From an uncultured Nitrososphaerales archaeon (GTDB taxonomy: Archaea > Thermoproteota > Nitrososphaeria > Nitrososphaerales > Nitrososphaeraceae), in contig CAVOHZ010000003.1 of assembly GCA_963695855.1 (NCBI GenBank), positions 32,001 to 96,000 on the forward strand: a stretch of 64,000 nucleotides of DNA, read 5' to 3'. This document shows, in pieces, positions 1 to 64,000 of this stretch. The position numbers and the translations under genes were made by a program. Under the pieces are notes generated by a model. The model worked only from the letters and a program-made list of their open reading frames with translations, searched no databases and had not been told where the DNA came from. Within the stretch, counting starts at the first letter, position 1; every line of letters starts with the position of its first letter.

Positions 1-316
1 AAGATTATAACAAGAACCGTTTGTGGTCACATCTTGGTAAAGCTTAATATGAATTTATATCACTTAGCATATATTACTGATACACATATTTGACACTAAA
101 TTATTGATTGTATTTTTTTGGTTTGTATTTATTCCATTAGTAGGGTAACATACAGATAAATCTTATAACAATATGTATAAAATTTGTAATTGTTATATGT
201 GGAAAATGAATAGTACAATTCTATAATTTGGCAAATTAATCCTTATATAAAAAACCTAATATGAATACAGGGTTGTATCACATTATTTTTAAACTTTTAA
301 TTAATTAAATACTTCA

Positions 317-1321
317 TTGAAGAAAGTCTCTCGTACGGAATTAATTTCCAATAAAAAGAATATAAAGCTTATCTTGTTAATTTTTATTTCTGCTGTATTT
401 TCTGTTATAATAATCAATCTTGCTCAAACTGCTAACGGGGACAATACGTATCAAACAAATAATTTTAATATTGCAGTTGCATCAGATTGGGGATGTAATG
501 AAGACGCTAAAAAGACTTCAGAAAATATCCAAAACCATAATGCTGAACTTGTGATTGCAGGTGGTGATCTTAGTTATGAAGCGTCTGCAGATTGTTGGTT
601 TAAAATTATTTCGCCCTTCAAATCAAAATTAAAGGTATCTCTGGGAGATCATGAATATCATGAAACGACTGGCGGGATCCAAGGAGTTTTAGAAAATTAT
701 TTGAAACCGCTACACATACAAAAAACGTACTATTCTTTCGATATAAATAAAGTTCACATCATTGCAATGGATCCCTATATTGATTATGGTACTAATTCTG
801 ATCAATATCAATTTATCGAATCTGATTTAAAAAAAGTATCTCAGAATCCAAAAATAGATTGGATATTTGTTATAGAACATATCCCAATGTATACATCACC
901 TTCTGAACATCCTGCTGATGTAACCATTAGAGACACATATCATAATTTATTTGATAAATATGGTGTTGATTTAGTATTTAGTGGAGATAACCATAACTAT
1001 CAAAGAACTTTTCCACTAAAATATAACAATAATGGTGACAATTCTAATCCCATAGTATCCAATAAAAATACAAATGATTATAACAATGATGATGGAGTTA
1101 TCTATATTATTTCTGGTACTGCAGGAAGATCTCATTATGCAATTAAAGAACAATCATCTTTTGTTTCTAAACAAGATGATAAAAATTTTGGATTTCTAAA
1201 TATTGATATAAAATCGGATAAAACACTAACTGCTAGTTTCTATGCAAATGAAGATAGTTTTAATAATGATAAAAATAACAAAAACGTTATAGATAGATTT
1301 ACCATTTCGAAGATGACTTAA
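317..1321 (+). CDS. Secreted/membrane-anchored metallophosphoesterase (purple acid phosphatase-like), variant metal ligands
   Basis: N-terminal hydrophobic segment; motifs SDWG, GDLSY, GDHE, EHIP, SGDNH versus PAP consensus DxG, GDxxY, GNH(D/E), H, GHxH. Confidence 0.85.
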   Translation: MKKVSRTELISNKKNIKLILLIFISAVFSVIIINLAQTANGDNTYQTNNFNIAVASDWGCNEDAKKTSENIQNHNAELVIAGGDLSYEASADCWFKIISPFKSKLKVSLGDHEYHETTGGIQGVLENYLKPLHIQKTYYSFDINKVHIIAMDPYIDYGTNSDQYQFIESDLKKVSQNPKIDWIFVIEHIPMYTSPSEHPADVTIRDTYHNLFDKYGVDLVFSGDNHNYQRTFPLKYNNNGDNSNPIVSNKNTNDYNNDDGVIYIISGTAGRSHYAIKEQSSFVSKQDDKNFGFLNIDIKSDKTLTASFYANEDSFNNDKNNKNVIDRFTISKMT

Positions 1322-1474
1322 CCATATGACAGAAATAGAAGTATAAAGTACGTGTAACACTTGTGGTAGGATAATACGGTGTTGGAAATCAGAAAATATT
1401 GACATGATGTTTATCTGCAGACATAAAAAAATAAAAATGTACCTAAATATGTTTACAATTTATTGGTGATATAA

Positions 1475-3023
1475 TTGGTTGAATGGTTAAAAATTAAAGG
1501 CGATGAAAAAAATAAATTTCTTTTACTTCTACTTCCTTTAATTTTAAGTGCAGTTATCAACACCTGGAATATAACAGGTTTTCCTAATTTACACGTTGAT
1601 GAAGGATATTACATGTGGAAAACAATGTCTATACTTCAGGGTCAAGGTCTCCTAACATCAGATAGCTATTTGGATAGATATTTTGCTCCTTATTTTGGTC
1701 CGATATTTTTAGCAGGTCTTCTTGGAATGATAGGATATCCTGATATAGTTAATCCAACTCTTGATACTGCTTCGATAGAATCACTTTATTTAATCCCACG
1801 ATTAATTATGAGTATTTTTGCAATCTTAGATACTTTTCTTATCTTTAAAATAGCTGAAAAAAGATATGACATAAAAATAGCATTTATAGCAGCGGTTCTT
1901 TTTGCTGTAATGCCATACGAATGGTTACTTAAGAGAATATTTCTGGAAACAATCCAGTTGCCTCTGCTCTTGACGTCAATATTGCTAGTACTCTTATCTG
2001 AAAAAGATCCCAGATGAAACAAAAAATACCAAAGCTGAAATAAAAAATACTATTTTGATTCTATTTTCAGGTGCTCTATTAGGTTTGGCTATATTTACAA
2101 AAATCCCTATTTTTGCAATGATTCCACTAATAGGATATCTTATTTATGCAAATACCAATAAAAAAAATAAATTTAAGAGTCTTGGATTGTGGCTTATTCC
2201 AGTCATTTTAATTCCTATGTTATGGCCTGCTTTTGCTTTTTCTATAGGCGAATTTGATAAGTGGATTGAAGATGTCTTACAACAAACTCAACGAGAGAGT
2301 AAACCACTTGTTAATACACTTACAACATACCTTGAAAATGATCCCGCAATGTTTTTGTTGGGATTAGCAGGAATAGTGAATGCAGCTATTAGACGAGATT
2401 ATTTTATATTGTTATTTAGTCTTCCTTTCATCTTATTTTTATACTGGATTGGTTATGTATCAACTTTTCATATAATACCTCTTTTTCCGGTATTTGCAAT
2501 TGGTGGTGCCAAAATGATAATTGATTTAACAAATTTAGTACCAAATCTAAAATTTTGTAAAACTATCCCATATGTTATTTTATCTGCTATTGCTGTATTT
2601 TGTCTCATCTCTACATTTCTTTTGATCTCGATTGATACAAACTCTGTAGTATTTCAAACACATTTAGCTGTAATCCAGGAGTTACAAAAGACTAATGGAA
2701 CTATTACTCTTGTTGGAAATGCACTTTATTTATGGATGCCACACTATATTTTTGATCTACCTTATAAAACTGCAAGTTTCGATTCGACTAATCCTCTAGA
2801 TAGTGAACATTTCATCCTAATAGCTGATCCCAGATATAAAGCGATCATAAAAGAAAACAGTCCTCGAGGAATTTTTCATAAAGACCTGTTTCTACAATCT
2901 CAAATAATTGAAACAATCAAACCGGATCATCCAATTAAAAAATACAAGCTCAATATTTATCCATATACAAATTTAAGACAATCATCAATAGTAAGAGATG
3001 TAGAAATACGATCTAACTACTAA
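1475..3023 (+). pseudogene. GT-C fold (ArnT/PMT, family 39/83-like) glycosyltransferase split by a +1 frameshift near 2001-2015
   Basis: ORF 1475-2017 has the DEGYY motif and TM helices; ORF 2055-3023 continues with GLAIFTK and more TMs; the downstream frame is open back to ~1998, so removing one A from the A5 run at 2001-2005 fuses them. Could be a sequencing error. Confidence 0.75.
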
Positions 3024-3404
3024 CTGTTTTGAGTTTAAGTCAATTAAATCAATCAATCTTTTATCGATTATAGTTATAGTGAATGACATCTTGAGGATGT
3101 AGAAAAATTAAATCTTGTCTTTATAAATCCTAATCAAGTCTTTCCATTTATTTTTTCAGCAACTGTATCTCCCAAAAATTGGTTACTATTATAGTAATAA
3201 TAAATTATATTTATTACTATTAAATTAACTACTGTGTATTATAAATAAGATATATGTGTTATTCACTTTTACATATCATTTGGTAACAGAAGAACCAATG
3301 TTAAAAATTCCAAAAAAAACTTCTCAAATAATCGTATCATATTACAATAATGAAATTATTTTATTATAATTTTGTAACATTAGTCACATTTAGAGTATTC
3401 TGTT

Positions 3405-4556
3405 CTATCCCACAGGCTTGAATACTTGAATAGTATTGGCTGCCCTATCTGAAACATACACATTTCCATCCGAATCTATTGCAAGGTGTTCTGGATCAGT
3501 AAATTGACCATCGCCATTTCCCAAGGATCCAAATTTTGTAATAAAACGACCATCGGCATCAAACTTTTTGACGCTAGGTTTGCCACTGCCAGTATCGCCA
3601 AGTTGTGGGTCATTAACGTAAATGTTATCATATTTGTCTGTAGCCATATGTTCTACTTCTGAAAACTGGTTATCGCCGGTTCCTGTCGAACCGAATTTTA
3701 AGAGAAAATTGCCATTGCTATCAAATTTTTGAACTCTGTCGGTTCCTCTATCATTTACAATTATATTACCTTTTGAATCTATTATAACAGTAACAGGCAG
3801 AATAAATTGGCCATCGCCGCTACCTAGAGTTCCCCAGCTCTTGACAAATTTACCGCTAGGATCAAATTTTTGGATACGGTTATTCTTTGAATCAACAACA
3901 TAGAGAAATTTTATATCTTTGTCCACAGCAATTTGTCTTGGATTATTGAATTCACCTGGTTTTGTACCAAAAGAACCAAATTTAAATAGAAAGTTACCAT
4001 CTTTGTCAAATTTTTGAATACGATGATTTCCTCTATCAGCAATCCAGACGTCACCTTTGGCATCAACATCAACACTATATGGTACAGTAAATTCACCATC
4101 TCCTTTTCCTTTTGATCCCCATTTCTTTATAAAGTTGCCATCTTTATCAAATATCTGAATACGATTACCATCTCTATCTACAGTATAGAGATATTTTTCT
4201 GTAGGATCAAAGTCAAGGTCATGAACTCGTTGGAATTGGCCATCTCCAGTTCCGTTTGATCCCCATTTTTTAACAAATTGATATACTGTAGCATTTGGAT
4301 CAAATGCGCTTGCGCTCTGAACGAGCATCATAGACAAAACCAACATACTTGTTATAATAAGAAGAGAACTAGAAAGATAGTAAATGTAATGATTAATGTT
4401 ACAATTAATATTACAATTAAGATTTGATTTCATATCACTTACTTTCATAGTTACCATTTTTGGGACAATAGAAAAATAGATTTTTACAATCCATTTTGAA
4501 TATAAATCAAAAAATGAATTTGAATTATAATTAAAATATTTTTGTTTCATAAACAT
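3405..4556 (-). CDS. Secreted 6-bladed NHL-repeat beta-propeller protein (true start probably downstream of 4556)
   Basis: Repeated GxGDGQF..P..IAVD..GNVYV.D..N.RIQKFD units after a hydrophobic signal ending ASA. Confidence 0.9.
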   Translation of the reverse strand: MFMKQKYFNYNSNSFFDLYSKWIVKIYFSIVPKMVTMKVSDMKSNLNCNINCNINHYIYYLSSSLLIITSMLVLSMMLVQSASAFDPNATVYQFVKKWGSNGTGDGQFQRVHDLDFDPTEKYLYTVDRDGNRIQIFDKDGNFIKKWGSKGKGDGEFTVPYSVDVDAKGDVWIADRGNHRIQKFDKDGNFLFKFGSFGTKPGEFNNPRQIAVDKDIKFLYVVDSKNNRIQKFDPSGKFVKSWGTLGSGDGQFILPVTVIIDSKGNIIVNDRGTDRVQKFDSNGNFLLKFGSTGTGDNQFSEVEHMATDKYDNIYVNDPQLGDTGSGKPSVKKFDADGRFITKFGSLGNGDGQFTDPEHLAIDSDGNVYVSDRAANTIQVFKPVG

Positions 4557-4608
4557 ATATAGAGATGATTAACATAGTTTAAAAATTATATGATACAACT
4601 GTATAACT

Positions 4609-5285
4609 GAGGCCGGGTCATAATTATTCCATTTTCATAAAGAATAAAGCTAGTTTATTGGTGTATGATGTTTTGGTGAAAAACTATCATTCAATCCAAC
4701 AAACTAGCACAGAAAAGATCTACATCTATTCTAATTAGTATTTTGTATTTGATTGGTTTGATTAGTTGGCCACATAATAATAGAGGAGGAGGAGGTGGGC
4801 GTGGTAGACCATATTTCTATCCTTCTACTGTTATACTACGATGTTTTATAGTACGTATCTGGTTTAGATTGGATTTGAACAGAGCATTATATGAGTACCT
4901 TGCAATGGACCTATCATATAACAGAAAGGTAATAATGAAGGGATGTGGACTATCCAGAATACCAGGCAGAAGAACATTTGATAGACGTCTTGCTACACTA
5001 TCTGATGATATCAAAAACAGGATTACTACAATGCGTGAACTTTTTGTTCGCGATAAAATAATCGATACATCTATCCTCTCAGCAGACAGTGCCCTTATCA
5101 AGGCTAGAGGTTATGTCTGGCACAAATCATCTATGGAAGAGGGAGTAGTACCACATTCTGGTATTGATACAGATGCAATGTGGGGATTCAGCCATACAAA
5201 GGAGGGTTGGATATTTGGATACAAATTACATTTGATATCAAGTACTGGTGGTTTGATAATTGTACCTTTGGCAGTTAGAGCATAA
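4609..5285 (+). mobile_element. Truncated IS with DDE_Tnp_1-type transposase fragment (ORF 4743-5285)
   Basis: RGRP, SRRTFDRRL-like, ADS, DTDA.WG and GYKLHL motifs; putative end GAGGCCGGGTCATAAT at ~4609; C-terminal catalytic part missing. Confidence 0.75.
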
Positions 5286-5347
5286 CTTACTGTCTGATTT
5301 GGATTTACTGGACTTGTTCACATATAGTTAGATCTTTAGTTAACTTA

Positions 5348-5670
5348 ACATCCATGAAAATCTCCATCTGTATTAGGTCATCCTTATGTTCCTGTCAAGC
5401 GTAATATTATATAATATTTGTAGTATTAAAAATTATCTAAAATAGCCTATCCTAGATATGTTTCTTTACATTATTTTTATTTTCTTTTTTTCTTTTATTT
5501 TTTATATAGCTTGCAGGCGGCAAACATCCCTCCACCTTCTTTATGATGTGCTTGTATAGCCGCTCGGATATTGGGTCAGTGAGAGCCTCACTCTGATACG
5601 GAGTATGTTAAGTTTGAACCTAGCCTGTATACAAGAGGGATTGGTACCCAATAAAGATTTTCATGTAGTC
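5348..5670 (-). mobile_element. Putative non-autonomous IS110-family derivative (ends plus structured non-coding region, no transposase)
   Basis: Perfect 11-bp inverted repeat CATGAAAATCT (5353-5363) / AGATTTTCATG (5655-5665); GC-richer hairpin-forming block 5510-5690; TTGACA near the other end on the minus strand. Confidence 0.45.
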
Positions 5671-5752
5671 AGAGCCGATTCTGCTTCTATTTTTTTCAAA
5701 CTTGAGATAACATAATTATCAAAATACAGGCGGATATAAAACACTATTTTTC

Positions 5753-6871
5753 TCACTTAATTATTTTGAATTCATCTAACACTTCGCCGTCATTGGAATA
5801 GTATTTACCTATTAAAGTATTTGCGTTATTTTGAAAATCGATATCCAAAAATCCATAATTTGAATCCTGTTGAAATACTATAAATGGTTCCTGGTTGGTA
5901 AAAGCATCAAAATTAACTCCACCAGTTCCTACAACTATCTGAAACATTCCTTTAGGGGATGTGTATTCAGTTTTGCCGTTATCGTTAATAATTGGTTGTG
6001 CTGGATTTTTTTCATTATAAGATAGAGGATATGTTCTTTGATAATTATGGGCATGGCCACTAAACAGTAAATCAACTCCATATTTTTCAAACAGGGGATG
6101 GTATGTATCTCTCAATTTTTTTATTGGTTCACAAGAGTCATGAAGTCCACAAAGTGAAGAATATTGCTGTCTATGAGTCATAACGATAATCCACTTTATA
6201 TCCGGATTTTTTGATGCTTGTAACAGATCTTTATCAACATATTCATATTGTTCTGTTTCTTCAGCATCTGAGAAACGATCTTCTTCACCAGCATTATATG
6301 TAGATTCAGAAGACATCATTAGAAAATGTATGTTCTTGTAATTAAACGAGTAATATTCCCCGGGTAATCCAAAGTTTTCCATATATTGTTCGAAAATGGT
6401 AGGCGACATGTAATCATGATTACCAATTACTGACTTCATTTTGTCAGATATTGGTTTAACTATGTCTAACCAACAATTCATATCAGTGCCATAGGATGTA
6501 TCTCCAAGACTGAAGACTATCTCTGGATTGTGATCTTGAATAGAATCTACTGTCTTTTTAGTATCTTTAGTGCAACCCCAATCACCAACTATTGCAAAAT
6601 TGAAATTAGACGAATTTTTTTCATCCTCAAACTGTTCATTTTTTTCCTTAAAAGCCATATTTTGACTTTTAGAATCTGCACTTTCAGAGTTTTCACTTTT
6701 ATGCGATGAAGTGCTTTTACCGCTATAGTCATTAGGGTCATAATATTCTTCTAATGGCAATTCAAAAATATTATCATCTTTGGAAAATGCATTTTTTAAT
6801 GAAATATGAGTAGAAAGTAATAACGATAAACACAAAGAAATGATTAATATTTTATTATATTTATTTAACAC
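5753..6871 (-). CDS. Secreted metallophosphoesterase (purple acid phosphatase-like)
   Basis: Signal peptide; GDWG, GDTSY, GNHD, THRQ, GHAH motifs. Confidence 0.9.
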   Translation of the reverse strand: MLNKYNKILIISLCLSLLLSTHISLKNAFSKDDNIFELPLEEYYDPNDYSGKSTSSHKSENSESADSKSQNMAFKEKNEQFEDEKNSSNFNFAIVGDWGCTKDTKKTVDSIQDHNPEIVFSLGDTSYGTDMNCWLDIVKPISDKMKSVIGNHDYMSPTIFEQYMENFGLPGEYYSFNYKNIHFLMMSSESTYNAGEEDRFSDAEETEQYEYVDKDLLQASKNPDIKWIIVMTHRQQYSSLCGLHDSCEPIKKLRDTYHPLFEKYGVDLLFSGHAHNYQRTYPLSYNEKNPAQPIINDNGKTEYTSPKGMFQIVVGTGGVNFDAFTNQEPFIVFQQDSNYGFLDIDFQNNANTLIGKYYSNDGEVLDEFKIIK

Positions 6872-7360
6872 GTTAAGATAAAATTTTTATGGTTTAAATA
6901 TTTTTGTAATAAATGGGTTTTAATATTGACCCAGTACAAATTTATTAATTAAATTTAAGGAAAACACTATCGATAAAAATATTACTCAAAATTTTATAGA
7001 AACATTGAAAAAATATTAAAAACAGGGCCAAGAATGTGTCTTTGCGATACTAATTGGAGAAGATATAGATCAAGATAGTTATGATTTTAATTAATAAGAA
7101 TGAACATAAAATTAATAACGAAAATATAATCGTAATAGAAAAGGTTCTTCGAATTCTGTTTTATTAAATTTAAATAAAATATTAAACTAATCAATATTTT
7201 GTTGATTTATATGAATTAACAGTCTGATTCCAGTATATCTTTCAATTTCGTATGCAGAATTCATATTAATGGAAGTGTATCATATAGCAAAGAACATTGT
7301 TCTTGTTTTAAAATATCATTAATCCCTTACCGATTTCATAAACAGAATCTCAGCTTAATT

Positions 7361-7742
7361 TCAGGATGAAAAGATTTGACTTGAATATGCGAAACTATAT
7401 GTAGGAAGGTTTCTCCAATGTTCATATACTACTCGTTCCTAATAGGATTAGCTGGTGAATAATAGCATTCTCCCATACGCACCAATAGTGCACCGTGGCT
7501 TTGCGCTAGTAGTAGCCAGACCTAACCTACAGATGACATCCATAATAGTTGTCATATAATAATAACAATATGATGATGCAAGAAACCAGGAGGTCCTAAC
7601 ACTATATTATTATCCATCCAGTCTAAAGGGACGATCTTTCTTTAGCATAACATATATCACACGCATCAATTTTCTTGCTGCTGCAATTATGGCAATTTTG
7701 TTGTTCCTCTTTCTATTCTTTATCTTGTTGCAATGTACTGTT
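7361..7742 (-). mobile_element. IS110-family remnant: transposase C-terminus (~7612-7742) plus ~250 bp 3' non-coding end
   Basis: Minus strand reads KIKNRKRNNKIAIIAAARKLMRVIYVMLKKDRPFRLDG*, the typical IS110 C-terminal A.IA.ARKL..IY.ML motif; cut off at the IS6 end. Confidence 0.75.
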
Positions 7743-8462
7743 GGTGCTGTTAACTTAAGGAAAGAGATATAGCTGCGAACGTTCTATTCTAACAATATAT
7801 GTTGTTAAGATTTGTCAGAAATAGAACATCTACGGGTATAGTAATGTATTCTTTGTATTTGTACTTTCTTGGTCACAGTCTACTAAATACATCCATAGCA
7901 TTGCAACCTTTTAAGGATCAAAAAAGAAGTTATGTTGCTGCATGGGATTGGATTCAACAGTTTGGTTCATGTCAGATCTATAACAAGTAAAGAAGAATTT
8001 CTGCATTCATTATAGATGAGAATATAATTCAGATTGGTAGTCAACATTTTTGGTTGTGGATCTGTATAGAACCTGTTCATAAATCATACTTGGAATCTAC
8101 ATTTCTAGAGAAACATGTTTGTAGCAGAGAATTTTATTAGATCGCATGTATCAAGGTATGGAAAACATACAGTTTACACAGATGGTGGCGGTACGTGGTA
8201 TCCACAAGCATGTAACTTTTTAAATCCAAAACATCGATTGCATTCACCTTAAGAGAAGAGCTTTATAGAAAGAGTGATGCAGTATTTCAAGGATAGGACA
8301 TAATGTTTTGATGATTACTATCCTTGTAATAATAATAAACAAAATTGTGATCTACAGCATGTATACAATTGGATCAAATTATTTGTTCATCTGTATAATG
8401 CAAAAATTAGAAACAATATTGTACCAAAATTGGAGGCTAAATAGTCTTAAGTCAACACAGCC
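7743..8462 (+). mobile_element. IS6-family element (720 bp), transposase inactivated
   Basis: Imperfect terminal IRs GGTGCTGTTAACTTAAG / GGCTGTGTTGACTTAAG (reverse complement); fragments FIIDE, LWICIEP, VYTDGG, IERVMQYFKDRT with stops and frameshifts. Confidence 0.85.
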
Positions 8463-8643
8463 TGATTTTAGTGTAGAATTTTGGTATTATTTTTAAATTC
8501 AATTATAAATATATACGATGATTCTATCTTTTTAAGATATTTGTTATAAATTTATTCTAAATGATTTACATAAATGCCTTTTTAACATAACAAATCTCAT
8601 TTTGTTATTGTGATACAATTCCGTCAACGAAAAGAAAAATATA

Positions 8644-8934
8644 TCATTTCTTTATGATAGCAAAAAAGAAGAACAAAGTAACTAAAGTTGTTATTGATGC
8701 AGCAAAAAACTCTAATAGAGAATAAGATTGTAATATAGGATAAAAATCTTCAAGAGCTTCAAAGTATAAATAAAAAGTAAAAGATACAAATGCAAATACC
8801 GCATAAAGGATTTTCTTGACACCTTTTTTCCTATATGCGTAAATAGAGAGAGCTGAAATAATCGTAGATAGTATTGCACTTGAAAAATATACGATTCCTT
8901 CCAGTTGATCTATATTTACCAATTGAAAAATCAT
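8644..8934 (-). CDS. Small 3-TM membrane protein co-transcribed with the wHTH regulator
   Basis: Three hydrophobic helices; ATG at 8934 lies 10 bp after the regulator stop. Confidence 0.7.
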   Translation of the reverse strand: MIFQLVNIDQLEGIVYFSSAILSTIISALSIYAYRKKGVKKILYAVFAFVSFTFYLYFEALEDFYPILQSYSLLEFFAASITTLVTLFFFFAIIKK

Positions 8935-8944
8935 AAAAAAAGAT

Positions 8945-9484
8945 CTACTTTTTATCTTCGTCTGATAGCAATAGAAATATTTCTGCAAGGCTGTTAGCCC
9001 ATCTATCCCAAACACCTTTGTAATAATTTTTTAATAATCTGATTATTTCAGGAATGTTAGAGTACTCACTATTATTGACCGAATACCTGATAAATTTTCC
9101 ATCTTTTTTTTCAGTTATCACACCATAAGAAATCAATCTCTCAATGTGCCAATTGGTCGCTGAATAAGAAATATTTAAATGAGATGCTATTTCACCTTTC
9201 GTAGGATTTTTCTTTTCGATTATATACAAAAGAAGATTTCGTAAAGAATTATGACTTAATATTTGCAACAACTCCTTCTCATGTTCTTGAAATATCCCAT
9301 ATGGATAATAAAATTTGTAGAAACCTTTCCTCAAAGAAATAATTTTTCCATCTTTTTCTAGCTTATTCAATTGATATTGAATTGTTCCCATAGAGAACCC
9401 TAATTCCTTTTTTATGCCTCGAAAATGACATCCAGGATGATTTTTTACAAAATCTAAGACTCTTGAACTATTATCTTGCTCCAA
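8945..9484 (-). CDS. Double winged-helix (ArsR/MarR-like) transcriptional regulator
   Basis: HPGCHFRGIKKELGFSMGTIQYQLNKLE and second HTH EIASHLNISYSATNWHIERL. Confidence 0.85.
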   Translation of the reverse strand: MEQDNSSRVLDFVKNHPGCHFRGIKKELGFSMGTIQYQLNKLEKDGKIISLRKGFYKFYYPYGIFQEHEKELLQILSHNSLRNLLLYIIEKKNPTKGEIASHLNISYSATNWHIERLISYGVITEKKDGKFIRYSVNNSEYSNIPEIIRLLKNYYKGVWDRWANSLAEIFLLLSDEDKK

Positions 9485-9779
9485 TGCTACTAGACCTTAT
9501 AATATTCAGGATAAAATCTTTGGCATATAAAGTATAAGAAATAAAAATTAGTACATCTGTGTAAGTATCTAGGCTAATAAGACTATTAGAATATCATCCA
9601 CAGTCATCTTTTTGTACCACATAACTTTTAAAGGGTAAGCAATTAAAATTGAAGGTGCAAATTTCGAGAAATTTATTTAATGTTAACGCAAGTTATTTTA
9701 CCTCCGCTCTGTATGATATTACATTGAAAAAATCATCTTTATTTCTATTGCATGACAGGTCCTATTTGGTTCATTTACT

Positions 9780-11867
9780 TTGAGAATAAAAAGAGATAAT
9801 ATGAAATCCCATGTTCTGATATTAGTTGCTTCTGTAATATTCTTAGCTGTTATAATAAATTCCAACCAACTTGCTAATGCTCAGAATTCATCTTTCCATA
9901 ATACCTCTAAAAGCGTCGAGCAACGATCAAGTTCTTCTTTAGAATCCATTACTACTACTACCACTGCTGGTTACAATTTTGAACCATTTCTGTTATTGAA
10001 CGGCACACAGTACCAGGATATTCCTCATAATAATACACTTTCTCTTCAAAATTTCACTGTTGCATCATGGATAAAAAATAATCAATCTACTTTACCAGGA
10101 CCTGCTATTTTAGTGAATAAAGGAGGATTTAACAGTGACGAAGAGGGTAAAAATATGAATTATGGGTTTTGGTTCTCAAGCAAGGGAATAATTCAAGGAG
10201 GATTTGAAACCAAATCTGGCGAGTATTTTGCAGTAAATTCTACAGAGAAATATAATGATGGAAAATGGCATTTTGTACTGTTAGCATATGATGGCAATTT
10301 ATTGAAACTAGATATAGATGGAAAAGAGGTGTCTACAAAAATAACTGGGGGAGCATTACCAGATAATACCGGTACCCAACCTTTAAGGATAGGAGCAAAT
10401 TCATTGGAAGAAGATAAATTTTTCAATGGTGCTTTGGATGAAATAAGGATATGGAATAAGAGTCTAAATGCATCTGAAATATCAAATGCATCCAATAATA
10501 ATATTTCTACTTCAATTAATCCTATTGTTTATTTAGATTTTAAAGAAAATGGTGATAATAACATTGTTCCGAATTTAGTTAATAATAGCAAGTTACAAAC
10601 AAAGAAAAGCGTCAATACGCTTCTCGAAAAAGAACAAAAAAAGTCTAATACAAATGAAAAAATAGATGTGCAAGCTTGGAACGAGCTTGTCCAACAAAAA
10701 TCAGGAAATACTCAGCAGAATAAAGCTGCATCTCTGTCCACTGACAAGACGAATTTCAATATAGCAGTTGCTGGTGATTTTGGTTGTTCTACAAGAGCTC
10801 AGGAAAATATAAAAAATATAGAACTTCAAGAACCTGAATTGTTTTTAGCTGTGGGAGATTTAGCATATAAACCAACTGCTGATTGCTGGTTTACTATGAC
10901 GAAAAATATAGATTCTAAAACTAAAATAGCAATTGGAAATCATGAAGATAAAGAAGAATTAGACGGATCTGATCTATTGATACAACAATATCTAGATCAC
11001 TATCAACTTCCCAATTCGTACTATTCTTTTAATCTCAAAAATCTTCACGTTCTTGTTTTAAATACCCAATTAGAATTTTCTGTGGATACTGTAGCGTCCT
11101 ATGCTACGTCTACACCAAATACAGATAATAATGATAAATCAGATTCTAAAGTTAAAGATCAATCTAATCTAGGGATTCCTGATACAAAATTAGAAGATTT
11201 ATTGAAAAAATACTCTCTCAAAATAAAAGTACCAAAACTTGACAAATTATTAGATAAAACGGCGCTAGTTCCAGATCTAGAAGTAGATCCCAAACAATAC
11301 GAGTTTGCTGCTGATGATTTGAAGAAAGCAAGCACTGATCAATCGATAGATTGGATATTTGTAATCTTTCATAAACCGATATACTCCTCACCCTCAAAAC
11401 AACTTGAAGAATACATAATTAGAGAAAAATATCAACCACTATTTGATCAGTATAATGTTGATCTAGTACTTCAAGGACACAATCATATCTATGATAGAAC
11501 TTTACCGATAAAATTTAACTCGCTTAATATAACCAATCCAATTGTAGATAAAGGAAATGACAATAGCCATTTCACTAATCCAGATGGCACCATATATACA
11601 GTGGTAGGAACAGGTGGAAAAGGACCAGTTCGTATCTCTGGTACTCCATTTTACACAGTTAGTCAAGATAGACCTATAGCAGGATTTTTGAATATAAATA
11701 TAGATGGAAAAGATTTGGAAGCGACATTTTATGATATTGGCTTAAAATGTAAAGAAATTAAATCAAAGAAAACTGGCCAACCTGTATTAGACATTGAATC
11801 ATGCCAACCAAGAGATGAATCCACACAACTAAAAATTGTAGATACATACAAAATATCAAAAAGATAG
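9780..11867 (+). CDS. Secreted LamG/concanavalin-like lectin + metallophosphoesterase fusion
   Basis: Signal peptide; FTVASWI, DGKWHFVLLAYDG, LRIGA, FNGALDEIRIWN (LamG); GDFG, GDLAY, GNHE, FHKP, GHNH (PAP). Confidence 0.9.
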   Translation: MRIKRDNMKSHVLILVASVIFLAVIINSNQLANAQNSSFHNTSKSVEQRSSSSLESITTTTTAGYNFEPFLLLNGTQYQDIPHNNTLSLQNFTVASWIKNNQSTLPGPAILVNKGGFNSDEEGKNMNYGFWFSSKGIIQGGFETKSGEYFAVNSTEKYNDGKWHFVLLAYDGNLLKLDIDGKEVSTKITGGALPDNTGTQPLRIGANSLEEDKFFNGALDEIRIWNKSLNASEISNASNNNISTSINPIVYLDFKENGDNNIVPNLVNNSKLQTKKSVNTLLEKEQKKSNTNEKIDVQAWNELVQQKSGNTQQNKAASLSTDKTNFNIAVAGDFGCSTRAQENIKNIELQEPELFLAVGDLAYKPTADCWFTMTKNIDSKTKIAIGNHEDKEELDGSDLLIQQYLDHYQLPNSYYSFNLKNLHVLVLNTQLEFSVDTVASYATSTPNTDNNDKSDSKVKDQSNLGIPDTKLEDLLKKYSLKIKVPKLDKLLDKTALVPDLEVDPKQYEFAADDLKKASTDQSIDWIFVIFHKPIYSSPSKQLEEYIIREKYQPLFDQYNVDLVLQGHNHIYDRTLPIKFNSLNITNPIVDKGNDNSHFTNPDGTIYTVVGTGGKGPVRISGTPFYTVSQDRPIAGFLNINIDGKDLEATFYDIGLKCKEIKSKKTGQPVLDIESCQPRDESTQLKIVDTYKISKR

Positions 11868-11870
11868 TAA

Positions 11871-12815
11871 ATGAGTGTCATTCATGTATTGAAATCTAAT
11901 TATATTATGACTTGTTTTATTCTTTTATGTTCTTTATTTTTCTCAACTGATTATTTTGTTAAGATTTCTTATTCATCTACAAATTCGACCGATTTTAATT
12001 TTGCATTGGTTGGTGATTGGGGTTGCACTCCAAATACAATAAAAACGGTAGACTCTATCCAAAAACACAATCCAGAGATAGTCTTTAGTCTGGGTGATAC
12101 ATCTTACCAACTTGACAGTGACTGTTGGTTAGACATAGTTAAACCAATATCTGACAAAATGAAGTCAGTAATTGGTAATCATGATACAATGACACCATAT
12201 ATGTTGAACCAATTAATGAATTATTTTGGATTATCCAAACAATATTATTCATTCGATTACGATAGTATTCATTTTCTGATCATGTCCTCTGAATTTTTAT
12301 ATCTTTCTGGTTCTGGACAGTATAGTTTTGTTGAAAATGATTTATCTAAAGCCTCCAAAAACCCAGATATAAAATGGATTATTGTGTTGATACATAGACA
12401 ACAATATTCTTCACTTTGTGGACTTCATGACTCTTGTGACCCGATAAAAAAATTGAGGGATACCTACCATCCCCTGTTTGAAAAATATGGGGTTGACTTA
12501 CTGTTTAGCGGCCATGCGCATAATTACCAAAGAACCTATCCGCTATCATATAATAGCATAAATTCATCACAACCAATTATCAACGATAACGGCAAAACTG
12601 AATACATATCCCCTAAAGGAATGTTTCAGATAGTTGTAGGGACTGGAGGGATCGATTTTGATCCTTTTACCAATCAAGAACCTTATGTTGCATACCAGCA
12701 AGATTCTAGCTATGGATTTTTAAACGTGGATGTAGCCGATCATGCAAATATGTTTATAGGTAGATATTATTCCAATAATGGCACTATATTAGATGAATTT
12801 AAAATCACTAAATAA
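11871..12815 (+). CDS. Secreted metallophosphoesterase, close paralog of 5753-6871
   Basis: GDWG, GDTSY, GNHD, IHRQ, GHAH; long identical peptide blocks shared with 5753-6871. Confidence 0.9.
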   Translation: MSVIHVLKSNYIMTCFILLCSLFFSTDYFVKISYSSTNSTDFNFALVGDWGCTPNTIKTVDSIQKHNPEIVFSLGDTSYQLDSDCWLDIVKPISDKMKSVIGNHDTMTPYMLNQLMNYFGLSKQYYSFDYDSIHFLIMSSEFLYLSGSGQYSFVENDLSKASKNPDIKWIIVLIHRQQYSSLCGLHDSCDPIKKLRDTYHPLFEKYGVDLLFSGHAHNYQRTYPLSYNSINSSQPIINDNGKTEYISPKGMFQIVVGTGGIDFDPFTNQEPYVAYQQDSSYGFLNVDVADHANMFIGRYYSNNGTILDEFKITK

Positions 12816-13075
12816 AAAATCTACTCTTGTAGAAAATCTGGTTTTATCACATATGCATACCTATTAGTTAGAATTTTCGTAGTATGATATCTATCTGTGT
12901 TTTAAAAGGATAAAAATTAAAAGATTTATTTTTTTATAATAGTTCCTTCATATAGAATAGTCTATAAAGTAAGCCAAAATAAAATTTACATAATATTTTG
13001 TGAGAATCTCTTTTTATGTTTATAAACTAACGATTGAAAAGCAGTATTTAATCTTAGAATTTATTTAAAAAAAAT

Positions 13076-13597
13076 TTAGTTGTTGTAAGATTTTTCAATT
13101 TTTCTTACATAGTTAAAATAATTCTGTATTGAATCATTGTAGAACCTTCGAGTTACTTCAATGGATCTGTTAATAATTTCAACATTTCCTATTACAATAT
13201 CATTGATTATCTTGGTAGAGGATGTAATGCTATCGGATATGTTTTTGTTAAATTTGTTATATACGTCGCCATATCTTTCTGGAATCATAAAGTTGTTCCA
13301 GTAGGTTTTGTATAAATTATTTAATACCTGAGAATATCCGGATTGATATATATTTAGTATGTTTTTTTGTAATTCAATACAGCTATTTGAAATATCTTTA
13401 GATGTTTTAATAAATCGTTCTTGAAATTGATTTACACTATCAACATTATCTTGAAATATCTTTTTAGTTCCTTCCTGATATTCTATTAATTCTGTGTTTA
13501 TCTTATTAGCAGTTTCTTTAACGGTGGATGTAACTTCTTCTACTTGTTTTTTTTGCTGGTCTGCATTTTTTTCTATTTCTTCTTTCTTACTTGACAT
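13076..13597 (-). CDS. Phasin-like amphipathic helical protein (paralog family copy 1)
   Basis: Q/N/K-rich helical pattern with family motif ISN..IELQKNI...YQS...YW.NF.IPERY. Confidence 0.6.
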   Translation of the reverse strand: MSSKKEEIEKNADQQKKQVEEVTSTVKETANKINTELIEYQEGTKKIFQDNVDSVNQFQERFIKTSKDISNSCIELQKNILNIYQSGYSQVLNNLYKTYWNNFMIPERYGDVYNKFNKNISDSITSSTKIINDIVIGNVEIINRSIEVTRRFYNDSIQNYFNYVRKIEKSYNN

Positions 13598-14144
13598 GGG
13601 TTTAAGATCAGGCTAACCATCACATAAAAACTTTATGTAAATTCTGGTACAATAGAAATATAAAAAATATTCAATTTGTAAAATAAAATTCAAATTTCTT
13701 AACAAATCCGCGAAATATTTTATTTATTTTTCAATCCCATTTATAAATCGGTACCTTTTATATTTTACCATCAAAAATAACCCTTCATCATCCAATCTCA
13801 ATTTAAGTATTCTCTACCTAGGTTTTTTGAATTTTCCTTTTCTTCGTTTGTCCATTTTTAAGTTGCATCATTTTACTTAGAAATTGCACAAATTCAAAAA
13901 AATATTAGAGTGTATTAGACTATGATAATCTCATTTTATTGTTGTTTTCATTTAAATTTATATACCAATTTACACTTGCATGAATCCCAAATCTTGCATG
14001 ATTTCCATATGTCTTTAGACAGAAATATCTTGACCAAAGAGTTAATTGATATGTCATCTGTCTGGCTATATTCTTAAAAATACTTGCCATCTTGATAAGT
14101 ATTTTTTAACAAACAAGTATTTCTTATTCTATTTTGTTATTGCC

Positions 14145-14276
14145 TCAGTATTTTATATATTGTACAGCATGTTTTTCGGCATGACAGGTATCAGAGCAAT
14201 AATAATCATCACACATGTAACAGAAAACTGGATAATCTTGAGTCTTTTTTCCACAATTTGCACAGGTTACTGACAT
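14145..14276 (-). CDS. 43-aa zinc-finger microprotein (not in ORF track)
   Basis: MSVTCANCGKKTQDYPVFCYMCDDYYCSDTCHAEKHAVQYIKY*: CxxC, CxxC, CxxxC, HxxxH. Confidence 0.7.
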   Translation of the reverse strand: MSVTCANCGKKTQDYPVFCYMCDDYYCSDTCHAEKHAVQYIKY

Positions 14277-14490
14277 ATCCATAATTACTAATATGTCATA
14301 ATGATATGTAAATATTACTCTGGATGAAAAAAATAATCGTGTTAACCGACCAACAATCTAGATCTCATTAAAGAGAATTTTGGGCATTTAACCTAAAAGA
14401 TAATGATATACAATAATCAAAGTCTTCCTGAATTTCCATAATCATATCGGTGTTTAAACGACTCGGTTAAATGTTCGTTAAACATTTATT

Positions 14491-15006
14491 TTATTTTATC
14501 TTCGACCTTTTGATTTTTTCCTGCAATAACATGCAACCTTGAATCAGTGTTTCAGGTCTTGGAGGACAACCTGGTACATAGACATCAACGGGTATAACGC
14601 CATCAATCCCTGGAAGAACGTTGTACGAATCAATATACAGGCCACCTGTTATAGAACATGCGCCCATTGCAATGACATATTTTGGTTCTGCCATCTGGTC
14701 GTAAACCATCCTTAGCCTTGGAGCCATCTTTCTTGTAACCGTACCTTGAACAACAATAAGATCACACTGTCTTAATGAACCAAATGCTTCAATAATACCA
14801 AATCTTTCACAGTCATAACGCGGACTGGAAGTAGCTCCAAATTCAACACTACAACATGCAGTTTCAAGATGAACTGGCCATAGGGACCAAATTCTTCCCC
14901 AGTTTATTGCATACCCTAATGGTTGATCAAGAGCGTTGACTAGTACATCACTAACCTTGCTTACTAGAAGGTTAAAATTTGAAGGATTTATTAATTCTTT
15001 TAACAT
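14491..15006 (-). CDS. nuoB: NADH-quinone oxidoreductase subunit B (stand-alone copy)
   Basis: TACCSVE, RQCDLIVVQGT, MGACSITGG, YVPGCPPRPE N2-cluster motifs. Confidence 0.95.
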   Translation of the reverse strand: MLKELINPSNFNLLVSKVSDVLVNALDQPLGYAINWGRIWSLWPVHLETACCSVEFGATSSPRYDCERFGIIEAFGSLRQCDLIVVQGTVTRKMAPRLRMVYDQMAEPKYVIAMGACSITGGLYIDSYNVLPGIDGVIPVDVYVPGCPPRPETLIQGCMLLQEKIKRSKIK

Positions 15007-15403
15007 CTGTACTTGGTCAACCCTAAATATAATATATCATCAAGATAATTTATTCATTTGCAAAGCTATTTCAGTTTTTGATTCCAAGAATAAGACAGAT
15101 GAACATATTATCAATATTGAAACTCATATATTTTGCCTATATTTAGATCTTTTAAACATAAAAGATTAATAATAAAATCAACTCACTTGTTTTTAATTAA
15201 TGTTTGTTTACTTTCTTGATCAAATAGTTACATAAAATTATTACAATTTATTGATTTAATTGCAAGAACATATTATCATTTCATATGATAAAGGTCTATT
15301 TTTATTAACATAATTCCATTATATGGATTTCATCAATCACTAGTATTTTTAGGTAATTAGCTTAAAAAATAATAAATATCATAGATGGCTTTAACTTTAT
15401 GCA

Positions 15404-16285
15404 TTGGAATTAAATTATGATTACCCTCTTTATCGACCTCCTTCTGAAGCCAATTCTATGATCTTTCAAGTAACTTTGGGCTGTTCATTCAATAAGTGCT
15501 CATTTTGTAATATGTATAGAACAAAAGATTATTCTGAGAGACCATGGGAAGAGATAAAGATGGAAATAGATATTTCCTCAAAATACTATCCGGAAACTAC
15601 TAGAATTTTTCTTGCTGATGGTGATGCTCTCAATTTATCTGTGGAGAGATTAACACAGATACTAGATTATTTGTATCAGAAATTTCCATCGCTAGAAAGA
15701 GTTTCTTCATACGCTATGCCGAAAAATTTGCTACAAAAATCGGATAACGAATTACAATTGCTAAAAAAAGCAGGTCTAAACATGTTCTATGTTGGTATTG
15801 AAAGTGGGAATGATATTGTATTAAAAAAAGTTACCAAAGGGGCGACCTATAAAAACATTGTTCAAAGTTGCAATAAGGCTAGAGATAACGACTTCATTTT
15901 GTCTTGTATGGTTATACTTGGCTTGGGTGGTACAACCTACACAAAAGATCATATTGAAGATACCGCAAAGATTATTGGAGAAATTTCACCAGATTACGTT
16001 GGTGCACTAAATCTTCACCTAGAAGAGGGAGTATATGAGGAATTCATGGCTAAATATAATGAACCATTTACTTTCCTGGATGATATCCAAGTATTGGACG
16101 AATTGGACAGACTTATTTCAAATATAAATCCTTTCAGACCAATAATTTTCAGGGCAAATCATGCGTCAAATGTATATTCAATTAAAGGGACTCTTCCTAA
16201 TGACAAAGAGCACATTTTAAATTTAATTAGAAATTTGAAAAATCACCCTGAAATGTTAAAGCCCAAAATATTGAGACGGTTTTAA
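15404..16285 (+). CDS. Radical SAM protein
   Basis: YRPPSEA..GCSFNKCSFC (CxxxCxxC), FLADGDAL, GIESG, NHASN. Confidence 0.9.
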   Translation: MELNYDYPLYRPPSEANSMIFQVTLGCSFNKCSFCNMYRTKDYSERPWEEIKMEIDISSKYYPETTRIFLADGDALNLSVERLTQILDYLYQKFPSLERVSSYAMPKNLLQKSDNELQLLKKAGLNMFYVGIESGNDIVLKKVTKGATYKNIVQSCNKARDNDFILSCMVILGLGGTTYTKDHIEDTAKIIGEISPDYVGALNLHLEEGVYEEFMAKYNEPFTFLDDIQVLDELDRLISNINPFRPIIFRANHASNVYSIKGTLPNDKEHILNLIRNLKNHPEMLKPKILRRF

Positions 16286-16347
16286 AAAATTAAGATAAAT
16301 ATAATATAGAAATAAGAGAATAGGATCAATTCTAATTCTAATTAAAT

Positions 16348-16500
16348 GAGGCTGGATCATAATGTAACTAATAGATATTTGTAGTGGTATAAGTAGTAGT
16401 CTGATATTGAGAATCCCAACCATTCATTTGTTTGTGCGAGAAGTGTTTTCTCTATTTAATGCTGTCATAATGACCAAAGGGACGATAGAAAGGAAACCTG
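16348..16500 (-). mobile_element. Degenerate IS end related to the element at 4609
   Basis: GAGGCTGGATCATAAT resembles GAGGCCGGGTCATAAT; no intact ORF. Confidence 0.35.
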
Positions 16501-17238
16501 AAGGCTAATAATCCCGCGTCATATTTTATACGTCAATGTCTTTTATGCAACTAGTTTTCTCCAAGAAAATCAGAAAAAAAGGGTTTCATTATCATTATAG
16601 CGTTATTTTTGTTGTTTATATCTACCTTCTTTTGTTGTTATGTCCAATAAAATAGGTTTTGCTTATATCCATTAGATAGGTTATATCAGTAATTTTAATA
16701 AAATATCAATTATCAATCAAAAGTCAAGTAAAAAATAGTGCTGACCTATCACATTTTCATTTGAAATGTGATATATGGGGGATTTGTGTGTTATTTACTC
16801 TATATTTTTATCCGAAGTTGCAATAAGAGGATTAAATCCACCATTTCAGGTCCTTCCTAAAATTAAAAAAGAAGTCATATCGTAAAATATTGGTATTTCT
16901 ATGGTTTAATTGTATGTTATTCTGAAAATTTTACTTCTTGCCTTGTTTATTCGAATCTCTCATTTATCTCTAGTTTTTTATAGATATTTGTATAAAAAAA
17001 GGCAAAACCGAAAACAAATAACAACATATTGTTAGATAATAAAAAAATAAGATTTAGCCATTCGTGATTTTATGTAATACAACAGTAATTCTAAATTTTG
17101 AAAAATACAGTATCTTAAATCATTCTAGCATGCATATCACATTTTTGAGATAAGAAGGGGTAAGGCAAGTGTATCTTCGAAGTCATTTTTGATTGTTAGA
17201 CTGACAGGGAATTTATTAAAATTACTGATATAACCTAT

Positions 17239-17281
17239 CTAATGGATATAAGCAAAACCTAATGGATATAAGCAAAACCTA
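17239..17281. repeat. 20-bp tandem duplication CTAATGGATATAAGCAAAAC x2
   Basis: Read directly from the sequence. Confidence 0.9.
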
Positions 17282-17474
17282 TTTTATTGGACATAACAAC
17301 AAAAGAAGGTAGATATAAACAACAAAATACTATTGCTATGATATTAGCATCGGTATTGCTCTACCAGTTACTTTATACTATAACCAAATAAAAAATAACC
17401 AACGACAAAAATAACATACTATTATTGCTGAAAGTACAACAATATCTGTTAATTAAGGTATGATGCAGCGTCTC

Positions 17475-18758
17475 TTATTTATTGCTTGGTCGAAATCTCA
17501 AAATAGCGCCTATCTTGCCAAGGCTTGCTAGCTGTGTGCCTTCTTCAGTTTTCCCTGACAATACTTCAAGCTTGGACCCTGTCATAATTGATAATTCTTC
17601 TAAAAATTCAATAAGGTCCTGTTCATTTGCCTCAAGCTCATTGCTGCTACCTGCACAAGACGGACATGAGTTAGATAAAAGTTCTTGTTTAACAGATATC
17701 AAATCACTCCTGTCAATAAATTTTTCCTGAGTGTGCGAACATTTATTGCATTTAACCTCTAGTCTTAAAAAAGTAATATCATCAGTAACAATAACAAGAT
17801 CTGCGATTCCATTTCGAAGAGATTCAATTACATCAAAGATTCCGTAAATTCCGAGGCCTTTTCCTGAATGTACCTCACTCATAAAGTTCTTTATTATCTT
17901 CTTTTCTTCCATCAAACGATATTCCATCATTATACCTTGTTCATTGACCTTATCTATTAGTTCTCTAACACCTTCTCCTCCTGAATAAGAGGAATCCAGA
18001 ACAGCTATCACATTATTTTGTAACCTGTAATCGAGATACTCCTCCTTTAAAAAATTTTCCTTTGTAGGACCAGGCCCTCCTACGATTATCCCTTTGACAG
18101 GATATTCATCGATAAAAATCTTTTGAGAATAATCTGCAACTCTTTTATAATATTCATTTAACTCATTATCCCGTAGCCTTTCAAATCTTCTGGCAGATTG
18201 ACCACCTTGACGATGTTTTCCAGCCACACCAGAAGTCAGAGATTCGACTACTTCCCATCTATCCCCCGTCAATATTCCTAATCCTGCCTCCTGTGTATCC
18301 AGTGAAAGTATTCCAATTACCTTATCATCTTTCATCATGTCTTTTAGATGATCAATCCAAAAATGATCATCACATCTATACAGATTAATTTGGATGGGCT
18401 TTGGAGGAACCACTGAAAATATCTCAATTTTTTCAGTTCCAAAACCTTTTCCAGTGGGAATTGCACCACAAAATATTACAAGGCCGTTCTCTGGGGCTTC
18501 CTTATACAGTTTTAGATATTCGATTGTCCTGCTTAATGCATCCTGTACGTGAGTCCTTGTAAGATCTGATTTAATGTTTGATGCCGTCCCCGCTTCGTTT
18601 TTAAGTTGAGCCATAACATCATAGATTGGTCTTTTTGGAGGAATATAGACAGTCACAAGTTCGGTTCCGTGACCAGTAATATTTCCCAACTTGTTTATCA
18701 TTTTATTTAACTTATAACGTTTAACTGAATCCCAGTTACTTTCTGAAGATGACGACAT
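17475..18758 (-). CDS. prf1: Archaeal peptide chain release factor aRF1
   Basis: TASNIKS, YRCD and GGQS motifs; CxxC...CxxC zinc insert. Confidence 0.97.
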   Translation of the reverse strand: MSSSSESNWDSVKRYKLNKMINKLGNITGHGTELVTVYIPPKRPIYDVMAQLKNEAGTASNIKSDLTRTHVQDALSRTIEYLKLYKEAPENGLVIFCGAIPTGKGFGTEKIEIFSVVPPKPIQINLYRCDDHFWIDHLKDMMKDDKVIGILSLDTQEAGLGILTGDRWEVVESLTSGVAGKHRQGGQSARRFERLRDNELNEYYKRVADYSQKIFIDEYPVKGIIVGGPGPTKENFLKEEYLDYRLQNNVIAVLDSSYSGGEGVRELIDKVNEQGIMMEYRLMEEKKIIKNFMSEVHSGKGLGIYGIFDVIESLRNGIADLVIVTDDITFLRLEVKCNKCSHTQEKFIDRSDLISVKQELLSNSCPSCAGSSNELEANEQDLIEFLEELSIMTGSKLEVLSGKTEEGTQLASLGKIGAILRFRPSNK

Positions 18759-18901
18759 TTAACAGGATCTCAAATTCATTTATAATGCTATTTTATTGTT
18801 ATTGTAACTAAAATCGCAATTTTACCCTATAAACCTATTAGATACATTGTTACTTTGGTTTATAGATTTTAAATACGAAACCATAGCATTAATAACCAGT
18901 A

Positions 18902-19456
18902 ATGCTTCCAAGATTAGAATACATTAGACAGACTCGCCTCAAATTAGGAATAACCCAAAGAAAATTGGCCTCTTTATCTGGAATAAGTACCTCAATGATA
19001 AACCAAATAGAAACTGGAAGGTGTAAACCAAGTTATGATACTGCCAAAAAGATCTTTGAAATTCTTAGTTCCCTAGAAGGAAATTCATCAAAAAAAGCAG
19101 CAGATCTATGCAGCAGAAAAATCATTTTTGCCCAAAAAAATGACACTCTTTATAACGTAGTTGAAAAAATGAGGGACAATTTTGTAAGTCAAATACCTAT
19201 TTTTGATGGACAGAAAATAGTAGGAATTGTCTCTGAAGACAATCTTGCGAAAAAAATGGTTGAAAATGAAGAAAAAGATCTGAAGAAAATGACGATAGAA
19301 ATGGCGATGGAATCTCCTCCACCACTAATAGATTCTGAAACACCTGCGAAAGCACTTGTTCCATTAATCAGATTTGCAAAATGCATTCTTGTTACTGAAA
19401 GAGGAAATGTAATTGGAATAATTACAACAACAGATATCTTGAAAATGGTAGAATAG
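18902..19456 (+). CDS. XRE-type HTH + CBS-pair regulator
   Basis: RLKLGITQRKLASLSGISTSMINQIETG; SQIPIFDG..VGIV and VIGIIT..DIL CBS motifs. Confidence 0.9.
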   Translation: MLPRLEYIRQTRLKLGITQRKLASLSGISTSMINQIETGRCKPSYDTAKKIFEILSSLEGNSSKKAADLCSRKIIFAQKNDTLYNVVEKMRDNFVSQIPIFDGQKIVGIVSEDNLAKKMVENEEKDLKKMTIEMAMESPPPLIDSETPAKALVPLIRFAKCILVTERGNVIGIITTTDILKMVE

Positions 19457-19495
19457 AATCGAAATTCAAGATAAGAACAACATAAACTAAAAAAT

Positions 19496-19615
19496 CTAGA
19501 GTTTTTCCAAACCTATACAACAATCTGCACAACTTATGCACTCCTTACAGAGATTTAGTTCGTTCGAAGAATCAGAAATTGAAACCCCGCATAAGGCGCA
19601 CTGTTTTTTATTCAC
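19496..19615 (-). CDS. 39-aa cysteine-rich microprotein (not in ORF track)
   Basis: GTG start: MNKKQCALCGVSISDSSNELNLCKECISCADCCIGLEKL*; TTTAAATA box ends ~22 nt upstream. Confidence 0.6.
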   Translation of the reverse strand: MNKKQCALCGVSISDSSNELNLCKECISCADCCIGLEKL

Positions 19616-20506
19616 AATAATATAGGTATTTACAACTTATTTAAATCATTCCTTAAAATTAAAGGATATCAAGAATACCATGATAATGCAGAGATTTATT
19701 CGAAAATTTTATCCTGTATTTGAAAAGTTCAAATTTTCTACTCATATTTTGAAAAGGATTTTTTTTAGATTACTTGAATAAAAATATAGATTTTTACATT
19801 TGATTATCGTAAGCATTTTAGCGTAGGTATCTTTTTTGTAATCCTTATGTTTTCTTGATCTATTTTTGCACTTTGCTAAAAAGAATATCAATAATAATTA
19901 TCTATACACATTGTTTAGACACGTAATTGACTAAAACTTTCACAAACAAAATGGTTAAGGTAATTTTACAAATTTCAATTATTAAAACTTATCTAATAAT
20001 ATACCAAATGTTTTAATAACATATTTTTCAATCGGTATAAAGCAGTCCATAATTAACTTAATCAAAAAATGGTAAATATTAAAAAGTTACACAATATTAA
20101 AAAATCCATTAATTTATTATTCCATTTCATCGTGATTAATTTTTGGCGATTCTACTTTTAACTCTTCTTTGATCCTATTTTCCAAAACCAAAACAAAACA
20201 TATTTCCAATGCATCTAGTTAGAATTTGGATATGAAATGCAAAAAGTTAGGAAATCCAAAAGTTCTTGTTCTAAATATGAATCTACTTATTCATTTTGAC
20301 TAATCCAATATAAAAAAAATTATTATAAATTGTAAATAATAGAATAATGATAACATAAAGAAATTAGAAATAATAACAAGGAACAAAAATCATCAGTAAA
20401 AGTAGTATTATCAAATTATTTCAAAACAATATCCATCACAAAATTTAAAAGACCAAAAATTAATTTTATGAATAAAAGTTTTATATAACAAAACCATGAA
20501 AATATC

Positions 20507-20713
20507 ATGGTCTATAAATATATCAATATAATAGGAACATCTCCTAACAGTATAGATGATGCAGTAAGAGATGCAGTTAAAGAGGCAACACGAACCATTA
20601 ACAACATAGAATGGGCAGAACTTGGACGAGTGACATTCAAAATTTTAGAGAATAATGTCAAAGAGTTTCAGGCAGAAGTAAAAATAGGGTTCAAAATAGA
20701 AAAAAGAGATTAA
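20507..20713 (+). CDS. Dodecin (flavin-binding) family protein
   Basis: VYK.I.IIGTSP.SIDDA...A..EA..T...IEW.E...FQ.EVKIGF. Confidence 0.9.
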   Translation: MVYKYINIIGTSPNSIDDAVRDAVKEATRTINNIEWAELGRVTFKILENNVKEFQAEVKIGFKIEKRD

Positions 20714-20859
20714 CTTGAGCTTATTTTTTTCCATTTTTTTTAATTTTTAAAAACAAGATATCAATACTGCAAAAGATAGTGTAGGGTTTACCTTAACAAA
20801 ACTTTCATATTTTCAAAGATATGGAAGATTTATTAAATGACCGTATAATATGATAATTA

Positions 20860-21443
20860 ATGAAAACAAAGATAAAGATAACAATAGTTTTGGGATAATA
20901 ATAATTATAGCAACCGTTTCTACTGCTTTACTTTCAGTATTTCAAACTTATTGTAGCGAATCATTTGGTCAAGCAAATGAAACAGGAGATCTATAATCAT
21001 CTGAAAAAGATAGTTTTTCTCAACTGACAGAATCCTATTTGTTGGGCTCATACTATAAAGAAGATGAACCATCTACCCAAAACACTTGGTTATGATCTCG
21101 CAGGAGAAAGGTTAGTCTTATCAGGTAAAGTATTGGATGTGCTATGTGAAGCAGTTGAGGATGTAGTATTGTATTTCTGGCAGACATTTAGTAGTAGAGA
21201 CTATGATAATTTAGGATACATATTATACTAAGAGAAAAGGTTAAGAGTGATAAGAAAAGCAATTATTTTCTCAATAAAATTTTCCTTAAACAATATTCGC
21301 AGCGTGATATCACACGCCCTAGTCACATTCATCTAAAGGTTGAAGATCCAGCCCAACCAAAAGAGTCTATGATAATGAAAATAAATAAAAGAAAGGATAC
21401 GAAAATAGCCAATTTTGATTTTATTATAGAATATTGTAACTAA
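20860..21443 (+). pseudogene. Secreted intradiol ring-cleavage dioxygenase-like pseudogene
   Basis: Fragments GSYYKE, AGERLVLSGKVLD, VLYFWQT, YDN.G, RPSHIHLKV, NFDFII separated by stops and frameshifts. Confidence 0.7.
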
Positions 21444-21850
21444 TATACTAAATAGTTGCTGTAATGTTTGTAAAAACTAGGAACTGTAAGAACTTTTGAG
21501 TCATTATTCCTTAATCTCAATTTTGCAATGATTTTTGAATAAAATAATGGTAATATATGAAAATAACATCCTGAATTATTGTAGTCAAAAATCCTGTTTT
21601 ATTTATTGATTTTTTTATTAATTGTCAATAATCTCTTATTTCAGCCAAAAAAATTATTCTGCTTTTCCATCTTTGGTATAATTGTTTATAGTACAAAAAG
21701 TTCTAAAATATTATAATAGGTTGATAAATTTGGACCAATTAGTTACAAGTTTATTTTTACTGATAAACCAGCATTTACTGACTTGTGAGAATAAAAAAAT
21801 TACAATCGATCTCAGAAACCGTCAAATAACTTTATTATCTAAGTTTACCA

Positions 21851-22135
21851 TTGATATTTATGGGTTATGAATTTAGAACCAAGGATATTACAAATCCTTA
21901 CAGAAAAATAATAGAAGATTCCATGAAAGATCTTAGTCCAGATATGAAAGATGAAATATTGAAGTTATTGTACTCATGGGAAGGTAAAAGCTCGGCGGTA
22001 AAACTTGAAGCAATTCTAGGTAAGGAAAGATTCACATCTTTAATAAATAAAATTAGAACTAACGCAGAATCTTTAAATGAAGAAGATGAGAAAAATTTGA
22101 AGGATTTGTTTAAAGAATCCGTAACATTTGATTAA
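21851..22135 (+). CDS. Hypothetical helical protein
   Basis: 94-aa ORF with protein-like composition followed by a T/A-rich tract. Confidence 0.6.
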   Translation: MIFMGYEFRTKDITNPYRKIIEDSMKDLSPDMKDEILKLLYSWEGKSSAVKLEAILGKERFTSLINKIRTNAESLNEEDEKNLKDLFKESVTFD

Positions 22136-22432
22136 AAAAATTCTTACTTTGGTATTATAGTGCCAATCTTTAATATGATGTTTTTGTTGTGAAGTAATGA
22201 AGATTCCAAATACATTACAAAAGTTAATCAAATACTAGTATAAATCTCGGAAAATAATCTAAAGATATCAATTTTGTGTTATATGTACCATCCCGATGAT
22301 TTTTTTTTGATTAGTACCTCTAGGGAATCATGTTGTGGATTATAAAAATTAATAATGACAATATTAATAAAATAAAAAAAATATTTTTTATACAAAAATA
22401 TGAAGTGCAAAATTAAAAATTCGAATAACCCT

Positions 22433-22760
22433 TATAGTTTTCGATGAATGAAGTATAATATCTTTGAACTACTTCTACGGTTCTACTGTTCTACTGAAGG
22501 GGTCTATTTTCTCAAATAAATTATCGTTCATCACTCTGGCTGTATCAATAGAATTTTGAATAATTTTTATGTTTAAATTGCTATATACTTCAAAGTATTT
22601 TTCTGGAGCTGTAGATTTTTTCCTTTAAGAATTTAATATCTCATCTTGAAATCTGGTGTAAATTTTTTGATAGCTCCTACTAATATTTTTTTGGAATTCT
22701 ATATAGTTATTGGAAATTTCTTTTATTGCCTCAATCGCTTTTTTTTTGATAATGGTCTAC
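22433..22760 (-). pseudogene. Phasin-like family pseudogene (copy 2)
   Basis: Minus strand AIEAIKEISNNYIEFQKNI..SYQKFY...APEKY.EVY with in-frame stops. Confidence 0.65.
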
Positions 22761-23470
22761 GCAAACAAAGTATCTTGTGGGGAAACTTAAAATGTTGTAT
22801 TTCTTGTTCTTACATTCCATTTTAATAAAAACAACAAGATTATGTGGAATATTATGTTTGTTTAGCACTAGGAGGGTTTGAATGATTTTGCTTAAGGTGC
22901 AGGTCAAGTTCATTCATATTTTTAAAAATCTTATTACAAAACTGACATTTCTTGAATTTTTTACTACTCAAAAAATCTACTAGATGCATAAGATATATAC
23001 CTAAACCGAACATTAAACAATAATACGACTTTCTTTCTAATATCCTTTTGCGACATTAAAAAAATTACATTATTACTATTGTAATATATCGCGATTAAAC
23101 ACAATTAGATTGTCAACACTTGATAATAACAAGAATATTGAAAAGACCGTAAATTAATATCATATTTTAGATTTCACCCAAAAATGGCAAATTCATCGAG
23201 TTCATTTGAAAATAAATAGTATTTGAAAAATAATGATTCTACTGGGGTAGTCAATCTTGAAATCATATCATAAGAATTGACATCATTGTTATTCTATGAT
23301 AAACTATAGACCAATTATTGATATCGATACATAAAATGCCCAAACGAAATAATAAAACCACAATTTATTGATTTATTATCATTTTTATAGAATATTTTAT
23401 GATAAACGGTTCTGGTGTTTTATACTAGAAAATTAAACAAGTTTAATAATTACATGATATATATCAATAT

Positions 23471-23764
23471 ATGGAAGTTGTTGAGCACGATTCCTCTGCA
23501 TATGATGATTCCTCCATACATGATTTAGAATTATCCGTAATTACTAACAAGTTTAATATTTTAGAATCATCGTTTTCTCCCATCCGTGATGAAAGGATTA
23601 ATTTGATTGAAATTGCACAAGGACTAAAAGATCTCTTAATTGAATCAGGGTTTACTATAGAATCTATATTAAATACACAGGCTTTAAGAATCGCTGAAAT
23701 CTTGGGAATAGATGAATCTGTCGTATTATTGATACAAGCAGAAGCTAAAAAAATAGTAAAATAA
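23471..23764 (+). CDS. Hypothetical protein with helix-hairpin-helix-like C-terminus
   Basis: LKDLLIESGFTIESI...RIAEILGIDE..V..I...AKK resembles RadA N-terminal HhH. Confidence 0.5.
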   Translation: MEVVEHDSSAYDDSSIHDLELSVITNKFNILESSFSPIRDERINLIEIAQGLKDLLIESGFTIESILNTQALRIAEILGIDESVVLLIQAEAKKIVK

Positions 23765-24249
23765 TTTATATTTTTTGCATTTGAAATGATTCTGTTCACA
23801 TCATAGATAAGTTATTCTATTATAACAATAACCTGATACACTTTACATAGATCTTTTTCTCAATAGTCATAACACTCCCTTTTCTCATCGCATATTCTGA
23901 AAATTCAACCATAATTCATTTCTTCTAAATACTCCATATTCGTAATTTTTTATAACCAATCAGAGAACTTCTATTCATGTTTAGCACTGTGTTGACCGTC
24001 AAACAAGCATCGTGATCCTCTTGTTTTAAGGACAACCTTAAATGTTGGATTTCCTTCGGTAAGCCAGCAGAAATTGTCTCAATATTTCATATGGGTGTTA
24101 TAAAGATTCTAATGTAATAGAAACCAACATTTTTTTTCTGTATCTGGGTGGCAAAATCCAGATATATAATAAATATTTACAAATTTCAATAGATTTTTAA
24201 TCGTTATGACATTTTTAATCATTCTAAAAGAGCGGGAGTAAAAACGATC

Positions 24250-25931
24250 AAAGATATCCACAAGGATGATTAGTAAAGTTGGTTGATCTGATCGAGGCAT
24301 ATCCAAATAAATTAATATTCATACCGAAGGTATTACTTGTGCTGCATTTCTGCCAGGTGCCATTGATACTGCCGGTCCTGGATGGTTACCTGATCCACAT
24401 AAGTATACATTCTGTATTGAAGGAATTTTATAATTCGACAATTCTGGAATCAGTCTCATATTAAATAATTGATAGGGAGTGACTGCACCACATGAGTGTG
24501 TTCCAAATCTTGTGTTTGTTGGTCTATTTTCAAAATCTAGTGGTGAAAATACTACTCTTTTTATGGTCTCTTTTTTTAAATTTGGAAGATAATTTTCTGT
24601 TATAAAGGATACAATTGAGTCAGCATATTATTCCTTTAAATCATTCCAATTTTCAGCATTTGCTAAATTTGTATTTTCTTTATTTTTCTCATCAGTGTCT
24701 TTATAGTATTTAATTTTGTAAGGAACACTTAGCACAAGAAATTTAATTAGATGTCTTCCTTTTGGCGTTCTGCTTACATCTACCATAGAATCATTACTCA
24801 TAATAGGTAGCGCTTCATCGGAAATCTTACCGCTTCTACATTCATAAAATATCTTTGAAAGGTATTCTACAGAAGGTGGTGAAAGATGAAGTTGAGTTGA
24901 ATTTGTGGCTTCGATATTTTCTTTGGACTTTATGGGATTTTTTAAAGCAATATAAATAGCGAAGATAGAATCACCCCATTCCAAATTTTTCATTCGTTTC
25001 ACAATTACGGAATTTACATTTTCTTCTCCTATGTGATTAATTATTAATGTATATGGATCTGTACTATATGCGATCACTTTTTTTAACACCAATCACTCCC
25101 GTTTTCAAGTTTTACGTCTATTGCTCTTTCATTTTTTATGATTATCTTGTCAACGCCACATTTGGTAATTATACCTCCTCCATTTGTTTTAAGATATCTT
25201 GCTAATGCTAATGGTAGGTTTATGAGGCCGCCTCTTACTACATTGTTACCTTCATGTTGAATTATACTGGAAAAAAGGTAAGATAGTGATACACGCCCTG
25301 CATCATCTGGAGAAAGTCCTACAAATGCTGCAAAAGTTCCAAACATAACTCGTGTCTCTTCAGATTCAAAATATTCATTGCACCAAGATCGCATTGATTG
25401 AATGAGAAATCGATATCTGTTTAATATTATCTCGTCGGCAACTCCTTTTTCGATTTTTTTTATTTTGGAGGATAGTAATTGTGGGGATGAATTAATAGAA
25501 GAAAGATATCCTTTTTTTCTTTTTTATATGATTCAAATAACATTATCCATGTTTGAGCATCTTTTTTGAGTACTTTTCCATGCTCAACCGTTTTTTGTAT
25601 ACCTCGATACATAGAGATAAAACTACCATCTGGAAAAATATGAGAGTAGCAGATCTCTGGTTTTATAAACTCAAAGCCATAATTATGAAGCTGTAATTCA
25701 CCAGGCACTGGAGACAAATTGGCCAGCTGATAACCAAAAGCATGTACATCAGACATATACCCTAGTAGAGGTATCTCTTCAGTTATTGTCATACCGCCGA
25801 TAGAACCATATTTTTCTATTACGAGAACTTTAAGTCCAGATCTCAGCTAAATAACAAGCACAAGTTAAACCGTTATGTCCTGCTCCTATAACTATGGCGT
25901 CATAATAGGGTTGAATAATATCATTTGTCAA
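24250..25931 (-). pseudogene. Phytoene-dehydrogenase-like FAD oxidoreductase pseudogene (several frameshifts)
   Basis: YDAIVIGAGHNGLTCA Rossmann start, track ORFs 25460-25792, 25083-25394 and 24628-25092, C-terminal GSGNHPGPAVSMAPGRNAA. Confidence 0.85.
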
Positions 25932-26347
25932 AACAATCAATTCATCTTTTTTTAAAGCATATTTGGTATCTTAATGATACATAAAAGTTTAATACAAAAG
26001 ATATTCCCTCTTAATCTGAAGATTATTACAGTTGTTTATTTCCAATTAGACAAATGTTGCTAGTATTACTCTTATATAGAAATATTTCATCTCAACATCC
26101 AATTTAGTATTATTTTTATATTCTAATTTTTGGCAAAATTATCACAACTTTCTATCTTGACTAGCATAATCCTCCCAATTGTCTTTTTTACTAATATTTC
26201 ATGGTAGTGAACATTTATTTGATACCAACTAGATAAATATGATCTATAATATTCCAAATATATCGTTAATCATATGGTTGAATTTGATTACATATCAGTT
26301 AACTTCGTTAACTGATAATTAAATAGGCTATTGTTACATTTTGTCTG

Positions 26348-26545
26348 ATGTCTAAGGATAAAGCTAGATCCAAAATCTCAAATTTATTTAAATTCAAAGA
26401 AAAATTTTATAAAACCAAAGATGATCACGAAATTTTCAAATGTAAGGTATGTAAGATGGAATTCGATAATAAAGACCGAATGGATATTCATAAAAAAATT
26501 GCACATTCAGGAAAAGGAGAAAAGAAGAAACAGTCAAGACATTAA
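26348..26545 (+). CDS. Small C2H2 zinc-finger protein
   Basis: FKCKVCKMEFDNKDRMDIHKKIAH. Confidence 0.8.
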   Translation: MSKDKARSKISNLFKFKEKFYKTKDDHEIFKCKVCKMEFDNKDRMDIHKKIAHSGKGEKKKQSRH

Positions 26546-27004
26546 ATTTTTACTTTAGAGTGTATGATAGTTCAAAAATTATATTAATGGGTGGCATATC
26601 AATAAAAATTCTAGATTTAATAATCATTGTCAGCAGTTGTAGCAGTTAAAGAAATTAGAGCGAAGACATTTCTATACTTGTTATAGACAAACTGAAGAAA
26701 TAGAGTATTAAAATTTAAAATTACTAAGATCTACTTATTTGTATAACTGTGTATATATATCAAACAATAAAAAGTAGTTATGTCAACATTGGTAATTAAA
26801 ATCAATGTAAGATAAATGAAAGAATTTTTGCGTCATGAAAAGACTGTTTGATGAAGGAATAATATCTAGATTGATACGAATGCAAAATAGATATTTGAAT
26901 TTGAGATTTATATGATGCGATGTTCAAAGGATGATAATTTTCAATATTTTATGGATGGTTTCTGCTAAGTTTTATTTATATTAAGCATAAACAATATTAG
27001 ACAT

Positions 27005-27208
27005 TTAAACTACTTCAATTGACGTCTTCAAGTCAAAAAAATTCAAAACTGATTTTAAATTTTCAATTTTATTTGGTAAATGATCGCTTTTATCTTCTGT
27101 ACAGTTCGATAGATTTTCACACGTCTTAATTTGAGCCATTATTATCTCCTTTCTATCAATACAAAGAGTGTGACATAGTTCCGTAATTAAGTATATGACA
27201 TTTGTCAC
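27005..27208 (-). CDS. Hypothetical small protein
   Basis: 67-aa ORF, helical composition, no recognised motif. Confidence 0.4.
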   Translation of the reverse strand: MTNVIYLITELCHTLCIDRKEIIMAQIKTCENLSNCTEDKSDHLPNKIENLKSVLNFFDLKTSIEVV

Positions 27209-27675
27209 AGGATTTTAAGTATAATCATATATGTAATAAGACCTAGACATGTAATTGAAAATTGTTCACGTAAATTATATAGAGATGTAGAAATTCCAAT
27301 TGAAGATATAGAGATTATATCTGTAGAATGGATGAAAATATAAATTCAAAGTCTTTTATAAAAATAAAAACGAATCACTTATAATTTCTATCCGAAGTGT
27401 TTTTATCCTAAAACATCGATACCTTTCTCTCATATTATAATATATTTCCGAAATGATTATGAAGGATATAAATCAGTCTTATTTTCGATTAAATCTCTAG
27501 ACTCTAAATTTGGATAAGAATATCGAAGGGAAAGAAAATATAATATGCTTTTAATTATTACGAATATTTGCATCGGTGGATGAATAAAGCTGTCATAATA
27601 ATCTAGCAAGTTAATCTAGAATAGAGAAGGAAAAGTTTTTGATTCAAATAATATAATTGATTATCAAGATTTGAG

Positions 27676-27918
27676 ATGAGAGAAGGATTATCCTTTACTG
27701 CAGTTCGTCAGGATATGAAAATAGATAATAATATCAAATTGTTATTTGATAAAATTGCAGATATAGAAAATATATTTGGTAATATGTGTTACGTAGTAAT
27801 GGGATCGGATTATGGATCACCTATAAATGAATTACAACCCGAAGATCAGGAGAAATTAGTTGATTGGATTGAAAGAAATTTAGATTCTTCTCATGTTTTT
27901 AATTATTGTTCAAAATAA
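27676..27918 (+). CDS. Hypothetical small protein
   Basis: 80-aa ORF with ATG start; no recognised motif. Confidence 0.45.
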   Translation: MREGLSFTAVRQDMKIDNNIKLLFDKIADIENIFGNMCYVVMGSDYGSPINELQPEDQEKLVDWIERNLDSSHVFNYCSK

Positions 27919-28119
27919 CCAATCATTTACGTATCTAAACTTAATGAAGGAAGTAATCGCATTCGTTTAACTATTTTGTATTTCAACATCTGGATATGAG
28001 AACATTCAAAATGTTCAGAACTAATAATAATTTGAAGCATAAAGTTTTCCTTGATTCTAATTGTTTATACCTAATTATCTTGATAGTATAGATAGCTGAA
28101 GAGTTTTAAACGATTTCAA

Positions 28120-28356
28120 TCAATTAAAATCATAAGGGATCAATGTCATAGTGGACTGTATGTTGCTAATTTTTCTAATCCGTCTTTGAATTATATCTTC
28201 TAGATCACCAATTTTGTCAAATAATATTTCAACTATGATGTCATATACGCCATAAACTATACTACATGTCAATACATCCTCTATTGATTTAATACTTGCA
28301 GCAACAAGCCTTTCATTACCCGATTTACAGTTAATTAAGATATATGCCTTGGGCAT
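28120..28356 (-). CDS. Stand-alone Lrp/AsnC ligand-binding (RAM) domain
   Basis: AYILINC..G.E, V.GVYDIIVEI, IRKI.NI.ST.TLI. Confidence 0.9.
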   Translation of the reverse strand: MPKAYILINCKSGNERLVAASIKSIEDVLTCSIVYGVYDIIVEILFDKIGDLEDIIQRRIRKISNIQSTMTLIPYDFN

Positions 28357-29149
28357 TAGAATTTAATAAGAGGATCTAACCAAAAAACTTTTGTCCAAGA
28401 TTTAATAATTTAAAAGATTAATCTAATGATAAACTTTTATTGTTATTTAATCAATATAACGTTGAAGTCTCGTTAAAATCATCTTAATTTTAAAAACATC
28501 TTAAAAATAAGCAAAATTCTTGTTTGTTATTCTGGTTGTAGTTGCTCACATCGCCTAGAAAAAGTTTGTTACGCTTTATTTTATATACAGGAAAAAAAGA
28601 TCTTTCCTATTATTTTCAAATCCTAGATACGGTAGAAATGAATTCTACCGTATGGGAAAATTCTATAGTTATCACAAAATAAGCATTTATCAGAATGGAT
28701 AAGGCAAGACCTAAGAATTTTATTTTCTTATAAAAGTTTCCGAACCCAAGATACATATAAAAAGATTGGCTGTTCACAAATGTGCATTATCATGATCTAA
28801 AAAATTAACATGTTTTCACAACTTGAAATTTCAAATAGAGTCGGAGCTATTCTTACACAATAACATCGTAGTTTCACCGTTGGATTTTAGAATCACTGAG
28901 AATTTTGTTGATATATTACATTCAGCTTATCACAGTTATAAGAATATAAACATTCATCATAAGATTCAGCAGATACGTGAGAAATGTTAAACATTATGAG
29001 ATTGCAGAAGTGAGGGATCTACAGTTAGCAGATGGCCTGCAATTTATATTTTGGTTTTAATAATCGAAATATATTTAAAATTAAAAAGTTTTACCAAATT
29101 CCCTATTAATAACGATTAGATTTAGGTTGTAAACGAAAATAAAACTATT

Positions 29150-29698
29150 TCATGAGCAGTCTGTTTTTTTCACACAATCCAAATAACTCTGAATTATGTC
29201 TTGGTAAAATCTTTGTGTAACCTCTATGGATTTCATAAAGGTGTTCAAATTTTTGTTAATAATATTGTCTAAAAATTTTTGTGAGGTGTCTGTATTTCTA
29301 ATTGAACTGGCATACCTATTCGTATCATAGAACATACGATGTGTAACTTTTTTATGGGTAGGAATATAATCCAATGACGAATCGAAAATATCCTGTAATA
29401 AATTTGAATATATCATGTTATAAGTACTAATCATGTCCATGTGAAGATTTATGTAGTAGCTTGCAATCTCTCTGACTGTCCTAATAATTTCTTCTTGATC
29501 TTGCATGATATCCTCCTCTACAATATATGGTGATGGTATAGTTTTTTGATTTTTCACCTGGTAGATAATAGCATGTCCGAATTTGTTAGGTAAATGTTGC
29601 TCTTTGAATTCAGCATTCTTCTCTTTTTTATTGATATCTTTTTCTATAGTCTTTATCTTCTTAGATAATCTATGGTTCAAGATTTGTTCAGATATCAA
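29150..29698 (-). CDS. Phasin-like family protein, divergent (copy 3)
   Basis: QEEIIRTVREIASYYINLH..IS.Y and FMKSIEVTQRFYQDIIQSY match the family. Confidence 0.55.
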   Translation of the reverse strand: MISEQILNHRLSKKIKTIEKDINKKEKNAEFKEQHLPNKFGHAIIYQVKNQKTIPSPYIVEEDIMQDQEEIIRTVREIASYYINLHMDMISTYNMIYSNLLQDIFDSSLDYIPTHKKVTHRMFYDTNRYASSIRNTDTSQKFLDNIINKNLNTFMKSIEVTQRFYQDIIQSYLDCVKKTDCS

Positions 29699-31140
29699 TA
29701 CATGATACTACATATTCTTACTTATAAGGAGTGGGTGTACAGGATCGTAAACAGACAGCATAAAAATTAATAACTATAGATTGCCAGCATTATACATTTA
29801 TGATTTTATTCTCTAATGTGGGAGAAATTCTTGCACCTATGATAATCAATCTGATACTCCAGGTATCGCAGGAATATTATGCATATGGATCTGTATTGAA
29901 TCAGACGAAGACTTGAATGTGACATTGATATATGAAATAATTAAAAACTTTGCAGTCCTATAAAAAGCAAAAATTCCATTCATAATATGATTTGAATTGT
30001 TCTTAACTTGCTATGACCAAACGAAGGGAGCTAAAATATCAAATAGACGTTCCATTGACAGAAAACTGAAAAAGTACTATTCGAAATAAGATTCTAAACT
30101 CATAGTATTCTTTTCTTATTCTAAAAAAAATTATTTATCACATGGTTTTGTATTTATAGAGTTCTTCATTCATCAGAATTTACACTTAAAAATAATTCGC
30201 TTCCTTTAAACATATCAAATCATTCCATTGGAATTTTATAAATTCGTTTTCCTTGTACAGTTATATATTTTTCATAATTTGCAATCAAATTTCCTAAATA
30301 GTTTTCATCCTTTGATCTACCGCATTTTGGAATTAATTTATTCTAATCGTGTACGTTCTAGATTTTATTTAAAATACATATCACAAAATATTCATATAAA
30401 AAATTCTGCTTTAAAATTTATTAATACTAAATAATGTTCAAGAATATCTCTTTTTCCATTTCCTTCAGAATTACCTTCTGGTTGTCACTTTCCGATTTTT
30501 CAATTTGATTTCTATTATTTCTGTTCCGCAAACTCCTTTCTTGTTAAAAAGAACGGAAATATGTTGCTCTAGTTGTTACTGAGTTATAGTAGGTGATACT
30601 AATTACATAGTCCTTCTACATGCATTAAATTTAACGTGATATTTTTTAATATATCATAAAAATCAACATTCGTAAATTCGCTTTTTGTTCGTCATGTAAC
30701 CCACCATTTTTATCTTTGTAATAAGAATCCGGTGCAATAATCACCAATATCTAAAGATTTAATCTATGCCAAAAATATATAAGGATAAAAGCTCACTGGT
30801 TACTTTATACCAACAATAATTAAATAACAAGATGAAATATGATATCACAAAATCTGCTGAATGAAACTAAGAATACTCTACCAGAAGAGAAAAAACAACA
30901 ATCATAATATCAAGTCCAATTATTAATTCTATAAAAGTACTTGATCGTATAAGGTTGGTCCTGAGTACTGAATGTCAGCGGAAAATGCTACCTAGGCAAT
31001 GTGTTTCAGGTTTCATATGTCATGGAGCATTTTAATATGCGTAAATTAGAGTATATTTGACAAATTATGAATTAGATTATTAAAATTTCAGATAAGGCAA
31101 TAATATAATTATTTATAAAAAGAAAAAAATGAATTTTTAT

Positions 31141-31695
31141 TTATCTGTTATACGATCTTTCTATTTTCCTTGCGTAATTAAAGTTATTTTGTAAAATGTC
31201 GTTATAATACTTTTGTGTGAGTTCTAATGTTTTATTAAAATTTTCCACACTGCCTACTATAACCTCGTTTATCAAATTTGTTGCGTTGACTGTACCATCC
31301 TGTATATTTTTGTTTAATGAATTATATGTTTCAGAGTATCTTTCTGGAATCTTGAAATTTTGCCAGTATGACTTGGTGATGTTGTCCAAGAATTGAACGT
31401 ACGATGATTGATATGTACTAATGATATTTTTTTGTAATTCCACGGAGTTATTTGATATTTCCTGTGAAGTTTTGCTGATTTGTTCTTGATATTTTCTGAA
31501 GGTATCTACATTCTTTTCGAAGATTCTTCTATTATCTTCTTGAAATCTATTTACTCTTTCAGTAATATTTTCTGTTGTGTCTGTTATGTTAGCTGCTGTA
31601 TCCTTAATTTGTTGATTTTGTTGTTCGACGTATTTGTCCGATGATTCTTTTATCTTGTTAGTAATTTCCTTTACGTTATCTTTTTGAGATGACAT
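31141..31695 (-). CDS. Phasin-like family protein (copy 4)
   Basis: ISNNSVELQKNIISTYQS..YWQNFKIPERY; FNKTLELTQKYYND. Confidence 0.6.
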   Translation of the reverse strand: MSSQKDNVKEITNKIKESSDKYVEQQNQQIKDTAANITDTTENITERVNRFQEDNRRIFEKNVDTFRKYQEQISKTSQEISNNSVELQKNIISTYQSSYVQFLDNITKSYWQNFKIPERYSETYNSLNKNIQDGTVNATNLINEVIVGSVENFNKTLELTQKYYNDILQNNFNYARKIERSYNR

Positions 31696-31949
31696 ACAAT
31701 AACATCAGACCTGAAAGAATATTAAGATTTATACTATTGACTATAGATTATCCATTTTATTATATAGTAATTAAATTTTGTCTCGATATGGAAGTTGATT
31801 AGCGAATATTATTAAGTACAAAATGAAATTTTCACATTAGCAATATATTTACAATATAATTCGGAATTGCATATGTATAGGCCATTACGATTTACAAGGA
31901 ATTCTGCTTTACTTGCTTATTAAAGATAGGTACAATTTAATGACTTGAA

Positions 31950-31974
31950 TGGAGGGGAAGGGATTCGAATCCTC
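31950..31974 (-). repeat. Isolated tRNA 3'-end fragment (att-like scar; possibly tRNA-Leu type)
   Basis: Reverse complement GAGGATTCGAATCCCTTCCCCTCCA = T-loop, T-stem, acceptor strand and discriminator; no 5' half. Confidence 0.7.
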
Positions 31975-32076
31975 AGATAGAATCTCTAATTTCTTGGGAT
32001 TCATAGATTAATTAACACGGGGAGATATTGATAACTTTTATGTATATGGACTGTCTCCAGTAATGGTCCCCTTATT

Positions 32077-32205
32077 TCATTCAAAACCAGACTCGTTGTT
32101 GTCATCGAAATCGTCTTCTTTAATTTCTTCAAATTCATCATCTATGCCTACTTCATCATCCTCTTCATCTTCTTCTAAACCATCTTTCTCTGGCACTTCC
32201 TCCAT
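32077..32205 (-). CDS. 42-aa hyper-acidic microprotein (not in ORF track)
   Basis: MEEVPEKDGLEEDEEDDEVGIDDEFEEIKEDDFDDNNESGFE*; 24 of 42 residues are D/E. Confidence 0.55.
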   Translation of the reverse strand: MEEVPEKDGLEEDEEDDEVGIDDEFEEIKEDDFDDNNESGFE

Positions 32206-32339
32206 TTTGCGATTACAAATTAATCATGTCTAAGAATATAACCGTTAGGGAATCGCATAATTTGTTGATACGTAAATTCTTGTATGGCAAGACTGAAATA
32301 AATGAAGGATATATTTAGAATAGAGAGGAAGAGAAAATA

Positions 32340-33098
32340 ATGATTGACCGTTTAGAAGAACACAAGATTGTTTCCAAGGAAGAGTGGATCGAGGCTCGTA
32401 AGGCACTACTCAAGAAGGAGAAAGAGTTTACAATCTTGCGCGACCAACTTAGCCAGCAACGACGCGATCTCCCGTGGGTAGCCGTTAATAAAGAGTATGT
32501 TTTTGAGGGAGAGAATGGAAAACAAACTCTCTCAGAGCTTTTTGACGGAAGAAGTCAATTAATAGTATATCATTTTATGTTTGATCCAAGCTGGGAGGCA
32601 GGATGTTTGCATTGTTCCTTTTGGGCGGACAATTTCAATGGAATAATTGTGCACTTGAACCATAGGGATACGACCATGATCGCTGTTTCACGGGCGCCGT
32701 ACAGTAAGCTGGCAGGGTACCAAAAGCGGATGGGGTGGGATTTCAAGTGGGTTTCTTCTTATGATACAGATTTCAATTTCGATTACCACGTTTCATTCAC
32801 GCAGGAAGAGTTAGCCAAGAAGAAAGGCTTCTACAACTTCGTTGCCCAAGACACAAATAGTCCAGAGCGAGAAGGAGTAAGCGTATTTTTTAAAGACCCT
32901 ACTGGTCGCATCTTCCTCACCTATTCAGCATATGCCCGTGGCATCGATATGTTAAATGTTGCGTACCACTATCTTGACCTGGTTCCCAAGGGTAGAGATG
33001 AGACTGGTCACGAATTTCGTCAATTCTGGGTACGCCGCCATAATGAATACAACGAATCCTCTTTCTCCACCTGGCTCCCTTCCTCAAACTATAAATAG
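32340..33098 (+). CDS. DUF899 thioredoxin-like protein
   Basis: EEW..ARKALL.KEKE, RR.LPW, LFDGRSQLIVYHFMF, GCxxCS, GRDE motifs; visibly higher GC than its flanks. Confidence 0.9.
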   Translation: MIDRLEEHKIVSKEEWIEARKALLKKEKEFTILRDQLSQQRRDLPWVAVNKEYVFEGENGKQTLSELFDGRSQLIVYHFMFDPSWEAGCLHCSFWADNFNGIIVHLNHRDTTMIAVSRAPYSKLAGYQKRMGWDFKWVSSYDTDFNFDYHVSFTQEELAKKKGFYNFVAQDTNSPEREGVSVFFKDPTGRIFLTYSAYARGIDMLNVAYHYLDLVPKGRDETGHEFRQFWVRRHNEYNESSFSTWLPSSNYK

Positions 33099-33419
33099 GT
33101 AATATTAATACTACTCGTGTTCGTAGTTTAAGACAATTTACGATACTCTCGTTCACACAAGATAATCATGATAAATGGTAATACCTAGCGCAATCTTTTT
33201 TTGCACGCATGGCAAATCATATTCAAAACAAACAGACAAGATTGTCAAAATACTGGTGGATAATCTCGTTCAGGTCTATCTTAAACTAGCAATTTGTGTT
33301 AAAATCTCTCCACCTTTGTATGGATCTTTACATTCTCTATATTTCATCCTCATCTCTTTTTCAATAAACTCTGCTTTGTCTATCTTATCTAAATGCTGAT
33401 CCACAAATCCTACTTCTGC

Positions 33420-33930
33420 CTTTAGGTAGAGTCTTTCCATCTTCATCTTTCATGGGACTAATATGTTTCCATTGAAGCTGTTCCCATTGCACCCATCCTG
33501 ATCCCAGATGAGAGCATTACAGTACGATGGGTTTTAGTCTCATATCTAGAGCATTTAATAATTTTTTATTTCCGTAAATTGTGGAATTCTATCTACTGCA
33601 AACTTTCTACCATTTGGAACTCCTTTTCTTATGTATTTCCAATTTAGTAAAATATTATCCACATCACAGAACGTCTTCAAGGGTTTGATGTAGTTGATCA
33701 TTGTAGTATTGGTTATCTCCTTGTTTTTAACCCGCTCTTTTTGGAAATATATAAAATCTATAAGATGAGATTGAAGCCATTCTCTACCTTCTGACAGAAT
33801 CAAATCTTAAAGTTTGTTGGTTCGTTCTTTTACGTTTTCGCCATCTAACTGTAAAAATGTAAGAAAAACATCTAACCTTCTTGGCCACTGCCTCTTCGTT
33901 TCAGGAGCCCTTTAGAGCTTACTCAAATGA
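33420..33930 (-). pseudogene. Tyrosine integrase remnant (Nitrososphaerales type)
   Basis: RAPETKRQWPRRL..F..F, WLQ..L..FI.FQKERV, NYIKPLK.FC, DRIP...EI, LQWKHI fragments; lies directly beyond the att copies. Confidence 0.75.
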
Positions 33931-34013
33931 GGAAAAAGCGTCTTTTTTGTTATCTGCCTAAGCGTTTTAATAATTATAATAGCGTGGGCCTAAATAAAGT
34001 TACAGATTCGCAA

Positions 34014-34060
34014 TGGGCCTAAAGGGGTTTGAGCACTGCGTGTAATAGGGTTCAATAACC
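34014..34060 (-). repeat. att site: tRNA(CAT) 3' copy + motif B
   Basis: TGGGCCTAAAGGGGTTTGA followed by CTGCGTGTAATAGGGTTC; an extra 11-bp copy GTGGGCCTAAA at 33984-33994. Confidence 0.85.
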
Positions 34061-34347
34061 TTGAATAAAACCTTAAGAGTTTATTTATAAACAAAGTAAA
34101 ATCAAAGAACTTTAAATAATAAATCAGTCATTAAGAGAGAATGACAAGGTAAAAGAAGATGATGCATTGACTCGTTTATCTGGCTAATTATTACTTCTTT
34201 TAAGTCAAAGAATATACAACAACAGTTAGAAAGAAAACAAATGATATAATCTGTAAAAATTCTATCTATGAAAATGAGTTAAGAAGAATTTGAACCCAAT
34301 TTCTTATATTCACTGATGTATTCTTTTGTAATTGTAATTTCACTTAT

Positions 34348-35343
34348 TTATTTACATGAACTATCTATTCTTGCACATACATCAGCCACTTTGTACAAAT
34401 CTTTTATTACTCTTTTTTCACAATCTGAATTTTGATCAGGAAAATCATCAGAAGTAACACATCCAAAAAACATATCACCTCGTACTATAGGTCCAACTTC
34501 TGTATTTCTATTAAAGGTAAATGGGATTGCAAGTCTATTACTATTGCTTTTTCCTCCTTCTCCTCCTAGTTCATTTTGTACATTAACTTTTTTAATTTGA
34601 CTTTCACCTTTTACCATTGCAACAACATACATATCGTTTATGTCTTTGCTATCAAATATAGGAACATTTATTGTAATTTTTACATCTTTTGGACTTTTTT
34701 GTGTATTTGGAACAGTACCAGAGGTTTTGTAAAGTAAATTAGATTCATTATATTTTTTTAGTGTATAAAATAGTTTAACTGTATCTTTATCAGTAGAAGT
34801 TAAACCAATATTACCTTCATCACAATCATACAATGGAAGGTTAGTAGATGTTGTTGTTGTAGTAGTAACAGCATTACTAGCATTTAGTTTACCATCAAGT
34901 ACATATCCACATACATAATATTCATCATCAAACATTACTTGAGAAATATCATTACTTTTCTTGAATTTTAAATCAACGGTTAAAGAATTATCTTGTAAAT
35001 TTATATTATTATTATGATTATTTTTATTATTATCTTTTTTTAAATCTACATATATTGTTTTTCCTTCACCATTAAGATAACCAACTATTTTTAATGAATC
35101 ATGGTTTTTAATATCACTATTATTTAAATTTATTTTTGTCTTTATAATAGTGAGATCAGAAGCAGTAGTAGAAGTAGTAGCACCATTGTTGTTGTTCTTT
35201 TCATAGTCATTTTTATTTTCATAGGGTTGTGCAGTTATAGAATTAGCCTGCTGCTCAACAAATAACAATATAGAGGAAGATACTAAAATAAAAAATAATC
35301 CTAATCCAAAATAAAATTTATTTATCTTTATTTTCAAATTCAT
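34348..35343 (-). CDS. Secreted protein with two internally repeated beta-rich Cys-pair domains
   Basis: Signal/TM N-terminus; LKIVGYLNGE..YYVC..DCDEG and MYVVAMVKGE..FFGC..DCEKR. Confidence 0.7.
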   Translation of the reverse strand: MNLKIKINKFYFGLGLFFILVSSSILLFVEQQANSITAQPYENKNDYEKNNNNGATTSTTASDLTIIKTKINLNNSDIKNHDSLKIVGYLNGEGKTIYVDLKKDNNKNNHNNNINLQDNSLTVDLKFKKSNDISQVMFDDEYYVCGYVLDGKLNASNAVTTTTTTSTNLPLYDCDEGNIGLTSTDKDTVKLFYTLKKYNESNLLYKTSGTVPNTQKSPKDVKITINVPIFDSKDINDMYVVAMVKGESQIKKVNVQNELGGEGGKSNSNRLAIPFTFNRNTEVGPIVRGDMFFGCVTSDDFPDQNSDCEKRVIKDLYKVADVCARIDSSCK

Positions 35344-35999
35344 AATTCAAAATCTATTCAATAAATAATATAACGATCAAGATCAATTTCATTATAGAGA
35401 TAAGTGAATCTAATTTAACTTTTATAATTGATATATATTATTGACTTAAAATTGTGTGTATAATAGTTGTCATAGCCTGAACTAGATTTATTGATTGGGA
35501 TTATAGATACATACGAGTCCAGACTATATGATGACAACGACGACTTGGTGGTTTGCCTCTTGATTTAAGAGCGAAGTCATTTAGTGATAAATGAGGAATT
35601 TATTAATTTCTAAATTCCTTGTTTTCTATTTTGAAATTCGATAATATTTCTGATGAAATAATTTTTATTTTATTAGAAGCAACCAACCATTTACTAGTAT
35701 ATAGGTCTAATTACTCAGTAAAAAACACTAGCGATATACAAGTTTTATGACTAGTACATTTTAAGGGCTGTACTCTTCTTTAACAATCTTATGCGAAATA
35801 AAAATCTAGTCATTCTTTACGACGAAAACATTTACATATATCTTGATAAATCACTATTATCATCATCATCCTTCTTATTTTGTTATCTATATAGAATATT
35901 AAATTATTTTTAGAATAGTCCAGTGATAATTAAAACTTGATAAGATTGATTTTAAATACTTAAGAAAGTATATAAATGTGAAATAGATACAAGAGGCAA

Positions 36000-36031
36000 G
36001 TAATACCGATAGCGGTTCTAAAATATGGGTC
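36000..36031. repeat. Motif A copy 1 (no clear tRNA fragment)
   Basis: GTAATACCGATAGCGGTTCTAAAATATGGGTC. Confidence 0.8.
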
Positions 36032-36113
36032 TTAGATATGTTAATACAGAGGATATAACATTTACGGATTAACGTTATATAGAAATAATGATAAAAGTTG
36101 AATTGTACTACTT

Positions 36114-37229
36114 TCACAATTTTTTAATAGTATTTAATAATACCTTTTTCTCAACTGGTTTTATCAATATTTGTTCTTTGGCTAAACCAGGAACTATAGT
36201 TAATATTTCATCTGATATATCTAAAACAGTTATAAAAAGAATTTTAATTGTTGGGTCTATAGCTTTTATTTGTTGGTGTAATTGAAATCCATTCAAACCT
36301 TTCATTCGGATATCAAGTGTCACTAGTAAATCATCAAAATTTGAAAGGGCTTTGATATAATTCAATGCATCAGTAGAGTCTGTAAATGTAATTGTTTCAT
36401 AACCACTTTCATTTAAAAATGATTTAAAAGTAAGAAGTATTTCTGGGTCATCATCGACTAAAATAATTTTTTTGTTATTATTTTTTTGTTGAATAAAAAA
36501 TAAATCTTTTTTATTTTTAGTTTCTATAAAATCATCAGTAGAGTAACCTAAGCATTTATTCCTAAGAGCGGGTTTAATACTACTATCATCAATCAACGAC
36601 AATTTAACTCTTTTTATACTATATGTGGAATAGACAAAAGTTTCAGTTATTTTACATCCACCATTATTTATGAAATTGTAATCGTTAGCAATATTAGAAA
36701 AAGATTTTAGTATTCTATAACAATTATCTCCTATAATTATTTGATTAGCGATAGAATTAGGAGAAGAAGAAGAATTTATCTTCGAACAGAGGTTTACAGT
36801 TGACCCGAATAAATCTATCTGGCTATAATCTCCCGTTAATGCTAAATCTACAGTACCATAATCCATACTAATTCTATAGCTGAATAGAGGCAAGTTTTGC
36901 TTTGATAATTCTTGATTAACAAGATGACGGACATCTAAGATTTCCAAACCACATTCAATAACTTCTCTAAATGCTTTTTCGTTTTTATTATCAGATGTTT
37001 TAGGAAAATATAATAATAAAGAATCACCCATATTTTTAATAACTTTCCCACCATAACTTTTAACTATTTCTGATATTGAATTTATAAATTTAGAATAATA
37101 GATTCTAATATGTTCTAAATTGTCTATGGTAATTGTATTTTTAGTTGAATCTACTAAATCAATAAAAACTACACAACTCTTTACTGTATCACCAGAAAAT
37201 CTAATTTCTTTTGAAGAAAAATTTTTCAT
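36114..37229 (-). CDS. Class III adenylate cyclase + C-terminal receiver domain
   Basis: FIDLVDST, KNMGD, DLFGSTVNLCSK; REC motifs ILVDDD, LDIRM, FIT, KP. Confidence 0.9.
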   Translation of the reverse strand: MKNFSSKEIRFSGDTVKSCVVFIDLVDSTKNTITIDNLEHIRIYYSKFINSISEIVKSYGGKVIKNMGDSLLLYFPKTSDNKNEKAFREVIECGLEILDVRHLVNQELSKQNLPLFSYRISMDYGTVDLALTGDYSQIDLFGSTVNLCSKINSSSSPNSIANQIIIGDNCYRILKSFSNIANDYNFINNGGCKITETFVYSTYSIKRVKLSLIDDSSIKPALRNKCLGYSTDDFIETKNKKDLFFIQQKNNNKKIILVDDDPEILLTFKSFLNESGYETITFTDSTDALNYIKALSNFDDLLVTLDIRMKGLNGFQLHQQIKAIDPTIKILFITVLDISDEILTIVPGLAKEQILIKPVEKKVLLNTIKKL

Positions 37230-37288
37230 TTAATATTGCTCACAAAATTAAATAACTGAATGTTTTATTCTAGAATAAAAAATAAGTA

Positions 37289-37858
37289 TTAGTAGGATTT
37301 TTGAATATTATTTACAAAGCTAAGGAAGTTTTGAACTGAGTTGTTATAGTATTTTTGTCCAAGTTCTATAGATTTGTTAAAGTTTTCTATATATTCTAAT
37401 ACATAGTCATGTATTCTTCCTGTAGTATTTACTACTGTATTATTTGTAGTATTGTCGTTGGCATTATTATAAACATCTGTATATTTTTGTGGATAGATAA
37501 ATTTATTCCAATAAGATTTGTTATTGTTGAATGTATTATCTATAAATTTAGAAAATACTGATTGATAGGTAATAAGTATATTCTTTTGTAAATCTACGTA
37601 ATTGTCTGAGATTGAATGAATTACGTTAATGGTTTGTTGTTGATATTTGTTTGCAGTATCTATACTTTTTTGAAGATTATAATTATTTGTATTTTGAGAT
37701 TCATTGATAGCATTAGTAACCTTATTTGTAGTATCTTGAATATTTGATGTTGACTTTTCTACCTGTCGTTTTTGTTGGTTTGCAAAGTTCTCTGCTTCTT
37801 CTTTTATATAGTTACTTGGTTTTTTATTTTCTTCTTTTAAATTTGTCATATTAAACAA
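37289..37858 (-). CDS. Phasin-like family protein (copy 5), 59 bp upstream of the cyclase
   Basis: ISDNYVDLQKNILITYQS..YWNKFIYPQKY; FNKSIELGQKYYN. Confidence 0.6.
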   Translation of the reverse strand: MFNMTNLKEENKKPSNYIKEEAENFANQQKRQVEKSTSNIQDTTNKVTNAINESQNTNNYNLQKSIDTANKYQQQTINVIHSISDNYVDLQKNILITYQSVFSKFIDNTFNNNKSYWNKFIYPQKYTDVYNNANDNTTNNTVVNTTGRIHDYVLEYIENFNKSIELGQKYYNNSVQNFLSFVNNIQKSY

Positions 37859-38496
37859 AGTTACGTGAGCTTAGGTACCTTATAAATTATAATAAAATAG
37901 AAAAATAAAAGTAAGAATTAGATAATATTATACTAAAATATGTATAAAATAGATATTAGTTCATATGTTTTATATTACTAACAAGTTAACTGTTTATTTT
38001 AGCAAAAAATGGAAATTATCTTCTAGTCCACTTACAATAAGCCCTTTTTGGATGACAAATTCTAAAGAGAATTTAATTAAATTAAATATACTTTTTGTGA
38101 TATAATAGAACTATTAGCAAATGATTCATTTTCTTTTCCAAACTTAAGGTAAATTCATAAATTTAACAGAACTCTCTCAATTGACTATAATATAGTTATA
38201 GTAAATCTTATGAATCGTGATATATCTAATCAAAGATTGTAATATTCTCGTCTAAAGATTTCATATCAATAAATTTTAAATTTTATCTGAATAAGAAATG
38301 TAGTAACTACTAGTAGTCTGTCAATTGTAACGAAAAAACCGTAAGTAGTTGAATAAGTTGTAGAACTGAATCATTTATAACACAATTCTTTGGTATTCAA
38401 GCTATTAATAATAAAAAGAAATCCTATAATAAGGAGTATTAGTCTGACTACCTTTTTTTATACTTGTTTTCAAAATAGATGAATCCGACAAAACTG

Positions 38497-38576
38497 TGGG
38501 CACATCGGGATTAGAATCCTCCATGTAGTAGGGTTCTATTACATACTGTTTAGCTTTTATTATTAGAAACTTAATT
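38497..38576 (-). repeat. tRNA 3'-like fragment (Ile/Val-like) + motif B
   Basis: TGGGCACATCGGGATTAGAATCC then ATGTAGTAGGGTTC...TTTAGCTTTTATTAT.AGAAACTTAATT; aligns without gaps to the first 40 bp at 34014. Confidence 0.75.
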
Positions 38577-38881
38577 AAAATATAAAAATCAAAATCCGTT
38601 TAAAAGTTTGTCATTTATCTTACTGAGATTTATTATGGAGAGCATCTTTTTGAATTAATATGAACATCATTTTATAAAAAGAAATCCCTAATTTGGATGC
38701 CTCAAAATCTATATTTTTTATTGTTTCATTATTTGATGAAGATAGTATAAATTCATCAATAATTTTTTTGAATTTAAAATCATCATGGTGTTGGAACACA
38801 AGCCTAGTCTATCAATATAGTTATTATTAGTTTCTTAGAAATGTTAATGACAGGCATGCATAACGTTTGACTAATAGTATT

Positions 38882-39079
38882 CTAGAAAGACCAAAGATAA
38901 ATGAATACTATATAAGAAATCGCATACCATAATATACTATTTACTATTAGAGTAAATAAAAAACCAAAATAATATGTCATAATAATTCCAGTAATAGTAC
39001 CACCTATCAGATAAGGGATTTGTCGTTTTATTATTGACTTTAAAATTGCATCCAAATTACAACAATAAATACACAACAT
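38882..39079 (-). CDS. Small 2-TM membrane protein (possibly truncated)
   Basis: IPYLIGGTITGIIMTYYFGFLFTLIVNSILWYAISY hydrophobic hairpin. Confidence 0.5.
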   Translation of the reverse strand: MLCIYCCNLDAILKSIIKRQIPYLIGGTITGIIMTYYFGFLFTLIVNSILWYAISYIVFIYLWSF

Positions 39080-39313
39080 CCTATAATAGTAGCAGTAGCA
39101 GCCCAGTTTTGCAGTCTTTTTCTTTTTTTGATAAACTTAATCTTCCTTCATGAATCTCTATAAAAATTCTAAAACGGAGAGAATTAACATAAGTATAAAA
39201 TAAACTCTGAAATAACTTATTATATGTCACAAGCTGAATGGTTTACGACTTATTTACAATACGAAAATCTTAAAGATATGTTAAGTGTTATACTCTATAC
39301 ATCATAATCCTTT

Positions 39314-40515
39314 ATGACTATAACCCCATTACTTTAGGTAATACCTACATAGTTGGAGCAGATTTTATCATTAATTTTGATAATTCATAGAAAATATCCT
39401 TCTCCCTGTTATTGAATCTGAATTCTATCTCTTTTAGATATACATGAAAATACTGTTTAGGTACTCCCCTGTAATGATACAACCATGTCTTGGCATAACT
39501 CCAGAATCCTTCAATTCTATTAATATGGGTATCTTCTCTTACATATTCATCTCTTCCATGTGCAACGACTTGATGTTTTCCAATCATATTCAACATTGCA
39601 TATGCAGTATGGTCATCAGAATAGTACAACGATCCTTTCTTGGTATATTGTTTTATCAAGGGAATAAGTGTCTCATGTTTTCTATCAGATACTGGAAATG
39701 TAATAACAATTCCATTTCTCTTGTAGATACCAAATACCAGATTTTTGTGCTCAATTACACCCCATCCTCTCTTGCCACCTTTTCTATAACCACCAAATAA
39801 CGCTTCATCAATTTCAATCTCACCAGATAACTTTAATTCATGTAGTTGTTGTAGCGATTTATCATATATCGTTTGTCTAAATAATCGAAATGTTCTTTCT
39901 ATTGTTGATAGATCACATGATACATAAAATCTAATTCTATATGCAGGTACTCCTAATGTAAATAGATAAAGTAAGTGTATGATATTGCTAAGCGATGTTC
40001 GTATCTGTCCGAGATATGTACCTGTAAATTCACTAAAATTATATCTGCAACGTTTACAGCCATACCTATTTGATTTCAGATAATATAGAAGTCTATACCT
40101 ACATCTAGGACATATTCTTTTTCCATTCCATCTAAGATTACGAAAATATATACTACTTTTCTTATCGCTTGATGCTAGGTCTATTGGATCATATTTACGC
40201 ACAAATATGTATAAAATAACATATCATGTGTTTATTTTTTGCTCCAAATGTACAGGTATTACCTTACTTTATAATATTACATATCAAAATAAAGAAATAC
40301 TGTTTGTCCACACAGGAATAGTTGGAGGCATTATTTCTCATTATTATGTAATTCAAGATAAACCAAATAAGAGGTATATTGAATTAAATAAAATCACAGG
40401 AGACTTCAATTTTATAGATACTATTGGTAATAATACTCAATCAATTTATATTCCAATAGTAAAATTGATAAAATCTACACTTAAGTTTCCGATAGATTCT
40501 GTGGATGAAGATTAA
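39314..40515 (+). pseudogene. Small hypothetical gene interrupted by IS1595 at codon 8
   Basis: Removing the IS and one TSD gives MTITPLLYNITYQNKEILFVHTG...DED*. Confidence 0.75.
39337..40263 (-). mobile_element. Intact IS1595-family element, 927 bp; transposase 39345-40202
   Basis: 24-bp imperfect IRs GGTAATACCT-N6-TTGGAGCA; 8-bp TSD TTACTTTA (39329-39336, 40264-40271); CPRC..CKRC ribbon, EIDE, YSDD, HINRIEGFWS, EIEFRFN. Confidence 0.95.
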
Positions 40516-40678
40516 TGTACATACTTGACAAAAGAGATTTGGCATTTATTAATAACGGCGAGTAATTACCGTCAAACTTTCAAGAAAGAATTTTTTCACA
40601 ACAAATTTAGTTCCCACTACTACATTAGAGGGATTGGTGTCAGGGTCATCATTATCACATTTTAATTTCATTACAACA

Positions 40679-41020
40679 TCATTTCTTTAAAAAATCTATT
40701 GTAGATTTAGTATCTTGAAAGATTTTTGATTCTTTTAATATAAGATTATTGAAATCAGATGAAATATCAAGAGGAGTATTGTTAAGGGTGATTATACATT
40801 TGATACCAGCCTTGTTTGCTGCTTCTACTCCCAAAGGACCGTTTTCTACTACTATGCATTCAGATGGTTTTAGATTGATTTTCTGTAATGCTTTAACAAA
40901 TGGTGTAGAATGTGGTTTCCCCTCATCTATATCATCAGCAGAGATTAGAATATCAAAATTTTTCAATCCAATCAATTTATCAATAGTTGTTTCTATCTCA
41001 TTCTTTTCTCTGACACTCAA
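40679..41020 (-). pseudogene. HAD-family phosphatase, 5'-truncated
   Basis: GKPHSTPF, ECIVVENGPLGVEAANKAG; N-terminal DxD motif absent. Confidence 0.75.
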
Positions 41021-41224
41021 AAATCAATACTATACAACAATTATATATTTAACCGTATACAGTACACAAAATTTGATAATTGTTTCATCTATTGATCTAA
41101 ATAAGATAGTAAATTCAATATTTATTCTGTTTACTGTTAAATATTTATTTATTAGGTTTATTTATCTTACATCTTTTTAATTATCTTTGTTGAAAATGAA
41201 TAAAATAAAGCTTTTTCCTATAAG

Positions 41225-41574
41225 TCAACTTAATAACTTTAACACATTGCTAATAATTTGTGCATGATCTGCTTCTACTTCTGTAGTAATAAGCATAAAT
41301 GCTCATCATCTAATGGAATAGTAATTCGTTTAATTTTTTCATATTCTGTCATTGAATATTTTCCTTTTCCTGTTTTTGGAGATAAGAACTTTCTCAATCC
41401 CCATCCTTCTAAAGCTTGTAAATTTGATTTTCTTGTTTCTTCATTAGTTAGGATATTTTTTACTCCTTCTTTTTGACCACCATGTTTTATATTTCCAGAT
41501 ACACCACATATTCATGCAAATCTTACTTTAGAATCCATCTGTAAAATAGATCTACATAAATTATCATAGTCCAT
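41225..41574 (-). pseudogene. DUF6659-like protein pseudogene
   Basis: ILQMDSKVRFA*..GGQKEGV.N.L..EE..KSNLQAL..WGLR...GKGKYSMTEYEKIKRITIPL. Confidence 0.65.
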
Positions 41575-41641
41575 ATATTAAATATTCAAAAATACAAATA
41601 TTAATAGTTTTTAGATACTTATTAATTTAGCGAATACACAA

Positions 41642-41687
41642 CGGGCCCGTCGGGAGTAACACCGATAGCGGTGCTAAAATAAGAGTC
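41642..41687 (-). repeat. tRNA-Arg-like 3' end + motif A (copy 2)
   Basis: CGGGCCCGTCGGGA (reverse complement T CCCGA CGGGCCC G) + GTAACACCGATAGCGGTGCTAAAATAAGAGTC. Confidence 0.85.
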
Positions 41688-41856
41688 CAATTTTATATAA
41701 TATATATGTAAATTTAAGATTATATTGTATGTTTATAGTTATAGAAATTAGAATTCTAAATAAAATAGAATAAAACTCGAATATAATAGTGATTGCAAAA
41801 TGTTATAGAAAATAGTTATCTCCGTTTATAGCCAATCGCTAAAAAGGAATTTGAAT

Positions 41857-42501
41857 TTATTGTATTATCAAAACAGGTTTACTAATATGATTCATTATTT
41901 TTCTGACATCACTAAATAATGAGCTAAACCATGAATCTATATGATAAGTTAACATAACGACCAAATCATAGCTATTATTATTAATTTCATTCACTATTTC
42001 GTCAACTACATTACCAGTTAGAAATTTATAAGAAATTTTATTTTGACATCCAGCTTCTTGACATTTCTTTATTTTTTCTTCCATAGCATCTATTACATCA
42101 CCTTTGATATTTCTATGAAACTCTTTTTGATTATCCTTTTCTGATTTCTCATATGAGCCTTCTAAGGAAACATTTCCAAATTTTTCAAAATCGTGTAATA
42201 TACGAAGTATAATTAATTCTGCTCCAGTGGAATTGGATAAAGAGACAGCATAATTAAGTGCTTTATTTGATATATCTTTTCCATCATCAGTAACTAGTAT
42301 TTTCTTAAAAGAAGGAAGGTTATCTTTTGAAATTGAATAATCTTGTAATTCCCTGGATTTATTTCCTAATTGTGATTGTTGTTCTTCTTGTTCTATTTCT
42401 GGTGTAACACTTCCGTCAGGATGAATTGATTCACTTACTTCCATATCTAAAAGATTTTCTTTAGCATCTGAAGATATAGAAGGAGCTTTATCACTACTCA
42501 T
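41857..42501 (-). CDS. Universal stress protein (UspA domain)
   Basis: FKKILVTDDG..S.KAL.YA; G...DEI; YDLVVM; KPVLII. Confidence 0.9.
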   Translation of the reverse strand: MSSDKAPSISSDAKENLLDMEVSESIHPDGSVTPEIEQEEQQSQLGNKSRELQDYSISKDNLPSFKKILVTDDGKDISNKALNYAVSLSNSTGAELIILRILHDFEKFGNVSLEGSYEKSEKDNQKEFHRNIKGDVIDAMEEKIKKCQEAGCQNKISYKFLTGNVVDEIVNEINNNSYDLVVMLTYHIDSWFSSLFSDVRKIMNHISKPVLIIQ

Positions 42502-42960
42502 AATATAATGGTTGATTACAAATATATAACTATATTTTAATTCATAAAAATATAAATCCTAATTATTTTATAATACAAGACAGATCATTGCAATATGGGT
42601 AACTGTATACGTAATTATCAAAGTTACAGAAATTAGTATAAAATTTAATAAGCTAAGCAAAATGTTAAAATAACAATTTTTAAATGAAAAATCTAGTCTA
42701 TCAAAAAATGAATAAATTATCATACTATTTTTATTATGTTCATTAGGAAGTAACAATTTTTTTCACATTATACAATTATGAAAATAAATTTTGCAAAAGA
42801 TTGAAATAGATGATTAGGAACCAAATGCCATTGTAATTAAATTAAATCTTATTATCATTGTAACTATTTAATATAAATTACTAACCATCTTCTCATTCAG
42901 GTGAATTGGCTCTTTAAAAGACATAAAGAGGTGTGTGTATAGATAATTGTTATTTGTTAT

Positions 42961-43497
42961 TTGGGGAAAAAAAATAATATAAGTAATAATAGAATTTTCA
43001 ATAGATTTCTTACTAATTTTTACAAGAAATATAGAGAAACTATTTTAATGAATAAGGATTTACTTATTGCTGGGACATTTGGATTTTTAGCTAGTGCTGT
43101 TATAGCTGAACTATATGCGATTTATTCTCCTAATGACGTATTAACTTCTACAGTAACAGTATTGGTTGGATTTATAATATACAAGATAATTTTTATAATT
43201 CTTTTTCACATCGACAACAGACAAAAATATACCGATAAATTCACTAGCCAGATTAATTTCAATATTCTAAAACAAATAATAAAGAAGATGGTATTTGCTT
43301 GGTCTATATTTGACATTGTTAACAATCTATCACGATGGATAATACTATTTGAATTATTATTAACAGGATTCAGACCCTTTGAAGCAGCTATGATATCTTC
43401 TATAACTGCTTCTTCTATATCTTATTTAGCAATAAATATAATCTCAAGACGTATCAAAATCTTCTCATCATTAAAGAAGAAGAAAAGACCAAAATGA
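42961..43497 (+). CDS. 4-TM membrane protein
   Basis: Four hydrophobic segments and a basic C-terminus. Confidence 0.65.
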   Translation: MGKKNNISNNRIFNRFLTNFYKKYRETILMNKDLLIAGTFGFLASAVIAELYAIYSPNDVLTSTVTVLVGFIIYKIIFIILFHIDNRQKYTDKFTSQINFNILKQIIKKMVFAWSIFDIVNNLSRWIILFELLLTGFRPFEAAMISSITASSISYLAINIISRRIKIFSSLKKKKRPK

Positions 43498-43969
43498 AAA
43501 TAATGCAAAAGATTTCTTATAATTTAAAATAAAACATTCCCAAGATGTCTAGAACTTATACAATAAACAAAGTGTATCTACACAGAATGATTATGCGCTA
43601 GATACTATTACATTAGTTAATATACGCAGGTAACTTATGTACAATTATATCACCAAAAGAGGAAAAAAATACAACTAAATTTAGGACAGACAACACCTTT
43701 TATTATTTAGAAATATATTTTAAAATTAATTTCTGCATTGAATCTAACTTTAAATATTATGCTTTAAATTAACTATATACTATATAATTCATTTATATTA
43801 TTTAATTCTACTTTATGTTATGTCCTATATACACAAAAGCATCCGAAACAACGGATGGCCATACATAACATTTAAAAAATTAAATATTAATAAAATTCGC
43901 TCTAATAGAAAATATATCAATAATATTTAGGAATTAAAAAATAATGTAACAATATTGTTACATTATTTT

Positions 43970-44392
43970 CTATTCAACTAGATTTCCGCCGTGAATTTTT
44001 AATAATCTTTGTAGAATCTCAGCAGCAATATATCCTTTAACAGTTTGTTTGAGATCAAGACCCGATAATTCTTGGACAATTGTAGCAAATTTTGGATGTT
44101 TTGCCTTGATTTCTGATGCTTTTGCCTTGATTTCTTCTTCTGTCATATATTCCTCTAACGGTGAACGACTCTGACCAGTTCTTTTTTCCTCAACTAGATT
44201 TCTGGCATGTGATTTTAGTATTCTCTGTAAAACTCCCGCTACAAAATAAGCTCTGAAAGTTTCTTTCAGATCAAGATCAGGAATTTCTTCAACAATTGTA
44301 GCATACTTTGGATGATTTGTTTTAAATTCTGATGCTTTTGACTTAAATTCTTCTCTTGTCATTCTAATATCTTCTAAAATGGTTGTCATCAT
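43970..44392 (-). CDS. Hypothetical protein made of two ~58-aa tandem repeats
   Basis: MTREEFKSKASEFKTNHPKYATIVEEIPDLDLK... / MTEEEIKAKASEIKAKHPKFATIVQELSGLDLK... Confidence 0.8.
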   Translation of the reverse strand: MMTTILEDIRMTREEFKSKASEFKTNHPKYATIVEEIPDLDLKETFRAYFVAGVLQRILKSHARNLVEEKRTGQSRSPLEEYMTEEEIKAKASEIKAKHPKFATIVQELSGLDLKQTVKGYIAAEILQRLLKIHGGNLVE

Positions 44393-45185
44393 AATGTGTA
44401 TATAATAATGGATATATAACTATTTGTATCTCTGGAATAGATATATTTATATATATTGAAGAATCGAAGAAACATATTGCATAGTATTGCAAAACATTAC
44501 AATATATGTCAATAACAAAGTATTAAATTTACAAATCTATACTTGCATACGATTTTATATAACCCAATTAAAATACTATTATTCATATATTTAGCTAATC
44601 TGAATGACTTTAGTAATACTATGTGAGGTATAAACCGACCCTGGCGAAGAATGGTAATCAGGCATTAATACAACACAAAAAAGTTCTCCATTCTTGAACA
44701 CTTAAATAGCTGTAATGGCATATTATAGTACCACTAAAATCTCTATAGCGTATTTTTGCGGCACTAACCTTAATCAATCTGATGCGGAGAGAAAAAAAGA
44801 AGTATATAACATTAACCTATGGAGAATCTTTATGCCCATTTGGTGGATTACTTAATACATTTGTCTCCTAGATGACTAGATGTTGTCTCCTTTTTTTAAT
44901 ATATTTGAACGGATTTAAAGAAACATTAAATGGACCAACACCTACTGCGCCTCCAATATTAATTTCTCTTGCTGTACTTTCAGTTGATGCAACTTCGCCA
45001 ATTATTAAATCATACCCACAAACACGACAAAAGGATACTAAATTCACATGAAGAAGTATAACAGTAAATCTAAAAAAATTTAAGTTTAATAATTTTTGTG
45101 ATAATACATACCGAACTTAAGGAAGCATTATTTGAATAATTCAATTATTGTTTGAAAATCCAAAGAGGTGGGCCATAGAATACTT

Positions 45186-45231
45186 CGGGTCCGTCGGGAG
45201 TAATACCGATAGCGATGTGAAAATAAGAGTC
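45186..45231 (-). repeat. Second tRNA-Arg-like 3' end + motif A (copy 3)
   Basis: CGGGTCCGTCGGGA + GTAATACCGATAGCGATGTGAAAATAAGAGTC. Confidence 0.85.
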
Positions 45232-45282
45232 TTCTGTTAAGTAAATAAAATAATATTTATGAATTCTTTTATGATAGTATAC

Positions 45283-46233
45283 TTATCTTAACAATTTGTT
45301 TGAAATAAATTCATGTAATTGTGAATCAGACATATTCTTTTTTGCTTGTGCAAAGGTTTTAGCATCTTCTCCTACTGTATATCTGAACAAATATTCTGAA
45401 GAATTTGAAATATTTTTAATTGCTTCAAGTATTACAGTAGCAACTTCTTTTGGTGATGGAGCATTATTCATAGCAGAATAATAATGAGATAGAAATGTAT
45501 CGATAGTATTGGAATAATATGAAGAATTATTTTTCTTAGTATCATTATTAGAATAATTAACTTTTAGTTCTTCTTTCTGTTCATCTTTCAATAGAGGTTC
45601 TTGTAATTTATTGTCAATTTGATTTGGAAATTTAATATTTGGTACAAAATTAGTATTGATAACACCTGGTTCAATAAGGATTACTTTAATTCCATATGGC
45701 TGAAGCTCATAGGATATAGAGTCACTTAATCCTTCTAATGCAAATTTTGTACTTACATATATGCATTCTGCAGGTATTCCTACTACGCCTGCAAGAGAAG
45801 TTACATTTATGATTATCCCATTTTTTTGTTTTCTCATAGCGGGCAAAGTTTCTTTAATAGTTCTCATTGCTCCAAAGAGATTTGTTTCGAACTGTTTCTT
45901 TGCTTCGTCTATAGATATCTCTTCCAAAGCACCAAATAAACCATATCCGGCATTATTTATCAAAATGTCAATTTTCTTTTTTTCATCAAGTATTTTGTGT
46001 ATCGCATTTCTTACTGAATCATCATTATCAACATCCATGGATAAAACTTTTAAAGGAAGATTCTCATTATTTGCAATTTTTTCGATTTTATCTCCCTTAA
46101 GTGTATCTCGCATTGTAGCATATGTATAAAACCCATTTCTTGCAAGAAATAATGAAGTTTCAAATCCTATTCCAGTTGAACTACCGGTAACTACTGCAAT
46201 ACTCTGTTGTTTTTCCATTCTAATCTTAGGCAA
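45283..46233 (-). CDS. Short-chain dehydrogenase/reductase
   Basis: VTGSSTGIG, NNAG, YVSTK, EPG. Confidence 0.92.
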   Translation of the reverse strand: MPKIRMEKQQSIAVVTGSSTGIGFETSLFLARNGFYTYATMRDTLKGDKIEKIANNENLPLKVLSMDVDNDDSVRNAIHKILDEKKKIDILINNAGYGLFGALEEISIDEAKKQFETNLFGAMRTIKETLPAMRKQKNGIIINVTSLAGVVGIPAECIYVSTKFALEGLSDSISYELQPYGIKVILIEPGVINTNFVPNIKFPNQIDNKLQEPLLKDEQKEELKVNYSNNDTKKNNSSYYSNTIDTFLSHYYSAMNNAPSPKEVATVILEAIKNISNSSEYLFRYTVGEDAKTFAQAKKNMSDSQLHEFISNKLLR

Positions 46234-46442
46234 TTACAAAATATACAAAAATATAATTCTATAGTTGACTATTACAATAGATTTATGGTAATTATTGTTA
46301 TTTTTTAAAAATAGTTCAAATTTATTATTAGTAGCAATTAAACGCACTATGTATCTTGACTTTAATCTTTTAATTCTTCTAAATATTTCATAATACTATA
46401 ATCGTGTTCCACCTTAATAGTATGGTTCATCCACATATTCAT

Positions 46443-46522
46443 GTAGTTCATCGGGAGTTAGAATCTGCACGTAGTAAGGTTCTACAACATTGTATTTAGC
46501 TTTTATTATGAGAAACTTAATT
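46443..46522 (-). repeat. Degenerate tRNA 3'-like fragment + motif B (paralog of 38497-38576)
   Basis: CATCGGGA.TTAGAATCTGCACGTAGTAAGGTTC...TTTAGCTTTTATTATGAGAAACTTAATT. Confidence 0.75.
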
Positions 46523-46566
46523 TTAATTATTTTTCAATTATTCACAAAGTATAGGAACTTGAAATG

Positions 46567-46611
46567 TGCCGCGGAGGAGGTAATACCGATAGAGGTGCAA
46601 AAATACGAGTC
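46567..46611 (-). repeat. tRNA (GCCGCGG acceptor, Met/Phe-like) 3' end + motif A (copy 4)
   Basis: TGCCGCGGAGGAG (reverse complement CTCCT CCGCGGC A) + GTAATACCGATAGAGGTGCAAAAATACGAGTC. Confidence 0.8.
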
Positions 46612-46783
46612 GAATAAGGAGGATAATATTTATGATTATTTATAATTGAGTTATTTGAAATATTAATAATTCAAAATTCATAGATAATATTAATTAAGAT
46701 TTATGGAAAATATACAAGAAGAAGAAACTAAAAAGACTAAAATTGAAAGTGAATAATATTAATTTAGAAATTGAATTAATATG

Positions 46784-48400
46784 TTAATCTGCAATTGGCA
46801 ATGTAAATCTAAATGTTGCCCCCTTACCATCCAAATTATTTTCTGCCCAAATTTTACCACTATATGCTTCTATAATATTCTTACAAATATATAGTCCCAA
46901 TCCTGTTCCTGTACTAGAATCGCCAGTTGTAAACTTTGAAAATAATTTGGGTAATACTTCTTTTGAAATACCCGCTCCAGTATCCTTAACACTTACAATG
47001 GCTTGTTCTATTCCTTCTTCTTTTTTCATTTTATCTACAATAACAAATATTGTTTGATTGTTATACTTAGTAGTAAATTTTATAGCGTTATCTACAAGAT
47101 TGCGAATTACTTGAGCTAATCTATCTCTATCTGATTCTACAATAATATCATTAACATATTTGAAATCATAACAAATTTTTATCGTTTGTTGTTTTAATTC
47201 CTTTTTCACATATTCCTTTAAAACTTCAGATATCAAAACATTAAGATTTAATTTTTCTTTTTTAAGCATTAAAGATTGACCTTCTATTTTTGTAACATCC
47301 AACAGGTTGTCACTAAGCCGTTTTAGTCTGTATGCATTTCTCATAATAATGTCTAACAATTCATGTTGTTCTTTATCTTTAACCTTTGAATAGATAATAT
47401 CTGTTAATCCTAGTATAGGCTGAATAGGAGTTCTCAATTCATGTGCAGCTATATTAATAAATTCTGACTTCATTATTTCAGATTCCTTTACTTTTTCATA
47501 TTGTTGGCTAAGCATCTCATTGCTTTCTCTTAATTTAATATTATAGTGAATACTTGATAAGGCTAATCCAATAATATTGATAAAATAACTTGAATCTTTT
47601 AAGACATGAGCAATATTATGTGCAGTGTCAAAGTGTTGTGACGAGTATGACATTATTATTTGTGCAAAAACGTCGAATACGAGGGAAATAACTATGCTAA
47701 TATAGAGAACATCTCTATTTTTATAAATTCTATTCTTATAGAAATAATATAAGGAAAATAATAATAATGCTAATGGAAAAAGTTCATAAGGTCTATGTAT
47801 AGGAATATTGTCAATCACAGAAAAAGGAAAAATAACATAAAGTGAGCTTATAGTTACAATAGAAACAAATAAAGTAATTGCTATTAAGTAAAGTAAAATC
47901 GGTTTTGATAATATACTTTCATTATTCTGGTGAGAGAATACTTGTTGTCCTTGTTGTTTTTGTTGTTGTTTACTTGAATTAACAGATAAAAAAGAATTAT
48001 ATTTAAAAATTGCTATAGCAAACATTGCACTAAGAAATAATCTTCCAGCAAACCAAGTCTGTGGAATAAAATATTTCAAGAATAAAATATTATCCATATT
48101 GAGCAAAGAAATTGTAACATGTAACAAATCAATTAAAGCATTAACTAGAAAACCAATGCCAATGAATAGACTAAATTTATCATCAAATGCAAGAGCTCTA
48201 GAAATATAATAGAATGCAAGTATTCCAGCAAAAATTGTTCCAAATAGTTCTATATAAAAATGATGTATAGGTGATGACACCCATAAATATGGGTTGGCAG
48301 ATATCACAGCAATTACTGAAAGAGAAATTGAAGGAATTAAAATATATTTTAATATATGACTCGTCTTATCATTAGTCTTTAAAAGTAAATTTAGTGGCAA
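46784..48400 (-). CDS. Membrane sensor histidine kinase with MASE3-like multi-TM input domain
   Basis: H..IELF, GFL..ALIDLLH, PQTWFAGR in the TM region; AAHELRTP, NLVDNAIKF, DTGAGI, GTGLGL. Confidence 0.9.
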   Translation of the reverse strand: MPLNLLLKTNDKTSHILKYILIPSISLSVIAVISANPYLWVSSPIHHFYIELFGTIFAGILAFYYISRALAFDDKFSLFIGIGFLVNALIDLLHVTISLLNMDNILFLKYFIPQTWFAGRLFLSAMFAIAIFKYNSFLSVNSSKQQQKQQGQQVFSHQNNESILSKPILLYLIAITLFVSIVTISSLYVIFPFSVIDNIPIHRPYELFPLALLLFSLYYFYKNRIYKNRDVLYISIVISLVFDVFAQIIMSYSSQHFDTAHNIAHVLKDSSYFINIIGLALSSIHYNIKLRESNEMLSQQYEKVKESEIMKSEFINIAAHELRTPIQPILGLTDIIYSKVKDKEQHELLDIIMRNAYRLKRLSDNLLDVTKIEGQSLMLKKEKLNLNVLISEVLKEYVKKELKQQTIKICYDFKYVNDIIVESDRDRLAQVIRNLVDNAIKFTTKYNNQTIFVIVDKMKKEEGIEQAIVSVKDTGAGISKEVLPKLFSKFTTGDSSTGTGLGLYICKNIIEAYSGKIWAENNLDGKGATFRFTLPIAD

Positions 48401-48507
48401 TAGATTAATCTATTCCTTTATATTTTTGTTAATATATTTATATGAACGAAAAAAATAGACATGGAGTTAATTATTAATATATTATTCAATACTGAATGCA
48501 ATTTTTA

Positions 48508-49676
48508 TTAATTTAATAATCTATTTACAGTATTTGTAAATAGCTTTCTATCAACAGGCTTTCTCATTATTTGTTCTTTTGATATACCAGGAACTACACT
48601 CAACAATTCGTCTAATATATCCAAAGCTGTTACAAACATAATCTTAATTGTTGGGTCTATAGCTTTTATTTGCTGATGTAATTGAATTCCATTCAAATCT
48701 TTCATTTTGATATCAAGTATTAATAATAAATCATTAAAATTTGAGAGGTCTTTGATATAATTCAATGCATTAGAAGGGTCTGTAAAAGAAATTATTTCAT
48801 AACCATTATCCTTTAAAAATGATTCAAAAGTAAAAAGTATATCCGGTTCATCATCAACTAAAATGATTCTTCTTTTGTTTTGTTATTGTTATTGTTATTG
48901 TTATTGTTATTGTTATTGTTATTGTTTTTTTTATGAAAAAAAGATGATTCTTTTTCTTTACTTTTAGTTTCTATAAAATCCTCAACAGGGGAACAGAACA
49001 ATTTCTTGCTAAAAGAAGAATTTATAGTACTAATATCATCAATCGACAATGATTTGTTAACTTTTTTTATACTGTATGTAGAGTATCTAAATTTTTCATT
49101 TATCTTATATTCACCATTATTTATAAAATTATAATTGTTAGCAATATTAGAAAAAGATTTTAATATCCTATAACAATTGTCTCCAATAATTATCTCATTA
49201 GGAATAGACAGTGAAGAAGAATTAATCTCTGAACAAATATTTATAGTTGAACCAAATAAATCTATCTGGCTATAATCACCAACTAAAGCTAAATCTAGAA
49301 GACCATAATCCATACTAATTCTATAGCTAAATGGGGGAAGATGCTGCTTGGACAATTCTTGATTAACAACATATCGCTCATCTAAGATTTTCAACCCGCA
49401 TTCAATCACTTCTCTAAAAGCGTTTTCGTTTTTAGTATCAGATGCCTTTGGAAAATAGAATAATAAACAATCACCAATATTTTTAATAACTTTCCCACCA
49501 TAATTTTTAACTATTTCTGATATTGAATTTATAAATTTAGAATAATAGATTCTAATATGTTCTGAATTGTCTATGGTAATTGTATTTTGAGTAGAATCTA
49601 CCAAATCAATAAAAACTACACAACTCTTTATTGAATCCCCTGAAAATCTTATTTGTTTTGAAGAAAAGTTTTTCAT
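48508..49676 (-). pseudogene. Adenylate cyclase-receiver paralog split by a 1-nt deletion at the end of a poly-Asn microsatellite
   Basis: Highly similar to 36114-37229; REC start RIILVDDEPD is in the neighbouring frame at ~48870. Confidence 0.85.
48878..48926. repeat. Hexamer microsatellite, about 7 AACAAT units on the minus strand (poly-Asn linker)
   Basis: TTATTG tandem run read directly. Confidence 0.9.
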
Positions 49677-49843
49677 TTACAGTTTTGCTCCTTAAAATTA
49701 TTAATTAAAAATGGAATTTATATTTTATTATTATTAGTATAAGGTATTAGATTTAATAAAATCTTTTTTTTCTTATCTTAAAATAATACCAACATTATTG
49801 GGCTAGGTTAAATATTAAAACCTAGTTAGTCGGTCTTCCATTG

Positions 49844-50470
49844 TTAATGACTAGTAGTAGTATTTCCCTCTTTATTTTGGCTATTGACTGATTGTACTAC
49901 TGATGTTATATAATCAGTATTTGTTTTTGTCAAAACCTTCACATTATCACGTGTTTGTTCAAGTGCTGTGTTATATACTTTCATATTTGATGCTAGAGTG
50001 TTATTTATAAGATTAGTGGCATTTAACAGGTAACTCGTAAAGTTATTTACCATTACCGCATTATTCTCAGCAATTCTTTGTGGATTAAAAAAATCCCATA
50101 ATCTATTGAAGTTTACATTACTATTATTATCTGCTTGTTGTGATTGAAAAGAGCTTACTACTTGTTTTTGTGCTTCAATAAAGTCAGAAGCAATATCTTT
50201 TACAGTTTGGATAGTTTTTTCTTGATATTCAGCAATACGTTGTGTATATTTTGGAATTTCCCGACTAGCTTCATCTGTACTTCTTTTTATATTATGTAGA
50301 GTGTTATCTAGAGTCTTGTTTATTGCATCTTGTTGTTGATTTAAGGTGTTATTTGTTCTTTCATTGAAATTATTATTGTCTTTGTTAAATTTAGTTGTAT
50401 TTTTTTCATTAAATTCTGGTTCATTTACAGCTATATTTTCGTTTATTTTTACTTCTTTTTTTGCTGACAT
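49844..50470 (-). CDS. Phasin-like family protein (copy 6), upstream of the second cyclase
   Basis: DEASREIPKYTQRIAEYQE.TIQT.KDIASDFIEAQK; start set at ATG 50470 by alignment with copy 7. Confidence 0.65.
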   Translation of the reverse strand: MSAKKEVKINENIAVNEPEFNEKNTTKFNKDNNNFNERTNNTLNQQQDAINKTLDNTLHNIKRSTDEASREIPKYTQRIAEYQEKTIQTVKDIASDFIEAQKQVVSSFQSQQADNNSNVNFNRLWDFFNPQRIAENNAVMVNNFTSYLLNATNLINNTLASNMKVYNTALEQTRDNVKVLTKTNTDYITSVVQSVNSQNKEGNTTTSH

Positions 50471-50742
50471 AATTATAGTTACATTACTAATGTTATATAA
50501 ACTCATGTAATGATGTCTTTTTAATAGTCATATTTACATAGGTATATATAATTTATTTATTTATTTATATAATTGAAGGTAATATAATTTATAATACAGC
50601 AATAAAAAGCAGAATCATGTAATTCTTACTATTTGATTCATACGATTCAGACATCTTATAAATTTAATAATTCATGATAAAACGCTGGTAGGTAAGTAAG
50701 TATTGATATTGATATAAAAGATGAAATATGTCTAGCATGGAC

Positions 50743-50773
50743 TAATGCTTATAGTGGTACTAAAATAAGAGTC
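50743..50773. repeat. Motif A copy 5 (degenerate)
   Basis: TAATGCTTATAGTGGTACTAAAATAAGAGTC, 26/31 match to the consensus. Confidence 0.75.
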
Positions 50774-50903
50774 TAAGGTATGGTAATAAAGAAGATAATA
50801 CCTAGGATTTACTTTTCATATTTTTAAAATAGATATTAATGTACAGTTACTATAAAAATTAATATTGTGTATGTTTTTCAGTATGTCGAAAAATATTAAA
50901 TTA

Positions 50904-51170
50904 TTAGTCATTTTTGATGGTAGTAGTAGCTTGTAATAATTCGCCCATTTCATTATGCATTTTGAGATAGTTTAGTCCTTTTTCTGTAGTCTTGAATGTT
51001 TGAGTCACATCAAGATATTCTATTAGATTGTTTTCTGTCAAAACAGAAAGATATTCCTTTAATTGTGCATAACTTAGAAAAGCTTTGTACATAATTTTTG
51101 TCTTTGTTGCTCTTCCATTTGCAGCGTCCAGTATATTACCCACTATTTCCGTTCTACTTCTATATTTCAT
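50904..51170 (-). CDS. Small archaeal winged-helix regulator
   Basis: YRSRTEIV..IL..A...TKTKIMYKAFLSYAQLKEYL..L.E..LI; TTEKG. Confidence 0.9.
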   Translation of the reverse strand: MKYRSRTEIVGNILDAANGRATKTKIMYKAFLSYAQLKEYLSVLTENNLIEYLDVTQTFKTTEKGLNYLKMHNEMGELLQATTTIKND

Positions 51171-51269
51171 ATTATTATAAGGTTATTTAATTATTTTAGT
51201 TTAATATCACAGTCAAAGGTAAGATAATTATAGTACAAACATTCTAAATATTATTTGCAAATAAAGAAA

Positions 51270-51531
51270 ATATATAAGAAAAGCTAATGCCTTAGCACTC
51301 AATAAAAATGAAGAGGCTTTACCACTTATTGAAAAAGCGCTTGAATCCGATTCAAATAATGAATAATATCTCACAACGACTGTCTTTACAATGTACAATC
51401 TAAAAAAATATGATGATGCCAGATCATATTTTGAAAAAGCATTAAAAATAAATAGTAATTTAACTTCAATTTTGTCTGAAAAAGAATTAAAGACATTTAA
51501 TGAATTGATGAATAATAATACAAAACAATAA
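51270..51531 (+). pseudogene. TPR protein C-terminal fragment
   Basis: EEALPLIEKALESD..*..KKYDDARSYFEKALKIN with an internal stop and no start. Confidence 0.6.
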
Positions 51532-51820
51532 GGAGTTAAATTTATTTAAATACTAGAAATTTTCTAATGTAAACCTCTCTATTTTAGTAACATTTCGAAA
51601 ATTGTATTGATTCTAATTATATTTTAATAAATTGAGAATTCTATTCTATCTATTACATAAAAAAATATCTGTTCTCAAATTAAATCAAAAGATTTTCTAG
51701 AATTACATTATTAGATAAACGTGAAATTATGTAACAATTAAAATAAAATAATTATCAATTCCTTATTATAAAGATAATACTAATAATAGCTATATGATAT
51801 ATATAGTATATAGTTTTTTT

Positions 51821-51883
51821 CTGACTATTTTGACAGTTTATTTGACTGATTTGACAATTATTCTGACTTAACTGACTCATGTT
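51821..51883 (+). promoter_or_regulatory. Three 21-bp direct repeats, each with two TGAC cores, just upstream of a TATA-like box
   Basis: TGAC at 51822, 51831, 51843, 51852, 51864, 51873 (spacing 9/12/9/12/9); TTTTAAT at 51882; ATG at 51910. Confidence 0.65.
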
Positions 51884-51909
51884 TTAATGTATAAAAGTAA
51901 AATAATGAT

Positions 51910-53317
51910 ATGCCCAGAATTATATCTCCCAATGAGAAGTCATCTGTAATTGGAGATTGGCTTGAAGGAAAAACCAGGGAAAAAATTGCTTTAAAACATA
52001 ATATTGAAAGTGGAACTGTTTATAATATTGTTCAAGAATGGAGCAATAAACTTGGTATTGAAAAAACAGATTTATTGAGAGAATTAGCGGTAAATTTAAA
52101 CAAAAATGGATTGACTGTAAATGATTGTGCTAAAGGATTTAGAATGGTGATGATTTTTAAAAAATATAGAATAAAAGAAGATGAACTAGAAGATGGAATT
52201 ACTTATTTTTTAAAGGAAATTTACTTGAAATGTCAAGAACACAATTTAACAATTGAAAAAGTCTTTATGTATATTTATGATATCGTTAATTTTTCGAATG
52301 AACTACCATTATCTCAAATACCTCAATTTCTTAAAGAGAAGAAAAAGGAAAAAGAAGAATTAGAGATTTCTATCCAAAATTTGTATCAAAAAATAAATGA
52401 ACTCGAAGAAACTCAAAAAGAAAAAAGGCAAGAAATACAAAGATTGTCTGAAATTACAAACAAATTGTCCAGTAGTTATAGATTATTTACCATATTAAAA
52501 TACAGATTGGGCCAATATGGTATAAGTATGGAAAATTTAGATCAATTTGCAAATTGTGTAGTTGGAATATCAAAGGAAAATTATAGTGTTACCAAAGTTC
52601 TAGAATTAATAGGAGATTATGATAATTTACTAAACTATATACAACTTTATAAAAATGAAGTAGAAGTAAAGAGAAATGAATTGAATTTATTGAATCAAGA
52701 GATAAACTCTCATAAAGGATTGCTAGATTCTTATAGGATCAAATCAGATATCGCCGAAAATTTGGAAAGAATGAATTTTGGGATCAATGAATTACGGGTT
52801 TTATATGATACTTTGATGGAAATTGGTAGAGAAAACAATACTGAAAATAAAACTTTTGAACAAATAAAAAAAATTCTTTGATGATCTCAAAAGTTATGAT
52901 GAAATACTAGGATCACGAAATGAAAAAGATAGGTTAAAAAATGAAATTAAAAATTTAGAAATACAGTTAATAAAAGAAAAAGAAAGATATAATTCATATC
53001 CAAAAGTGATGAAGAGCATAGAAAGATTATCACATGCAGGAATTTCTGAAAATGATATTTTAACAATAGATAAACTTGTATCGATGAGTGGTACAAATCA
53101 TTATCGTCTGTACAAGGATAAACGTAGAAATAAACAAAATTTGATTGATGATTTACAAAAATATGAAAATTTAAAGTTAGCCATAAAAAATCTTGAAGAT
53201 AAAAGAAAGAAAATAAATTCAAAAGATGGGAAAAAGACAGGATATCAAGAACAATTACATCAGAAACAAAAAAGAAAGAACAAATCATCGAAAGTTAAAG
53301 ATACAATTGAAGAATAA
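51910..53317 (+). pseudogene. N-terminal HTH + long coiled-coil protein, frameshifted at the A-tract ~52866-52873
   Basis: WLEGKTREKIA.KHNI.SGTVYNIV HTH; reading continues as FFDDLKSYDE... into ORF 53006-53317. Confidence 0.7.
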
Positions 53318-53397
53318 AATAAGTATTTGTTATCTCTTTCTTATTTTATAAAAATTAAACAATTTCTTTTGATATAAAAATTTTCATATTTTTCAGA

Positions 53398-53800
53398 TTA
53401 ACAAATATTAATCCCAAAATTGTTCCAAGCATTTGTATATTTTTCTGCTAACTTTTCTGGATCATGTAATACATAATGTCTTCCACTAACTGAACTAAAT
53501 CTTCCAGCAAGTACTTCGGCCTCATCAACATTTAATGTATCTCTGAACCGCATTACATTATAATGAATTTTTCTTAATACTATATATGTAACACTAGTTT
53601 CTCTTTTTAGGATTTTATATGTCTTATGGAGGTGACATAATTAAATCTTTGCATTCATTGCTTTATTATGTTTTTTATTCATTAACATCATTGGTATATT
53701 GTCTATTTCATTAGCTTATGTAATTTTACCTTGTAATATATTTTCTGAATAACCATTATGTTGTAAAAATATCTCTACCGCTTAACAAAAGTCAGTTTAC
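53398..53800 (-). pseudogene. SSV1-like tyrosine integrase C-terminal remnant
   Basis: LRKIHYNVMRF...DEAEVLAGRFSSVSGRHY...KYTNAW: RK..., GR and RHY catalytic pattern. Confidence 0.65.
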
Positions 53801-54117
53801 AGATTATTTATACTAAAATGTTTTTTTTGTTAAGATCTTGATTTTCTAGATTCCCAAAAAATATCTGAAGTTAATTCAAGCGATATCCTTTTTACTCTAT
53901 GAATTAGATTAAATTCTCCTGTTTGTAATTCTATTTGATTATGTGGTTCCTATCGAATTTCGAAGTATTTTCATCATGCAAATAAACTGGCAATCCATGT
54001 TTGTAAATACAACAATTACCCACGTAAACAAGCACAATTGGTGTCTATACTTTTAAATAATAACAGGAGTAAATTCATATACTTTCAACACAAATATTTT
54101 TCAAATATCTGATTGAT

Positions 54118-55536
54118 TTGGCTAATGGACTAGATATCTTTATTTCATATAAGCGCGGAGAAGGGGATAATGCGGCCAGAGAGATAGAGAATTACCTTAC
54201 TCACAAAAAAAATTATTCAGTATTTAGAGATGTTGACAGGATAGATGGAGAAGAAGACTGGAAGCAGAAAATTATAAGATCAATAAAAAAATCAGATATT
54301 TTCATACTAGTATTAACTCCTTTTGCTTTATCAAGTGTAGAAGTACAGAAGGAGGTAAGAGAGGCCCAGAGATGGAAAAAAAGAATTCTTCCATGCAAAC
54401 TAGATACTATACATATCGAGGAACTGAAATGGAATCTGGGAAAATTAACTATAATCGAGTATTCTGAAAGAAATATTTCTGCTCTCTTGCTATCCATCGA
54501 TAATTCAATCGACACTTTTTTATCTGAAAAAAGAAAACAGTTAGTAAAAAAAGGAATCTCGACAGCTCTATCGATAGTAGCAATAGGATTGGTTACGTAT
54601 ATTTTACTGGGTTATTTTTTAAATCCACAAATAGAGATCAGTTACGAGTCTAATCTTAATATTATAATAGGAACAGATTATGCCCAAATGTTTGTAAATC
54701 TTTCCAGACCTTTTGGTATATCAGTAGATACCTTAGATAACGTGTATGTCGCTGACACCGGAAACAATAGAATTCAAAAGTTTACATCTGATGGTAACTT
54801 TATTAAAAAATGGGGAAGACTTGGTACAGATCCAGGTAAATTCTCCAGACCTAACGGTATAGCAGTAGATACCTCAGGTAACGTGTATGTCGCTGACACC
54901 GACAACAATAGAATTCAAAAGTTTACATCTGATGGTAACTTTATTAAAAAATGGGGCGGAGAGGGTACAGATCCAGGCAAATTCTCCTTTCCTAACGGTA
55001 TATCAGTAGATACCTCAGGTAACGTGTATGTCGCTGACACCTACAACAACAGAATTGAAAAGTTTACATCTGATGGTAACTTTATTAAAAAATGGGGAAG
55101 ACTTGGTACAGATCCAGGCAAATTCTCCAGACCTTCCGGTATAGCAGTAGATACCTCAGGTAACGTGTATGTCGCTGACACCGGGAACAATAGAATTGAA
55201 AAGTTTACATCTGATGGTAACTTTATTAAAAAATGGGGAGAACTTGGTAAAGACATATTTGAATTCTCCTTTCCTTCCGATATAGCAGTAGATACCTCAG
55301 GTAACGTGTATGTTGCAGACACCGACAACAATAGAATTCAAAAGTTTACATCTGATGGTAACTTTATTAAAAAATGGGGCGGAGAGGGTACAGATCTAGA
55401 CAAATTCTCAGGTCCTTCCGGTATATCAGTAGATACCTCAGGTAACGTGTATGTCGCTGACACCTACAACAACAGAATTGAAAAGTTTGCATCTGATGCG
55501 ATATCTATACGTAATAACATCATTGATAGACCTTAA
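54118..55536 (+). CDS. TIR domain - transmembrane helix - 6x NHL repeat protein
   Basis: DIFISY, VFRD, SDIFILVLTP..LSS.EVQKE (TIR with the catalytic-position Glu); KRKQLVKK then a TM helix; six 47-aa NHL repeats. Confidence 0.92.
   Translation: MANGLDIFISYKRGEGDNAAREIENYLTHKKNYSVFRDVDRIDGEEDWKQKIIRSIKKSDIFILVLTPFALSSVEVQKEVREAQRWKKRILPCKLDTIHIEELKWNLGKLTIIEYSERNISALLLSIDNSIDTFLSEKRKQLVKKGISTALSIVAIGLVTYILLGYFLNPQIEISYESNLNIIIGTDYAQMFVNLSRPFGISVDTLDNVYVADTGNNRIQKFTSDGNFIKKWGRLGTDPGKFSRPNGIAVDTSGNVYVADTDNNRIQKFTSDGNFIKKWGGEGTDPGKFSFPNGISVDTSGNVYVADTYNNRIEKFTSDGNFIKKWGRLGTDPGKFSRPSGIAVDTSGNVYVADTGNNRIEKFTSDGNFIKKWGELGKDIFEFSFPSDIAVDTSGNVYVADTDNNRIQKFTSDGNFIKKWGGEGTDLDKFSGPSGISVDTSGNVYVADTYNNRIEKFASDAISIRNNIIDRP
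54700..55500 (+). repeat. Six near-identical 141-bp intragenic tandem repeats
   Basis: Units start at 54700, 54841, 54982, 55123, 55264, 55405 (last one partial). Confidence 0.95.
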
Positions 55537-55605
55537 CAGATACTTTATAATCTCTAGACTGAATCTTGTAGTTCTGTAATAACTATACTGCCTAACATAA
55601 TTTCG

Positions 55606-56220
55606 CTAATCTATTGTTCTCATTAGATATTTTACAATATTCAGATTGAATCTTGTTGTTCTGTAATAACAACAAATATTGTATTTTAGATCGTCAAACA
55701 TAGGATAATAAGTAGAAAGTATATGATACTTACCCTGTCTCCAGCATTCTTCTACTGCATTAAACTCCGGTGAACCAACAGGAAAGTATTCCAATCTGAT
55801 GGTATTTTTATTTATTTGAATCAAGAAATCGTCTTGTAATCTTTGAACAGTGAGGTGTTGCTCTATCCACAACAATTACAATTTTACCAAATGTTTCTTT
55901 CTGTACATGTTTTAGGCAGTCAACAAATGTACTGCTATTAAATTTATCATATTGTTTGAATAATTGTTTACCATCTAAAGATAAACAACCAAATACAATT
56001 GTTCTTTTACGAGAACCAGTTACTATAAGCACAGGTCTTTTTCCTTTTGAGATCCATTTCTTTCTTTTAACTACATAATCGTATACAAATATTGATTCAT
56101 CCTGTACAAGTACAGTCCAATCAGAATTTAGATTCTCAAGAATCTGTTTTATTCTTTTTTGAATTTCATTTTGTCCTTGCATGATACAGTATTTACAAAT
56201 CTTTTCTGCGGTACTTTAGA
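55606..56220 (-). mobile_element. IS630-family transposase remnant (frameshifted)
   Basis: VQDESIF, VDRATPH, PVGSPEFNAVEECW in adjacent frames. Confidence 0.85.
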
Positions 56221-56583
56221 CTTGAATCCATACACTTGGCTTAAATCTAAAATTTGCTTTTATTTATTCTAAAAATAGGAGTAAAAATCCCTCGCAACCC
56301 AACGGACCAGTACTTTTCTCGGGTTCATCCACTTCAATTCTTTTTTATCTATGATCTGTCTCGCTGTCTCTAAAGTGATTCTGCCCTTGATACTGACTTC
56401 TTGGAGTATCCAAATGATAATGATAATATCTAATGAAATGACTTAGAAAATATTGATGAATATATGTAATTGCTAATATATTACCTTCAATTATACAAAT
56501 AAATAGATCATACATACAGAAATATGACTATCCAATGGACATCAGTACATACGTTTGTATATCTTAGTAACGTATATATAATC

Positions 56584-57189
56584 ATGTCAACAAAAGAAGA
56601 AATAAAAAGAAATGAAAATATAGCTGTAAATGAACTAGAATTTAATGAAAAAAATACAACTAAATTTAACAAAGACAACAAGAATTTCAATGAAAGAACA
56701 AATAGAGACTACAATAATACCTTAAATCAACAACAAGATGTAATAAACAAGACACTTGACAACACCTTACATAATATAAAGAGAGCTACTGATGAAGCTA
56801 CACGAGAAATTCCAAAATACACACAACGTATAGCTGAATATCAAGAACAAACTATTCAAACTATAAAAGATATTGCCTCTGACTTTATTGAAGCAGAAAA
56901 AGAAGTAATAAACTCTTTTCAATCACAAGTAGAAAGAAATAGTGGTGTAAACTCCACCGGATTATGGGACTTTTATAATCCACAGAAAATTGTTGAAAAT
57001 CACGCAGTACTGGTGAATAACTTTACAAGTTACCTGTTAAATACCAGCAATCTCATAAATAACGCTCTAGCATCAAATATGAGAGTGTATAAAACAGCAC
57101 TTGAACAAACACGTGAGAATATAAAAGCTTTGGTAAGAACAAATACCAGTTACATAAAATCAGTAGGAGAATCAGTTAATAGACAATGA
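56584..57189 (+). CDS. Phasin-like family protein (copy 7), inverted recent duplicate of copy 6
   Basis: Near-identical protein to 49844-50470; upstream and downstream non-coding flanks also align. Confidence 0.65.
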   Translation: MSTKEEIKRNENIAVNELEFNEKNTTKFNKDNKNFNERTNRDYNNTLNQQQDVINKTLDNTLHNIKRATDEATREIPKYTQRIAEYQEQTIQTIKDIASDFIEAEKEVINSFQSQVERNSGVNSTGLWDFYNPQKIVENHAVLVNNFTSYLLNTSNLINNALASNMRVYKTALEQTRENIKALVRTNTSYIKSVGESVNRQ

Positions 57190-57327
57190 TTTAGAAATAA
57201 TACCAGTAACTAAAAATCTACTAGGTTTTAATATATAACCTAGTCTAATAATCTTTGGTATTTTTTTTAAATTATATTATTATTAATATTTATTTTATTT
57301 TATAAGCAAATTAATAATTATTACTTA

Positions 57328-58243
57328 GAGCCTATCCCAAAAATAGATAGGAATATAGCTCATTGATTTCTTTATCATATCTAATAATGTTTGAGTAAGA
57401 ATAAAAAGTATGGTAGAACAATTATACGTATTGCAGGCGATCTGTGGAATGAAATTAAAAATATTTTACCTGTTGAAAAACCAGACAATACAATAGGTCG
57501 TCCAATTGTTCCATATCGAAAAGTATTTGATGGCATCATGTTTATCCTGAGAACTGGATGTCAGTGGAAATTGTTACCCAAAGACTATGGTTCTGGTTCA
57601 ACATGTCACAGAAGATTTCAGGAATGGAGGCAATCAGGTATCTTTGATAAATTATGCATCAGATTACTAAAATTATATGATGACAAGAAGGGAATTAAGT
57701 GGAACTGGCAATCACTTGACAGCATCTCGATAAAATCACCTTTAGGGGGGGCATTGACAGGTCATAATCCTACTGATAGAAGCAAATTAGGAACCAAAAG
57801 ACATATTTTAACAGATAAAGAAGGAATTCCCCTTTCCACTGTTATAACATCTGCAAATACTCACGATGTTACCGCTGTCATTGATACAGTTAACAGCATG
57901 GTTATCAAAAGACCGTTTTCAAAATCAACAACAAAATACAGAAACAAGAACAAGAAGAAAAAACAGAATCTATGTCTTGATAAAGCATATCATTCCAAAG
58001 AAGTAGAACAAGAAGTTATCAAAAGAGGATACATTCCACATATACGACATAGAAGACAAGAAAAGAAACTCAACAAGAACCATCCTGCAAGAAGATGGGT
58101 GGTAGAGGAGAGAACAAATTGATGACATAACAGATTCAGAAAGTTATTTACAAGATATGAAAAGAAGGATGAGAACTATCTCGGTCTTGTACAATTGGCT
58201 AATAGCATAATTGTTTATAGGAGGTTAATTTTGGGATAGGCTT
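57328..58243 (+). mobile_element. IS5-family element (IS1031-like), 916 bp, transposase damaged near the C-terminus
   Basis: IRs (G/A)AGCCTATCCCAAAA; TTA duplicated on both sides; LRTGCQW, TCHRRFQEW, GTKRH, DKAY, RRWVVE followed by a frameshift and stops. Confidence 0.92.
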
Positions 58244-58299
58244 TTAATATATTTTCACAGATAAGGTAAACGTAATACAATTTTTATCTTTGACAGTTC

Positions 58300-59148
58300 T
58301 CATAGCTTATTTTTAACTTTTGGTTTTATCTTCAAGGTTGGGATTAAAAAACAGATCAAAGAATGGTAGACCACCAGAAATACCACAAGAGATAGTACAC
58401 GAGATAAAAAATGAACTATCTTCCAGCAAACAAGGTGGACTACAAAACAGGTAGAAGATCTGATTGTGAACAAGAGTGGTGGAATCAGATATCATTATAC
58501 ACATATATACAGACTCATGCACAAGTGGGGATTCAAGCAGAAGGTACCAAGAAAGGTACATGTTAATACAGCATCAAAAGAAGAGAAAGAAAATTTTAAA
58601 AAACAGCCAGAACGATTCTGGATAATCTAAAAGATGAATTTACTGCTGTATCGCTTGATGAATGATTCTTTTTCTATGATTCACTTGTAAGAAGAAGAGT
58701 ATGGATAAGAAAAGATGAAAGACCAGTCGTAAAAATTACAGGATCCCATCAGGGATCAGTTCTATTTGGTGCCACAAGTTTAGAAGGAAAAAAGTTATTC
58801 AGACAGTATGACTGGTTTGATGAAAATACCTTTTTACATTACCTAAAACAGATACACAGAAAGTTTCCAAAATGTTATCTGTTTCTTGATAAGGCAAAAC
58901 AGCATTACAGATCAAAAAAGGTACTGAGATATTTTGCTGTCAATAAAGATAGTTTGATTCCAGTTTATCTTCCAACAGCATCTTCTGAATTTATGGTACT
59001 GGAAGAGATATGGCATATAGCCAAGAATGATCTGCTTGTTCTACAATACTATTCATCATTTACAGATTTTAAAAATAAAATATCCACATATTTTAGAACA
59101 AAAAGATTCAATCTGGATATGAGGAATTACTTAGTTGGAGGGGAGTAA
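58300..59148 (+). mobile_element. IS630-family transposase remnant
   Basis: GRPP, HKWGFKQKVPRK, SLDE*FF, FLDKAKQH, LPTASSEFMVLEEIW fragments with stops. Confidence 0.85.
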
Positions 59149-59159
59149 GCATACTTATC

Positions 59160-59468
59160 CTAATTGGTATTGTAAAATATGTCTGAACTAGTTGATCCTA
59201 ACTGGTCGTCATCTTTTTGTTTTCTCTTGGTTTTAAGATATCTTAAAATTATTTCACTACTTTTGATATCTGAGAATTTAACTTGATTTTCTGAATCTGA
59301 ATCTAAGTAATTCGCGAAGGAAAGCATCACTTTTAGATTGTTATTTAGATGACGTTCGGACACTTCACAGGATTTCATGAATTCATGATAGTTTCTTACA
59401 AGTAATTGGTTCTCCTTATTTGATATTCAGTCTATTTTTTTTACAGTTGTAGATAGGTTTACTGGCAT
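59160..59468 (-). pseudogene. Tyrosine integrase N-terminal remnant adjacent to tRNA
   Basis: MPVNLSTTVKKI*..FMK....SERHLNNNLK....FA..L; resembles Nitrososphaerales integrase N-termini as recalled; truncated next to IS630. Confidence 0.65.
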
Positions 59469-59568
59469 ACTAGTTTTTCCCTCTCCTTTTTCTGGTTGTC
59501 TGAGTTGATATCACAACTACTACTGTCTATTTTATTGTACGAATTAGTATTTAATCCCAATTGGTCAG

Positions 59569-59642
59569 TGGGCCTAAAGGGGTTTGAACCCTTGACCTAC
59601 CGGTTATGAGCCGGTCGCTCTGCCAGGCTAAGCTATAGGCCC
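59569..59642 (-). tRNA. tRNA with CAT anticodon, probably tRNA-Ile2
   Basis: GGGCCTATAGCTTAGCCTGGCAGAGCGACCGGCTCATAACCGGTAGGTCAAGGGTTCAAACCCCTTTAGGCCCA folds as a cloverleaf; the GGGCC acceptor fits Ile2 rather than initiator Met. Confidence 0.9.
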
Positions 59643-59764
59643 AAATTTTTTATATTTTAATAGTATCAAAATTCATTGGATATAAAAATTTTAAGTTTAT
59701 CCAAGTTATTTTTATCTTTTTTTCTGCGAATAATATTTATTCTAAACAATAAAAAGAAAAATCT

Positions 59765-60523
59765 TTAACTACAGACATATTTTTCATATACAGAATCAAG
59801 AACAAGATTTTGTAATTGTAATGATTGAATTGCTGTATTTATTATGTCATCGTTTTCTAGCCCATCCTTTAGTGAATGTATATTTGAATCAGTCATAATA
59901 GTTTCCCAGAGCTTCGAGTGTTTTATATCTACTGTCTGATGAATCTTGAAGTAGTTGAGAGCAACATCACTATTGATTCCATAAAACTTATCCAAGCCGT
60001 CTATTTTGATAGAACTTATTTTTGGAATTTGTTTTTCCAGGGAATACATTGCAGCAGCTCCATTTAGAAAAGATAAAGAGGATAATTTTTCTAACTTATT
60101 TATTGCTTGATCAATCTCTTTTGTTCCGTCATATTCAATTATTTCCTTTCTAGTTAATCCCAATGAAAGAGCAAAGTTGATCCACGGTTCAATATGTTCA
60201 GATTCTTCAATTTGCACCTGTTTAATATTTTCCAAGTACTTGGTTCTATAATCATTGGTTTCCAGATCTAAATTAACATTATCACCTGACATCTGAGTGG
60301 ATCCATTGTAATAAATATTTTCTACGAATTTTGGTACTGCTTTTACCAACTGGAAATATTCTTTTGAATACCCTCGTAGATGATCAATAGTCAATTTTCC
60401 TTTTGTCCACATTGTATAAAAACGATGTTTAAGTAAACTTCTTTGTTCAATCTCATAGTCAATCTCTTCTATAATAAACATTAAATTATTTGGAAATGTT
60501 AAGGTATTATCGCGGTTTTTCAT
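59765..60523 (-). CDS. CADD/PqqC/TenA-like heme-oxygenase-fold diiron protein
   Basis: LLKHRFY..W..G.L, EESEH...W, YSLE, KIDGL..FYG, YF.IH..VD..H; track start 60640 abuts the tRNA, so ATG 60523 is preferred. Confidence 0.85.
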   Translation of the reverse strand: MKNRDNTLTFPNNLMFIIEEIDYEIEQRSLLKHRFYTMWTKGKLTIDHLRGYSKEYFQLVKAVPKFVENIYYNGSTQMSGDNVNLDLETNDYRTKYLENIKQVQIEESEHIEPWINFALSLGLTRKEIIEYDGTKEIDQAINKLEKLSSLSFLNGAAAMYSLEKQIPKISSIKIDGLDKFYGINSDVALNYFKIHQTVDIKHSKLWETIMTDSNIHSLKDGLENDDIINTAIQSLQLQNLVLDSVYEKYVCS

Positions 60524-60640
60524 ATGTTGATTTAATCCAATTGAGAATAGAAAAACCTTTTGAATTTTATTTTTTATTAAAAGAAGATTTTTCCTATTAA
60601 GAAAAGATTTTATTAGAATCCAAACAAGAAAGTTTTGCAT

Positions 60641-60736
60641 GCTCCGGTGGTGTAGTAGCTAAATATGCTGCATAGTCCGGTCAAGCATTGTGGCCTTTCG
60701 AGTCGCAGATCCCGGGTTCAAATCCCGGCCGGAGCA
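60641..60736 (+). tRNA. tRNA-Glu(TTC) with a ~20-nt intron in the D-loop region
   Basis: Removing ~60657-60676 gives a 76-nt cloverleaf GCTCCGG...CTTTCGA...CCGGAGCA. Confidence 0.9.
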
Positions 60737-60841
60737 AGATTTTAGATTAAACCATATTCTCATAATTCGAGCTTTTCAGATTCAATTTCATAGTAGCATT
60801 AATATGCTAATAATTTTAAATCTAGACGTAAGTTAGAGTAC

Positions 60842-61834
60842 TTGGATGAGAATTCTACTGGTAGTAACAACATGGACCGAAAGTCAGTGAATCCATTGAC
60901 GGAACAGTTCGGTGATTTTCTTTTAAGAATTAACACTATTTTAAAAAGAGAACTAGATCTATATTCATGGTCGGAGTTTTATTCTCCTTTAAAATACGCA
61001 TGCGAGGGAGGAAAGCGGATACGTCCACTTATATTGGTTTTATCTTCTGAAATAATTGGATCAAAGAATTTTCAATCAAACAGTAACCAAGTGACCATCG
61101 GAGATAGAAGATTGGACAATAATATCTCAACAAGATATTCAGATATTATTGAGTCAAAAATAGACGAAAATACCTACCTTGCAGCCTCTGCGATAGAACT
61201 TCTACACACCGAATCTGTCATACATGATGACATTATTGACGAAGATGAAGTAAGGCGAGGTAAACCTTCCTTTCATGTAAAATATGGGTATAATAATAGC
61301 ATATTGACTGCAGATTTTGTTTTGGGAATTATTCTAAATATTACCTCAAAACTGAATAATCCTCAAATTGCTTCTGAAATAGCGAATGCTGCGATAAGAA
61401 TGAGCGAGGGAGAAATAATGGAAATTAGATTAAACAAAGATAATAGCATTACAGAAGACGATTATATCAAAGTACTAGAAAATAAGACAGCCTCATTATT
61501 TGAATCCTCTGCAAGAATTGGAGCCATTCTTGGAGGTGGAAACGAAAATGAGATCCAATCTATGGGAAATTTTGGTAATCTAATGGGTATTGCATATCAA
61601 ATTCATGATGACCTAGACGATTGGAATAATGAGGATAGATTATTTAATCTACTAATGAAACAGAATAATCACTCTAATGTAATTGTAAAAAGAATGGAAA
61701 ACTTATATAGATCTTATTCAATCAAAGCAAAGAACGAGTTAAACCTGGTAACGAATAATGTTGAAAGTAAATTAACGAAAAGACTTAGACACCAATTAGA
61801 AGAATTAACAAATTTGAATATGATATCATTTTGA
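60842..61834 (+). CDS. Trans-polyprenyl diphosphate synthase
   Basis: GGKRIRP, HDDIID...RRG, KTA, QIHDDLDD. Confidence 0.92.
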   Translation: MDENSTGSNNMDRKSVNPLTEQFGDFLLRINTILKRELDLYSWSEFYSPLKYACEGGKRIRPLILVLSSEIIGSKNFQSNSNQVTIGDRRLDNNISTRYSDIIESKIDENTYLAASAIELLHTESVIHDDIIDEDEVRRGKPSFHVKYGYNNSILTADFVLGIILNITSKLNNPQIASEIANAAIRMSEGEIMEIRLNKDNSITEDDYIKVLENKTASLFESSARIGAILGGGNENEIQSMGNFGNLMGIAYQIHDDLDDWNNEDRLFNLLMKQNNHSNVIVKRMENLYRSYSIKAKNELNLVTNNVESKLTKRLRHQLEELTNLNMISF

Positions 61835-61852
61835 TAGTTTCTCCCCAATTAC

Positions 61853-61871
61853 TCCCTAATTAAATTAGGGA
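61853..61871. terminator. Inverted repeat between convergent genes (possible terminator or protein-binding site)
   Basis: TCCCTAATT-A-AATTAGGGA, 18 bp after the prenyltransferase stop. Confidence 0.4.
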
Positions 61872-62067
61872 AAATTCATAAATTTACAAGATTGTCTTAA
61901 ATTGGAGCATCTATTCTAATAATTTTTTGATAAAATATAAAATTGCTATTCTTTTAACAGCTCATTTATATATATTAATTTCAGTTTCCTTTTTGTTATC
62001 TTTTTTGTTTCTAGTATTTTGACCAATAAATTTCGGTACTAAAAAGAAAATGATAGATTTTCGTAAA

Positions 62068-63603
62068 CTATTTTCCGCCAACCTGAGCTAAAATTTGATC
62101 AAATGGAGGTGGCGAAGAAAGTGATGCAAATTCCAACAACGGAGCATGCCATATTCCAAATCCTACCATAAAGATCATTCCAAATATCAGGACAGCCAGT
62201 ATTGCTCTTGGTTCTTTAATTCTTGACATATCGTTACTTTCATCTAGATACATTTTTCTAATTATCCATAAATAGTATCCAAGTGATAGTGCACTATTTA
62301 ATACTCCAGCTATGGCAAGATACGGACCCCACGATATTACGGTACCGCTATCAATAGCTGATTGAAATAGAACCAATTTGCTCCAGAATCCGTTTAATGG
62401 AGGAACTCCAGCCAATGCTAACAAAGAAATAGTAAGTGCTATTGCCGTTAGTGGCATTCGCTTGCCAAGGCCCATGTATTTATCCAGACTATAACTTGCA
62501 AGTCCTATAGCAACGGCAGCAATCGCAAGAAAGGCAACGGATTTCATTACGGCATGATTTAGAATATGAAAAAGCGAGCCGTCTAATGCCATTGCTGAAT
62601 AGGGTGCGATTGCCAAACCTATCATTATGTAACCAGCTTGCGCGATACTGGAGTATGCCATGATCCTTGGAACACTTTTCTGTATTAATGCTCCTAGGTT
62701 TCCAATAGTCATAGTAATTATTGCCAAAATCGCCAGGACAAAACTCCAGTCTAGACCAATTACAAACATCCCAATTATTACCACACGTATTGCTGCGGCA
62801 AAACCCGCTTTTTTGGTACCAGCGGCTAGCAAGGCGCCTATTGTTGTTGGAGCGCCTTCATATGTGTCTGGAAGCCACATGTGAAATGGAACAAGACCAA
62901 TCTTGAAGCCGAAACCAGCAATAAGCATACCTATTGCAAGATATGAAATTGGTATAACTCCGCCAATGATTTGTCCCGGTCCAGATTGAGATACAGTATC
63001 AGCCAATACTTTCATGGATTCCCCAATATTTGTAGTTCCTGTAGCACCATATACGAAGCCTATTGCCAACACAATCAAAGCAGAAGAAAGAGCTCCAAAC
63101 ATGAAATATTTTATTGCTGCCTCGTTGGAAATAGGATCTTTCTTTGCATATGCCGCAAGAGCATAAGTAGGAATAGACATCAATTCCCAGGCAATAAATA
63201 ACATTACAAGGTCGGTTGAGTAGGCTATTAGAACCATACCTATAGTGGATAACAGGATCAGAGAATAGTAAGAAGCAGGACTGGATATGCCTCGAATATA
63301 ATTCCAAGATGACGCTGAAACCATTATTGAGACAATCAGCAATGTAATTGCAAAGAATGATCCAAACATGTCATCTGCGACAACATCTGCACCAAGGTTC
63401 ATAGCAGGTAGTGGTTCTCCTCCAATTACTCTAGAAATGACTAAAAGTATGGAAACTATTAGAATTCCAAAGGTCATTGCACTAAATAGTTTGTTCTTGT
63501 TTCTTCCTTTTTCTTTTCTAATAGCGTCAATAACAGGTATAACAAGGCCTACTGTGCCTAACAGGATTATTATCAGTATTGGTGTTGACGAAATATCAAT
63601 CAT
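62068..63603 (-). CDS. nuoN: NADH-quinone oxidoreductase subunit N
   Basis: WELMS, EAAIKYF, FKIGLVPFHMWLPDTYEGAPT, AYSSI, LAGVPP..GF.SK. Confidence 0.95.
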   Translation of the reverse strand: MIDISSTPILIIILLGTVGLVIPVIDAIRKEKGRNKNKLFSAMTFGILIVSILLVISRVIGGEPLPAMNLGADVVADDMFGSFFAITLLIVSIMVSASSWNYIRGISSPASYYSLILLSTIGMVLIAYSTDLVMLFIAWELMSIPTYALAAYAKKDPISNEAAIKYFMFGALSSALIVLAIGFVYGATGTTNIGESMKVLADTVSQSGPGQIIGGVIPISYLAIGMLIAGFGFKIGLVPFHMWLPDTYEGAPTTIGALLAAGTKKAGFAAAIRVVIIGMFVIGLDWSFVLAILAIITMTIGNLGALIQKSVPRIMAYSSIAQAGYIMIGLAIAPYSAMALDGSLFHILNHAVMKSVAFLAIAAVAIGLASYSLDKYMGLGKRMPLTAIALTISLLALAGVPPLNGFWSKLVLFQSAIDSGTVISWGPYLAIAGVLNSALSLGYYLWIIRKMYLDESNDMSRIKEPRAILAVLIFGMIFMVGFGIWHAPLLEFASLSSPPPFDQILAQVGGK

Positions 63604-63639
63604 TTCTATTTTTCATATCCTCCCTTCTTTCATTTTCTC

Positions 63640-64000
63640 CTATAATAACAACATCATCAAAACAATGATCATACCTGCGGCAAATACAAAAAGATAGGTC
63701 TGAGTAACTCCTGTCTGTGTAAACTTTACACATTTAGAGAGAAAAGTCATCGAAAATTGTATTGATGGATTAAGTCCTTGAGCAATCTTGCTTTCAAAAT
63801 ATTTCCATATTATACTGTAAAATTTTAATGGTATTTTTACAAATGCCCAATATAGTAGAGAATTAAGATACCATCTGTCATACAGGAACCTCCATACAGA
63901 CTGAGTAAGACCTGAATGAGATATAACTGCAGGATCTCTTGTCCTAGTTATATAAAATATTATTCCCAAGCCAGCTCCTATTCCAAATGCAAGAACTGAA
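63640..64000 (-). CDS. nuoL: NADH-quinone oxidoreductase subunit L, C-terminal part (runs off the window)
   Basis: FLYDRWYLN and QTG..QTYL C-terminal motifs; immediately upstream of nuoN. Confidence 0.85.
   Translation of the reverse strand, partial: SVLAFGIGAGLGIIFYITRTRDPAVISHSGLTQSVWRFLYDRWYLNSLLYWAFVKIPLKFYSIIWKYFESKIAQGLNPSIQFSMTFLSKCVKFTQTGVTQTYLFVFAAGMIIVLMMLLL

Follow-up and report, generated by a model that had tools for sequence, protein, structure and literature searches.

What are the eight short, co-oriented units that cut an island beside a tRNA-Met gene into gene modules, and do such units still carry modules from one place to another? The window analysed here, a 64,000-nucleotide stretch from an uncultured Nitrososphaerales archaeon, was described in a first-pass annotation as an array of att-like units, most of them fused to different tRNA 3′ ends, and all eight units do exist, on one strand and in the orientation of tRNA-Met.

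The interval 34014-59568 is one 25-kb island inserted in the 3′ end of tRNA-Met(CAU), which is the integration target and the right border (59568..59642, minus strand, 69.4 bits). The island is bordered by 19-nt direct repeats at 34014 and 59569, and the distal copy, which is the crossover core and the left border (34014..34032, minus strand), matches 59569-59587 at 19/19 nt, confirming the fragment that had been attributed to the local tRNA(CAT). In the relative G017 the site is empty, and the homolog of 33452-34032 directly abuts tRNA-Met. A partial copy of the same tRNA 3′ end (GTGGGCCTAAA, 33984..33994, minus strand, 11/11 nt) predates the island, because it is also present at this empty site. 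At the right border, an integrase pseudogene of ~85 N-terminal codons (59205..59468, minus strand; tblastn and translation) lies 100 nt downstream of tRNA-Met, carries an in-frame stop at codon 14, and is 36-37% identical by tblastn to the integrases that adjoin tRNA-Arg(TCG) (E = 1e-12) and tRNA-Lys (E = 7e-11). Border repeats with an empty site, and an integrase adjoining the target tRNA, here as a stump, are two marks of att sites, and both are found at this locus. The island also holds an IS1595-family transposase as a later insertion (39345..40202, minus strand), whose region, 39328-40264, is jumped over by one metagenome contig, and an IS4/IS5-family transposase near the truncated integrase (57391..58122, plus strand).

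The units are of two types. Motif A occurs on the plus strand at 36000, 41656, 45200 and 46580 with at most 3 mismatches each (0 expected in 100 shuffles), and a more divergent fifth one at 50742, with 6 mismatches, clearly belongs to the family by profile (nhmmer E = 9.7e-17). As had been noted, the five copies lie past the stop of a minus-strand gene, at distances of 83, 170, 52, 173 and 131 nt. The motif is the conserved centre of a unit ~110-150 nt long, and its reverse complement is the 37-nt A-type block on the tRNA strand, ATTAGACTCTTATTTTTGCACCGCTATCGGTATTAC. Motif B, on the plus strand at 34036, 38519 and 46465, is the hairpin and ATG of the second unit type, which has a TATA-like box; the expectation of 0 chance matches for it is circular, because the consensus was built from the same three copies, and independent support comes from ~25 further genome-wide copies with the same flanks. 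Read on the tRNA strand, each unit carries the TATA-like box and, ~25 nt farther on, the 37-nt block (A type) or a 7-bp hairpin and then an ATG (B type). Where copies are intact, these are followed by the crossover core, which duplicates a tRNA 3′ end, and by another arm containing a GGGTTCATATAC-like box, which precedes the integrase gene in complete elements.

Following the array from the left border, unit 1 (34033..34100, minus strand; motif B at 34036-34053) joins a B-type arm directly to the Met core; it was missed by the genome-wide nhmmer scans and matches the canonical B unit at 22/28 nt by eye, and the same junction is present in the relative G012 at its own tRNA-Met island. Unit 2 (35996..36078, minus strand; motif A at 36000-36031) is of A type without a tRNA core, with 10/14 mismatches to the Lys core and a flank class in common with C8:301738. 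Unit 3 (38470..38581, minus strand), of B type, comprises a TATA-like box, a hairpin, an ATG at 38524 and a 39-codon sORF, and its core is Lys-like and diverged. Unit 4 (41621..41744, minus strand) joins an A-type arm to a tRNA-Lys(UUU) core (14/14 nt) and continues into the first 11 nt of the tRNA-Lys trailer/P′ arm, and unit 5 (45159..45292, minus strand) has the A-type arm, a Lys core with 1 mismatch in 14 and a P′-like arm; its downstream flank has a 96.5%-identical duplicate, which ends inside motif A. Unit 6 (46443..46527, minus strand; motif B at 46465-46482) is a B-type unit with GTG instead of ATG, of the same repeat family (D8) as unit 3. Unit 7 (46561..46671, minus strand; flank class 3) is A-type followed by CTCCTCCGCGGCA, without a matching tRNA, and the A-then-B tandem recurs at C10:913k and C8:275k. 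Unit 8 (50710..50843, minus strand) is the degenerate A-type copy, without a tRNA core. Just upstream of it lies a winged-helix (HTH_45) gene of 88 aa (50904..51170, minus strand; PF14947, E = 2.9e-19), one of a six-member family adjoining units, whose product is a candidate unit-binding or directionality factor.

Six of these units had been described as abutting differing tRNA ends, but the window does not contain six different ones: the Met end (one unit) and a Lys end (two units) are verified and the others are not. A verified tRNA core is thus present in only 3/8 units of the window, two more having diverged Lys-like cores, one a sequence without a matching tRNA and two none. The two ends called Arg-like correspond to the 3′ end of tRNA-Lys(UUU) (G000:C8:2734-2821): 41631-41657 matches this end and its trailer at 26/27 nt and the unit at 45200 at 15/16 nt, and these ends are therefore Lys, not Arg. 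The supposed GCCGCGG/A end, CCGCGGC/A at 46566, matches none of 39 tRNA candidates, and none of the 11 genomic CCGCGGCA sites lies inside a tRNA. The Ile/Val-like ends, at 38497 and 46443, belong to the conserved sORF-like portion of the B unit, which resembles a degenerate tRNA-Lys T arm; they have no significant tRNA match (best ungapped matches of 18/26 and 15/26), and no tRNA fragment was found at 36000 or 50743. The idea of arm types shared by different tRNA cores is borne out by the genome-wide comparison, where the A-type arm is fused to an Arg-like core at C10:644043 besides Lys, and the B-type arm both to Met (in the window and in G012) and to Arg-GCG (C6:89861).

Integrases link the units to tRNA genes elsewhere in the genome. 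Intact integrase genes adjoin tRNA-Lys, tRNA-Arg(TCG) and tRNA-Val(TAC), and the one at tRNA-Lys(UUU), of 448 aa (C8:2892-4238), starts 70 nt downstream of the tRNA. The integrases match PF00589 weakly, the tRNA-Lys one with 20.2 bits vs a cut-off of 27.1. Downstream of the A unit at C8:291626 come the Lys core, the same trailer/P′ arm and an 80%-identical integrase, and most N-terminal integrase fragments genome-wide have, by eye, a tRNA 3′ fragment and a GGGTTCATATAC-like box upstream. A simple element in G012, 16.4 kb long, combines tRNA-Met, an intact integrase and one terminal B unit. tRNA-Arg(GCG) hosts a second island, in which a 17-nt repeat and a B-like arm accompany inner A units. 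The empty site, the integrase stump and the order of A unit, Lys core, P′ arm and integrase support the att-like nature first ascribed to the units; a search of IMG/VR for a free circular or viral copy gave 0 matches.

The best reading of the window array is that of att-site scars left by accreted and decayed integrative elements. With a probability of roughly 60%, the units would be att-site sequences of lineage-specific tyrosine-integrase elements that insert into tRNA 3′ ends in one group of soil archaea, the seven inner ones being scars or secondary sites. A composite island would have entered tRNA-Met(CAU) with a B-type arm on the 19-nt Met core as its outer end, and its own integrase would then have decayed to the stump. 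The seven inner units, two of them of tRNA-Lys(UUU) type, would have come by accretion and exchange with other islands of the genome, and not through insertion into different tRNAs at this site. An additional step, either unit-by-unit or homologous exchange, must be assumed because the inner cores are Lys and not Met, and the array was probably built by unit-by-unit recombination. Repeated insertion into tRNA-Met predicts inner Met cores, and the tRNA-Met island has Lys cores. An integrase presumably acts on the units, and the TATA-like box may be an outward promoter reading across the core. In ICEclc, the Pcirc promoter points outward at the far end of the element and drives the integrase only after circularisation; the TATA-like box in the arm, here a presumed promoter, similarly points across the core toward the integrase side, but in arrays it would read into the next module.

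Motif A was found in 24/24 genomes of the genus and in 0/16 of other genera of the order, and its 84 exact matches among GTDB species genomes all belong to Nitrososphaeraceae or Nitrososphaerales records. The source genome contains 57 A-type and 32 B-type units in total. In the source genome 18/47 motif A copies are followed by the Lys core (at most 2 mismatches), as are 20/79 copies in other species, and left and right flank classes reassort around the motif among the genome-wide copies. The units could, in a distinctly improbable scenario, be passive dispersed repeats, former att sites that now serve as 100-nt homology islands, so that homologous recombination, IS activity and deletions make the mosaics and conservation reflects recent spread, not function. 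Breakpoints that occur to either side of motif A as well as within it would fit such a scenario, as would the many IS copies within islands and an inverted array pair at C8:296-297 kb, compatible with inverted-repeat recombination. However, motif A is near-invariant across 24/24 species while the neighbouring sequence decays, which would be difficult to account for if neither selection nor continuing site-specific activity were at work, and intact integrases persist beside matching cores.

A host function is highly improbable. The units would then serve a stress regulon made up of cyclase-receiver, phasin-like and USP genes, either as promoters with leaders or as genes for small RNAs or small peptides (12-18 aa, e.g. 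MEDSTPDQLAENVGEPYC). The fixed distance of the TATA-like box speaks for it, together with 13 sORFs (9-70 codons, ten of them of 12-18 codons) that have a common start behind a conserved promoter or hairpin, among 19 pattern matches; moreover, recurrent gene families adjoin the units, and gene direction inside the window is mostly that of the units. Genome-wide, however, the orientation of neighbouring genes relative to units is random. The putative start codon of A-type units varies (TTA, ATA, TTG, ATC), and the peptide-coding stretch is partly the tRNA-Lys 3′ end including its trailer. A structured non-coding RNA was likewise rejected, the units having no Rfam match at E up to 1 and the RNA folds computed for 4 of the 8 units being no better than shuffles (z = -0.02, 0.82, -0.68 and 1.16).

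Orientation and spacing raise the question of whether modules move one by one. Six arrays lie downstream of a tRNA with 37/38 units co-oriented with it; the largest array, with 17 units at C8:250-296 kb, is directed away from its nearest tRNA (Gly-CCC), and 51/89 units have no assigned anchor tRNA. Adjacent units have the same orientation in 60 pairs vs 7 opposite (n=67), as co-oriented singles and not as paired terminal inverted repeats, an arrangement unlike that of MITEs or IS ends. A median unit spacing of 1.7 kb and this co-orientation are what one would expect of an active platform, in our view rather unlikely, in which integrase-less one-unit modules would be excised as circles and reinserted at any unit in trans by an integrase from elsewhere, such as that of tRNA-Lys, making arrays comparable to integron or lox-type exchange. 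The same proposal draws on the lack of an integrase in most modules, on a 30-kb array in G012 with 16-18 co-oriented units and no detected tRNA-type integrase, on a 3-kb integrase-less segment flanked on one side by a partial Arg-like tRNA and on the other by an A unit with the matching core, on the reassortment of flanks at motif A, and on the strong conservation between species of this motif but not of its flanks. The prediction that breakpoints fall at units holds in part: they are ~2.4-fold enriched there, but most fall elsewhere. Against a 95%-identical relative, 10/60 breakpoints are at most 50 nt from a unit (3.9 expected) and 50/60 are off units, and the ends of recent internal duplications lie at units in 17/109 cases (vs 6.6% expected) and elsewhere in 92/109. 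No circular junction was found, nor a clean presence or absence of any module lying between two units; the best candidate, an indel between the source genome and G014, has one end at the edge of motif A, but its junction is not a clean core-to-core join. Near-identical genes have moved between arrays without a donor unit, as with the USP gene, 98.8% identical to C6:101940-102697, where the donor site has no unit. Metagenome joints prove nothing in this respect, because all lie inside repeats, with sides of 18-41 nt. The movement of single integrase-less modules, as first envisaged, is unsupported, most breaks lying off units and the USP gene having moved without one.

Among known systems, the closest to att scars are CIMEs, integrase-less att-flanked segments that occur with ICEs in streptococci, in tandem or accreted at tRNA genes. 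They share with the present islands the insertion at tRNA 3′ ends, inner direct att sites, segments without their own integrase and a composite build. Unlike them, the arrays described here have up to 13-17 units at the short spacing given above, with two conserved arm types common to islands at different tRNAs and inner cores from tRNA-Lys and not from the island's own tRNA, in an archaeal host and as known from sequence. SSV-type partitioned integrases of Sulfolobus leave int(N) fragments beside tRNA genes. They resemble the present case in archaeal tRNA targeting and in the many N-terminal integrase fragments beside tRNA fragments, but were rejected as a model: the att core lies outside the integrase gene and ends ~70 nt upstream of its start codon, so that the gene is not split by integration and full-length genes stay intact. 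Tandem and accreted elements are treated in PMC5704250 and PMC7563491, and the SSV-type and int(N) literature includes PMC7253208 and PMC8371274. In the passages of Krupovic et al. 2019 (PMC6563490) on Thaumarchaeota elements, most integrations (39, or 57%) target tRNA genes, the att repeats have a short median length of 17 bp vs 19 and 17 nt here, and cryptic elements with tyrosine integrases appear, arrays being able to form by site re-use; these passages describe no conserved 32-nt arm motif and no multi-unit arrays, and the paper nowhere mentions Nitrosocosmicus.

The comparison with integrons, for which archaeal examples are presented in bioRxiv 10.1101/2022.02.06.479319, rests on co-oriented short modules, a repeated recombination-type site and, in the tRNA-Lys array, an integrase at one end. 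Unlike mostly promoterless cassettes, however, the units have a promoter-like box, and the anchors are tRNA genes and not attI. The integron-like system that had been suggested fails the definition in three respects. The tRNA-Lys integrase, the one integrase scanned against NCBIfam, matches no integron-integrase model of IntI type and gives a weak XerA-type match (20.6 bits vs a cut-off of 220). Units 4 and 5, when either strand is folded as DNA, give z = -0.18 to -0.62 without the long hairpin of an attC. Units are co-oriented but downstream genes are not (19/47 co-directional), a random gene orientation that also argues against an active platform.

Should modules be exchanged after all, which is rather unlikely, a single pool of signalling and stress genes would circulate and be rearranged among the islands at tRNA genes for Lys, Met, Arg, Val and Pro, in integrase-less modules of 1-5 kb that each contain one A or B unit together with an outward promoter of its own. 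Such modules would be excised, and reinserted at any other unit, by a few trans-acting integrases, and archaea of the ammonia-oxidiser type would thereby possess an analogue of the integron made from att sites of phage type.

The segment of 25.5 kb at 34014-59568 of the window was inserted into the 3′ end of a tRNA-Met gene, as shown by an empty site in the relative G017, where the homolog of 33452-34032 directly adjoins the tRNA-Met, with a 21-nt overlap counted once. The tRNA-Met(CAU) that bounds this island was mapped by ARAGORN to 59568-59642 of the − strand, with Rfam in agreement (69.4 bits), and all the att-like units of the window thus point the way of this tRNA, as the first-pass annotation had proposed. 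The 3′ end of the same tRNA recurs without a mismatch in the 19 nt at 34014-34032, and an 11-nt Met-like copy at 33984 predates the island and lies outside it, because it is also present at the empty site of G017. The 95%-identical relative G014 lacks both the island and 31811-34013, with 855 unrelated bases instead. An integrase remnant (the first ~85 codons, with a stop at codon 14) lies 100 nt downstream of the tRNA-Met and shares 36-37% identity with the integrases of the tRNA-Arg(TCG) and tRNA-Lys loci, and no other match to PF00589 was found in the window. The tRNA-Met of a third relative, G012, harbours its own 16.4-kb element, a simple form of the element family: the integrase next to the tRNA is intact, inner units are absent, and the only unit is of the B type and lies at the far end. 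This single terminal copy identifies the B unit as the far-end arm.

The cargo of the island includes a possible defence gene (54118-55536, + strand), the 472-aa product of which combines an N-terminal TIR domain with six NHL repeats, the latter encoded by DNA repeats of 141 nt in tandem. Two paralogous modules at 36114-37858 and 48508-50506 (− strand, 78-85% DNA identity) encode a phasin-like protein and an adenylate/guanylate cyclase with a receiver domain, the latter with its reading frame broken into two in the second module; genome-wide, the cyclase family has 10 members near units and the phasin-like family 8. An IS1595-family element at 39328-40264 is skipped by one soil metagenome contig, with 5 nt fitting both sides, which indicates that this insertion is polymorphic among related strains.

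With regard to the units themselves, four copies of motif A with up to 3 mismatches map to the + strand of the window (36000, 41656, 45200 and 46580), when none would be expected from shuffled sequences, and a fifth one at 50742 carries 6 mismatches; motif B occurs at 34036, 38519 and 46465. The whole genome (G000; 3.55 Mb, 31% G+C, 11 contigs, with the window at C3:32001-96000) contains 47 copies of motif A at up to 7 mismatches, 46 of them intergenic. A profile derived from motif A copies gave 57 matches, and a second profile, from which 9 of 34 pattern matches were left out as an unrelated IS-like repeat, added 32 B-type units. This near-identical repeat of 9 copies, which starts with TCAACGACTTTAGACTG, is probably an IS end (C8:2213, C8:174227, C8:318516, C8:552676, C1:86360, C6:104117, C9:4895 and C10:1404107). 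Read on the tRNA strand, the A units show a TATA-like box, either AATCTTAAATATTATCT or AAAAGCTAAATACA, followed after ~25 nt by TTAGACTCTTATTTTTGCACCGCTATCGGTATTAC, and the Lys core TCCCGACGGGCCCG completes the unit at up to 2 mismatches in 18 of the 47 motif A copies. The B units consist of a box of the same kind, a hairpin (GTAGTAG-AACC-CTACTAC) and an ATG with a reading frame, motif B being the opposite-strand reading of hairpin and ATG.

Other readings of these units were considered. A long protein starting at MEDSTPD was discarded, as the 13 matches behind a conserved promoter or hairpin have frames of only 9-70 codons (12-18 codons in 10 of them). The "start codon" of the A type varies between copies. 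Near-identical 18-aa frames ending in EPYC (e.g. MEDSTPDQLAENVGEPYC) are predicted in four B units (C2:121181, C8:28947, C8:194338 and C10:1754694). A split-tRNA or tRNA-like gene was rejected for the A unit on account of its missing 5′ acceptor strand, and a terminator or promoter of neighbouring host genes because the adjoining genes point either way. No Rfam family matches the units, and neither the RNA folding of four units nor the DNA folding of two, on either strand, was better than that of shuffled sequences, so that structured RNAs and attC-type sites are not supported. A winged-helix (HTH_45) gene family adjoins units at 6 places, one member being found at 50904-51170 of the window, and its protein may be, as a guess, a candidate unit binder.

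The presence of many different tRNA ends within the window, as initially described, turned out to be wrong in detail. In the fragment adjoining motif A at 41656, 26 of 27 nt agree with the gene at C8:2734-2821, 11 nt of its trailer included, and in the one at 45200, 15 of 16 do. This gene has a tRNA fold with an intron of 14 nt (Rfam, 56.8 bits) and was given the anticodon 'tta' by ARAGORN; by our reading of its spliced loop, CTTTTAA, it would be a tRNA-Lys(UUU). Its 3′ end, CGGGCCCG, stands behind the same T-arm sequence in this gene and in all 20 loci of relatives where the T arm was found by pattern search, 19 of them full-length tRNA-Lys genes. Both the matches and the conservation of this end indicate that the fragments formerly taken as Arg-like are Lys ends. 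The CCGCGGC/A end at 46566 has no match among 39 tRNA candidates, an incomplete list (37 by ARAGORN, 34 by Rfam) that allows for a missing gene as its source, and none of the 11 sites of CCGCGGCA in the genome falls inside a tRNA. Finally, the ends at 38497 and 46443, with no significant tRNA match, are part of the conserved B-unit body, which by eye is similar to the tRNA-Lys T loop and stem (GGATTCTACTCCCGA versus GGGTTCAACTCCCGA). ARAGORN also reported a 98-nt tRNA-Arg(CCG) at 60640-60737 (+ strand), for which the Rfam tRNA model gave nothing at E values up to 1 in either window or whole-genome scans, and which could be either a spurious call or a gene with an unusual intron.

Most of the adjacent unit pairs less than 15 kb apart share the same orientation (60 of 67, with a median spacing of 1.7 kb), and six runs of units have a tRNA upstream, with 37 of their 38 units in its orientation. 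These runs are anchored at tRNA-Lys(UUU) (C8:2.7 kb, 13 of 14 units co-oriented), at the tRNA-Met of the window (7/7 units found by profile), at tRNA-Val(GAC) (C10:908 kb, 10/10), at tRNA-Arg(GCG) (C6:114 kb, 3/3), at a weak tRNA with a pseudo-integrase (C2:111 kb, 3/3) and at a partial Arg-like tRNA (C10:640 kb, 1/1). On the other hand, the array of 17 units at C8:250-296 kb is oriented away from its nearest tRNA, and no anchor could be named for 51 of the 89 units; our guess is that an inversion between the units at ~250 and 297 kb of C8 would mend the orientation of the 17-unit array. The Arg(GCG) island contains a perfect 17-nt repeat 24.5 kb off, adjoining a B-like arm, and the core of an A unit at C10:644043 matches the partial tRNA located 3 kb upstream. 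Both cases indicate that the same arms have been joined to the cores of several tRNAs, in keeping with the target switching put forward by the first-pass annotation. In G012, 16-18 co-oriented units extend over 30 kb downstream of tRNA-Pro(CGG), an array where no integrase of the tRNA-targeting type was found.

An intact integrase of 448 aa starts 70 nt past the tRNA-Lys, with a weak Pfam match (20.2 bits versus a cut-off of 27.1) and no integron-integrase match in NCBIfam. At C8:291626, the Lys core stands behind an A unit and is followed by the trailer known from the tRNA-Lys and an 80%-identical integrase, an arrangement that makes an attP-like junction. Elsewhere in the genome, a GGGTTCATATAC-like box and the 3′ fragment of a tRNA stand ahead of the N-terminal integrase fragments in most of the sequences inspected by eye. 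In a second family of att arms, CATGTCAAATTTGTTTCAC is joined to the 3′ end of the C8:91508 tRNA, ATCCCACTGGCCCCA, with an integrase fragment behind each of its sites (C8:126906, C10:1364785, C3:358134 and C8:107551). At the far end of contig C8 (601262-601342, − strand), the last 14 nt of tRNA-Lys are followed by 68 nt that are plain trailer in the relative G019, a place where the tRNA-Lys array may have its true distal end. In five tRNA-Lys loci of relatives (L019, L023, L030, L039 and L041), a shortened and inverted motif A was found directly behind the 3′ end of the tRNA, or a fragment of that end in L041; the last 8 nt of tRNA-Lys, CGGGCCCG, are a palindrome that might allow insertion in either direction.

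The units are not only real but also more general than the first-pass annotation could see, since every one of the 24 other genomes of the genus contains motif A (1 to 85 copies at up to 3 mismatches), and none of 16 genomes from other genera of the order does. The exact 27-nt pattern gave 84 stretches in the GTDB set of one genome per species, all in Nitrososphaeraceae or Nitrososphaerales records, and no match in IMG/VR. Among 79 distinct copies from the GTDB-set records, where motif positions are fixed by the search and the flanks alone are informative, conservation drops sharply on either side of the block ATTAGACTC...GGTATTACTCC, with just a weak AAATA signal ~30 nt upstream and the Lys core behind the block in 20 copies. 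By our reading of the locus ranges, ~15 of 21 full-length tRNA-Lys(UUU) genes of relatives are separated from a contig end by ~1 kb or less, in many assemblies by no more than a few hundred bases, which fits with assemblies broken by repeats behind the tRNA.

A further question is whether the units bound mobile modules. The flanks of motif A fall into left and right classes that occur in different combinations, as in a left class of four copies that has three right-hand classes, two of the copies having right flanks without any match. Among the synteny breaks between G000 and G014, 10 of 60 lie within 50 nt of a unit (3.9 expected, maximum of 12 in 2000 random draws), and 17 of 109 ends of low-copy internal duplications inside array regions (at least 93% identity, contig C9 excluded as likely redundant) lie within 100 nt of one, when 6.6% would be expected. 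Breakpoints are therefore enriched at the units, but most breaks fall elsewhere, and the units are preferred breakpoints rather than the rule. The USP gene at 41841-42594, located between unit 4 (41621-41744) and a segment that is directly behind an A unit in C6, is 98.8% identical to C6:101940-102697, a copy with no unit within 5 kb. No clean one-module indel was found between G000 and G014, the best candidate being an extra 1.9-kb piece of G014 at C8:266215 that borders on motif A at one end and has no clean core join. As for the metagenome contigs of four runs aligned to 33001-53000, 14 of the 15 listed joints are unit-to-unit, with sides of 18-41 nt, and are uninformative on the gain or loss of modules because they derive from other unit copies.

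Altogether, the sequence data argue for a genus-wide family of att-type units that mark and subdivide tRNA-anchored islands, and their active mobility as cassettes seems possible. The use of tRNA targets, short att sites and arrays formed by site re-use are known for such elements, according to the available excerpts of Krupovic et al. (2019; PMC6563490), which do not describe the motif of these units. The excerpts of a 2026 Nitrosocosmicus paper (PMC13245735) report islands with integrases at their flanks and nothing about repeats, and archaeal integrons are already in print; no published description of the motif, units or arrays was found in open-access text. Even as scars, the units explain the assembly breaks after tRNA-Lys, their 32-nt motif offers a simple marker of island borders in the fragmented assemblies of the group, and they provide a defined pair of integrase and site as a possible genetic tool for a lineage that has none. 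If still active, the units would be a main route for the gain, stacking and reshuffling of accessory genes in these soil and skin-associated ammonia oxidisers, which in G000 would include the expanded cyclase-receiver, phasin-like, USP and kinase families.

Follow-up and report, generated by a model that had tools for sequence, protein, structure and literature searches.

The 64,000-nucleotide stretch of DNA analysed here (the window) comes from a soil ammonia-oxidiser-type archaeon. It contains a gene, hereafter the TIR-TM-NHL gene, in which all 472 codons are open. The gene starts with TTG, whereas its orthologues start at the identical position with Met. The gene and its parts are organized as follows:

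54118..55536, + strand: whole TIR-TM-NHL gene, 472 aa, TTG start; TIR, juxtamembrane/TM helix, six-bladed NHL propeller
54136..54465, + strand: TIR_2 domain, residues 7-116 (Pfam 3.6e-15)
54352..54354, + strand: codon of Glu79, the equivalent of the catalytic Glu, aligned with SARM1
54475..54621, + strand: predicted continuous helix, residues 120-168 (AF2 secondary structure, hydropathy and K/R bias)
residues 137-146, + strand: basic patch EKRKQLVKK, within helix 120-168
54565-54621, + strand: membrane segment, residues 150-168, a single hydrophobic segment (Kyte-Doolittle 2.23)
54655..54669, + strand: N-terminal "velcro" strand, residues 180-184, predicted fourth strand of blade 6 (AF2)
54700..55536, + strand: six NHL units of 141 nt (47 aa) each, starting at 54700, 54841, 54982, 55123, 55264 and 55405, the last truncated into the C-terminus (repeat family D1)

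The TIR domain matches the Pfam model TIR_2 (PF13676) with 57 bits against a cut-off of 28, and with 60.5 bits in the genome-level search. It is followed by six NHL stretches that score 208.8 bits against a cut-off of 20. The AF2 model, with a mean pLDDT of 90.4, has a TIR fold, the helix 120-168, the velcro strand, and six four-stranded blades, which reach a pLDDT of at least 93 over most of their length. In the model, blade 6 itself contributes only three strands. The predicted propeller is a closed six-bladed NHL propeller with Foldseek TM scores of 0.92-0.96 to solved NHL domains, including those of Thin (E 5e-38, TM 0.92) and TRIM71 (TM 0.95); the match to the PknD ectodomain 1rwi has an E value of 1.9e-20 and a TM of 0.79. 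The domain order of the original prediction, in which a TIR and a basic patch precede one TM helix and a propeller, is borne out by the Pfam matches, hydropathy, and AF2, and the receptor-like architecture is well supported.

Predicted topology and receptor analogues

The helix is flanked by five Lys and Arg residues on its N-side and none on its C-side. The same bias is common to all 21 of the TIR-TM proteins compared, which have three to nine such residues on the N-side and zero to two on the C-side. According to the positive-inside rule, hydropathy and charge bias support a topology with the N-terminus inside, the TIR in the cytoplasm, and the propeller outside the cell, as had been proposed. 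The protein has no N-terminal signal sequence, because the TIR begins at residue 6. The propeller is predicted to lie about 25 residues from the membrane. Such a short tether would hold it near the membrane, probably beneath the S-layer, where the access of large particles would be limited. The TIR family also includes NHL fusions that have no membrane helix (P0149, P0196, and G103 L027), which means that such a propeller is not by its nature an external sensor.

The closest architectural analogue is PknD of Mycobacterium tuberculosis, a receptor Ser/Thr kinase that serves as a sensor kinase and has a "highly symmetric" extracellular NHL propeller (PDB 1rwi/1rwl). In PknD and, as predicted, in the archaeal protein, a cytoplasmic catalytic domain at the N-terminus is followed by one membrane helix and, outside the cell, by a C-terminal six-bladed NHL propeller whose blades closely resemble one another. 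However, the archaeal protein has a TIR output in place of the protein kinase, and its blades are more alike. The Pfam scan detected no kinase family in it, and only the helix and the NHL ectodomain correspond to those of PknD.

The original prediction also invoked Toll-like receptor logic, of which the logic alone holds. In animal Toll-like and IL-1 receptors, too, one helix connects a repeat or Ig-like ectodomain with a cytoplasmic TIR, which acts when the receptors cluster, and close relatives of the archaeal protein have Ig-like (Big_9, PKD) ectodomains, as do IL-1 receptors. In contrast to animal Toll-like receptors, which are type I proteins with leucine-rich repeats (LRR) and a C-terminal TIR, the archaeal protein is oriented the other way round, its TIR being at an intracellular N-terminus, and an NHL propeller takes the place of the LRR. 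By sequence, this TIR is closest to the enzymatic SARM1 type and not to the adaptor type. The comparison implies neither homology of the ectodomains nor descent.

A decayed mobile island

The gene is located in a segment bordered by a tRNA gene and containing remnants of mobile elements:

31811..59567, no strand: island of ~27.7 kb, absent from the collinear contig of a close relative (G106); holds the TIR-TM-NHL gene
34011..34037, + strand: copy of the tRNA-Met 3' end, 27 nt, 89% identity (~24/27), candidate distal attachment-site repeat (repeat family D17)
53401..53640, - strand: C-terminal remnant of an archaeal phage-type integrase, 80 codons
55606..56182, - strand: IS630-type (DDE_3) transposase, broken into two ORFs
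57391..58122, + strand: IS5-type transposase (DUF4096 + DDE_Tnp_1)
59568..59642, - strand: tRNA-Met gene, the 3' end of which is the right border of the island

The TIR-TM-NHL gene is an accessory gene on this strain-specific, integrated, decayed mobile island, and its predicted position beside an integrase remnant was confirmed. The remnant is 34.6% identical to an intact 395-aa open frame (G000:C1:76226-77410), which matches PF16795 with 30.5 bits (cut-off 27), and 66% identical to an adjacent integrase-like C1 frame with an internal stop. The ORF at 34348-35343, beside the distal tRNA repeat, was considered as an integrase and rejected, as neither Pfam, PADLOC, nor the PDB provides a match for it and it is not similar to the remnant. 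A neighbouring 455-aa gene is split into parts of 323 and 103 aa.

No known defence gene adjoins the TIR-TM-NHL gene. The PADLOC matches in the island are limited to generic cyclase-domain ones, and the TIR protein reaches no curated PADLOC system model. A conserved partner gene was found neither at its own locus nor at the related loci of G102, G114, G056, and G106. A Thoeris or other multi-gene TIR system was rejected: no effector neighbour is shared among these five loci, and the ThsB_TIR profile of Pfam scores 18.4 bits, under its cut-off of 21.2. The ThcB4 profile of NCBIfam, at 38.6, is also under its cut-off of 220. A link to Pycsar appears unlikely. Two cyclase-domain genes of the island match PycC profiles, but they are located in histidine-kinase and response-regulator modules, and Pfam detects no cyclic-nucleotide-binding domain in the TIR protein.

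Blade repeats and their variable codons

Tandem Repeats Finder (TRF) reports the array at 54703-55498 with a period of 141, 5.6 copies, 88% matches, and no indels, and also with a period of 423 and 91% matches. Units 1-5 differ pairwise in 10-23 of 141 nt, and unit 6 stays in register for ~90 nt before it turns into the C-terminus. The description of six 141-nt repeats was correct, but "almost identical" overstated their similarity, as the identity of units 1-5 is 84-93%. The mean blade identity of 0.84 contrasts with 0.32-0.57 in the 13 other NHL genes of the genome; for the gene at 3405-4556, previously singled out for its diverged repeats, the value is 0.41. In the comparison with orthologues the blade identity was computed as 0.81.

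With an internal identity of 0.81-0.84, the propeller exceeds the 60% that defines the highly repetitive beta-propellers of PMC9218822. Blade identity is 0.81 within each of two orthologues and 0.64 (maximum 0.70) between them, and such lineage-specific residues common to the blades of each orthologue are used in that paper as a sign of independent amplification or homogenisation. The protein differs from the propellers described there in being a TIR membrane protein and not a STAND NTPase; the word NHL does not occur in the main text of PMC9218822.

Twenty-seven of the 47 codons are identical across units 1-5, and five codons vary at all three positions. When the 33 variable columns were placed at random 100,000 times, at least five such codons were obtained with a frequency of 2e-5, in agreement with the claim that the differences are concentrated in few codons. 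All the residue sets that had been listed (FS[R/F/G]P..., ADT..., RI..., WG...) are present in the units, together with an additional variable tail (TDPGK / KDIFE / TDLDK). The variable codons 3, 5, 6, 40, 41, 43, and 45-47 belong to the D-A loop or to the entry to strand A, codon 21 to the B-C loop, and codons 8 and 26 to strands A and C, in their upper halves. Units 2-6 show no variation in the A-B and C-D loops. Judging from the strand and loop positions in the AF2 model and the fixed topology of propeller blades, the variable codons of the D-A and B-C loops should therefore lie on one face of the propeller, as anticipated. The orthologue P0010 varies at matching positions: eight are shared of the 12 and 13 variable positions of the two genes (hypergeometric P 0.0012). 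Two strain variants from metagenomes also fall at hypervariable codons. In one contig, codons 21 and 26 of unit 4 change from G to D and from E to Q, which are the states of units 2 and 5, and in another, codon 45 of unit 5 changes from L to R.

The scaffold codons are under purifying selection, with a pN of 0.015 and a pS of 0.115. The synonymous divergence of about 0.115 indicates that homogenisation has been neither very recent nor complete. The variable codons have a pN of 0.41 that exceeds the pS of 0.22, a comparison that is circular as the codon set was picked by its variability. Relaxed constraint on the loops could explain this excess as well as diversifying selection could.

The proposed recombination of alleles among the repeats was confirmed: thirteen of 36 informative codon pairs fail the four-gamete test, in conflict with a single tree. 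However, a large share of the "shuffled" pattern goes back to three blades that were duplicated in tandem as one unit. The states of codon 21 across the units are G, D, Y, G, D, Y, there is no incompatibility among codons 21-41, and only codons 3, 5, 8, and 26 need exchange between units. A diversity-generating retroelement was rejected as the source of the codon variation, as the 99.87%-complete genome has no RVT_1 match.

It is possible that the propeller is simply young, having grown from one blade and later from a three-blade unit by recent amplification, and that its loops drifted under relaxed constraint with no selection for diversity or shuffling. This explanation concerns the recombination-diversified ligand surface alone, not the receptor architecture. 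The better alignment at period 423 than at period 141 (91% against 88%), the clean history of R1~R4, R2=R5, and R3=R6 that fits codons 21-41, and the whole-unit pN/pS of 0.77 agree with it. The blades of a paralogous TIR-TM-NHL gene (G114) differ in only 1-14 of 138 nt, with block-like haplotypes and few differences, none of which is in the D-A loop; high blade identity can therefore be a mere consequence of recent amplification. The genome contains other high-identity coding tandem repeats, and propellers of many families have been amplified continuously from single blades, independently in close homologues (PMC9218822). However, drift of this kind does not readily account for the incompatible codon pairs, for the five fully replaced codons next to 27 identical ones, for the matching variation in the orthologue, or for the strain variants at codons 21, 26, and 45. 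Moreover, the pS of the scaffold shows that the units are not brand new, yet their scaffold protein sequence is fixed. We regard the young propeller as plausible, although short of probable.

Tandem 141-nt repeats are hard to assemble, none of the metagenome contigs spans the array, and the neighbourhood contains the broken IS630 transposase, integrase, and 455-aa gene. The orthologue P0010 is out of frame after five blades. The array could thus be an assembly artefact, or the gene could be decaying and non-functional. Such an origin is very improbable in view of the 472 open codons, which encode exactly six blades with a distinct velcro strand and C-terminus, as a closed propeller needs, the lack of indels in the TRF alignment, and the purifying selection on the scaffold. 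Sequence identical to parts of the TIR, of the helix, and of units 1-2, and to the junction of unit 6 with the 3' end, is present in the sequencing run X2. None of the sequencing runs contains at least half of the sampled words of the gene, and no RNA run with the gene is listed, which has no bearing either way on its expression.

The TIR family and a possible surface receptor

The EVQKE motif of the TIR contains two glutamates, E75 and E79. All 20 of the 20 family members compared have E79, which aligns with the Glu of the SARM1 "HKE", residue 642 in the full-length chain numbering (7knq_A), in line with the prediction of a Glu at the catalytic position. The conserved Glu is thus that of an enzymatic (NADase) TIR, and the NADase activity of TIRs from bacteria, archaea, and plants, like that of SARM1, has been reported to depend critically on this Glu (PMC7075850). 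The family profile matches SARM1 and TIR-1 structures at 1.8e-12, and these NAD+ hydrolases are the nearest solved relatives by sequence in the PDB. The Trp of the SARM1 "WVHKE", four residues before the Glu, corresponds to Glu75 here, so the active site differs from those of characterised NADases. An NADase output may be expected from these alignments.

Close relatives of the TIR-helix module, 63-77% identical in P0010, P0122, P0123, P0282, and G102, carry ectodomains of 5, 6, or 28 NHL blades or a Big_9 Ig-like domain, and the similarity stops where the membrane segment starts. More distant TIR-TM relatives have NHL, TPR, PKD, or cadherin-like domains. Within the genus, 10 of 25 genomes contain matches; the figures are 6 of 101 for the family and 5 of 301 for the class (searched at E<=1e-8), and G000 is included in every count. 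In-frame stops interrupt 8 of the 19 matching places of the genus. The scan of genome contigs returned the G102 contig as the only close relative. One scan of metagenome contigs found no close alleles, and another only two distant TIRs at 29-31%. Literature searches, with passages of papers as their scope, returned no description of a TIR-TM-NHL protein or of an externally sensing prokaryotic TIR receptor; supplementary tables may list such architectures.

The protein may have a surface or signalling function unrelated to defence, in which the propeller is itself an enzyme or has a ligand in the envelope, in the matrix, or among small molecules, and the TIR is an interaction scaffold or a regulator of NAD-linked metabolism. 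The Pfam models SGL, Vgb_lyase, and Arylesterase overlap the blades, and lactonases and lyases are known among NHL and SGL-type propellers. PknD is a sensor kinase and not an immune protein, 13 other NHL ORFs are present in the genome, and the gene has no defence genes next to it. According to PMC7075850, the commonest role of TIR domains is that of a signalling adaptor. However, the catalytic-position Glu is invariant across the family and the nearest solved relatives are NADases, not adaptors. The patchy distribution, frequent pseudogenes, and island location also speak against this function, and a single TIR-helix module on which unrelated ectodomains are exchanged is more in keeping with a repertoire of sensors than with a housekeeping function at the surface. 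We consider a non-defence role unlikely.

Fungal HET-e and NWD sensors have WD40 propellers with high-identity repeats, few variable positions on one face, and exchange between the repeats, all of which resemble the features of the archaeal propeller. The archaeal protein differs in its repeat family, in having no NACHT NTPase, and in its lower nucleotide identity (84-93%); positive selection and within-species polymorphism of repeat number, known from the fungal sensors, are at most candidate features of the archaeal one. By analogy with fungal incompatibility, the protein might recognise propellers of neighbouring cells or a polymorphic surface ligand, and a mismatch would lead to TIR-mediated arrest. 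The highly similar blades with variation on one face fit such kin or non-self recognition, as do the differences in blade number and ectodomain type among close relatives, and self-recognition is raised in PMC9218822 as one explanation of short-lived repetitive propellers. It is nevertheless quite improbable: no partner or ligand gene was found at the loci compared, and most genomes of the genus lack the gene, which therefore cannot be a general kin marker.

In the mechanism that we propose instead, the external propeller would serve as a ligand-binding sensor, with a variable face formed by the D-A and B-C loops, and the long helix would link the membrane to the intracellular SARM1-like TIR with its catalytic-position Glu. 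A multivalent or clustered external ligand, for which virus particles, the surfaces of foreign cells, and perturbations of the envelope are candidates, would gather several receptors, and the gathered TIR domains could pack into the oligomer that TIR enzymes need. Cleavage of NAD+ would then result in its depletion or in an ADP-ribose-derived signal, and in growth arrest or defence. The protein might work as a one-gene sensor-effector, because no partner gene is conserved alongside. The ectodomain evolves fast in three ways: blades are amplified singly or in groups, sequence is exchanged between them, and the entire ectodomain is replaced on the conserved TIR-helix module. The domain content, fold, topology signal, conserved Glu, repeat anatomy, family architecture, and island are observed, whereas ligand binding on the variable face, activation by clustering, the NADase output, and the role in defence are inferred, and we give the proposal as a whole an even chance of being correct.

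Fusion of a sensor to a TIR is a general design of prokaryotic TIR defence proteins; ThsB, TIR-APAZ, TIR-SAVED, and single-gene Escherichia coli systems have been named as enzymatic TIRs. To our knowledge, the known ones sense infection inside the cell. The archaeal protein shares the fusion design and differs in that its sensor is predicted to be outside the cell and that no ThsA-like effector gene adjoins it. Single-gene TIR defence systems, one of them with a TM segment, protected E. coli from phages (PMC11350192). The discussion of that paper notes that the membrane-receptor features of Toll-like receptors seem to be absent from bacterial TIR systems.

The locus is a compact natural example of the renewal of a binding surface, in which blade amplification, blade exchange, and replacement of the whole ectodomain occur side by side in close relatives. 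If the TIR is inactive or the propeller merely structural, it reduces to another recently amplified propeller on a mobile island. Tentatively, and as a somewhat unlikely extension, Nitrososphaerales may possess a family of outside-in innate immune receptors, in which an NHL, Ig-like, PKD, or TPR ectodomain is connected by one helix to a cytoplasmic TIR NADase. Such receptors would sense viruses or foreign cells at the surface, before or at entry, and would renew their specificity by exchange of ectodomain cassettes and by blade amplification and exchange, as a counterpart of Toll-like receptor logic reached independently. If true, a family with the sensor outside and the TIR inside would mean that surface sensing coupled to a TIR output exists in archaea, and it would offer a simple one-gene system for studying the activation of a TIR enzyme by a ligand bound on the other side of a membrane.

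TIR domain, membrane helix and propeller

The TIR gene is the following feature of the window:

54118-55536, plus strand: a single open reading frame, 472 codons long, that starts with TTG

At the position equivalent to this TTG, four orthologues have a Met start. The genome carrying the gene, G000, has 3.55 Mb in 11 contigs with a completeness of 99.87% and contains a full archaeal 16S rRNA gene. In Pfam, residues 7-116 match TIR_2 with 57 bits (cut-off 28) and six NHL repeats are recognised with 208.8 bits (cut-off 20). The protein qualifies as a member of the TIR_2 family, the NHL family and the highly repetitive propeller class. Among solved structures, the closest by sequence come from the NAD+ hydrolases SARM1 and C. 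elegans TIR-1, namely their TIR domains (2.6e-6 with the single sequence, 1.8e-12 with a profile of 20 family members). Glu79, which is unchanged in 20 of 20 family members, pairs in the profile alignment with the glutamate of the SARM1 motif WVHKE. This is residue 642, counted from the full-length chain 7knq_A (aligned positions 564-657), the catalytic residue of SARM1. The SARM1 tryptophan four residues upstream is Glu75 in the TIR protein. The motif EVQKE, in which a glutamate at the catalytic position had been noted, thus has two glutamates, and the alignment with SARM1 places the second, Glu79, at that position. [quoted passage not shown]

In the AlphaFold2 model (42-sequence alignment, mean pLDDT 90.4, pTM 0.63), residues 120-168 form a single unbroken helix, which includes the basic patch EKRKQLVKK and the sole hydrophobic segment of the protein (150-168, Kyte-Doolittle 2.23). 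Five lysines or arginines are present in the 15 residues before this segment and none in the 15 after it, and a bias of 3-9 before versus 0-2 after was found in all 21 family TIR-TM proteins examined. The TIR protein has no signal peptide. Because of the charge bias and the lack of a signal peptide, the positive-inside rule predicts that the TIR domain is cytoplasmic and the C-terminal domain external. The receptor architecture itself, consisting of TIR domain, helix and propeller, is very probably correct.

The helix is followed in the model by a low-confidence linker, a short strand (180-184) and six blades. Since blade 6 has just three strands of its own, strand 180-184 probably provides the usual "velcro" that closes a complete six-bladed ring. 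Foldseek matches the propeller to the solved NHL domain Thin (E 5e-38, TM 0.92), TRIM71 (TM 0.95), the extracellular domain of M. tuberculosis PknD (E 1.9e-20, TM 0.79), the designed Pizza6 proteins and Brat.

Variation among the blades

Tandem Repeats Finder (TRF) describes the array as 5.6 copies of 141 nt (88%, no indels) and also with a period of 423 nt (91%). Any two of units 1-5 show 10-23 differences in their 141 nt, and unit 6 keeps register for about 90 nt; the repeats are therefore very similar, but not almost identical in DNA as first described. The mean blade identity is 0.84, versus 0.32-0.57 in 13 other NHL ORFs of G000 and 0.41 in the NHL gene at 3405-4556, whose diverged blades had correctly been named as a contrast. 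The array is the only NHL array found by TRF across G000, where other high-identity coding repeats exist. Two tandem repeats of coding size are located at G000:C10:27844-30715 (333 nt, 8.6 copies, 99%) and G000:C10:988333-990763 (330 nt, 7.4 copies, 96%).

The 33 variable columns of units 1-5 are spread over 20 codons, and codons 3, 5, 21, 41 and 46 vary at all three positions. At least five fully variable codons occurred with a frequency of 2e-5 in 100,000 random placements of 33 columns, in agreement with the concentration of differences in a few codons that had been noted. The strands of a blade in the AlphaFold2 model are A (unit codons 4-9), B (15-19), C (24-28) and D (34-39), and the variable codons are positioned as follows:

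Codons 40-47 and 3: D-A loop
Codons 5 and 6: start of strand A
Codon 21: B-C loop
Codons 8 and 26: strands A and C, in the halves nearest the loops

The A-B and C-D loops do not vary among units 2-6. Every four-stranded meander blade has its D-A and B-C loops together on one face, opposite the A-B and C-D loops. Because the variable codons map to the D-A/B-C side and the blade topology is fixed, the variation is predicted, from the secondary structure of the model and the fold topology, to be on one face of the propeller.

The selection analysis covers six blades of one allele. Scaffold codons have pN 0.015 versus pS 0.115, the twelve variable codons pN 0.41 versus pS 0.22, and the whole unit a pN/pS of 0.77. 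The pN excess at the twelve codons, a set picked for its variability, is suggestive only. Plain recent amplification, with no selection for diversity, is a plausible if somewhat doubtful explanation of the repeats, and it concerns the repeat part of the protein only.

Across the units, codon 21 encodes G, D, Y, G, D, Y, and the period of three recurs in codons 40-41 and in the linked synonymous sites of codons 23 and 39. Since codons 21-41 are also mutually compatible, the main event in the history of the array was that a unit of three blades was duplicated. This history is crossed by codon 3 (R, R, F, R, F, G) and codon 5 (F, N, N, S, S, S), and in part by codons 8 and 26; of 36 informative codon pairs, 13 are incompatible in the four-gamete test. 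The conflicting states differ by two or three bases, and therefore probably arose by exchange between units rather than by repeated mutation. Recombination of alleles, as originally proposed, is thus retained for these pairs, whereas the main pattern is the three-blade duplication.

Parts of the stretch are present in 20 sequencing runs from ten studies, none of which reaches half of its sampled words. Four runs were compared: one soil run contains exact pieces of the TIR domain, helix, units 1-2 and 3' junction, others contain close variants of the TIR region, and none of the four has an array-spanning contig. A 171-nt contig with a tail unique to unit 4 has changes in codon 21 (GGG to GAC, G to D), codon 26 (E to Q) and, synonymously, codon 19; these three codons have the states of units 2 and 5. 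Another contig has L to R at codon 45 of unit 5. It is highly improbable that the array is an artefact or that the gene is decaying.

Relatives and genomic setting

A search of 5.8 billion proteins with the TIR protein returned mostly NHL proteins; P0010 (446 aa, 67% identical) and P0064 (690 aa) were the only other TIR carriers among the 120 matches listed. Residues 1-194 retrieved four proteins at E<=1e-8, including P0010 and P0282; in P0282 the TIR-helix part is 77% identical and the ectodomain is a Big_9 Ig-like domain. In alignments of NHL-type with Ig-type proteins, the similarity ends where the membrane segment begins. Genome G102, of the same genus, encodes a 1517-aa orthologue with a TIR-helix module 69% identical, and genome G114 a 519-aa protein of a paralogous lineage with like architecture (TIR 28% identical). 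Six blades of the TIR gene compare with five in P0010 (which ends out of frame), ten in P0064, 28 blade matches in G102 and seven in G114. Blades 2-6 of G114 differ at only 1-14 of 138 nt, outside the D-A loop.

Blade identity is 0.81 within the TIR protein and within P0010 and 0.64 between them; the best between-protein pair (0.70) is below the lowest within-protein pair (0.72), and same-index blades are no closer (0.66). This pattern bears the mark of independent amplification or homogenisation, which PMC9218822 describes in other propellers. Eight variable positions are common to the two proteins, out of 12 and 13 (P 0.0012).

P0131 (219 aa, metagenome) has a TIR N-terminus 67% identical over residues 1-80 and a P-loop NTPase-like sequence (GIGGVGKT) directly after the catalytic-position glutamate; it may be a recombinant or frameshifted gene. 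G000:C10:1417463-1418035 and G000:C5:13130-13567 (loci L022 and L024) are near-identical copies of one decayed fragment, which encodes a basic patch, a membrane helix and either one NHL blade or two that are almost the same. They share about 40% identity with residues 116-264/311 of the TIR protein, contain stops and have no TIR upstream.

When residues 1-194 were used in an exhaustive HMMER search, 2623 representatives matched at E<=1e-3. Among the best 150, 55 have at most 700 aa, and in 15 of these the N-terminal TIR is followed by a hydrophobic segment; the Pfam scan, which took in 30 of the best 150, assigned these 15 to NHL (4), Big_9/cadherin (1), PKD (1), TPR (1) and no further domain (8). 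The blade profile detected NHL in six of the best 150, two of them without a membrane segment. Family genomes add TIR-TM-cadherin-like, TIR-TM-NHL and TIR-TM-TPR proteins, a TIR with four TM helices and a helix-less TIR-NHL. The distribution is sparse: 10 of 25 genus and 6 of 101 family genomes have matches at E<=1e-3, and 5 of 301 class genomes at E<=1e-8, with G000 counted each time; stop codons occur within 8 of 19 matching places in the genus. In G106, the genome of a close relative, a TIR-TM-TPR protein (L026/L049, G106:C44:99361-100569) has external TPR repeats near-identical to each other; its neighbours are a gene for MAP3K_TRAF_bd / TPR-S sensor domains and one for a TPR protein of 905 aa.

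G106 is 95.6% identical to window 59569-64000 and, on the same contig, collinear with 20003-31810 at 82-91%. Window 31811-59568, the island that holds the TIR gene, is replaced there by about 0.86 kb, and pieces of it match G106 at scattered repeats only. Two tRNA-Met features were located:

59568-59642, minus strand: tRNA-Met, whose 3' end is the right border of the island
34011-34037: 27-nt copy of the tRNA-Met 3' end, 89% identity

The island contains IS1595-type and IS5-type transposases, and a broken IS630-type transposase directly 3' of the TIR gene. An 80-codon integrase remnant lies 480 bp upstream of the TIR gene on the opposite strand. An intact 395-aa open frame on contig C1 (Pfam "Archaeal phage integrase", 30.5 bits, cut-off 27) shares 34.6% identity with it, and a second, adjacent integrase-like C1 frame with an internal stop shares 66%. 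The placement of the gene in an island beside an integrase remnant is thereby confirmed.

Several other features were observed in the island. At 51910-53317, just upstream of the TIR gene, 323-aa and 103-aa ORFs represent a split 455-aa HTH/coiled-coil protein of no Pfam, PHROG or NCBIfam family. An intact 455-aa paralogue (G000:C3:240469-241837; L052 3470-4837), 69% identical in protein to the split copy, lies about 1.3 kb from the only other TIR gene of G000, which is truncated (115 aa), so that both TIR genes sit beside a copy. The 221-aa ORF at 56524-57189 has seven more copies (74-89% protein identity) and several weaker matches in G000, and just weak ZorA-profile and dynamin-like matches. 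A module duplicated at 36103-37229 and 48503-49676 (78-85% DNA identity) encodes a class III nucleotidyl cyclase domain and a receiver domain. Each copy gives a match to Pycsar PycC profiles (1e-13, 1.6e-11), and the second adjoins a MASE3 histidine kinase. An intergenic repeat of 59 nt, which has a conserved core and may be a regulatory site or miniature mobile element, occurs five times, always inside the island (35986-36044, 41642-41700, 45186-45244, 46566-46624, 50728-50786). The DUF899 gene at 32340-33098 lies in a stretch of 38% G+C (about 29% around it), between the G106 synteny break at ~31810 and the tRNA-end repeat at 34011, and this stretch may be a separate insertion.

No neighbours are common to the TIR gene and related loci, and no curated defence system was recognised in the island. 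A non-immune surface or signalling role of the protein is unlikely, and kin recognition more so.

Putative mode of action

The TIR gene could be assigned neither to Thoeris nor to the diversity-generating retroelements (DGRs). Literature searches and passages of PMC7075850, PMC11350192, PMC9218822, PMC7159879, PMC11514479 and preprint 10.64898/2025.12.03.692087 revealed no prokaryotic TIR protein in which the sensor domain is external; supplementary tables might list some. PMC11350192 reports a single-gene TIR-TM defence system and notes that bacterial TIR systems seem to lack TLR-like membrane features. The TIR protein resembles a Toll/IL-1 receptor turned around, but lacks the defining features of that family. 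It would work like PknD with the TIR replacing the kinase, but does not have the defining features of PknD.

The best-supported reading, to which we give an even chance, is a receptor and effector encoded by one gene. The external propeller would bind a ligand through its variable face, and the resulting clustering would be relayed through the rigid helix, so that the TIR domains may assemble and cleave NAD+.
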